This document shows, piece by piece, positions 1-46,331 of a DNA stretch of 46,331 nt (its first letter is position 1; every line of letters starts with the position of its first letter). This DNA comes from a virus (lineage: Duplodnaviria > Heunggongvirae > Uroviricota > Caudoviricetes). The stretch lies in IMG/VR virus record IMGVR_UViG_2877948078_000002; one strand, written 5' to 3'. The notes under the pieces are model-generated. The model was not told the DNA's origin. It did no database searches and saw nothing but the letters and a program-made list of their open reading frames with translations. The position numbers and the translations under genes were made by a program.

Positions 1-19
1 CTATTTGATAAATATTAAA

Positions 20-1315
20 TTAATTTTTCATTGCTTCGTTATGGGGCATGGTTGGGGCAAACTCGCTTAACTGTGTATTTAACAAAGCTACCTGTGCATT
101 ATTGTTTTCAGACATCCATTTTCCGTATACCTGAAATACCATTTGCGCATCTGCATGGCCCATCTGGTTTGCTATAAATGCCGGGTTAGCACCAGCTGTC
201 AGCGACCAGCAGGCATAAGTATGTCTCGACTGATATGATTTTCGATGGCGGAGTCCGGCACGTTTTATCGCTGCGTCCCACATCTGCCTTATTGAGTCAA
301 CGGTAAAATGGTCACCATAATTTTTTACTCTCGCTGACACTTCAGGTTGAAAAACAAAGGTGCATTTTTGTTTTTCTGTTCTGCCATACTCTCTGAGGTG
401 AACATCAATGATATGCTCTTTGCTCAGTCTTGTTAATGTCATCTGACTCCAGAGAGCGTCGATTGCTGGCTTAATAAGATGAATGACCCGATTGGTTCCC
501 GCCTGTGTTTTTGGTACCGTGAAACGGTCTTTTGCTAAATTTCTCCTGATCATCATTGTTCCATTTTTCAGATCTATGTCCTCCCATCCAAGTGCACACA
601 GCTCACCAGGGCGAATGCCAGTATAAACAGAAACACACCATAAATTTTTTGCTTGCTGATTTCTGCACGCATCGATAAGACGGATAAATTCCTCCCGCGA
701 AAGAGGATCCGGAATGGTTCTTGATTCCTTTAATGGCGAGATCCCCTTAAACGGATTATCTGCCAGGTAACCGTTATCAACACCAAACTGGAACACGGCG
801 TTAAGATTTGTCATGTAATTATTTACAGTTACAGCCGATCTCCCTGGTTGTGTAACAATATAGTTACTTTTGGGGATCTGGTATCCAGTCAGTAGCTCTT
901 TACGAACCTCCAGTAATTTTTCTTTATTAATCGATGAGGCAAGATTTTTTTCACCGATTATGCTCAGGATATTTTTGATGACGGCACGGTATGTGTTGAG
1001 TGATGTTTTGGCGACTTCAGTTTCTTTCAGTGCCAGAAATTTTTCAGCCAGTTCTTTTATGGTTAAATCTTGTCGGGCCTCACCAAATTTTTCCAGATTG
1101 CGTGAGGAGGGAAACTGTTTTGCATAGTCGAAAACACCAGTTTTTATTGCGTAACAAACAGAGGAGCGTAGTTCACCTGCAACGCGCCTGTTTTTTGCTG
1201 TGTCAGGAACCCCCAGATTTTCCCTGACTCTTACGCCTTTATAAACAAACCAGATACGTAATTTCCCTCCATGGTTTTCCACGCCTGTCGGATATTTCAT
1301 TTCAACTTCTCTCAT
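20..1315 (-). CDS. int: Phage integrase, tyrosine recombinase (lambda Int family)
   Basis: 431-aa ORF; C-terminal catalytic region with conserved R...HxxR...Y pattern (…RHTYACWSLTAGANPAFIANQMGHADAQMVFQVYGKWM…); located at the prophage end next to an excisionase-like gene. Confidence 0.9.
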   Translation of the reverse strand: MREVEMKYPTGVENHGGKLRIWFVYKGVRVRENLGVPDTAKNRRVAGELRSSVCYAIKTGVFDYAKQFPSSRNLEKFGEARQDLTIKELAEKFLALKETEVAKTSLNTYRAVIKNILSIIGEKNLASSINKEKLLEVRKELLTGYQIPKSNYIVTQPGRSAVTVNNYMTNLNAVFQFGVDNGYLADNPFKGISPLKESRTIPDPLSREEFIRLIDACRNQQAKNLWCVSVYTGIRPGELCALGWEDIDLKNGTMMIRRNLAKDRFTVPKTQAGTNRVIHLIKPAIDALWSQMTLTRLSKEHIIDVHLREYGRTEKQKCTFVFQPEVSARVKNYGDHFTVDSIRQMWDAAIKRAGLRHRKSYQSRHTYACWSLTAGANPAFIANQMGHADAQMVFQVYGKWMSENNNAQVALLNTQLSEFAPTMPHNEAMKN

Positions 1316-1334
1316 TAGTTAGTGTGGCTTTTAG

Positions 1335-1586
1335 TCAAGTAAGATGACGTCTTGGTCTCGCTGATGCCTGGCGCTCAATCCAGCGATCAATTTCTTCCAG
1401 GTTGTAAAAGCATGGACTGTTATCCCATGGCATACCGTCATGAGCGACATGCTTATATTCCCTTCCTTCCATAAACGATTTTTCCCGGGCCTTTTTTAAC
1501 GTACCTTTTTTTATTCCTTTCAGCGCAATTAACTGCTCTTCGGATACCCATTTGCCGGGAGAGACAATCATGATTACTTCGCTCAT
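1335..1586 (-). CDS. xis: Excisionase-like protein (Xis)
   Basis: 83-aa ORF immediately upstream of int on the same strand; resembles Rac YdaQ/XisR as recalled (…VSPGKWVSEEQLIALKGIKKGTL…GREYKHV…). Confidence 0.65.
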   Translation of the reverse strand: MSEVIMIVSPGKWVSEEQLIALKGIKKGTLKKAREKSFMEGREYKHVAHDGMPWDNSPCFYNLEEIDRWIERQASARPRRHLT

Positions 1587-1658
1587 CGATTTCTTTATCT
1601 CTTACATCAGACGAGCGCCGGTTGCAGAATACCAGCCACAACCGGCGACAGTTGAACA

Positions 1659-4130
1659 TTAAGAATCAGCCTGACTCGGGATCAGTTTTTGCCAGATAAC
1701 TGAAACGTATTTTGCCTGGTAACGGGCGTCATCAAGTGCATTATGGCGCTCACCTTCGAATGGAATAGCCGTTCTGGCATCGAAGTCTATGGCTTTCCCC
1801 AGCTCAACGATTGTGCGTACATCGCGATCGTTGTAGTAACGCCACGGGCAGGGGATCCCCTGCCGTTCGTATGAACGGCGCAAAATCGTGTTGTCGAAGT
1901 TGGCTCCATTTCCCCAAACCTGAACAAAAAATTCACCGGAGTTTTCGTCGATAAATTCCCGCAATTGTAACAGTGCATCATCTAACGGGATTTCATCGGT
2001 CATAATGGCAGATTGCGCTTCGCGTGATTGCTTAAGCCACCATTTAATGGTGTCCCGATCAATGACTCCGCCAGCAGTTTCCAGATCGATAGTCTTACTA
2101 AATTCCGGTCCCATATCTCCGGTTTGCGGATCGAAAAATATTGCACCTATTGAGATGATCGGGGCATCAGGATTTTTTCCCATGGTTTCAAGGTCGATCA
2201 TTAGATGGTCACACGTCCTGCTGGTGGATGTGATTTCGTGATGACCGTTCACCTTAATTGGGTGATCTGCCGTCTCGCCAGTTTCATTATCGCTATTGTG
2301 ATGCTGATTGCCGCCAGTGTTCTCCTTGTGTGGATGTTCAGCGCCTTCCATTTCCTCCGGATCATCTTCCTGAACTTCAACCTGATACTCTTCATCGAAT
2401 GTTTCCTGGTATGTTGCGTCGCCCATCACCGCGCCACAATCAGGGCAGTTGCCGCCGCCGGTCTGACCGCAGGCGGTGCAGGCTTTTTCCACTTCCTGGT
2501 GCGCCACTGGTTCAGGCTGTTTCGTTTCTGGCTCGTTTTGTAACGCATTTGGACTGTTTTGTTCCGCTTTTTGGTAGTTCCGTTCCGATTCATGCTGGTT
2601 CTGGTTCACAGAATCGCGGGTCTGGATCCCCTTAACCCATTTCGGATCATTCGGGTCACTAATCCCTTCAACAAATTCACCACGTGATGCAGCAAGCAAC
2701 TTATCGGCGTCAGGCTGGCTGATATTGGCTGCCTGCATAATTTTGTTTACTTCGTCAGCAGTAACTTTTATCGGCTCTGGTTGTTCTGAATCTTCAGCGG
2801 TATCTACATTTTGCGGTAAGCCCGTGTATGTGCCATTTTTTCGGGCAAAATATTCTTCTTTTGTGATTTCAGTGGCGCCAGCAGCCAGTGCCTTATCCAG
2901 ACCAGAAAGTTTGTTTGCGCGACCGTATTTTTCTCCGTCCTTATCTGCGAAGAGGAAATAGAACGGCCCCTCACGCTCTACAGATGGTTCAGCTTCCGGC
3001 GCGGTTTCATTTTTTGGGATATCAGATACCTCAGTTTCCACTGCATCAGTTTGTGTTTCTGATGACTGGAGAACATCAACAGTGCCCAGGTCTGTTTCTT
3101 CATTTTCAAACACGCCCTTTGTCGTCAGGTATTCGCAGGTATATTTGTTCAGTGCTACGGGATCTTTGTGAATGTCGATCGGACGCTCACGGACAAGGCC
3201 AAAAATAGTTTGGCGGTCGTAGCGAAGGGCATCAGGCTGTTTGCGCATTGATGCCGAGATACGCTTCCAGTCTTCGCGGTCGTTGTCGATAACTTCTTTT
3301 TTTGCCCAGCGATGGATGCTGCCGTCAATGTTTCCGGCATCCACATCACCAGGCCAGAGAGCGTAGGCCAGTTCGTCATCCAGTGTTTTCCATGTCTGCT
3401 TGTATTCGCGATGAATGGCAGCAATGACCGGGCTGATTTTTCCTGTTGAATTTTCAGTGTACTGTTGATTGGCTCTGGCGCGGGCGAGATCAACAACAGA
3501 CGTGTATTTTCCGGTTTCCTTGCGTTCACCTTCGCGACGTTTTTTCCAGATGCGCATCTCTGCCTGAATTTCGGGCCATTTAGCACCAGGAATACATTTA
3601 TGCTTAACCCACCCAATGGCGTGCAACTTAAGCTCCGGATACATGGCGTTAACTTCTGGCATTTTCATCAACGCTTCAACGATATGTCCGTCGAATGTTG
3701 CCATGTCTTCCTGCAACAATTCCTGTGCGCTAATCACCATATCAACGGTGATGTTTTCACATGTGTCGAACTTAACCATGACAGCGTTCTGTACTTCAGG
3801 GGCCAGCTTGTCAAAAGTGACGTTCATCGGATCGGATTCAGTCTCAACCGGGACAAAAGAAGCAGACTCCTCATCCCAGCGGTTTTCCTGCATATATTCA
3901 GCATCCCATGAATCGAGGGCAGGGCGGGGTATGCCAGGTTTATCCTCGCAGACAATAAATTTATAAGCGCAGTCCTGAGCAGCCGGATAATGTTCCAGGA
4001 ATTGCCAGTGAAATTTTGCTCGAGCACGGCGTTCGTCGCCAGCTTCAATGGCTGTGGCTACAGCCACAGCGCCTTCTTCCCTTGTTGCCAGTTCGTCAGG
4101 AATAGCGGCGCAAATAAAGACTTTACTCAT
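1659..4130 (-). CDS. Large early protein with C-terminal DEDDh (DnaQ-like) 3'-5' exonuclease domain; annotated in relatives as exodeoxyribonuclease VIII-like; occupies the ydfE position
   Basis: 823-aa ORF; C-terminus shows three exonuclease motifs ([30 protein letters not shown]); acidic low-complexity linker and a CxxC…CxxC element mid-protein; no Bet/RecT-like partner gene nearby. Confidence 0.75.
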
Positions 4131-4223
4131 TTTGTTTTAACCTCATGACAGATTTAAGGATGAACAAATCCCTGCCATTGCTGGCATATAAGAATGAAAC
4201 CGGATATTTATTACGGAACTGTT

Positions 4224-4415
4224 TTAAAGACCTGCCGGGATTTCGATATTATCCTGGTGAATAACTTTATCGACCGGGTAACAGTTACCGGGAATTTTCT
4301 GTTCGGTTGCTGCAGTCATACACTCCTGCATTGTCCTGTGAACACTGACTGCAATATCAACTGGCACTCCGGGAACAAGAAAAACTGTCAGAACAAGCGC
4401 AAATGCTGAATTCAT
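4224..4415 (-). CDS. ydfD: YdfD-like small protein (63 aa) with hydrophobic N-terminus; K-12 homologue reported to cause lysis when overexpressed
   Basis: Internal ATG at 4413-4415 (minus) gives a 63-aa product MNSAFALVLTVFLVPGV…; start overlaps the dicB stop (ATGA); position downstream of dicB as in Qin. Confidence 0.55.
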   Translation of the reverse strand: MNSAFALVLTVFLVPGVPVDIAVSVHRTMQECMTAATEQKIPGNCYPVDKVIHQDNIEIPAGL

Positions 4416-4600
4416 TGTGCACATCCTTTTGGCATCAGACGTAAACGAGCCAGCATTGAAACAATGCATATTTTATTTAATAGCTCCCGTTCTTGTTTTC
4501 TCTTGTTAATGGCATCTTCAGTAAATACAGGGTTACTGATAGTGACACCAATTTCAAAACAACCTTCAGACGTATTAACGTTTGGTAATAACGTTTTCAT
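4412..4600 (-). CDS. dicB: Cell-division inhibitor DicB (MinC-activating)
   Basis: 62-aa product MKTLLPNVNTSEGCFEIGVTISNPVFTEDAINKRKQERELLNKICIVSMLARLRLMPKGCAQ matches DicB as recalled in sequence and length; lies just downstream of dicF. Confidence 0.85.
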   Translation of the reverse strand: MKTLLPNVNTSEGCFEIGVTISNPVFTEDAINKRKQERELLNKICIVSMLARLRLMPKGCAQ

Positions 4601-4769
4601 TATCGCGTCCTCAACAATGAATTTTGTGATGCAGTGCCTGGTGCCTCCAGGTGACGTTAACCAGTTAACAATTAACGTCGGATACAGAGAATCCACCCAT
4701 AACACTGTTTTTGGTTTTAACTGTTCCGCGTGCGCTTAGCCGCATTCACCGCATCACAAAATTCACTTT

Positions 4770-4827
4770 AAAAACGGCGGCAGAGCAGTCACGGAGTAAA
4801 ACTGATACCGCCAAACGTCACCAGAAA
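4770..4827 (-). ncRNA. dicF: DicF small RNA (ftsZ-targeting sRNA) with intrinsic terminator
   Basis: Reverse complement of 4775..4827 reads TTTCTGGTGACGTTTGGCGGTATCAGTTTTACTCCGTGACTGCTCTGCCGCC followed by a T-run, matching the recalled 53-nt DicF; sits between ydfA-side ORFs and dicB as in Qin. Confidence 0.8.
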
Positions 4828-5086
4828 ATTGATAACAGAGGGCGTTGCAGCGGGGTTGTCACTTAAGCGTATGGTCAACCTGACAACTCGGTGTCCTCAA
4901 CGGGGAAGGAATAACCCCGCCATACTTACCGCCGCGCCATTTTGCGGGTTGCCACAACCGGAAGCGCACGGTCGAATTAAATTTAACGACACCGTACAGT
5001 GAGACGAACTTCGCCGTGCGCTTTCGTGTTGTGTGCCTGCTTTTAACCACGTCAGGCGAGGTGGTATCCTTAAAATCACCACAGTT

Positions 5087-5662
5087 TTAAGGATTCATTA
5101 AGCAATGTCGCAACCACCAATAAATCCGCTTAAGAACATGAAAATTGATTACTGGTATAAAGCGCTTACAGTTGTTGGCGCTGCGTTGTTTGTCTTTAAT
5201 GGAACGTCTTTTTTTGACAGATATCCCGTTGTTCCATTGGGTTTTTTGTCCTCCGGCATCTTTTTTATTGGTTTGGGGGAGTGGATTAATCACCCTCTCA
5301 AAGTGAGATTTATTGATCCTGGAGTTTGGACTCGTGGATATAATCGTTCTTCGTGCGCACTCAGTATCATCTTCGACATACTTGGTTGTTTCCTGATTGT
5401 TACAGGAGTCGTCAAGTTCTTCTGATGTAAAACCGCAAATGGGGCACGTAACGGGAATTTTGAAAAGCGTTTCTCCGGGTTCCAGAACAAAATTTTCTGC
5501 GGTCTGATTTTGCTTCTCATATTTGTGCTCCGCGTCATTGTGAGAGCACATTCTTATTCTGAGTGCCTGTTTAAACTCACTGAAGCTGAGAGCTTCTTCG
5601 CCTTCGGCAAGGCCTTCGAAGTATTCTTCGTAAGCCTTTTCCATGATTGTGTCGAAATCCAT
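5087..5662 (-). CDS. Hypothetical early protein (191 aa from MDFDT…), acidic N-terminus with CxxC motif; possibly corresponds to ydfB/ydfC of K-12 in a longer open frame
   Basis: ATG at 5660-5662 (minus) lies 2 nt after the ydfA stop (TGAtATG) with a GGTGAG Shine-Dalgarno-like sequence; C-terminal half is K/R/N-rich and is exactly antisense to a plus-strand membrane-protein ORF, so the true extent is uncertain. Confidence 0.4.
   Translation of the reverse strand: MDFDTIMEKAYEEYFEGLAEGEEALSFSEFKQALRIRMCSHNDAEHKYEKQNQTAENFVLEPGETLFKIPVTCPICGFTSEELDDSCNNQETTKYVEDDTECARRTIISTSPNSRINKSHFERVINPLPQTNKKDAGGQKTQWNNGISVKKRRSIKDKQRSANNCKRFIPVINFHVLKRIYWWLRHCLMNP
5105..5425 (+). CDS. Putative small inner-membrane protein (SieB-like superinfection-exclusion candidate), antisense to the early-left operon
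   Basis: 106-aa ORF with AAGGA Shine-Dalgarno 10 nt upstream of the ATG; three hydrophobic segments (ALTVVGAALFVF; GFLSSGIFFIGLG; ALSIIFDILGCFLIVTGVV); opposite orientation to the surrounding genes, as sieB is in Rac (recalled). Confidence 0.3.
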   Translation: MSQPPINPLKNMKIDYWYKALTVVGAALFVFNGTSFFDRYPVVPLGFLSSGIFFIGLGEWINHPLKVRFIDPGVWTRGYNRSSCALSIIFDILGCFLIVTGVVKFF

Positions 5663-5663
5663 A

Positions 5664-5819
5664 TCACTCACCTGAGTTTCTTTCCAGCCAGCGACGGGCA
5701 CCATTTTCGGTTTTAAACGTTTTGCTTTTGGTATACGTCATCGCGGTGAACGTGCCGTCCTGGTTGGGGAACACGCCACATACCAGAGATTCGCTGTTGC
5801 CAAGATCGATAGTATCCAT
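5664..5819 (-). CDS. ydfA: YdfA-like small protein (51 aa)
   Basis: Internal ATG at 5817-5819 gives 51 aa MDTIDLGNSESLVCGVFPNQDGTFTAMTYTKSKTFKTENGARRWLERNSGE; first gene downstream of dicA on the same strand, as in Qin. Confidence 0.7.
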   Translation of the reverse strand: MDTIDLGNSESLVCGVFPNQDGTFTAMTYTKSKTFKTENGARRWLERNSGE

Positions 5820-5933
5820 GCTGACCTCATTTCCCCTTAACGCCGGGGTAGCGGAACTGTTTGCTGAGAACACCGTGCGGTGTCTTGATGGAAAGCAATT
5901 TAGAATAACCTAACATAAGAGGCAAGTGTTTTT

Positions 5934-5951
5934 TGTTAGATTAGTCTAACA
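5934..5951. promoter_or_regulatory. Palindromic operator TGTTAGA-N4-TCTAACA (putative DicA site) in the promoter region of the leftward ydfA…dicB operon
   Basis: Perfect 7-bp inverted repeat with 4-bp spacer (TGTTAGATTAGTCTAACA) between dicA stop and ydfA start; second copy of the same half-sites at 6445..6462. Confidence 0.6.
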
Positions 5952-5987
5952 AAAAGAGTGGGCGCAACTAATCACTTGAAAAGAATG

Positions 5988-6395
5988 TTATTTTATTGAT
6001 TTATTTTTACGCGCTTTAAGCATTTCTTCGAAGAGTTTGTTGAAGTTTTCTACTCTTGCGCGCATTTCAGACAGCAAGGCTTCCTGCTCGGAAGATGGAA
6101 GAGCATCGAATAATTCGATCAATTCTTTGTGGTTGGGAGTTAGCTCTGTTTCCACATGAAGTTCTTGTGCCGGCACTGGTGCCTTGTCTTCGTCACCAAA
6201 CATTAGCCATGTAGGTGAGCACTTCAGAGCATCCGCTAAAGCAAACAATCGTTTTCCGACTGGCTGGGTTTCGTCTCTTTCCCATTGTGAAATTGTGACG
6301 TGAGCAACCCCAGCGAGGCGCGCAGCTTCTCGTTGTGTTAAGCGTAATTCTTTTCGTCGCGCCAGAACTCGCTGGCCTAGGGTTCTTGTATCCAT
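5988..6395 (-). CDS. dicA: Prophage repressor DicA (XRE-family HTH, C2/cI-like)
   Basis: 135-aa product MDTRTLGQRVLARRKELRLTQREAARLAGVAHVTISQWERDETQP… with HTH motif; closely resembles DicA as recalled; divergent from a cro-like gene. Confidence 0.9.
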   Translation of the reverse strand: MDTRTLGQRVLARRKELRLTQREAARLAGVAHVTISQWERDETQPVGKRLFALADALKCSPTWLMFGDEDKAPVPAQELHVETELTPNHKELIELFDALPSSEQEALLSEMRARVENFNKLFEEMLKARKNKSIK

Positions 6396-6417
6396 AGTTA
6401 GGTAATTCTAATTTTTC

Positions 6418-6445
6418 TTGACTTAGGTATCCCGCGCACAATAAT
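6418..6445 (+). promoter_or_regulatory. Candidate sigma70 promoter for dicC (-35 TTGACT, about 16-17 nt spacer, -10 CATAAT/ATAATG) overlapping the operator
   Basis: TTGACT at 6418..6423, -10-like hexamer at 6440..6446, operator palindrome begins at 6445. Confidence 0.45.
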
Positions 6446-6462
6446 GTTAGAAAAGTCTAACA
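6445..6462. promoter_or_regulatory. Palindromic operator TGTTAGA-N4-TCTAACA in the dicA/dicC divergent intergenic region
   Basis: TGTTAGAAAAGTCTAACA; identical half-sites to the 5934..5951 copy; overlaps the -10/+1 of the dicC promoter candidate. Confidence 0.6.
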
Positions 6463-6475
6463 ATAGGAGGCTTTG

Positions 6476-6703
6476 ATGCTTAAAGCTGACGCAATTACTT
6501 TTTTTGGCAGCAAAACAAAGCTTGCCAATGCCGCAGGAGTGAGACTGGCAAGTGTTGCTGCTTGGGGGATACTGGTTCCTGAAGGTCGCGCGATGCGTCT
6601 ACAGGAGGCATCTGGCGGGGAGCTTCAGTATGATCCCAAAGTTTATGACGAATATCGTAAGACGAAGCGGGCGGGGCGATTGAACAATGAAAATCACTCC
6701 TGA
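6476..6703 (+). CDS. dicC: Cro-like regulator DicC
   Basis: About 75-aa product MLKADAITFFGSKTKLANAAGVRLASVAAWG…EGRAMRLQEASGGELQYDPKVYDEY…; AGGAGG Shine-Dalgarno 5 nt upstream of the ATG; divergent from dicA. Confidence 0.85.
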   Translation: MLKADAITFFGSKTKLANAAGVRLASVAAWGILVPEGRAMRLQEASGGELQYDPKVYDEYRKTKRAGRLNNENHS

Positions 6704-7208
6704 ACAGGCTCGTGAGGCTCTGGATGCCTGGATATGTCGACCAGGAATGACACAGGAGCAGGCGACGATATTAATCACTGAAGCATTCTGGGCTTTGAAA
6801 GAGCGCCCGAACATCGATGTTCAGCGTGTCACAGATGAAGGTGGCGCGGTTGATCAGCGAGCGCTTGGCGTTAATCGAGTGAAGATATTCGAACGCTGGA
6901 AGGCTATCGACACTAGGGATAAGCGTGAAAAGTTCACGGCGCTAGTGCCTGCAATTATGGAGGCTATCCGGATTAATGATTTCAGGTTGTATCGTGAAAT
7001 TAGTGACGGAAAAAGCATCACGTACATGATCGCCGGGTTAAACAAAGAATATGGCGATGTGGTGGAGTCCGGACTGCTTTTTGCTGATCCTGCCGTAGTG
7101 GATCGTGAAACTGACGAACTTATAGAAAAAGCAATTGCTTTCAAACTTGCGTATCGACTGCAATACCAACAAAAAGCTGGATGGAATTATGAGCCTTCTT
7201 TTTGCTGA
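6687..7208 (+). CDS. Hypothetical early protein immediately downstream of the cro-like gene (position of cII/YdaT-like regulators)
   Basis: 173-aa ORF overlapping the dicC end and the replication gene start; no motif I can assign with confidence. Confidence 0.55.
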   Translation: MKITPEQAREALDAWICRPGMTQEQATILITEAFWALKERPNIDVQRVTDEGGAVDQRALGVNRVKIFERWKAIDTRDKREKFTALVPAIMEAIRINDFRLYREISDGKSITYMIAGLNKEYGDVVESGLLFADPAVVDRETDELIEKAIAFKLAYRLQYQQKAGWNYEPSFC

Positions 7209-8154
7209 ACGCCCACTGGTTATAAACACACAGCTTGCGATGAAGATTGGCTTAAATGAAGCCATTGTGTTGCAGCAGTTGCATTACTGGTTGAGAGATA
7301 CCAATTCCGGCATGGAATGTGATGGTGTTCGCTGGATTTACAACACAACGGAACAATGGCTGGAACAGTTCCCATTCTGGTCAGAGTCAACGTTAAAGCG
7401 CGCGTTTGCAAGTCTGAAAACGCTGGGGCTTTTGCGTTGTGAAAAGCTCAATAAATCAAAGCGCGATATGACCAATTTCTACACGATCAACTATGGGAGC
7501 GAGCTTTTAGATGGTGGCAAATTGAACGAATCCATCGGTTCAAAATGCGCCGCTCCATCAGGTCAAAATGACACGATGGAAGAGGTCAAAATGAAACGCT
7601 CCATTGGTTCAAAACGACCCAATGTCATCGGGTCAAAATGGCCTGATGATCTTACAGAGAATACAACAGAGATTACTACAGAGAATAAAAACACTTTTCG
7701 TCCGGAAGCTTCGCAACCGGACCCGCAGACCGCTGAACAGGATTTTTTAACCCGGAACCCCGACGCGGTTGTGTTTAGTGCGAAAAAACGCCAGTGGGGT
7801 AGCAGGGAGGATTTGGCGTGTGCGCAGTGGATTTGGGGGCGGATCGTGAACCTTTACGAACAGGCTGCCAGCGACGATGGAGAGATCATGCGACCAAAAG
7901 AGCCTAACTGGACAGCCTGGGCCAATGACGTGCGCACAATGCGGATGCTGGATGGCAGAAGCCACAGACAAATTTGCGAAATGTTTGGTCGGGTACAGCG
8001 AGATCCATTCTGGGTAAAAAACATCATGAGCCCGTCAAAACTCCGCGAAAAATGGGACGAACTGGTCATCCGCTTGGGACGTTCACCTGTACAGCGTTGT
8101 GTGAATCATATTTCTGAACCGGATACAGAAATTCCGCCTGGTTTCAGGGGATAA
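7189..8154 (+). CDS. Replication initiator / replisome organizer (helix-turn-helix N-terminus, DnaT-like C-terminus); contains the iteron array
   Basis: About 320-aa product; N-terminal region resembles phage replisome organizers; internal SIGSK peptide repeats are encoded by the DNA iterons at 7531..7640, as in lambda O. Confidence 0.75.
   Translation: MSLLFAERPLVINTQLAMKIGLNEAIVLQQLHYWLRDTNSGMECDGVRWIYNTTEQWLEQFPFWSESTLKRAFASLKTLGLLRCEKLNKSKRDMTNFYTINYGSELLDGGKLNESIGSKCAAPSGQNDTMEEVKMKRSIGSKRPNVIGSKWPDDLTENTTEITTENKNTFRPEASQPDPQTAEQDFLTRNPDAVVFSAKKRQWGSREDLACAQWIWGRIVNLYEQAASDDGEIMRPKEPNWTAWANDVRTMRMLDGRSHRQICEMFGRVQRDPFWVKNIMSPSKLREKWDELVIRLGRSPVQRCVNHISEPDTEIPPGFRG
7531..7640. repeat. 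Iteron array (5 direct repeats of about 17 bp, tccatcGGTCAAAATG, period about 23-24 bp) followed by an AT-rich tract: putative origin of replication
   Basis: Repeats at 7531-7547, 7554-7570, 7579-7593, 7599-7616, 7624-7640; downstream 7641..7690 carries three ACAGAGAAT(T)A repeats and is AT-rich. Confidence 0.65.
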
Positions 8155-8194
8155 GTGTTGATTTCAGGTCATGAGGTAATTTTAAGGAGGACTT

Positions 8195-8617
8195 GTGGCA
8201 AAAGTTTTTACACAGGAAGAGCGGGAAAAAATTAAAGAGCAGGTGGTCGAACTTGTGCGCCAGAGCGGTCGCGAGACATTACGACAGTTGGAAGCTAAAA
8301 CAGGTGCGACAAGATATCTGATGAGCATTCTTGCCAGAGAGCTGGTTGCCAGTGGTTATGTATACAACTCCGGCTACGGGTTATTCCCGTCTGAACAGGC
8401 ACGAAAGGACTGGCAAAATGCCCGCAAAAAACTCTCTAGGGCGAAGGTGAAGAAACCCGCTGTGGTTGATCCGGACCTTATCTGGTCACTACCTGATGGA
8501 GAAATACGTCGCTACGACAGTCGTCTAAACATAATCTGTCGCGAGTGCCGGAAGAGCGAAGTTATGCAGCGCATATTGTCGTTTTATCAGGGAAATGTTC
8601 GGTATCTATTTAAGTGA
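8195..8617 (+). CDS. Hypothetical protein (140 aa), possible winged-helix DNA-binding protein
   Basis: GTG start with AAGGAGG Shine-Dalgarno 4 nt upstream; G+C content similar to phage backbone; sits between the replication gene and the AT-rich accessory locus. Confidence 0.6.
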   Translation: MAKVFTQEEREKIKEQVVELVRQSGRETLRQLEAKTGATRYLMSILARELVASGYVYNSGYGLFPSEQARKDWQNARKKLSRAKVKKPAVVDPDLIWSLPDGEIRRYDSRLNIICRECRKSEVMQRILSFYQGNVRYLFK

Positions 8618-8866
8618 CGAGATTAAAGTGCATTAGTTAAGATGTAAATTGACATTTTCATGGCATAGGGTAGAGGTAGCGTGGTTGTCTGCTTTGTGCC
8701 ATGAACTGATGTCGCTTGTGTGCGTGGCAATTAGTGTATAACGGATATCATCAGACTCCAGCAGTAGCATTGCTTGAGCATACTAACATATGAAATCTTT
8801 AGTTAACGTAAGATAAATTAGATTTAGTATTTTTTTGAGTATGAGCTCATAAATAATCAAAAAAAC

Positions 8867-8896
8867 TTGATACGCCATATGACTTTGATTTATTTT
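8867..8896 (+). promoter_or_regulatory. Candidate sigma70 promoter for the P-loop NTPase gene (TTGATA, 18 nt spacer, TATTTT)
   Basis: Hexamers at 8867..8872 and 8891..8896 within a roughly 300-bp very AT-rich intergenic region; by inspection only. Confidence 0.3.
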
Positions 8897-8934
8897 GGAA
8901 AAACATAAAGGTAATGTAATGTAAAGAGGAAAAT

Positions 8935-10422
8935 GTGGACATTAGAGACTGGCTACCAGAATTTCAAGTTTCAGCAGAAACAGATCGGGACTTACAGACC
9001 TATTTTTTTAAGCTACCGGCGATAAAGGATATTATTGAAAGTAGGGCTTGGTTGGTTCTTGGAAGAAAAGGTACTGGTAAAACAGCCATTTATGAACACC
9101 TTAGAAGAGGAAAACCAGCCAATCTCAACGGGTTTTACTCAGTATGTCTAAATTTTAGTGACTATCCATGGCCAGCCCATCAACTTTACAAGGATGCAAT
9201 GGCTGGAGAACTTTCCGCTTATCAAAAAAGTTGGATGTATCTTTTTTATATTAAGGCATTATCTAAACTTATTGAAATAAAAAATGATGCTGGAGAGACT
9301 TTAAACAAAGATCTAACGTGGGCACATAATTATATCAAAACTATCTTTGGTAGTCCCGACCCAACTCTTAGGGAGGTTTTGTTTTCAAAAATAACTAGAT
9401 TAAAAACCATAAAAGGGCCCAGTGCTGGTCTTAATGAAGTATCATTGGACGCAGGTGAAATTTCGTTAGAGGAAGTTGCTGAGAATGCTCAGCTAAAGCA
9501 AAAGCTAAGAGCTAATGCTTTCACATTGCTTACGTATTTTGAAAAAATTTTTAAAGATAACATTGGTAATGAAAAAATAATTATCGCCCTTGACCAATTA
9601 GACGAAAACTGGCTAGAGGGGCAAATTGAAGAATATAGTAAGGTTTTAATAAATCTGCTAAATGTCTGTAGAAACATAGCATCTGATGAACGCCTCAATG
9701 ATAAATTAAAAGTCATTCCCTTCCTACGAACGGATATTTATCATTCTTTGAAATTCAATGATAAAAACAAATTATTGCAAGATAGTGCTATCATAATCTC
9801 ATGGAATGAAAATAATCTAAACGATATGTATTATGAGAGGATAAAGAAATACAAACCTAATGATCTCATATTAGATGACGAAAAGGACAGATCTGGGAAA
9901 GTATTTGAGGTTTCATTCGTTAGGCAGGGGACTCCTCCATTTAAATATATATGTCGCCGTTCTTTCTTTAGGCCTAGGGATATTATTGTCTACTTCAACA
10001 AAATTAGGGCATGTCATAAAAATAATGTCTCAGGTCTTTACACTTCCAATGAGCTTTATGAAGCTGACCGTGAAGCATCTATAAGTGTGTACAATGAGGT
10101 GATTGATGAATGGTCCAACCAATTCCCTGAAATTGAGAACTTACTAACTGTTCTTCAAACTATCCAAGTAGAAACATTCGATTTTAATGATTTCTCCGAG
10201 AAGTGCCGTAATGAATTTGCAGGTATTTCTGATGGGGTGATACGTCAATATATCAACTTCCTGTTTGATAACTCACTTATCGGACAAAAAAAACAAGGTA
10301 GATGGGAATACGTAAGTAGTTTGCCTAACTTAAAAATTAATCTACAAAATGAGTTTAGGACACATCATGCTTTAAAATACAGGTTGCATTTAATAGAAAG
10401 CAGACCGAGCCAAAATATTTAG
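8935..10422 (+). CDS. Uncharacterized P-loop NTPase (495 aa): Walker A GRKGTGKT at residues 43-50, Walker B-like IIIALDQLDE at 215-224, uncharacterized C-terminal half of about 270 aa; candidate defence or exclusion gene
   Basis: GTG start with AAGAGGA Shine-Dalgarno; gene and upstream region visibly AT-rich compared with flanking phage genes (estimate by eye, roughly 35-40% versus about 50% G+C); occupies the slot that holds relBE next to hokD in K-12 Qin as recalled. Confidence 0.85.
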   Translation: MDIRDWLPEFQVSAETDRDLQTYFFKLPAIKDIIESRAWLVLGRKGTGKTAIYEHLRRGKPANLNGFYSVCLNFSDYPWPAHQLYKDAMAGELSAYQKSWMYLFYIKALSKLIEIKNDAGETLNKDLTWAHNYIKTIFGSPDPTLREVLFSKITRLKTIKGPSAGLNEVSLDAGEISLEEVAENAQLKQKLRANAFTLLTYFEKIFKDNIGNEKIIIALDQLDENWLEGQIEEYSKVLINLLNVCRNIASDERLNDKLKVIPFLRTDIYHSLKFNDKNKLLQDSAIIISWNENNLNDMYYERIKKYKPNDLILDDEKDRSGKVFEVSFVRQGTPPFKYICRRSFFRPRDIIVYFNKIRACHKNNVSGLYTSNELYEADREASISVYNEVIDEWSNQFPEIENLLTVLQTIQVETFDFNDFSEKCRNEFAGISDGVIRQYINFLFDNSLIGQKKQGRWEYVSSLPNLKINLQNEFRTHHALKYRLHLIESRPSQNI

Positions 10423-10439
10423 CTTACATCCATCTCCAT

Positions 10440-10694
10440 TAAGAAATCTTGCTATTGTTCTTATGGATCGTCTTTCTGACTGATTTCATATTGGCGAGGT
10501 AAAGGTAGTTAAGTAGAATGGCTGCGGGTGCTTGAGGCTATCTGCCTCGGGCATGAACACCAAAGGCAGATAGAGAAAAGCCCCAGTTAACATTACGCGT
10601 CCTGCAAGACGCTTAACATTAATCTGAGGCCAATTTCATGCTAGACACATGTAGGTTAGCCTCTTACGTGCCGAAAGGCAAGGAGAAGCAGTCT
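10440..10694. promoter_or_regulatory. hok mRNA leader / putative sok antisense RNA region with stable stem-loops
   Basis: Perfect 10-bp inverted repeat CTATCTGCCT…AGGCAGATAG (10538-10547 / 10564-10573), a second hairpin GCGTC…GACGC and direct repeats TTAACATTA around 10586..10625; in-frame upstream extension of hok (mok-like reading frame). Confidence 0.45.
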
Positions 10695-10850
10695 ATGAAG
10701 CAGCAAAAGGCGATGTTAATCGCCCTGATCGTCATCTGTTTAACCGTCATAGTGACGGCACTGGTAACGAGGAAAGACCTCTGCGAGGTACGAATCCGAA
10801 CCGGCCAGACGGAGGTCGCTGTCTTCACAGCTTACGAACCTGAGGAGTAA
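10695..10850 (+). CDS. hokD: Hok-family type I toxin (HokD/RelF-like, 51 aa)
   Basis: MKQQKAMLIALIVICLTVIVTALVTRKDLCEVRIRTGQTEVAVFTAYEPEE matches HokD/RelF as recalled; single transmembrane helix; AGGAG Shine-Dalgarno 9 nt upstream. Confidence 0.85.
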   Translation: MKQQKAMLIALIVICLTVIVTALVTRKDLCEVRIRTGQTEVAVFTAYEPEE

Positions 10851-10918
10851 GAGACCCGGCGAGGGAGAAATCCCTCGCCACCTCTGATGTGTCAGGCATC
10901 CTCAACGCACCCGCACTT

Positions 10919-10945
10919 AACCCGCTTCGGCGGGTTTTTGTTTTT
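10919..10945 (+). terminator. Intrinsic terminator at the hok mRNA 3' end
   Basis: GC stem CCCGC-TTCG-GCGGG followed by TTTTTGTTTTT; preceded by a second hairpin (CGGCGAGGGAGAAATCCCTCGCC). Confidence 0.6.
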
Positions 10946-11066
10946 ATTTTCAACGCGTTTGAAGTTCTGGACGGTGCCGGAATAGAATCAAAAATACTTA
11001 AGTAGCGCGCAGGGATAAGAGGGATGGTCCCTTAAAGGGGAGAGCTAATTATCCGGAAGGATTCTG

Positions 11067-11318
11067 ATGATGAACATCGAAGAACTGCGTAAAATTTTTT
11101 GTGAAGATGGCCTCTATGCTGTGTGCGTTGAAAATGGAAATCTTGTTAGTCATTACCGCATTATGTGTTTGCAAAAGAATGGGGCTGCGTTAATTAATTT
11201 TGTGGATGGTCGAGTGACAGACAGATTTATCTTGCGCGAAGGTGAGTTTGTCACTTCATTACAGGCACTGAAAGAGATCGGAATAAAAGCAGGCTTTTCA
11301 GCTTTTGCAGAAGAATAA
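11067..11318 (+). CDS. Hypothetical small protein (83 aa); same length and position as K-12 Rem
   Basis: 83-aa ORF between hok and ydfU; assignment to rem is by position and length only. Confidence 0.5.
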   Translation: MMNIEELRKIFCEDGLYAVCVENGNLVSHYRIMCLQKNGAALINFVDGRVTDRFILREGEFVTSLQALKEIGIKAGFSAFAEE

Positions 11319-11384
11319 ACTCATCTACAATCTTGCGCGGGGCTGAACTCCCGCTGAGTAACACCGTGCCACCGGAGAAAACCG

Positions 11385-11663
11385 ATGGCACGCAACGTAA
11401 AATATTACAATTCTGATAATTCGCCCGTTCTTGCCTGCACGCACGAGCGGTATTCTCACGCATTCAAGTCTGAATGGTTCCAACACCCTCCATGCACTGA
11501 AGAGCAGGCTGAATGGATAATTCAGTGTTACCGCAGGCGCGGATACGAGGTTAAGAAAGCCCTTAGTCTCGACTACCGTCACTGGATAATCTCAGTCAGA
11601 TTGCCTTACTCCGAACGCCCACCACGTGCGTCCCGCACTTTCCAGCAACGGATCTGGAGGTAA
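11385..11663 (+). CDS. Hypothetical protein (92 aa)
   Basis: ORF ending 2 nt before the ydfU GTG start; no recognisable motif. Confidence 0.4.
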   Translation: MARNVKYYNSDNSPVLACTHERYSHAFKSEWFQHPPCTEEQAEWIIQCYRRRGYEVKKALSLDYRHWIISVRLPYSERPPRASRTFQQRIWR

Positions 11664-11664
11664 C

Positions 11665-12714
11665 GTGCGGGTATTACTTAGACCTGTTCTGGTGCCTGAG
11701 CTTGGGCTGGTGGTCCTTAAGCCGGGCCGTGAATCCATACAGATATTTCATAATCCTCGAGTGCTGGTGGAACCGGAACCAAAAAGCATGCGTAATCTGC
11801 CATCCGGAGTCGTTCCTGCCGTTGGCCAGCCGCTGGCGGAAGACAAAACATTGCTGCCGTTTTTTAGTAACGAACGGGTGATTCGTGCTGCTGGCGGCGT
11901 TGGCTCATTGTCTGACTGGCTATTACGTCATGTTACATCCTGCCAGTGGCCTAATGGCGATTACCATCACACTGAAACAGTCATTCACCGTTATGGTACC
12001 GGCGCAATGGTGTTGTGTTGGCACTGCGACAACCAACTGCGTGACCAGACATCGGAATCACTGGAGCTGCTTGCTCAACAAAATCTGACAGCATGGGTGA
12101 TTGACGTCATCCGTCACGCAATAAGCGGTACGCAGGAGCGGGAATTATCTTTGGCTGAATTATCCTGGTGGGCGGTCTGCAATCAGGTGGTGGATGCACT
12201 ACCTGAGGCTGTATCGCGTCGTTCGCTGGGATTACCAGCGGAAAAAATCTGCTCGGTGTACCGCGAAAGCGACATCGTACCGGGAGAGCAGACCGCCACC
12301 AGCATATTGAAACAACGCACAAAAAATCTTGCACCGTTGCCTTACGCCCACCAGCAACAAAAACTACCACAGGAAAAGACGGTGGTAAGCATCACCGTTG
12401 ATCCAGAGTCTCCGGAATCTTTCATGAAGCTGCCTAAACGTCGCCGCTGGGTTAAGGAGAAATACACACGTTGGGTTAAGACACAGCCGTGTGCTTGCTG
12501 CGGTATGCCAGCCGACGATCCGCATCATCTGATTGGTCACGGGCAGGGCGGAATGGGAACAAAAGCACATGATCTCTTTGTGTTGCCTTTGTGCAGAAAG
12601 CATCACAACGAGCTGCATACGGATACAGTGGCATTTGAAGAGAAGTATGGCTCCCAACTGGAGCTGATATTTCGTTTTATCGATCGCGCGCTGGCAATTG
12701 GCGTACTGGCGTAA
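11665..12714 (+). CDS. ydfU: YdfU (DUF968) protein with C-terminal Cys/His HNH-like zinc motif
   Basis: GTG at 11665 with GGAGG Shine-Dalgarno gives 349 aa, the length recalled for K-12 YdfU; C-terminus CACCGMPADDPHHLIGHGQGG…CRKHHNELH. Confidence 0.75.
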   Translation: MRVLLRPVLVPELGLVVLKPGRESIQIFHNPRVLVEPEPKSMRNLPSGVVPAVGQPLAEDKTLLPFFSNERVIRAAGGVGSLSDWLLRHVTSCQWPNGDYHHTETVIHRYGTGAMVLCWHCDNQLRDQTSESLELLAQQNLTAWVIDVIRHAISGTQERELSLAELSWWAVCNQVVDALPEAVSRRSLGLPAEKICSVYRESDIVPGEQTATSILKQRTKNLAPLPYAHQQQKLPQEKTVVSITVDPESPESFMKLPKRRRWVKEKYTRWVKTQPCACCGMPADDPHHLIGHGQGGMGTKAHDLFVLPLCRKHHNELHTDTVAFEEKYGSQLELIFRFIDRALAIGVLA

Positions 12715-12727
12715 GTGGAGAACGAGC

Positions 12728-13480
12728 ATGAACCTTGAAGCCTTACCAAAATATTACTCCCCAAAATCTCCAAAATTGAGCGATGACGCTCCAGCGACAG
12801 GCACCGGTTGTTTAACAATTACGGATGTAATGGCAGCGCAGGGGATGGTGCAGTCGAAAGCACCACTTGGGTTGGCCTTATTTCTGGCAAAAGTTGGTGT
12901 TCAGGACCCTCAGTTTGCGATTGAAGGCCTGCTAAATTACGCGATGGCACTGGATAACCCGACATTGAACAAATTGAGTGAAGAAATCCGGTTACAGATT
13001 ATTCCTTACCTCGTGAGTTTTGCCTTTGCTGATTACTCCAGGTCTGCGGCAAGTAAGGCTCGCTGTGAGCATTGTTCAGGTACGGGATTTTATAATGTAT
13101 TGCGCGAAGTGGTGAAACACTACAGACGCGGGGAATCTGTAATCAAGGAAGAATGGGTGAAGGAACTATGTCAGCATTGCCATGGTAAGGGCGAAGCCAG
13201 CACAGCGTGCAGAGGGTGTAAGGGTAAAGGGATTGTTCTGGATGAAAAAAGAACCCGGTTTCATGGCGTACCGGTATATAAGATTTGTGGGCGTTGTAAT
13301 GGAAACCGGTTTAGTCGTTTACCGACCACGCTGGCACGACGTCATGTCCAGAAGCTGGTACCAGACCTGACCGATTATCAGTGGTATAAGGGGTATGCGG
13401 ACGTCATTGGTAAACTGGTAACAAAGTGCTGGCAGGAAGAAGCATACGCGGAAGCGCAATTGAGGAAGGTGACGAGATAA
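12728..13480 (+). CDS. quuQ: Late-gene antiterminator Q
   Basis: 250-aa product MNLEALPKYYSPKSPKLSDDAPATG… with CxxC…CxxC zinc motifs; matches QuuQ as recalled; followed by a promoter plus terminator arrangement typical of pR'/tR'. Confidence 0.85.
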   Translation: MNLEALPKYYSPKSPKLSDDAPATGTGCLTITDVMAAQGMVQSKAPLGLALFLAKVGVQDPQFAIEGLLNYAMALDNPTLNKLSEEIRLQIIPYLVSFAFADYSRSAASKARCEHCSGTGFYNVLREVVKHYRRGESVIKEEWVKELCQHCHGKGEASTACRGCKGKGIVLDEKRTRFHGVPVYKICGRCNGNRFSRLPTTLARRHVQKLVPDLTDYQWYKGYADVIGKLVTKCWQEEAYAEAQLRKVTR

Positions 13481-13511
13481 ATGATTTTTGCTGAAGATGG
13501 CGACATGATGT

Positions 13512-13540
13512 TTGCATTTTTCAAAAAATATGGATAAAAT
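13512..13540 (+). promoter_or_regulatory. Candidate late promoter pR' (TTGCAT, 17 nt spacer, TAAAAT)
   Basis: Hexamers at 13512..13517 and 13535..13540, 30-60 nt downstream of Q; by inspection only. Confidence 0.45.
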
Positions 13541-13585
13541 TTTTTCAACGATGGGCTTTGTATACCCGACGTTAAGAAAAAGTAG

Positions 13586-13612
13586 AAAACCCGCTGATGA
13601 GCGGGTTTTGTG
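13586..13612 (+). terminator. Intrinsic terminator downstream of pR' (tR'-like, Q-antitermination target)
   Basis: Hairpin ACCCGC-TGATGA-GCGGGT followed by TTTTG. Confidence 0.55.
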
Positions 13613-13901
13613 CTTTAAATGGGGCAATGGTAATGTTGAATCTCATCCCGGGACTCATGTCTGTTAACTTATTATTTAGCTGGTGACTTGGTTATTTGCC
13701 TGATGTTTAAAATGTTTTCTTCCAGTACAATGTCCCTAAACACAATGAGTCTGCTTATTATATTATTAGCAGAGCTATTACGGCCAAAGTACAGCATAAG
13801 CTTTTAAAGCCAATCAACCAGTCATCAAGACAGACGGGGTTATTCATAAAAACTCTCCATGTGTGATCCGATGGGGCCTGAAATTAAAGCTTTAATATAG
13901 C

Positions 13902-14114
13902 TCATGAAAGGTAAACATTGGCAGCTGAAGGGCCACGCAGACCATTTATCCGGCAAAATTCCACGCGTAATCCGGTGGTAATTTCTTCTGCATCGCGGAG
14001 ATTGAGCGCTGAAACATGAAGCTGGACATCGATACGACCATCGGATGGGGTGATAAGACCCTTGCCGCTTTTGCCGTCAAAGGTTTTGACAATTCCTGTC
14101 ATTTTACGGGACAA
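13902..14114 (-). CDS. cspF: Cold-shock protein family member CspF-like
   Basis: 70-aa product [38 protein letters not shown]…; CspF/CspH subfamily, adjacent to cspB as in Qin. Confidence 0.8.
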
Positions 14115-14414
14115 AAAAATTCCTTAATACTGATAACTTGGCGCACTATACACACGTTCCTGAAGAAAGCTATAGTTTTTTGATGGGGTTGAAGATGGCT
14201 GGATGTCTAAAATAAACATTGCTTCATATGTTCAACTATGCGTTAATGATTGCGTCGGTTTGAAGAACAGACGATATACGAAGTAGTTTACTAAAGCAGT
14301 TCTCATTTCAGGTGTTATTCACTTATTCCTTCTTTGAGTCTCTCCAATTAAGTACGAAGTCGTTTCTGTTATGCAAACCATTTATGCCGAAAGGCTCAAG
14401 TTAAGGAATGTAGA

Positions 14415-14630
14415 ATGTCAAATAAAATGACTGGTTTAGTAAAATGGTTTAACGCTGATAAAGGTTTCGGCTTTATTTCTCCTGTTGATGGTAGTAAAGA
14501 TGTGTTTGTGCATTTTTCTGCGATTCAGAATGATAATTATCGAACCTTATTTGAAGGTCAAAAGGTTACCTTCTCTATAGAGAGTGGTGCTAAAGGTCCT
14601 GCAGCAGCAAATGTCATCATTACTGATTAA
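14415..14630 (+). CDS. cspB: Cold-shock protein CspB
   Basis: 71-aa product [71 protein letters not shown] with RNP1/RNP2 motifs; long 5' leader upstream. Confidence 0.9.
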
Positions 14631-14911
14631 AATTCATCGCTCGTCTGTATACGATAACGAAGAAGGCTGATGCCTGAGTAGAGATACGGACAGAGTAGTG
14701 AATATTGGATTTCTTTAATAAAAATTAAGGAGGTCCAATACATGAAACAATGGCCAGCATATTTGGCAAAATCTTAATCAGGAAAAGTATGCTAACCATT
14801 GTGGTGAAGTGCAGGTTTGCTGCATGAATAGTTTTACAGCAGAAGCTAACTGCTGGCATGGCAAAACAAAGTGCGTAAGTGGATGACTCCCACAAAAAGC
14901 ACCACAATCTC

Positions 14912-14937
14912 AAACCCGCTCAGGCGGGTTTTTTATT
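14912..14937 (+). terminator. Intrinsic terminator
   Basis: Hairpin AAACCCGC-TCAG-GCGGGTTT followed by TTTTTAT. Confidence 0.5.
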
Positions 14938-14993
14938 ATCTGCTTTAAATATATTATTAAAATATAAAAAATACTTGTTACTAATAAAATCAA

Positions 14994-15215
14994 TCAGGCT
15001 ACAGCTTTAAGATTTGTCTGGAATACTTTGTTGCAATGAGGGCAGATCAAAAGGGCACCTTTTTGTACTCTTGAAAAACTGTGTTCTGACTCTTGGGTGC
15101 AGTTTGGGCAGGAACATTTAACGAGATAATTACGGCGTGATTTTGAGTCTTTACGTTCTGACATAGGCTTTTCCTGTATAAATGGCCGTATACAGTACAC
15201 TAAATATGAAAACAT
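14994..15215 (-). CDS. Hypothetical small zinc-ribbon protein
   Basis: 73-aa ORF with CxxC…CxxC (CPNC…CPHC) motif; start may be the internal Met (MSERKDS…). Confidence 0.45.
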   Translation of the reverse strand: MFSYLVYCIRPFIQEKPMSERKDSKSRRNYLVKCSCPNCTQESEHSFSRVQKGALLICPHCNKVFQTNLKAVA

Positions 15216-15383
15216 TTCTCGTATTATTATTTTATATATGACTTTCTTTCAAAATAATTACTCACATTTTTAATGTGTATGTTTCTTTAGCGCCGTTGAG
15301 AACAGCGTGTGCTGTCAAAACTACCCCGTAGACTCCGATCTTTTCAAACATATTGCACCATCCGTGTACATCGGGGTGAGGAT

Positions 15384-15599
15384 ATGAAATCAATGGATAA
15401 GTTAACAACAGGTGTTGCCTATGGCACATCGGCGGGTAATGCTGGTTTCTGGGCATTGCAGTTACTCGATAAAGTAACTCCGTCACAGTGGGCTGCAATC
15501 GGTGTGCTGGGTAGCCTGGTTTTTGGCCTGCTGACGTATCTGACAAATCTTTATTTCAAGATTAAAGAAGACAGGCGTAAGGCTGCGAGAGGAGAGTAA
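15384..15599 (+). CDS. essQ: Holin (class II-like, EssQ-like)
   Basis: 71-aa product [71 protein letters not shown] with transmembrane segments and a charged C-terminus; immediately upstream of the endolysin. Confidence 0.8.
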
Positions 15600-15603
15600 T
15601 CCA

Positions 15604-15911
15604 ATGACTCAAGACTATGAACTGGTTGTGAAAGGAGTCCGTAATTTTGAGAATAAAGTTACGGTAACTGTAGCCTTACAGGACAAAGAACGCTTTGACG
15701 GTGAAATTTTTGACCTGGATGTCGCCATGGACCGTGTTGAAGGAGCTGCGCTGGAGTTTTATGAGGCAGCAGCCAGAAGGAGCGTCCGGCAAGTCTTCCT
15801 GGAAGTAGCAGAAAAATTGTCAGAAAAAGTTGAGTCTTATCTGCAGCATCAGTACTCCTTTAAGATTGAAAATCCTGCCAATAAGCACGAGCGTCCTCAT
15901 CATAAATATAT

Positions 15912-15915
<4 letters not shown>
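15604..15915 (+). CDS. ydfR: YdfR-like protein (103 aa) between holin and endolysin
   Basis: 103-aa ORF; position and length match YdfR of Qin as recalled; stop overlaps the endolysin start (ATGA). Confidence 0.65.
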
Positions 15916-16939
<1,024 letters not shown>

Positions 16940-17302
16940 GGTAATATTAAATCGGAACATTTACATCGCGGAATGTAAAATTTAAATAAAAAGGACTCTT
17001 CCATGAGCCAAAATTCCTGAAATCTTAAGGGTAAGATAAAAGGTCTTAATCAGAATGACACGTTATTATTAATAAATAAAGCTATTCTTTCATTGCTGTG
17101 TTTTTCTTTACAAAAGTAATCCTTGCTATGGGTGGTTAATCATGCGTTAATGGTGTTCTGGTTTGTTACAAATTTATCTGAAGCAGTCATTGTTATAATT
17201 TTATTATTTGTACCTCTTGAGATTTCCTTGTTGGTTTTTCTCTCTGATATTTTTTTTCGGACCATTCTGCCCAAGGGCTAATTTCTTCAAAAGGTAATAA
17301 TT

Positions 17303-17515
17303 ATGTCTAACAAAATGACTGGTTTAGTGAAATGGTTTAACCCTGAAAAAGGTTTTGGTTTCATCACGCCGAAAGATGGCAGCAAAGATGTGTTTGTCCA
17401 TTTCTCAGCAATTCAGAGCAACGATTTCAAAACATTAACTGAGAATCAGGAAGTTGAATTTGGTATTGAGAACGGACCTAAAGGTCCTGCCGCTGTTCAT
17501 GTAGTGGCGCTTTGA
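17303..17515 (+). CDS. cspI: Cold-shock protein CspI
   Basis: 70-aa product [70 protein letters not shown]; long AT-rich 5' leader. Confidence 0.9.
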
Positions 17516-17719
17516 GGTAGACAATATTACAAACCATATTCACTTTAGATGCCCGTGTTGTCATGGTTCCCAGTATAGAACATCATCTTTTGATGTTTCT
17601 GACATGAATCCTTTCGGGGCAAAATGTATCTTTTGTAAATCAATGATGATTACATTTGATAATATTTCACAATACTTAAATGCCAGCCGTCTGTCGTTGG
17701 ATTTAAAAAAGTGAAAATG

Positions 17720-17745
17720 AAGGCTCCTTCGGGAGCTTTTTTGCT
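17720..17745 (+). terminator. Intrinsic terminator
   Basis: Hairpin GGCTCC-TTCG-GGAGCT followed by TTTTTTG. Confidence 0.55.
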
Positions 17746-17785
17746 TGGTATCTATTCGATGGATACTCACATACTACGGTAACAT

Positions 17786-18017
17786 CATGAAAAAAATCAT
17801 AGTTTTTTTTAACTCTGAACCAGCAGTGGTAGTGCCAGCGATGACTGGAGTTAACACCATCATGCGTGAATATCCAAATGGCGAAAAAACACACCTTACT
17901 GTAATGGCCGCAGGGTTTCCATCTCTGACCGGAGATCATAAAGTCATTTATGTAGCCGCGGATCGACATGTTACTTCAGAAGAAATTCTGGAAGCAGCAA
18001 TAAGGCTCTTGAGTTGA
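17786..18017 (+). CDS. Hypothetical small protein (76 aa)
   Basis: Internal ATG of ORF 17745..18017 (MKKIIVFFNSEP…); no recognisable motif. Confidence 0.4.
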
Positions 18018-18188
18018 TTTGATGCTATTGTATTGATAATTCAGGAAAATTCTCTCTGTCTGTTTGTGTAAAATTTAGACTATCGTATGTTGATTATTGC
18101 GATGTTTCATCTTATCTTTTACACGTTTGCACCATATAATCGACTTACTGTGTAACTGGAAAGTCATAACAGACTAAAAGAGGAAATG

Positions 18189-18362
18189 ATGAATATTGAA
18201 AACTTAAAAACAAAAGCAGAAGCAGATATTTCTGAATATATAACAAAAAAAATTATTGAACTTAAGAAAAAGACCGGGAAAGAAGTTACCAGTATTCAGT
18301 TTACCGCACGGGAAAAAATGACGGGTCTTGAAAGCTATGATGTCAAGATTAATTTAATCTGA
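18189..18362 (+). CDS. gnsB: GnsB-like small protein (57 aa)
   Basis: Not in the ORF track (under 60 aa); translation MNIENLKTKAEADISEYITKKIIELKKKTGKEVTSIQFTAREKMTGLESYDVKINLI resembles GnsA/GnsB as recalled; AGGAA Shine-Dalgarno upstream. Confidence 0.65.
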   Translation: MNIENLKTKAEADISEYITKKIIELKKKTGKEVTSIQFTAREKMTGLESYDVKINLI

Positions 18363-18513
18363 TGTATTCAATAATAAAATTTATCCATAAACCTCGTTTT
18401 TACGGGGTTTTGTTATATTTGAATGGTTCCGAATATCTAAATCACAATTGTTGATGGTTTTTATTAAACCAATGCAGTCCGGCTCAGGAGTGAGAGAAGC
18501 CGGACGTTATGGT

Positions 18514-28802: not shown

Positions 28803-28814
28803 CAGGTGGAGAAC

Positions 28815-29204
28815 ATGATGTTTCTGAAACAGGGCACGTTTAATTATGAAAAGCAGTCCGTGGTGCTCAGTGAGCTGTCCGGGCTGCAGAGAATTGAATA
28901 TCTGGCGTTTGTTCAGCAGCGAACGGCAAAGTTTGATGCCGAAGAGGGAGAACTGCCGGAGGCTGAACGACAGATTGCTTTTCTGCGGATGGGGATGGAT
29001 ATCAATGCCTGGCTGGTTTCCCGCTCACTGTGGAATGCGGAACAGTCTCAGGATGTTGAGACGCTTTGCGCATCCGTTATTACAACATGGTCGTATGATG
29101 CCCTGGGAGCGGGGGCGGAGATGGTTCTGTCGCTGAGCGGTATGGGAGCCATTGAGAATGCCGGGGATTTGGAGCATGAGGTGCTGACGCCGGAAAAGTC
29201 CTGA
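28815..29204 (+). CDS. Tail assembly chaperone (lambda gpG-like)
   Basis: About 130-aa ORF directly upstream of the tape-measure gene, followed by a -1 frame ORF (gpT-like). Confidence 0.75.
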   Translation: MMFLKQGTFNYEKQSVVLSELSGLQRIEYLAFVQQRTAKFDAEEGELPEAERQIAFLRMGMDINAWLVSRSLWNAEQSQDVETLCASVITTWSYDALGAGAEMVLSLSGMGAIENAGDLEHEVLTPEKS

Positions 29205-29542
29205 CGCGGGAAATGCAGTTTGTCATGCGGCTTGCCCGGGAGTTCAGGCGGGCAGACTGGCGGCGGATGCTGTCGGAAATGTCGGCCACTGAGCTTGGTG
29301 AGTGGGGCGATTATTTCCGGATGCAGAGCTTCAGTGATGTGTGGATGGATGCGCAGTTTGCCTCGCTGAAGGCATTGATCGTGAGAATGGTGTCCGGTAG
29401 CAGTGATGCTGCGGTGGCTGATTTCAGCCTTTTACCGGAAGAGAACGGGATACCGGAGCGAACGGACGAAGAACTGATGCATCTTGGGGAAGGTATTTCC
29501 GGAGGTGTGCGTTATGGACCAGATAGCCAACCTGGTCATTGA
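29180..29542 (+). CDS. gpT-like segment, probably expressed as a G-T fusion by -1 programmed frameshift
   Basis: -1 frame is open from 29180 and overlaps the end of G; candidate slip region CCGGAAAAG at 29190..29198 resembles lambda GGGAAAG; ends overlapping the tape-measure start. Confidence 0.55.
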   Translation, partial: GADAGKVLTREMQFVMRLAREFRRADWRRMLSEMSATELGEWGDYFRMQSFSDVWMDAQFASLKALIVRMVSGSSDAAVADFSLLPEENGIPERTDEELMHLGEGISGGVRYGPDSQPGH

Positions 29543-32500
29543 TTTGGGGATTGATGCGGCAGAGTTTAAAAATGAAATTCCCCGTATCAAAAACCTTCTG
29601 AATGGTGCAGCCAGCGATGCAGAACGGTCTTCTGCCCGTATGCAGCGTTTTATGGAGCGTCAGACTCAGGCCGCCCGGCAGACAACGCAGGCGGCTTCTT
29701 CGGCTGCAACAGCCGCATCCGTCCATGCGCAGACGGTGGAGAAGAACGCACAGGCTCATGAACGCATGGCCCGCGAGGTGGAGAAAACCCGCCAGCGCAT
29801 GGAGGCACTGAGCCAGAAAATGCGTGAGGAACAGGCGCAGGCCATGGCTCTGGCGGAGGCTCAGGATAAAGCGGCTGCTGCGTTTTATCGTCAGATTGAC
29901 AGTGTGAAACAGGCCAGTGCGGGGCTGCAGGAATTACAGCGTATTCAGCAGCAGGTCCGACAGGCCAGAAACAGTGGCGGGATTGGTCAGCAGGATTATC
30001 TGGCGCTGATTTCTGAGGTTACGGCGAAAACCCGTGTTCTTACACAGGCTGAGGAAGAGGCTACCCGACAGAAAGTGGCGTTTATCCGTCAGCTTAAAGA
30101 GCAGGCAACCCGCCAGAATCTTTCATCTTCTGAGTTGCTTCGTGCCAGGGCAGCCCAGCTGGGGGTAAGCAGTGCTGCAGAAGTGTATATCCGCAAAATG
30201 GAGCAGGCAGGAAAAGCCACGCATTCGCTGGGTCTGAAAAGTGCAGCAGCCCGCCAGGAGATAGGCGTTCTGATAGGTGAACTGGCCCGTGGCAATTTAG
30301 GAGCGCTGAGGGGAACCGGGATAACGCTGGCTAACCGTGCCGGATGGATAGACACACTGATGTCACCGAAAGGCATGATGCTGGGCGGGGTTATTGGCGG
30401 TATTGCCGCGGCCGTCTATGGTCTGGGTAAAGCCTGGTATGACGGTCAGAAGGAGGGGGAAGAATTTAACCGCCAGCTGTCACTGACGGGGCATTATGCC
30501 GGAGTCACTGCCGGGCAGCTGTGGACGCTCAGTCGTGCTATTTCCGGGAATGGTATCACGCAACATGCTGCAGCCGGTGCGCTGGCTCAGGTGGTGGGGA
30601 GTGGTGCATTTCGTGGAAACGATATCGGTATGGTGGCGAGAGCTGCCGCACAGATGGAGCGATCGGTTGGCCAGTCGGTCAGCGATACCATAAATCAGTT
30701 TAAGCGGCTGAAGGATGATCCTGTAAATGCCGCGAAGGCTCTGGACAATGAGCTGCATTTTCTTACTGCCACTCAGCTTGAGCAGATACGCGTCCTTGGG
30801 GATCAGGGGCGGTCCAGTGATGCGGCACGGATAGCCATGTCTGCACTGGCAGAGGAAACCGGTCGGCGTACTGCGGATATTGATAATAACCTCAATGCGC
30901 TGGGCAGTACGCTGAAGTATCTGTCTGATTTATGGAGTCGTTTCTGGGATGCGGCCATGAATATTGGTCGTGAAGACTCGCTGGATGAACAGATTGCCGC
31001 TTTACAGGAGAAAGTGTCGCGGGCGAAAAGACTCCCCTGGACGGCATCATCTTCTCAGGTTGAATACGATCAGCAGCGTCTTAACGATCTTCAGGAGAAA
31101 AAACGCCAGAAGGATTTGCAGGATGCAAAAGAGCAGGCAGAGCGGAATTATCAGGAGCAACAGAAACGCCGTAATGCTGAAAATGCTGCACTGAACCGGA
31201 TGAATGAAACGGAAGCAGCACGACATCAGCGTGAAATTGCGCGTATTAATGCCATGCAGTACGCCGATCAGGCTGTCAGGGATGCGGCGATACAACGTGA
31301 AAATGAACGTTACGAGAAAGCCCTGGCATCCGGTAAGAAAAAAACACGCGAAACCCGTAATGATGAGGCCACCCGGTTATTGCTGCAGTACAGTCAGCAA
31401 CAGGCACAGGTGGAAGGACAGATTGCTGCTGCCAGACAGTCAGCAGGCATTGCCACGGAAAGGATGACAGAAGCGCATAAACAGCTTCTGGCTCTGCAGC
31501 AGCGCATCAGCGACCTGGACGGGAAAAAACTGACGACAGATGAAAAGAGTGTACTGGCCCGTAAAGATGAACTGATTCAGGCACTGACGCTGCTGGATGT
31601 AAAACAGCAGGAGCTTCAGAAACAGACGGCACTCAACGAGCTGAAGAAAAAAACAATTCAGCTGACCAGTCAACTGGCTGAAGAAGAGCGCGCTCAGCGT
31701 CAGCAACATGACCTGGATATCGCCACGGTGGGTATGGGTGATCAGCAGCAGCAGCGATATCAGGTACAACTGAGTCTTCGCCAGAAATACCAGCAACAGC
31801 TGGAGCAGTTGAGGCGGGATAGTGAGCAGAAAGGGACATATAACACGGATGACTACAGAAAGGCCGAGCAGGCGCTGACGGAGAGCCTGAACCGACAACT
31901 GAATGAGAATCGCCGTTACTGGCAACAGCTTGAAGTTGTGCAGGGTAACTGGAAAAACGGAGTCCTGCGTGCATTTCAGGATTTTACCGTGGATGCAGAT
32001 AATACGGCAGGAACAGCAGAACAGGTGTTCTCGTCAGCCTTCAGCAACATGGGAAATGGCCTGGCAACTTTTGTCACTACCGGCAAACTCAATTTCAAAT
32101 CCTTCACCTCTTCTGTGCTGTCAGATATGGCGAAAATCCTGGCGCAGGCAACCATGATGAAATCGATAAAAGGGATTGGCAGTGTACTGGGATTTGATCT
32201 CAGCAGCCTTTCCCTGAATGCCAATGGGGGGATTTATCAGTCTGCTGATTTGAGTCGTTACAGTGGCACGGTGGTTAACCGTCCGACGTTTTTTGCTTTT
32301 GCAAAAGGCGCGGGTGTGATGGGGGAAGCTGGACCTGAAGCCATTCTGCCACTGCGTCGTGATGCTGACGGTAAGCTGGGGGTTGTGGCGGATATTGGTG
32401 GTTCAGGTATGGCGATGTTTGCCCCGCAGTACAACATAGAGATCAATAACGATGGCACGAACGGGCAGATAGGTCCGGCTGCCCTGAAGGTGGTTTATGA

Positions 32501-32579
32501 CCTCGGGAAAAAAGCAGCAGCGGACTTTATGCAACAGCAGGCCCGTGATGGTGGTCGGTTAAGTGGAGCATATCGGTAA
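29514..32579 (+). CDS. Tail tape-measure protein (lambda gpH-like)
   Basis: About 1020-aa ORF, alpha-helical Q/A/E/R-rich composition; GGAGG Shine-Dalgarno 8 nt upstream. Confidence 0.9.
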   Translation: MDQIANLVIDLGIDAAEFKNEIPRIKNLLNGAASDAERSSARMQRFMERQTQAARQTTQAASSAATAASVHAQTVEKNAQAHERMAREVEKTRQRMEALSQKMREEQAQAMALAEAQDKAAAAFYRQIDSVKQASAGLQELQRIQQQVRQARNSGGIGQQDYLALISEVTAKTRVLTQAEEEATRQKVAFIRQLKEQATRQNLSSSELLRARAAQLGVSSAAEVYIRKMEQAGKATHSLGLKSAAARQEIGVLIGELARGNLGALRGTGITLANRAGWIDTLMSPKGMMLGGVIGGIAAAVYGLGKAWYDGQKEGEEFNRQLSLTGHYAGVTAGQLWTLSRAISGNGITQHAAAGALAQVVGSGAFRGNDIGMVARAAAQMERSVGQSVSDTINQFKRLKDDPVNAAKALDNELHFLTATQLEQIRVLGDQGRSSDAARIAMSALAEETGRRTADIDNNLNALGSTLKYLSDLWSRFWDAAMNIGREDSLDEQIAALQEKVSRAKRLPWTASSSQVEYDQQRLNDLQEKKRQKDLQDAKEQAERNYQEQQKRRNAENAALNRMNETEAARHQREIARINAMQYADQAVRDAAIQRENERYEKALASGKKKTRETRNDEATRLLLQYSQQQAQVEGQIAAARQSAGIATERMTEAHKQLLALQQRISDLDGKKLTTDEKSVLARKDELIQALTLLDVKQQELQKQTALNELKKKTIQLTSQLAEEERAQRQQHDLDIATVGMGDQQQQRYQVQLSLRQKYQQQLEQLRRDSEQKGTYNTDDYRKAEQALTESLNRQLNENRRYWQQLEVVQGNWKNGVLRAFQDFTVDADNTAGTAEQVFSSAFSNMGNGLATFVTTGKLNFKSFTSSVLSDMAKILAQATMMKSIKGIGSVLGFDLSSLSLNANGGIYQSADLSRYSGTVVNRPTFFAFAKGAGVMGEAGPEAILPLRRDADGKLGVVADIGGSGMAMFAPQYNIEINNDGTNGQIGPAALKVVYDLGKKAAADFMQQQARDGGRLSGAYR

Positions 32580-32908
32580 TGGAGACGTTTCACTGGAAAG
32601 TGCGCCCGGATATGAATGTGGTATCAGAGCCGAAAGTGGTGACAGTGAAGCTGGGCGATGGTTATGAACAGCGTCGTGTGGCGGGACTGAATAACCAGTT
32701 GTCGACTTACAGCGTGACGATACGTGTTCGTAAATGTGAACACCCATCTTTAAAAGCCTTTCTGGAACGGCACGGTGGCGTCCGCGCATTTCAGTGGACG
32801 CCACCTTATGACTGGAAGCCGATCAGGGTGGTTTGTCGTAAATGGTCGGCGAGCGTAGGGGCGCTGTGGGTAACCATAACGGCAGATTTTGAACAGGTCG
32901 TGGCATAG
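32579..32908 (+). CDS. Minor tail protein (lambda gpM-like)
   Basis: 109 aa, same length as lambda gpM; start overlaps tape-measure stop (TAATG). Confidence 0.85.
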   Translation: METFHWKVRPDMNVVSEPKVVTVKLGDGYEQRRVAGLNNQLSTYSVTIRVRKCEHPSLKAFLERHGGVRAFQWTPPYDWKPIRVVCRKWSASVGALWVTITADFEQVVA

Positions 32909-32917
32909 GAGGCTCTG

Positions 32918-33616
32918 ATGCAGGATATTCCACAGGAAACACATCATGAGACGACACGCCTCACTCAGTCAGCCCTGGTGGTGCTCTGGGAAATCGATCT
33001 GACAGAGGTCGGTGGAGAACGTTATTTTTTCTGTAATGAGCAGAACGAAAAAGGTGAGCCGGTCACCTGGCAGGGGCGACAGTATCAGCCGTATCCCATT
33101 CAGGGGAGTGGTTTTGAACTGAATGGCAAAGGCACCAGTACGCGCCCCACGCTGACGGTTTCTAACCTGTACGGTATGGTCACCGGGATGGCGGAAGATC
33201 TGCAGAGTCTGGTCGGCGGAACGGTGGTCCGGCGTAAGGTTTACGCCCGTTTTCTGGATGCGGTGAACTTCGTCAACGGAAACAGTGACGCCGATCCGGA
33301 GCAGGAGGTGATCAGCCGCTGGCGCATCGAGCAGTGCAGCGAACTGAGCGCGGTCAGTGCCTCTTTTGTACTGTCCACGCCGACGGAAACGGACGGCGCT
33401 GTTTTTCCGGGACGTATCATGCTGGCCAACACCTGCACCTGGACCTATCGCGGTGATGAGTGCGGTTATCACGGTCCGGCAGTCGCGGATGAATATGATC
33501 AGCCGACGTCCGATATCACGAAGGATAAATGCAGCAAATGCCTGAGCGGTTGTAAGTTCCGCAATAACGTCGGCAACTTTGGCGGCTTCCTTTCCATTAA
33601 CAAACTTTCGCAGTAA
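32918..33616 (+). CDS. Minor tail protein (lambda gpL-like)
   Basis: 232 aa, same length as lambda gpL; cysteine cluster CTWTYRGDECGY…CSKCLSGC. Confidence 0.85.
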   Translation: MQDIPQETHHETTRLTQSALVVLWEIDLTEVGGERYFFCNEQNEKGEPVTWQGRQYQPYPIQGSGFELNGKGTSTRPTLTVSNLYGMVTGMAEDLQSLVGGTVVRRKVYARFLDAVNFVNGNSDADPEQEVISRWRIEQCSELSAVSASFVLSTPTETDGAVFPGRIMLANTCTWTYRGDECGYHGPAVADEYDQPTSDITKDKCSKCLSGCKFRNNVGNFGGFLSINKLSQ

Positions 33617-33621
33617 ATACC

Positions 33622-34365
33622 ATGACACAGACAGAATCAGCGATTCTGGCGCACGCCCGGCGATGTGCGCCAGCGGAGTCGTGCGGCTTCGTGGTAAGTA
33701 CGCCGGAGGGGGAAAGATATTTCCCCTGCGTGAATATCTCCGGTGAGCCGGAGGCGTATTTCCGTATGTCGCCGGAAGACTGGCTGCAGGCAGAAATGCA
33801 GGGTGAGATTATGGCGCTGGTCCACAGCCACCCCGGTGGTCTGCCCTGGCTGAGTGAGGCCGACCGGCGGCTGCAGGTGCAGAGTGATTTGCCGTGGTGG
33901 CTGGTCTGCCGGGGGACGATTCATAAGTTCCGCTGTGTGCCGCATCTCACCGGGCGGCGCTTTGAGCACGGGGTGACGGACTGTTACACGCTGTTCCGGG
34001 ATGCTTATCATCTGGCGGGGATTGAGATGCCGGATTTTCATCGCGGGGATGACTGGTGGCGTCACGGTCAGAATCTCTATCTGGATAATCTGGAGGCCAC
34101 AGGGCTGTATCAGGTGCCGTTGTCAGCGGCGCAGCCGGGCGATGTGCTGCTGTGCTGTTTTGGTTCATCGGTGCCGAATCATGCCGCCATTTACTGTGGT
34201 GACGGCGAGCTGCTGCACCATATTCCTGAACAACTGAGCAAACGAGAGAGGTATACCGACAAATGGCAGCGACGCACACACTCCCTCTGGCGTCACCGGG
34301 CATGGCACGCATCTGCCTTTACGGGGATTTACAACGATTTGGCCGCCGCATCGACCTTCGTGTGA
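33622..34365 (+). CDS. Tail assembly protein (lambda gpK-like, JAB/MPN plus NlpC/P60 domains)
   Basis: 247-aa ORF; JAMM-like motif ALVHSHPGG and a downstream Cys/His peptidase-like region. Confidence 0.85.
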   Translation: MTQTESAILAHARRCAPAESCGFVVSTPEGERYFPCVNISGEPEAYFRMSPEDWLQAEMQGEIMALVHSHPGGLPWLSEADRRLQVQSDLPWWLVCRGTIHKFRCVPHLTGRRFEHGVTDCYTLFRDAYHLAGIEMPDFHRGDDWWRHGQNLYLDNLEATGLYQVPLSAAQPGDVLLCCFGSSVPNHAAIYCGDGELLHHIPEQLSKRERYTDKWQRRTHSLWRHRAWHASAFTGIYNDLAAASTFV

Positions 34366-34910
34366 AAACGGGGGCTGAAGCCATCCGGGCGCTGGCCACA
34401 CAGCTTCCGTCGTTTCGCCAGAAACTGAATGAGGGCTGGTATCAGGTGCGCATTTCCGGGCGTGATGCAGGCGAAAATGAATTATCTGCCCGTCTTAATG
34501 AACCGCTGGCAAATGGTGCCGTGATCCACGTCGTTCCGCGTCTGGCGGGTGCCAAAAGTGGCGGTGTGTTTCAGGCGGTGCTGGGTGCGGCGCTGATTGC
34601 GGTGGCATGGTGGAACCCTGTTGGCTGGCTGGGGGCCGCGGCTGTATCGGGTATGTATGCAGCAGGGGCCAGTATGATCCTGGGTGGTGTGGCGCAGATG
34701 CTGGCACCGAAAGCCAGGACGCCCACGGCAGCCAGTACAGATAACGGCAAACAGAACACGTATTTCTCGTCACTGGATAACATGGTTGCCCAGGGCAATG
34801 TTCTGCCTGTTCTGTACGGGGAAATGCGCGTGGGATCACGTGTGGTTTCTCAGGAGATCAGCACGGCAGACGAAGGGGATGGTGGTCAGGTTGTGGTGAT
34901 TGGTCGCTGA
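34302..34910 (+). CDS. Tail assembly protein (lambda gpI-like)
   Basis: About 200-aa product overlapping the end of K; hydrophobic Gly/Ala-rich central segment; start codon choice uncertain (34263 or 34302). Confidence 0.75.
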   Translation: MARICLYGDLQRFGRRIDLRVKTGAEAIRALATQLPSFRQKLNEGWYQVRISGRDAGENELSARLNEPLANGAVIHVVPRLAGAKSGGVFQAVLGAALIAVAWWNPVGWLGAAAVSGMYAAGASMILGGVAQMLAPKARTPTAASTDNGKQNTYFSSLDNMVAQGNVLPVLYGEMRVGSRVVSQEISTADEGDGGQVVVIGR

Positions 34911-34928
34911 TGCAAAACATTTTATGTG

Positions 34929-34951
34929 AAACCGCCTGCGGGCGGTTTTGT
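34929..34951 (+). terminator. Hairpin with T-run between I and J (possible attenuator/terminator)
   Basis: AAACCGCC-TGCG-GGCGGTTTTG. Confidence 0.35.
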
Positions 34952-34967
34952 CGTTTATGGAGCGTGA

Positions 34968-38369
<3,402 letters not shown>

Positions 38370-38387
38370 ATTTTATAACCCAGAACG

Positions 38388-38412
38388 GGCGTCAGAAATG
38401 ACGCCTTTTTTA
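38388..38412 (+). terminator. Intrinsic terminator after J
   Basis: Hairpin GGCGTCA-GAAA-TGACGCC followed by TTTTTTATT. Confidence 0.6.
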
Positions 38413-38435
38413 TTGCAGAAAAGCGAGAGGTAATT

Positions 38436-39035
38436 ATGCGTAAACTTTATGCCGCCATTTTGTCCGCAGCCATTTGTCTGGCCGTATCCGGTGCGCCTGC
38501 ATGGGCGTCTGAACATCAGTCCACGCTGAGCGCGGGGTATCTTCATGCCCGGACGAACGTTCCCGGCAGTGATGATCTGAACGGGATTAACGTGAAATAC
38601 CGTTATGAGTTTACGGACACACTGGGGATGGTGACGTCGTTCAGCTATGCAGGAGACAAGAATCGCCAGATTACCCGTTACAGCGATACCCGCTGGCATG
38701 AAGATTCCGTTCGTAACCGCTGGTTCAGCGTAATGGCGGGGCCGTCTGTGCGCGTGAATGAATGGTTCAGCGCGTATGCGATGGCGGGTGTGGCTTACAG
38801 CCGTGTGTCGACTTTCTCCGGGGATTATCTCCGCGTAACTGACAACAAGGGGAAAAAGCACGATGTGCTGACCGGAAGTGATGACGGTCGCCACAGCAAC
38901 ACGTCTCTGGCGTGGGGAGCTGGCGTGCAGTTTAACCCGACCGAATCCGTGGCCATTGATGTCGCTTATGAAGGCTCCGGCAGTGGTGACTGGCGCACTG
39001 ACGGGTTCATCGTGGGTGTTGGTTATAAATTCTGA
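38436..39035 (+). CDS. lom: Lom-like outer-membrane beta-barrel protein (Ail/Lom/PagC family)
   Basis: 199-aa product with signal peptide ([24 protein letters not shown]) and C-terminal aromatic residue (…GVGYKF); position after J as in lambda. Confidence 0.85.
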
Positions 39036-39061
39036 TTAGCCAGGTAACACAGTGTTATGAC

Positions 39062-39088
39062 AGCCCGCCGGTTCAGGCGGGCTTTTTT
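39062..39088 (+). terminator. Intrinsic terminator after lom
   Basis: Hairpin AGCCCGCC-GGTTCAG-GCGGGCT followed by TTTTTTG. Confidence 0.65.
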
Positions 39089-39099
39089 GTGGGGTGAAT

Positions 39100-42000
39100 A
39101 TGGCAGTAAAAATTTCAGGTGTACTGAAAGACGGCACAGGAAAACCGGTACAGAACTGCACAATCCAGCTGAAAGCAAAACGTAACAGCACCACGGTGGT
39201 GGTGAACACGCTGGCCTCAGAAAATCCGGATGAAGCCGGGCGTTACAGCATGGACGTTGAGTACGGTCAGTACAGCGTTATTCTGTTGGTGGAAGGATTC
39301 CCGCCGTCACATGCCGGGACCATCACCGTGTATGAAGATTCCCGACCCGGTACGCTGAATGATTTTCTCGGTGCCATGACGGAGGATGATGCCCGTCCGG
39401 AGGCACTGCGCCGTTTTGAGCTGATGGTGGAAGAGGTGGCGCGTAACGCGTCCGCGGTGGCACAGAACACGGCAGCCGCGAAGAAGTCAGCCAGTGATGC
39501 CGGCACATCTGCCAGTGAGGCGGCAACCCATGCGACTGATGCTGCAGGCTCAGCGCGTGCAGCCAGCACGTCAGCCGGACAGGCCGCGACGTCGGCTCAG
39601 GAGGCGTCTTCCAGCGCAGGAACAGCATCAACAAAGGCCACAGAAGCATCAAAAAGTGCTGCCGCTGCAGAGTCCTCAAAAAGCGCGGCGGCCACCAGTG
39701 CCGGTGCCGCGAAAACGTCAGAAACGAATGCTGCAGCGTCACAAAAATCAGCAGCCACTTCTGCATCCACTGCGACGACGAAAGCGTCAGAAGCCGCCAC
39801 TTCAGCCAGAGATGCGGCGGCCTCCAAAGAGGCGGCAAAATCATCAGAAACGAACGCCTCCACAAGCGCCAGCAGTGCAGCCTCCTCGGCAACGGCGGCA
39901 GGAAATTCCGTGAAGGCGGCAAAAACGTCCGAGACGAATGCTAAGTCTTCTGAAACGGCAGCGGAACAGAGCGCCTCAGCTGCGGCAGACTCTGAGACAG
40001 CAGCTGCATCATCGGCCCGTGAGGCGTCCATTAAGGCAGAGGAGGCAGCAGTCAGTGCCACCGCCGCCGGAAAATCGGCAGAAAGCGCCGCATCATCCGC
40101 TTCAACAGCCACAACGAAGGCTGGCGAAGCCACTGAACAGGCCAGCGCAGCAGCGAGGTCTGCTTCCGCAGCGAAGACATCCGAAACGAACGCGAAAGCG
40201 TCGGAAACCAGCGCAGAATCCTCAAAAACGGCTGCCGCATCGTCCGCCAGTTCGGCGGCGTCATCGGCATCATCTGCGTCTGCTTCAAAAGATGAGGCGA
40301 CCAGACAGGCGTCAGCAGCGAAGGGCAGCGCCACGACAGCATCCACGAAGGCGACAGAGGCAGCTGGCAGTGCGACGGCGGCAGCACAGAGCAAAAGTAC
40401 GGCGGAATCCGCGGCAACGCGCGCCGAGACAGCAGCTAAACGGGCAGAGGATATTGCATCCGCCGTGGCGCTTGAGGATGCAAGTACGACGAAAAAGGGG
40501 ATAGTACAGCTCAGCAGTGCGACCAACAGTACGTCTGAAACGCTGGCGGCAACGCCAAAGGCAGTAAAATCAGCCTATGACAATGCAGAGAAACGTCTGC
40601 AGAAAGACCAGAACGGCGCTGATATACCCGATAAGGGACGCTTCCTGAACAACATTAACGCGGTCAGTAAAACAGACTTTGCTGATAAGCGTGGTATGCG
40701 TTATGTGCGGGTTAACGCTCCTGCAGGTGCAACATCTGGAAAATATTACCCTGTTGTTGTTATGCGTTCTGCTGGCTCAGTAAGCGAACTGGCATCAAGG
40801 GTCATTATCACCACGGCACCGCGAACCGCAGGCGATCCGATGAATAACTGCGAGTTTAACGGATTTGTTATGCCTGGTGGCTGGACTGACAGGGGGCGTT
40901 ATGCTTATGGAATGTTCTGGCAATATCAAAACAATGAACGAGCCATCCACTCAATAATGATGAGTAATAAGGGCGATGATTTGCGCTCTGTGTTCTATGT
41001 TGATGGCGCTGCTTTCCCTGTTTTTGCGTTTATCGAAGATGGCCTGTCAATATCCGCACCTGGTGCTGATCTCGTTGTTAATGATACGACCTATAAGTTT
41101 GGGGCAACAAATCCAGCGACTGAATGTATCGCGGCGGACGTTATCCTTGATTTTAAGAGTGGGCGTGGTTTTTATGAGTCTCATTCGTTAATCGTTAACG
41201 ATAACTTGTCGTGCAAAAAACTTTTTGCCACAGACGAAATTGTAGCGCGTGGTGGTAATCAGATTCGAATGATAGGTGGGGAGTATGGTGCATTATGGCG
41301 TAATGATGGCGCTAAAACTTACCTGCTGCTTACCAATCAAGGTGATGTTTATGGTGGCTGGAATACATTAAGACCGTTTGCTATTGATAACGCAACCGGC
41401 GAACTGGTTATTGGAACCAAACTGTCCGCAAGTCTGAACGGTAATGCATTAACAGCAACAAAGCTGCAAACGCCAAGACTGGTTTCTGGTGTTGAGTTTG
41501 ATGGTTCCAAAGATATTACTTTAACCGCCGCGCATGTGGCTGCTTTTGCCAGAAGGGCAACGGATACATATGCCGATGCGGATGGTGGCGTTCCCTGGAA
41601 TGCCGAATCAGGCGCTTACAATGTCACCCGCTCTGGCAACAGCTATATTCTGGTTAACTTCTATACCGGAGTCGGAAGTTGCCGGACATTGCAGATGAAG
41701 GCGCATTACAGAAATGGAGGTCTGTTCTACCGTTCCTCAAGAGATGGCTATGGTTTTGAAGAAGACTGGGCAGAAGTTTATACCTCGAAAAATCTTCCAC
41801 CAGAAAGCTACCCAGTCGGTGCACCAATCCCGTGGCCATCAGATACCGTTCCGTCTGGTTATGCCCTGATGCAGGGGCAGACTTTTGACAAATCTGCTTA
41901 CCCGAAACTTGCAGCCGCTTATCCGTCAGGCGTGATCCCTGATATGCGTGGCTGGACGATTAAGGGCAAACCTGCCAGTGGTCGAGCCGTATTATCTCAG

Positions 42001-42450
42001 GAACAGGACGGCATTAAATCGCACACCCACAGCGCCAGCGCATCCAGTACGGATTTGGGGACGAAAACCACATCGTCGTTTGATTACGGCACTAAATCCA
42101 CGAATAACACCGGGGCGCATACCCATAGTGTTAGCGGTACGGCTGCTTCAGCCGGTGCACATACCCATTCGATAACATTTGTTTCAGGTGGCACCAAAGG
42201 TGCTCCGGGAAGTGGATCACCTGATTATTCTAAATACAGTGTTAACACTTCTTCTGCAGGCGCTCATACGCACTCTGTATCGGGTACTGCTGCAAGCGCA
42301 GGTGCACACGCACATACTGTAGGTATTGGTGCGCATACGCACTCGGTTGCGATTGGTTCACATGGACACACCATCACCGTTAACGCTGCTGGTAACGCGG
42401 AAAACACCGTCAAAAACATCGCATTTAACTATATTGTGAGGCTTGCATAA
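39100..42450 (+). CDS. stf: Side tail fibre protein (Stf) with long Ala/Ser/Thr-rich repeat region and C-terminal His-rich repeats
   Basis: About 1116-aa product beginning [27 protein letters not shown]…; low-complexity repeats ([17 protein letters not shown]…) across about 39480..40500; C-terminal GAHTHS repeats; stop overlaps the tfa start. Confidence 0.85.
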
Positions 42451-43025
42451 TGGCATTCAGAATGAGTGAACAACCACGGACCATAAAAATTTATAATCTG
42501 CTGGCCGGAACTAATGAATTTATTGGTGAAGGTGATGCATATATTCCGCCTCATACAGGTCTGCCAGCAAACAGTACCGATATTGCACCGCCAGATATTC
42601 CGGCTGGCTTCGTGGCTGTTTTCAACAGTGATGAGTCATCGTGGCATCTCGTTGAAGATCATCGGGGTAAAACGGTTTATGACGTGGCTTCCGGCGACGC
42701 GTTATTTATTTCTGAACTCGGTCCGTTACCGGAAAATGTTACCTGGTTATCGCCGGAAGGGGAGTTTCAGAAGTGGAACGGCACAGCCTGGGTGAAGGAT
42801 ACGGAAGCAGAAAAACTGTTCCGGATCCGGGAGGCGGAAGAAACAAAAAACAACCTGATGCAGGTAGCCAGTGAGCATATTGCGCCGCTTCAGGATGCTG
42901 CAGATCTGGAAATTGCAACGGAGGAAGAAATCTCGTTGCTGGAAGCATGGAAAAAGTATCGGGTATTGCTGAACCGTGTTGATACGTCAACTGCACAGGA
43001 TATTGAATGGCCAGCACTGCCGTAG
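42450..43025 (+). CDS. tfa: Tail fibre assembly protein (Tfa)
   Basis: 191-aa ORF immediately after stf (TAATG overlap); size and position of lambdoid Tfa. Confidence 0.85.
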
Positions 43026-43122
43026 GGTAAAACATATAAATTCTATAATTAGATGTATCTTTCCATTTACGGCAAGGAAGGGGGCTTGGAAGACGTAAAG
43101 CATCTCACACCGAGATTATTTT

Positions 43123-43713
43123 TTATATGTCAGGTGTCTGAAGTTTTGCTTTGGCTCTTAAAATGGTTTGCCGCGAGGTTTTGAATTCCCGGGCAATGGC
43201 ACTTATACTTACACTTGACTTAATTCGTTCGAATACCACCTGTTTCTGTTCTTCATTTAACACAGGTGGTCGACCAAAACGTTTCCCTGCGCCGCGGGCT
43301 CTTACTATCCCGGAATGAGTGCGTTCAAGTAAAAGGTCTCGTTCAAATTCAGCAACTGCTGAAATTACTTGCATCATCATTTTTCCTGTTGGACTGGTCA
43401 AGTCAATGCCCCCCAATGCTAAGCAATGCACTCTGATACCTGTTTCGGTCAGTTGTTCCACTGTTTTCCTGATATCCATTGCATTACAACCAAGGCGATC
43501 CAGTTTTGTCACAATCAATTGATCACCACATTTCAGGCGAGCAAGCAACCGGTTAAAACTAGGACGCTCACTGGTTGCTGCTGAGCCGCTAATGTGTTCT
43601 TCGATTATTTGCTGAGGTTTGATTTTAAAACCTGCACTTTCGATTTCCCGGCGTTGATTTTCGGTGGTCTGATCCAGCGTTGATATCCGACAGTAAGCAA
43701 AAATTCGAGACAT
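43123..43713 (-). CDS. pin: Serine recombinase DNA invertase (Pin/Gin/Hin family)
   Basis: 196-aa product [20 protein letters not shown]… with catalytic Ser in the N-terminal motif and a C-terminal HTH; convergent with tfa. Confidence 0.9.
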
Positions 43714-44029
43714 AGTGAGACTCTATACGAAATTGGTGTTCATATCATAATGCATCTCAGAAAATAATTTTGATTATTTTTGTGCATATTTGTATGTACA
43801 CGTTCGAAAATAAACGAATGCGTATGCAACCCCGTAATTTTGGTGAGACCCAAAATCGATTTTGTGAAAAATGGCTTTAACTCGGTTTGTTTTTCGAGTT
43901 CTGGGCGGACTCAAGGAAGAAGAATAGTGTTTCGTGTTATTTTAACCAGATTTTAAGTTGTTTGGTCGTGGAAAAGTGGAGCAAAATGTTGTTAAAGTGG
44001 AAAAATGATAAAAAAGTAAGTTTATTATA

Positions 44030-44263
44030 TTACATTTTACCATTTAAATTTTGGTTGTCTTTAAGAACTGATATCGCTGTTTGTAATAATTCTTTGTTAT
44101 CCAGCCATGATTTTTTCTTTATGTTTCCTTCAATGTAATCAAGCAATGTTCTGGTATTGATAGGTCTTCCCTGTTTTGCTACTTCCACTACAGCATCCCC
44201 TAGGATAATTCTTACTTCAGGAAGCTGCGCAGGGAACCACTTTAGGGTGTCTTTTGATTTCAT
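44030..44263 (-). CDS. ydfK: YdfK-like small protein (77 aa)
   Basis: Internal ATG with AAGGAA Shine-Dalgarno gives 77 aa MKSKDTLKWFPAQLPEVRIILGDAVVEVAKQGRPINTRTLLDYIEG…, matching YdfK/YnaE as recalled. Confidence 0.6.
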   Translation of the reverse strand: MKSKDTLKWFPAQLPEVRIILGDAVVEVAKQGRPINTRTLLDYIEGNIKKKSWLDNKELLQTAISVLKDNQNLNGKM

Positions 44264-45047
44264 GAAGATATTCCTTAAAATATTATTGATTTTCATTGCG
44301 ATATTGTATGTCTGATTCAGGATATGTTGACTTATACATCGGTTTTGTCTGGGTTATTGGATATGCCAATCCCTAATTTTATTAGGGCATGACTAAAAAT
44401 GCTGAATATGATAAGGAGAGAAGTGATTATCAGTATGCTGTTCATATAGCCTCGAATTAGTAATGTGTTATATATGATATAGTTGACAATTTTTATCTTG
44501 GGTGTTCTTAAAGTTCGTAGATAAACATTGTCGTTTCAGGTATACAGGAATGCTAACAGGTGGCAGCAAAAATCAGGCGGTTATGGCGCAAGCTGAAGCG
44601 GCAACTGCAAACTATCTTATGCAGAGACTCTACACGGATTGGGTTTAAAAGTATACATAGATAACAGTTTTTATCTGAAAAAGAAAAATATCAAGGTGAT
44701 ATAGCCTATATGCCTTTGATGCGGAGGAATGAATGTGATGGGAGTGATGTATCTGAATAGTTGAAAAACCGCAGACACGCCTTATGCAAGAACGTGCTGC
44801 GGTTGGCTGGTAAATTTTTCGATAGTGTGAGTATTGAATGATTTCCAGCCGTTCTTGATTTTACGCATAAATCCATGAAAAAACTACTTATCTGTTGGGG
44901 AGTTTTTTTGGGGCATATATGGGACAGAAATAGGCCCCAGATAGACACTGAGATCGAACTTAGGATGCTTTTTAAAAAATGCAACTATCTGAAAAAACCT
45001 AGAAAACGCCAAGGAAACCACAGGATGGGAAAAAACACCTGTGAATT

Positions 45048-46331
45048 ATGGATTTCCAGTTATATTCGCTCGGCGCAGCGTTGGTGTTTCATGAAATATT
45101 TTTTCCTGAATCATCAACGGCAATGGCGTTAATTCTGGCAATGGGAACCTACGGTGCAGGTTATGTCGCGCGTATTGTCGGAGCATTTATTTTCGGCAAA
45201 ATGGGCGACAGAATAGGGCGTAAAAAAGTGCTCTTTATTACCATCACCATGATGGGGATCTGTACCACCTTAATTGGTGTGTTACCGACCTATGCACAGA
45301 TTGGTGTTTTTGCCCCCATCTTGCTGGTGACGCTGCGTATTATTCAGGGGTTGGGTGCAGGTGCGGAAATTTCCGGTGCCGGTACGATGCTGGCGGAATA
45401 TGCACCAAAAGGTAAGCGCGGAATTATCTCCTCATTTGTAGCTATGGGAACTAACTGCGGAACCTTGAGCGCAACGGCAATCTGGGCCTTTATGTTCTTC
45501 ATTCTCAGTAAAGAGGAACTGCTGGCGTGGGGATGGCGTATACCGTTCCTGGCGAGCGTTGTCGTGATGGTCTTTGCTATCTGGTTACGTATGAATCTGA
45601 AAGAAAGCCCGGTCTTTGAGAAGGTTAATGACAGCAACCAACCCACAGCAAAACCTGCACCTGCTGGTAGCATGTTCCAGAGCAAATCCTTCTGGCTGGC
45701 AACAGGGCTGCGTTTTGGTCAGGCGGGTAACTCCGGGTTAATTCAGACTTTCCTTGCAGGCTATTTAGTGCAGACGTTATTGTTTAACAAAGCAATTCCA
45801 ACAGATGCATTGATGATTAGTTCGATTCTCGGCTTTATGACCATTCCGTTCCTTGGTTGGTTATCCGATAAAATTGGTCGCCGGATCCCGTATATTATTA
45901 TGAATACCTCCGCGATTGTGCTGGCATGGCCAATGCTTTCTATCATTGTAGATAAAAGCTATGCCCCGAGCACCATTATGGTTGCACTGATTGTGATTCA
46001 TAACTGTGCGGTGCTGGGATTATTTGCTCTGGAAAACATTACCATGGCAGAAATGTTCGGCTGTAAAAACCGCTTTACCCGGATGGCTATTTCTAAAGAA
46101 ATTGGTGGTCTTATCGCTTCCGGTTTTGGTCCTATCCTGGCGGGTATTTTCTGCACCATGACGGAATCCTGGTATCCGATCGCCATTATGATCATGGCAT
46201 ATTCAGTAATTGGTTTAATCTCTGCGCTGAAAATGCCAGAGGTGAAAGACCGTGATTTAAGTGCGCTGGAAGACGCTGCGGAAGATCAACCGCGTGTTGT
46301 AAGAGCTGCGCAACCTTCCAGAAGTCTGTAA
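45048..46331 (+). CDS. ydfJ: MFS transporter YdfJ (metabolite:proton symporter family), probably N-terminally truncated by the prophage insertion
   Basis: 427-aa ORF with multiple transmembrane segments and MFS signature GKMGDRIGRKK; begins inside the conserved first transmembrane region with a stop codon directly upstream of the ATG. Confidence 0.8.
   Translation: MDFQLYSLGAALVFHEIFFPESSTAMALILAMGTYGAGYVARIVGAFIFGKMGDRIGRKKVLFITITMMGICTTLIGVLPTYAQIGVFAPILLVTLRIIQGLGAGAEISGAGTMLAEYAPKGKRGIISSFVAMGTNCGTLSATAIWAFMFFILSKEELLAWGWRIPFLASVVVMVFAIWLRMNLKESPVFEKVNDSNQPTAKPAPAGSMFQSKSFWLATGLRFGQAGNSGLIQTFLAGYLVQTLLFNKAIPTDALMISSILGFMTIPFLGWLSDKIGRRIPYIIMNTSAIVLAWPMLSIIVDKSYAPSTIMVALIVIHNCAVLGLFALENITMAEMFGCKNRFTRMAISKEIGGLIASGFGPILAGIFCTMTESWYPIAIMIMAYSVIGLISALKMPEVKDRDLSALEDAAEDQPRVVRAAQPSRSL

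Follow-up and report, generated by a model that had tools for sequence, protein, structure and literature searches.

The recombinase gene pinQ, which lies beside the tail-fibre genes of the prophage studied here, is most likely a resolvase gene that was left behind when a Tn3-family transposon decayed, and not a tail-fibre invertase that has been deprived of its segment. TnpR-type resolvases normally resolve cointegrates at two directly repeated res sites. They act on direct res sites and not on inverted ones, and therefore no invertible segment would be expected in cis; the lack of such a segment beside pinQ would follow from its being a leftover transposon resolvase. A segment of this kind probably never existed at this locus. 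In the following, the window is the whole stretch of DNA that was analyzed (46,331 nucleotides).

The recombinase gene, its neighbors and its protein

The gene is pinQ, a known Escherichia coli gene of an ordinary kind; it belongs to a lambdoid prophage of the Qin type that lies within ydfJ. The original prediction of a complete serine recombinase gene, convergent to tfa at a distance of about 100 bp, was confirmed: pinQ encodes 196 aa, and 97 bp separate its stop codon from that of tfaQ. The range assigned to it (42450-43720) starts with tfa and not with the recombinase, which occupies 43123-43713. The genes concerned are:

39094-42450, plus strand: stf, side tail fibre, 1118 aa (Pfam phage_tail_N, Gp34_trimer, Collar and Phage_fiber)
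42450-43025, plus strand: tfaQ, tail fibre assembly, 191 aa (Pfam Caudo_TAP, E = 3.6e-43; named tfaQ in RefSeq)
43123-43713, minus strand: pinQ, complete open reading frame, 196 aa (Pfam Resolvase, E = 1.2e-35, and HTH_7, E = 2.8e-9)
44030-44296, minus strand: ydfK/ynaE-family gene (RefSeq annotation)

The plus strand carries stf, lom and J before tfaQ, and RefSeq gives the same gene order as tfaQ-pinQ-ydfK-ynfT-ydfJ'. PinQ of Qin and PinR of Rac in K-12 share the gene, the neighbors tfaQ, ydfK and ydfJ', and the lack of an adjacent segment; unlike the K-12 remnant, pinQ of the window belongs to a lambdoid prophage that appears to be full-length. Its product is 98-99% identical to the K-12 protein, with two private changes (G52S and G166S). 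The ydfK/ynaE-family gene lies outside the transposon relic described below and accompanies pinQ as a prophage b-region block; phages 2H10 and PhiR63_1, as well as locus L037, have it next to pinQ too. No terminator was found in the tfaQ-pinQ spacer.

The module is widespread: of 5426 complete E. coli genomes, 2869 carry it, as do viable lambdoid phages. Identity is at least 99% in 2315 records, and the pinQ reading frame is intact in thousands of genomes. The tfa-pinQ junction is collinear and in one fixed orientation in 2647 genomes, and its orientation is likewise constant in four phages. Phages 2H10, Kati and PhiR63_1 have the order stf, tfa, reversed pin and ydfK in common.

PinQ shares serine-recombinase chemistry and adjoining tail-fibre and tfa genes with Pin of e14, Gin of Mu, Cin of P1 and Hin of Salmonella. 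The premise that it is an invertase of the Mu gin or e14 pin type was nevertheless not supported. Identity to PinE (42%) is confined to residues 4-156, leaving the C-terminal DNA-binding domain unaligned, and the alignment to Gin stops at residue 160-165, before the HTH. The gamma-delta/Tn3 resolvase aligns over the full length including the HTH, to residue 185. The catalytic domain scores nearer to Gin (100 bits), which is also the best PDB sequence match, than to gamma-delta resolvase (77 bits); this places the PinQ family near the border between invertases and resolvases, and makes its clade only distant kin of the Tn3/gamma-delta TnpR proteins. An NCBIfam search yielded sub-threshold matches to Mpi, XisF and Ccr only, and therefore no family name; the score against the master DNA invertase Mpi (NF009949) was 85.5 bits, below the curated cut-off of 272. 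Like the recombinases of the Tn3, gamma-delta and Tn21 modules, PinQ is a small serine recombinase with a Resolvase and an HTH_7 domain. Judged from its sequence, it appears to be a homologue of the TnpR-type resolvases that occur in one clade of Tn3-family transposons, and the label "Pin-family invertase" is misleading.

Two codons of the active site deserve attention:

43681-43683, minus strand: Ser11, the nucleophile position in the motif YCRIST, retained (alignment to Gin S9 and gamma-delta S10)
43486-43488, minus strand: codon 76, TGT (Cys), in the motif KLDRLG-C-N, where the Tn3/gamma-delta resolvases have their catalytic Arg71 (alignment to 1GDT, 2GM4, 1ZR2 and relatives)

Within the Tn3 catalytic set (Y6, R8, S10, D36, R68 and R71), only the equivalent of R71 is missing in PinQ, where it is Cys76; the equivalent of D36 is Glu across the whole PinQ clade. 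Arg occupies the R71 position in 114 of 120 relatives, one has no recognizable motif, and Cys is confined to the five phage-type clusters. In Tn3 resolvase, the mutants R71A and R71K showed no resolution in vivo and cleaved about 1000-fold more slowly, while site I binding and synapsis were retained (PMC2794168). By extrapolation from these mutants, the Arg-to-Cys change would impair catalysis by PinQ. Given the published effect on inversion that is discussed below, some recombinase-related activity may persist despite Cys76.

Transposon relatives and the relics in the window

PinQ homologues were found in 1858 plasmid records, mostly at 60-85% identity, and the tnpR genes that adjoin a Tn3 transposase are 76-85% identical to PinQ. 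In Shewanella (76% identity) and Klebsiella (79%), the homologue is divergent from a Tn3 transposase with DDE_Tnp_Tn3 and DUF4158 domains, of 1033 and 994 aa, respectively. The PinQ relatives thereby resemble the Tn3-family module, with divergent tnpA, res between tnpA and tnpR, and terminal inverted repeats (IRs) of 38 bp and the GGGG...TAAG type. The ends of the Shewanella element are IRs reading GGGGTCCGCTTGGAAAACGGAAAATATCCTACGCTAAG, and in plasmids pECOED and pRM10386-2 an IR follows immediately after the tnpR stop codon.

In all relatives, the 115 bp that precede the ATG hold two dyads of TGT[C/A]CGAAA, one of 26 bp and one of 32 bp, together with a third subsite, and no other such dyads occur in their loci of about 10 kb. 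As in the Tn3-family module, their res therefore has three dyad subsites of differing spacing (26, 32 and about 23 bp). The half-site of gamma-delta resolvase in the 1GDT complex is TGTCCGATA, and the PinQ-family half-site, TGTCCGAAA, resembles it. The Klebsiella res scored 13.8-16.0 bits with a half-site matrix built without the Klebsiella row. In Erwinia phage LS-2018a, the homologue (61% identity) combines an altered half-site, GTACTAAA, with an altered recognition helix; in PinQ itself, this helix is nearly identical to that of the transposon relatives. The long inverted repeats of the LS-2018a locus were uninformative.

A resolvase role of the PinQ relatives is suggested by context, namely tnpA, the res layout and the IRs; no biochemical characterization of any clade member as a resolvase was found in the searchable literature. 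On a Klebsiella plasmid, a gene annotated "pinR" has been recorded as a neighbor of Tn5403 (PMC13253593), and a literature search for pinQ or pinR tied to Tn3 or tnpR retrieved nothing relevant.

Degenerate counterparts of these elements flank pinQ in the window:

43077-43114, plus strand (outer to inner end): terminal inverted repeat relic, 38 bp, 25/38 matches (binomial P about 1e-7)
43723-43745, minus strand: res subsite III relic, its right half-site, TTTCGTATA, still good (aligned to relatives)
43755-43786, minus strand: res subsite II relic, 32 bp (9+14+9), in the register of the relatives
43801-43826, minus strand: res subsite I relic, 26 bp (9+8+9), left half destroyed (aligned to relatives)

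Between the end of the IR relic and the stop codon of pinQ lie 8 bp. The relic is in register with the tnpR-adjacent IRs of pECOED and pRM10386-2 and with both Shewanella IRs; its outer GGGG and inner TAAG are altered. The right half-site of subsite III scored 13.0 bits (10.9-15.1 in relatives). Both half-sites of subsite II have lost the central CG and scored 4.3 and 3.6 bits (10.9-16.0 in relatives), and those of subsite I, which from the Tn3/gamma-delta res is presumed to be the crossover site in the intact relatives, scored -1.0 and 6.3 bits (11.3-16.4 in relatives). In a dyad scan, every relative passed at these positions and none of the dyads of the window did. With such low scores at subsites I and II, the res of the window is a relic that probably no longer works.

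The megablast match of the window to the plasmid copies covers exactly 43084-43772. Homology to the transposon copies stops at the outer edge of subsite I, with ydfK coming next, so that tnpA is missing; a Tn3-type DDE transposase gene adjoining res is absent from the window, as is a second terminal IR. The window therefore holds a transposon fragment and not a transposon. It differs from the Tn3 module in lacking the transposase and the second IR, in the degeneracy of subsites I and II and of the remaining IR, and in the Cys at the Arg71 position. What it retains appears to be only res, tnpR and one IR, in the same order and register as in the relatives, with all three parts decayed.

From the homology, the relic sites, the absent partners and the Arg71-to-Cys substitution found in this analysis, we infer the following history. 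In an ancestral lambdoid phage, a Tn3-family transposon would have landed immediately downstream of tfa. During its later decay it would have lost its transposase and its second end, leaving a degenerate three-subsite res, tnpR (pinQ) and one degenerate terminal IR. Qin/Rac-type prophages and viable phages would since have carried this block in their b region, under weak-to-moderate purifying selection. We also considered the P0008/L037 locus as an ancestral, Arg-bearing intermediate and rejected it, since it is a mosaic with a transposon-type tract patched into a phage-type locus.

Present activity of PinQ

The combination of Cys at the Arg71 position with a ruined crossover subsite of its own makes it most likely that PinQ is inert in cis. 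The original prediction had proposed an action in trans on other loci, and this agrees with a claim already in the literature. In NAR in 2025, Kirigo et al. described K-12 PinQ as inverting the P segment of another prophage, e14, and noted explicitly that the target is this prophage and not adjacent DNA (PMC12529663). According to their report, over-production of PinQ raised P-segment inversion to 88%, compared with 30% in the wild type, and deletion of pinQ lowered it; K-12 survivors of T2 infection carried the inverted 1797-bp P segment, T2 induced pinQ, and the effect was abolished by deleting stfP, stfE or e14 (PMC12529663). This trans stimulation of e14 P-segment inversion, known from the literature, is the sole experimentally reported activity of PinQ, and it is a point of likeness to the Din systems.

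It is thus possible, if rather doubtful, that PinQ is an active trans invertase of the e14 P segment (pix) or of similar Din-type segments, where inversion would yield chimeric tail-fibre proteins that block adsorption of phage T2. This would be a present-day function, compatible with a transposon origin. Besides the data of Kirigo et al., the retention of Ser11 and of the other catalytic residues save the R71 equivalent speaks for it, as does the pix half-site, TCTCCCAAA, which matches the family half-site at 7/9 positions. Against it stands the reported pinE mutant, which is locked in one orientation (PMC12529663) and thus indicates that PinE is required for the inversion. In the main text of the same paper, we found no catalytic-serine mutant, in vitro assay or test of PinQ in a pinE-deleted background. 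Further, the Tn3 mutants that correspond to Cys76 are inactive in vivo (PMC2794168), the DNA-binding domain of PinQ is of the resolvase type and cannot be aligned with that of PinE, and no dyad in the e14 region passes the PinQ-family site model. The window itself has no such target. Only about 338 records contain the e14 P segment and pinE at 95% identity or above, compared with the 2869 genomes that carry the pinQ module, and e14 is therefore not a general target of PinQ. With Cys in place of the catalytic Arg, a DNA-binding domain of the resolvase type and the need for PinE reported by Kirigo et al., direct catalysis by PinQ is unproven. Neither the reading of pinQ as a transposon fossil nor the Arg71-to-Cys point was found in the introduction, discussion and selected sections of Kirigo et al., or under catalytic and active-site terms (PMC12529663).

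A non-catalytic role, with PinQ as a domesticated DNA-binding protein that acts as an autorepressor via subsite III or as a recombinase modulator, seems unlikely to us. Several features are nevertheless consistent with it. The two tfa-adjacent allele groups, whose proteins are 16% different, both have Cys76 as a fixed residue, and dN/dS between two such Cys-bearing alleles is 0.35, weak evidence from 64 substitutions. Taken together with the intact reading frames, this ratio argues against a purely dead gene; in view of the identity of at least 99% in 2315 records, the intact frame could instead reflect recent spread and not selection. The recognition helix is almost that of the transposon relatives, the preserved right half of subsite III lies beside promoter-like hexamers, and in Tn3 resolvase, R71 mutants remain capable of site I binding and synapsis (PMC2794168).

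Search for an invertible segment and implications

The window contains one stf and one tfa, both on the plus strand, and no second, inverted copy of the stf C-terminus or of tfa. The predicted lack of an inverted alternative cassette was borne out by an inverted-repeat search of 38000-46331, which returned short pairs at chance level only, and by BLAST, in which the 801-bp pinQ module had no second copy in the window. The suggested search for 26-bp gix/cix-like sites, extended over the whole window, likewise gave nothing above chance with three patterns of the gix/hix/pix type. The full Din consensus, taken as about TTNTCNNAAACC-NN-GGTTTNNGANAA, had no match with up to 3 mismatches in 46 kb, and its core AAACC-NN-GGTTT had 1 match (2.0 expected). 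The e14 pix 16-mer had 1 match in the window, far off and with 3 mismatches (0.46 expected); as a positive control, the same search recovered both pix sites in e14. A scan for degenerate pairs of Fis motifs, the mark of a Fis-dependent enhancer in the 5' portion of an invertase gene, missed the expected pair in its positive control, pinE, and thus had no discriminating power. Within stf, neither a constant/variable crossover site nor a Din-type site was found. Stf showed no homology to e14 StfP by BLASTP, and a fossil constant/variable junction therefore cannot be located.

It is accordingly very improbable that pinQ is an orphan of the Din family (Gin, Cin, Pin and Hin) whose adjacent stf/tfa segment was deleted: the tail-fibre neighborhood mimics that of Mu, P1 and e14, Gin is the best PDB sequence match, and the historical name is "pin", but the HTH cannot be aligned with that of PinE, pinQ reads towards tfa and the tail-fibre genes while pinE is directed away from its own segment, neither a leftover crossover site nor a piece of a cassette was found, the flanks of pinQ are homologous to a Tn3-family res and terminal repeat, and its close relatives adjoin Tn3 transposases. 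Unlike the Din systems, pinQ has neither 26-bp inverted crossover sites nor an alternative cassette, and its DNA-binding domain is of a different type.

Hardly any weight can be given to the suggestion of cryptic, non-canonical crossover sites that would invert or delete a segment including tfa and/or pinQ. The only recombinase-type site nearby is the degenerate res upstream of pinQ, and the family site model found no partner dyad for it in the window, including stf and tfa. A 16-nt inverted pair (42333-42348 and 43812-43827), one arm of which overlaps the subsite I relic, was rejected as a chance match; it ranked 24th of 82, an estimated 9 or so pairs of 14/16 quality are expected by chance in 8.3 kb, and its arm is not conserved in phage 2H10. 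The constant orientation of the tfa-pinQ junction in 2647 genomes and four phages also argues against such sites, and BLAST by Kirigo et al. revealed no inversions in Qin or rac (PMC12529663).

With pinQ read as a leftover transposon resolvase, the puzzle of an invertase without a segment has an ordinary answer, and there is no tail-fibre switch to seek at the pinQ locus. The annotations "pin" and "DNA invertase", present in about half of E. coli genomes and in several phages, imply a host-range switch that does not exist. A new anti-phage paradigm published in 2025 takes PinQ to be the dominant invertase acting on the P segment of e14 (PMC12529663). Three features make this claim directly testable, namely the replacement of the catalytic Arg by Cys, the DNA-binding domain of the resolvase type and the reported dependence on PinE. 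A more speculative idea, to which we give a small probability, is that PinQ and PinR are domesticated, catalytically attenuated (Arg71-to-Cys) resolvases that lambdoid phages keep for a role other than resolution. If so, PinQ might bias PinE-catalyzed switches in trans or regulate via the intact res half-site, and the phenotype published for the "PinQ invertase" would be an indirect effect.

The prophage right end

Gene calls and Pfam searches showed the right end of the window to be that of a lambdoid prophage, where its late genes lie.

Features at the right end of the prophage (coordinates, strand, feature)
34971-38369, +, J
38436-39035, +, lom
39094-42450, +, stf (1118 aa)
42450-43025, +, tfa
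43123-43713, -, pinQ (196 aa; Pfam Resolvase and HTH_7)
44030-44296, -, ydfK-family ORF
from 45048, 5'-truncated MFS transporter gene

When complete E. coli genomes were searched by megablast, the block corresponded to tfaQ-pinQ-ydfK-ynfT beside an interrupted ydfJ (best match 99.6%), and the prophage is Qin-type. The original prediction of a complete recombinase gene convergent with tfa across about 100 bp was accurate, as pinQ is intact and the two stop codons lie 97 bp apart. The absence of an inverted stf/tfa cassette was also confirmed: the window holds one stf, one tfa and no second copy of the 801-bp pinQ module (BLAST), and between 38000 and 46331 an inverted-repeat search returned just short, low-identity pairs and no long repeats.

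In genomes with a related tfa that lack pinQ, homology to the 43012-43080 region ends about 13 nt before the tfa stop (match rows H177-H186), so the last tfa codons and the 50-bp spacer travel with the pinQ-ydfK block and not with the rest of tfa. Within stf, a long Ala/Ser/Thr-rich repetitive stretch (39400-40530, about aa 120-470; KTSETNA is one of its motifs) gives rise to long but spurious ORFs in other frames and on the opposite strand.

Transposon resolvases and the relics around pinQ

Thousands of homologues at 76-85% identity came up in a protein search, and many are plasmid-borne. Plasmid tblastn gave 1858 records, mostly at 60-80% identity and with Klebsiella as the largest group, and sampling one genome per species added loci from Shewanella, Erwinia, Photorhabdus, Mycoavidus and others. 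The Shewanella homologue (locus L016, 76% identity) and a gene for a 1033-aa protein that combines DUF4158 and DDE_Tnp_Tn3 domains point away from each other, and the element ends in inverted repeats (first 38 nt GGGGTCCGCTTGGAAAACGGAAAATATCCTACGCTAAG). This layout recurs in Klebsiella (L035, 79% identity), where the Tn3 transposase has 994 aa, two more loci carry a divergent transposase N-terminus upstream, and the homologues on pECOED and pRM10386-2, both E. coli plasmids (84% identity), have the Shewanella-type terminal repeat directly after the stop codon. By context, the close relatives of PinQ are transposon resolvases.

All relatives share one arrangement, in constant register, within the 115 bp before the ATG: a 26-bp dyad (9+8+9), a 32-bp dyad (9+14+9) and, as third subsite, a stretch of about 23 bp. 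The half-site unit of each is TGT[C/A]CGAAA. The res site of Tn3 and gamma-delta consists of three unequally spaced subsites between tnpA and tnpR, and the loci of the PinQ relatives share this architecture. Scans of loci of about 10 kb with a half-site weight matrix built from six loci picked out just these dyads; Klebsiella L035, outside the training set, scored 13.8-16.0 bits per half-site. Erwinia phage LS-2018a (61% identity) has the half-site GTACTAAA and the recognition helix VTRQSVMR vs TTRQTILR, a covariation that speaks for the dyads being where the recombinase binds.

Terminal repeat and res can both be traced around pinQ in the window. At 43077-43114, the same place relative to the stop codon, a relic aligns without gaps to the transposon terminal repeat (25/38 matches, binomial P ~1e-7). 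Upstream of the gene the res subsites are recognisable in register but decayed, somewhat less so in phage 2H10.

Relics of the res subsites (coordinates, subsite, half-site scores)
43801-43826, site I, left -1.0 and right 6.3 bits (relatives 11.3-16.4)
43755-43786, site II, left 4.3 and right 3.6 bits (relatives 10.9-16.0)
43723-43745, site III, right half 13.0 bits (relatives 10.9-15.1)

The pattern of half-site loss looks like drift and not new specificity, especially because the PinQ recognition helix (TSRQTILR) is almost the same as that of the transposon relatives (TTRQTILR). An independent megablast comparison with plasmid copies aligned 43084-43772 at 82.8% identity, from inside the terminal-repeat relic to res (row H132). 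Homology to the transposon copies stops at the outer edge of site I; tnpA is therefore gone.

The palindrome ATTTTGG-N6-CCAAAAT (43837-43856) lies between pinQ and ydfK, immediately beyond the res relic, and may serve as a protein-binding site or form an RNA hairpin. Its arms are largely kept in phage 2H10 and in the E. coli locus L037 (left arm TTTTTGG) with a different spacer, and it is missing from the transposon copies. Locus L037 (GCA_910593615.1, 5800-6700) is itself a mosaic pin allele in phage context, beside a tfa interrupted by IS66: between phage-type flanks, a transposon-type tract with Arg at the catalytic position and an intact site III and site II right half replaces phage-type sequence. 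Its sequence points to gene conversion of prophage relics with transposon copies carried by plasmids, and the protein clusters P0004-P0008 look like similar chimeras. In Erwinia oleae (L020, 1268-2652), two paralogous resolvase genes stand head to head (1268-1864, -; 2068-2652, +), with 32-bp dyads (1908-1939 and 1994-2025) placed symmetrically about a single 26-bp site I (1954-1979), and a single crossover subsite seems to serve two res sites.

Catalytic domain and crossover sites

The label "Pin-family invertase" did not survive comparison with PinE, the invertase of prophage e14, which is 42% identical over the catalytic domain alone (residues 4-156, BLASTP), with no alignment in the C-terminal DNA-binding domain. 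The top-scoring solved structure was Gin (100 bits), whose alignment ends at residue 160-165; those of the gamma-delta and Tn3 resolvases (77 bits) run through the helix-turn-helix to residue 185. No NCBIfam family scored above its cut-off.

Cys76 of PinQ (codon TGT, 43486-43488) takes the place of Arg in the motif KLDRLG-R-N and aligns with Arg71 of gamma-delta/Tn3 resolvase. Arg occupies this position in 114 of the 120 best cluster representatives and Cys in five, exactly the PinQ/PinR-type clusters; one of these, P0009, is a second allele group (84% identity) that likewise lies 97 bp from a tfa gene. The Tn3 resolvase mutants R71A and R71K still bind and synapse, with zero resolution in vivo and cleavage about 1000-fold slower (PMC2794168), so by analogy PinQ would be expected to catalyse poorly. 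The window allele also has Ser at residue 52 (ERPSF), shared with the pECOED homologue, and at residue 166 (KSSVSIS) within the HTH domain, where nearly all relatives have Gly; common PinQ/PinR alleles have Gly at both.

Gix/cix-like crossover sites, which the original prediction had allowed might be cryptic, were absent across the whole 46 kb. As positive control, the two pix sites (TTCTCCCAAACC...) of the K-12 e14 P segment were recovered exactly at the expected places. In the window, the pix repeat at up to 3 mismatches gave one distant match (0.46 expected), the AAACC-NN-GGTTT core one match (2.0 expected) and the 26-bp Din consensus none. Nor did the window hold a partner dyad for the PinQ-family site; one family dyad, at 10341, exceeded the thresholds (0.63 expected by chance). 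The top family half-site match of the window (TGACCGAAAC, 13.8 bits, 43442-43451) lies inside pinQ, in codons for LTETG; it stands alone, with no second half-site to pair with, and probably reflects the coding sequence by chance.

Origin and present function

Of 5426 complete E. coli genomes, 2869 carry the 801-bp pinQ module (at least 99% identity in 2315 records). In 2647 genomes the sequence runs collinear across the tfa-pinQ junction, and 2H10, Kati and PhiR63_1, all viable phages, share the arrangement, with no orientation variants among them. Constraint on pinQ appears relaxed, not absent: in small samples, dN/dS was 0.35 between the two Cys-bearing alleles (36 non-synonymous, 28 synonymous differences) and 0.15 between the window and a plasmid copy. 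PinQ at 98-99% on short contigs of MAGs labelled Alistipes, Draconibacterium and Caldithrix (L008, L011, L012) is almost certainly E. coli or phage contamination or mis-binning, and the same caution applies to the "trematode" PinQ hits cited in PMC12529663.

The original suggestion that the recombinase may act in trans matches a claim already published for K-12 PinQ, the sole experimental lead on its activity. Kirigo et al. (NAR 2025, PMC12529663) report inversion by PinQ not of adjacent DNA but, in trans, of the 1797-bp P segment of e14, which yields a chimeric StfE2 that blocks T2 adsorption; their database search found no inversions within Qin or rac. Over-expression of PinQ raised the inverted fraction from 30% to 88% in a PinE-positive strain, and P-segment inversion is reported there as PinE-dependent. 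That dependence is in tension with direct catalysis by PinQ, as are Cys76, the resolvase-type DNA-binding domain and the lack of a family-type dyad in e14 (dyad scan). In its main text no catalytic-serine mutant, in vitro assay or mention of Fis was found. We regard direct catalysis in trans as possible, on balance doubtful. Further, e14 cannot be the general reason for pinQ persistence, since only about 338 records carry its P segment together with pinE at 95% identity or above; Din-type segments other than e14 are common. That PinQ is kept for a non-catalytic role seems unlikely.

The gene, the missing adjacent segment and the hypothesis of action in trans were already known; the transposon-fossil anatomy and the Arg71-to-Cys point were not found in the searchable literature, whose coverage is incomplete, and we claim no priority. 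We consider it highly probable that pinQ is, in origin and anatomy, a transposon relic. An ancestral lambdoid phage would have acquired a Tn3-family transposon downstream of tfa by insertion, the transposase side would have been lost, and the res-tnpR-IR left behind would then have decayed. There would be no invertible segment because pinQ never belonged to one. The present-day function of PinQ is a separate question, and both catalysis in trans and a non-catalytic role are compatible with a transposon origin.

Follow-up and report, generated by a model that had tools for sequence, protein, structure and literature searches.

Does the right-hand end of this DNA record the entry of a temperate phage into a host gene and, if so, is the phage that entered still whole? 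The window (the whole stretch of DNA that was analysed, 46,331 nucleotides) closes with an MFS transporter frame, which an earlier note had read as a ydfJ gene truncated by a prophage resembling Qin of K-12. Comparison with uninterrupted alleles, related prophages and free phages leaves us highly confident that positions 44300..45060 represent the right end and attR of a lambda-like temperate prophage of the Qin type that integrates into ydfJ. The junction is an ordinary, well-documented prophage-host boundary and has already been described.

The ydfJ remnant and the att core

The features at the junction are as follows.

45042..45044, plus strand: in-frame TGA from the phage arm, two codons 5' of the ATG, closing the ydfJ frame upstream
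45046..45056, no strand: attR copy of the 11-bp att core TTATGGATTTC, identical in attB, attL, attR and attP; the boundary of the K-12 Qin feature lies here
45048..46331, plus strand: ydfJ', codons 29-455 of the MHS-family MFS transporter YdfJ, separated from its promoter and first 28 codons

The transporter frame encodes 427 aa (Pfam MFS_1, 2.6e-37) and corresponds to residues 29-455 of uninterrupted YdfJ, for which the allele of strain 13TMH22 (translation of 455 aa) served as the intact reference. The 1284 nt of the remnant are 100% identical to the matching part of this allele (0 nt differences), and the K-12 remnant differs from that of the window at 13 nt, all of them synonymous, with 0 amino-acid differences. 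The ATG at 45048 is the internal Met29 of YdfJ, situated in the motif LEFMDFQLY and inside the att core, which spans codons 28-31. The observation that the frame begins in the conserved first membrane region with a stop codon just upstream was therefore correct, the start being Met29 and the stop the TGA at 45042-45044. Residues Met1 to Phe28, which precede MDFQLY, are missing from the frame, which is thus not a full-length transporter; the lost segment extends into LEFMDF, a conserved motif with which the first membrane segment begins, and PGAP marks the remnant as a pseudogene missing its N-terminus.

The core was defined by aligning the uninterrupted allele (attB), the attL of relatives, the attR of the window and the attP of two free phages; the alignment with an uninterrupted ydfJ allele that had been proposed as a check was thereby carried out and pinpointed the core as TTATGGATTTC. 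The core straddles the upper limit of 44300..45047, the interval to which attR had been assigned, and overlaps the ATG. Integration into ydfJ in the manner of K-12 Qin was confirmed, since the core, the flanks and the ends of the Qin feature coincide. The attP of a ydfJ prophage has been determined by PCR, with an att sequence of 18-19 bp (Nakamura et al., S7 Fig legend, PMC8112680), and this length is compatible with an 11-bp exact core and near-identical flanks.

The attL of the source genome falls outside the window and the matching repeat was read in related genomes only. In genomes that share the left end of the window at 99.8%, rspB precedes the integrase gene and the interval between the two begins ATGACAATAGAA..., reads MTIEKHERSTKDLVKAAVSGWLGTALEFMDF and then continues into phage sequence. 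An attL with the 5' stub of ydfJ and a second copy of the core occurs in all of the relatives read, K-12 included, and this copy corresponds to the direct repeat that the earlier note had anticipated upstream of int. Window position 1 lies 18 nt inside the attL core, the first 18 nt after the core being just outside the window, and the left flank of the source genome is expected to consist of rspB, a spacer of ~57 bp, ATGACAATAGAA...GAATTTATGGATTTC and then AAGAGTCATACGTGTTAA.

For a reconstruction of attB, the left flank of the relatives was joined to the window from 45057 onward and searched in complete E. coli genomes. The reconstructed site was found as a single ungapped alignment of 987 nt in 2007 of the 5426 genomes, with up to 99.7% identity, and the matches are annotated as rspB with a full-length ydfJ next to it. 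Joined together, the left part of attL and the right part of attR make up the empty site with no base gained or lost. The predicted attP, composed of the right arm of the window, the core, the 18 nt AAGAGTCATACGTGTTAA and the window from position 1 onward, is contiguous in the free-phage records of mEp460_ev081 (99.4%) and Tritos (98.6%) over 1761 nt and in both phages sits between ydfK and int. With both reconstructed sites found, recombination of attP with attB yields attL and attR with exact sequence conservation. The tyrosine integrase encoded at 20..1300 recombined the two sites at TTATGGATTTC inside ydfJ, splitting the gene into a 36-codon stub beside int at attL (ynfP in K-12), just outside the window, and the 427-codon remnant from Met29 at attR, which lacks the promoter and the first 28 residues.

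The phage arms and the recombination module

As a contiguous attP is found in free phages, the 750 bp to the left of ydfJ' are phage DNA. These had been described as AT-rich and non-coding, a description that stands for the base composition (37.7% GC over the 751 bp between the ydfK frame and the ATG, compared with 46.9% in the ydfJ frame and 48.6% in the whole window) but not for the coding content, as ynfT lies inside. The features of the two phage ends are listed below.

43123..43713, minus strand: pinQ, left of ydfK
44030..44263, minus strand: ydfK (cold shock protein YdfK), a phage accessory gene, 100% identical to its counterparts in mEp460_ev081 and NRG 857C; the longest open reading frame reaches 44296
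44332..44445, minus strand: ynfT, 37 codons (Pfam YnaM, 6.5e-28), annotated in K-12 and by PGAP
44764..44804, minus strand (int-sense): terminator-like hairpin with a U run (-20.7 kcal/mol on RNA folding, z -3.78, stability equalled by 0 of 200 shuffles)
44807..45045, no strand: integrase-specific P arm of attP, ~240 bp, not shared with Rac and specific to phages of the ydfJ site
44909..44917 (plus strand) and 44931..44939 (minus strand): candidate arm-type repeats of the P arm, motif TGGGGCAWR
1..110, no strand: P' arm of attP (probable extent), overlapping the 3' end of int
42..50 and 53..61: candidate arm-type repeats of the P' arm, motif TGGGGCAWR
20..1300, minus strand: tyrosine integrase of the IntQ type, 426 aa (Pfam Arm-DNA-bind_2, PF12167, 1.6e-23; Phage_integrase, PF00589, 1.3e-17)
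1335..1586, minus strand: excisionase, 83 aa (Pfam DUF1233, PF06806, 1.6e-31), 100% identical to Xis of mEp460_ev081 and NRG 857C

The hairpin is located ~240 nt beyond the core and marks the end of the homology to Rac (44806). It was overlooked by the promoter and terminator consensus scan, found by eye and confirmed by folding, and its place probably corresponds to that of tI/sib in lambda; it may act as a terminator. The P arm between the hairpin and the core would hold Int arm-type, Xis and IHF sites. Four copies of TGGGGCAWR are present in the reconstituted attP, two per arm, a number that may be due to chance after multiple testing; one perfect match to the IHF consensus, TATCAAATAGTTA on the minus strand, begins 3 nt outside the window and ends at position 10, with 0.05 matches expected from shuffling. 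The arm repeats are suggestive of Int sites and TATCAAATAGTTA of an IHF site. A search of the whole window against Rfam at gathering thresholds gave no RNA gene in 44300..45060, and a permissive scan, which returned a spurious microRNA match and a CssrB match of 25 bits, below the gathering score of 76, led to no RNA gene being accepted.

At the other end, 19 nt separate the start of the window from the stop codon of the integrase gene. The integrase is 98.8-99.1% identical in amino acids over its full length to those of mEp460_ev081 and NRG 857C, and int has 99.4% nt identity over 1179 nt to K-12 intQ, which is broken by IS2, whereas the copy in the window is intact. At the level of Pfam domains, the proteins of a lambda-type recombination module are present, with arm-binding and catalytic domains in Int and an xis adjacent to int.

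In lambda, attP lies directly downstream of int, the N-terminal domain of Int binds the arms and Xis is a separate protein. The phage of the window shares this arrangement and also has a match to the IHF consensus just on the P' side of the core and a terminator-like hairpin beyond attP on the int-sense strand, which is parted from int by integration; by analogy, the hairpin at 44764..44804 might exert retroregulation as in lambda. Unlike in lambda, where the core and the host site are different, the integration site lies inside a coding sequence and the gene is disrupted.

Extent and completeness of the prophage

The prophage that ends at the core occupies nearly all of the window.

1..45056, no strand: full-length Qin-type lambdoid prophage, ~45,074 bp with one core copy counted

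Its Qin markers include dicB, DicF, ydfD, hokD, cspB/F/I, pinQ and ydfK, and Rfam recognizes DicF, sok and cspA leaders. K-12 MG1655 carries the 'cryptic prophage Qin' at NC_000913.3 1632277..1652745, with both ends exactly at the core positions. This prophage shares the site and the core with that of the window, the 40-nt flanks of attL and attR match but for one base on each side, the 427-codon remnant (b1543) is the same, ynfP is the 36-codon N-terminal stub and the right end likewise carries pinQ, ydfK and ynfT. The segments held in common at 97-99% nt identity are int, the 3' part of exo, ydfD, dicB and DicF, the block from hokD to ydfO, the stretch from the 3' end of the tail fibre module through ydfJ and part of the immunity region, a further segment of which reaches only 88%. 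K-12 Qin, however, measures 20.5 kb against ~45 kb in the window, contains relBE and an IS2 that interrupts intQ/ydfE, and is without the equivalent of window 19002..41809, a region that starts at the terminase, ends in the N-terminal part of the side tail fibre and contains nearly the whole set of packaging, head and tail genes. The right end of K-12 Rac (lomR'-stfR-tfaR-pinR-ynaE-ynaM) matches window 38846..44806 with 96.4% identity, terminator hairpin included, but the homology ends ~240 bp short of the core, and Rac has another integrase and another site, annotated in K-12 beside the ttcC pseudogene.

The closest comparisons come from a prophage that has been obtained as a phage. Tritos (OV696610) is prophage 3 of AIEC LF82, and NRG 857C, a close relative of LF82, carries a ydfJ prophage at the same site with the order rspB, int ... 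ynfT, ydfJ'. Tritos has 95.7-99.2% nt identity to window 1..37927 and differs in the side tail fibre module, which is of the StfR/TfaR type of Rac in the window, as in Rac and mEp460_ev081, and consists of three other genes in Tritos. Spontaneous induction of Tritos to ~3x10^6 genomes/mL, siphovirus particles and plaques on MG1655 have been reported (Misson et al., PMC9928086). In mEp460_ev081 (LR597641), a free phage from the infant gut, attP, int and xis are nearly the same as in the window, and the identity is 92-100% for the head and tail genes and for the Tfa, Pin and YdfK proteins. It differs in immunity (repressor 52% identical), Q (40%) and TerS (42%), it contains RusA and other genes that the window lacks, and the accessory gene that separates the replication genes from hok is another one.

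From int to gpJ, every gene is full length and stop-free with respect to the NRG 857C/Tritos prophage, and the genes shared with the free phage mEp460_ev081 are also full length and stop-free. Most of the proteins are 90-100% identical to those of NRG 857C, the lowest value being 80% for a gpZ-like tail protein. In ~50 genes compared, no stop codon or truncation was encountered, and the genes for lysogeny, replication, lysis, packaging, head and tail form a full, uninterrupted set. In silico, the structural gene set is therefore intact, as had been claimed; a comparison of open reading frames is blind to missense changes and to defects in cos or operators, gpJ and Exo are only ~90% identical to the proteins of functional relatives, Tritos among them, and the side tail fibre module differs from that of Tritos. 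The window copy should be classed as a candidate active phage and not, like Qin, as a remnant, and may be capable of excision by Int and Xis and of virion formation. The epithet 'ancestor-like' that it had been given is only loosely apt: the phages are mosaic, the immunity and accessory genes differ from those of K-12 Qin and the side tail fibre is Rac-like. Among 5426 complete genomes, an identical whole prophage was not found and the best matches, at 98-99%, were mosaic. Searches of 41500..43800 for inverted repeats of at least 14 nt around the end of the tail fibre, which would delimit a Pin-invertible segment, found none, and for a 495-aa P-loop protein, PADLOC and Pfam scans yielded nothing beyond one weak match in PADLOC (4e-5).

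The alternative that carries some weight, although we consider it unlikely, is that the prophage looks complete but is cryptic, being grounded by lesions in regulatory sites, in cos or of the missense kind, which would leave the junction as a fixed scar like that of K-12. Most prophages at the ydfJ site are degraded, at least 80% of the 25-kb central part (window 4001-29000) being present in 389 of 5426 genomes, compared with 2922 junctions. Mutations in intQ are frequent (Ramisetty & Sudhakari, PMC6379469), and Tritos itself had a low titre with a plaque obtained only once (PMC9928086). Against this, Int and Xis are 99% and 100% identical to those of excising phages, identity to NRG 857C/Tritos is 100% for the repressor, Cro, replication genes, holin, lysozyme, Rz and TerS and 98% for Q, and the genes compared are uninterrupted as noted above. 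Tritos, the closest relative that has been studied, shows low spontaneous induction and does not appear among the prophages for which induction by ciprofloxacin was reported (PMC9928086); mitomycin C may therefore bring little increase for the prophage of the window.

The fate of ydfJ and the distribution of the junction

The 427-codon remnant might be supposed to work still, translated from Met29 by means of transcription reading out of the prophage, in which case the transporter would be remodelled rather than inactivated. RefSeq treats b1543 of K-12 as a CDS of exactly the same length ('putative transporter YdfJ'), and the remnant shows no decay, with 0 nt differences from the intact allele and only synonymous differences from K-12; recent integration, however, explains the identity to the intact allele equally well. 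The pseudogene flag of PGAP and the loss of the first 28 residues up to the LEFMDF motif also weigh against a working product, and a promoter consensus scan of 44300..45047 found no plus-strand sigma-70-like site leading into ydfJ' and no enrichment of promoter-like sites (7 found versus 5.5 +/- 2 expected). We regard a functional remnant as improbable.

A more far-reaching proposal is that the prophage switches ydfJ and the downstream ydfI reversibly ('active lysogeny'), the uninterrupted locus having ydfJ and ydfI directly after rspAB. This idea arises because integration takes place inside a coding sequence, excision restores ydfJ exactly and the remnant is undecayed; we think it very unlikely. 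ydfJ is interrupted in ~54% of genomes and intact in 37%. Excision of the LF82 prophages is stated to restore no open reading frame and to modify none (PMC9928086), a statement that appears to overlook ydfJ in the case of Tritos, as NRG 857C has the same junction. A literature search on the rspAB/gulonate context of ydfJ found nothing.

Loss of the ydfJ N-terminus by deletion or illegitimate recombination beside the prophage, a reading invited by the fact that only one side of the junction is visible within the window, has a negligible probability and is ruled out by the attB, core, attP and attL comparisons unless the left flank of the source differs from that of all relatives, since all related genomes that were examined carry the missing 28 codons intact at the other end of the prophage, the core is present twice, the outer parts of attL and attR reproduce the empty site exactly and free phages carry the reciprocal attP.

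Site-specific integration is the reading that we retain, and its junction occurs in about half of the complete E. coli genomes. Among the 5426 complete E. coli genomes, the attR junction (600 nt centred on the core) was present in 2922 and the attL junction in 2674, with the empty site in the 2007 that gave the attB alignment; in 682, at least 80% of the tail module was present in continuity with ydfJ. A junction found in 2922 genomes is not a chance pattern. Ramisetty & Sudhakari (PMC6379469) placed Qin at the 5' end of ydfJ, with loss of the promoter and 28 N-terminal codons (Fig 4E legend), and reported prophages of 11 to 97 kb at the ydfJ site in 189 strains.

The loss of 28 codons, an attP obtained by PCR and a full-length relative that is live have thus all been published (PMC6379469, PMC8112680, PMC9928086), and as the junction, the truncation, the att sequence and the live relative are in the literature and in standard annotation, their discovery value here is small. 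For annotation, the analysis fixes the limits of the prophage and identifies the 'non-coding' spacer as phage DNA with ynfT and the P arm. The status of the prophage as a candidate active phage would be relevant if the source strain were used for induction, transduction or phage-host studies.

Rac-like right end, hairpin and core-like sequence

The features at the right end of the prophage are as follows.
38846..44806, Rac-like stretch: 3' part of lom, a 1118-aa side tail fibre gene, tfa, pin, ydfK and ynfT
43123..43713 (-), pinQ
44764..44804 (-), strong hairpin with a U run, on the int-sense strand, ∼240 nt past the att core

The stretch 38846..44806 and the right end of Rac, the cryptic prophage of K-12, share 96.4% identity. 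The Rac integrase and its site are both unlike those of the window prophage. Homology to Rac stops exactly at the hairpin, placing the exchange boundary ∼240 bp from the att core. In the free phage, the hairpin would lie downstream of int, across the reconstituted attP, a position comparable, by analogy, to that of lambda tI/sib; integration parts it from int. Rfam also gives a match to CssrB, an sRNA of the Shigella chromosome, at 44664..44801 (+). This match is below threshold, scoring 25.3 bits where gathering requires 76 (E = 0.012), and its 3' limit is the hairpin.

A sequence in the 3' part of int, ACCTGTGCATTATTGTTTTCA (90..110), shares 18 of its 21 positions with the core region ACCTGTGAATTATGGATTTCA, from which it is spaced by 127 bp in attP; it may represent a chance resemblance or a secondary core-like site.

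No inverted repeats of at least 14 nt flank pinQ in 41500..43800 and there is therefore no invertible segment adjoining it, in agreement with the published result that PinQ works in trans, its target being the P segment of e14 (PMC12529663).

Variable cargo and Rfam hits

One protein-coding gene and five Rfam hits, the latter at gathering level, are listed here.
4775..4826 (-), DicF sRNA
8935..10422 (+), 'P-loop ATPase, Sll1717 family' gene (495 aa), between the replication genes and hokD
10526..10697 (+), sok antitoxin RNA, adjoining hokD
14254..14646 (+), cspA-type 5' leader, upstream of cspB
17157..17542 (+), cspA-type 5' leader, upstream of cspI
42793..42991 (+), 'IS009', within the tail fibre assembly gene

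Related prophages hold different cargo between the replication genes and hokD (KwaB-like, AAA ATPase or DUF4209), which suggests that 8935..10422 is a variable accessory or defence slot; where the window has the ATPase gene, the free phage mEp460_ev081 carries, on the other strand, a gene of 449 aa. A Pfam scan of the 495-aa product gave no match and PADLOC gave only a weak one (PDC-M28C; 4e-5).

The ydfJ remnant and prophage excision

The ydfJ remnant (45048..46331) is identical at the nucleotide level (100%) to the matching part of one uninterrupted allele, while the K-12 remnant differs from it at 13 sites, all synonymous (13/13). The remnant shows no signs of decay, although it is truncated and without a promoter.

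Excision of the LF82 prophages has been described as neither restoring nor modifying any open reading frame (PMC9928086). The Tritos-type prophage of NRG 857C, a close relative of LF82, occupies ydfJ exactly like the window prophage (954..2237 and 45523..48001 of L008, the NRG 857C region), so that, judging from the sequence, its excision should lengthen ydfJ in that strain from 427 to 455 codons.
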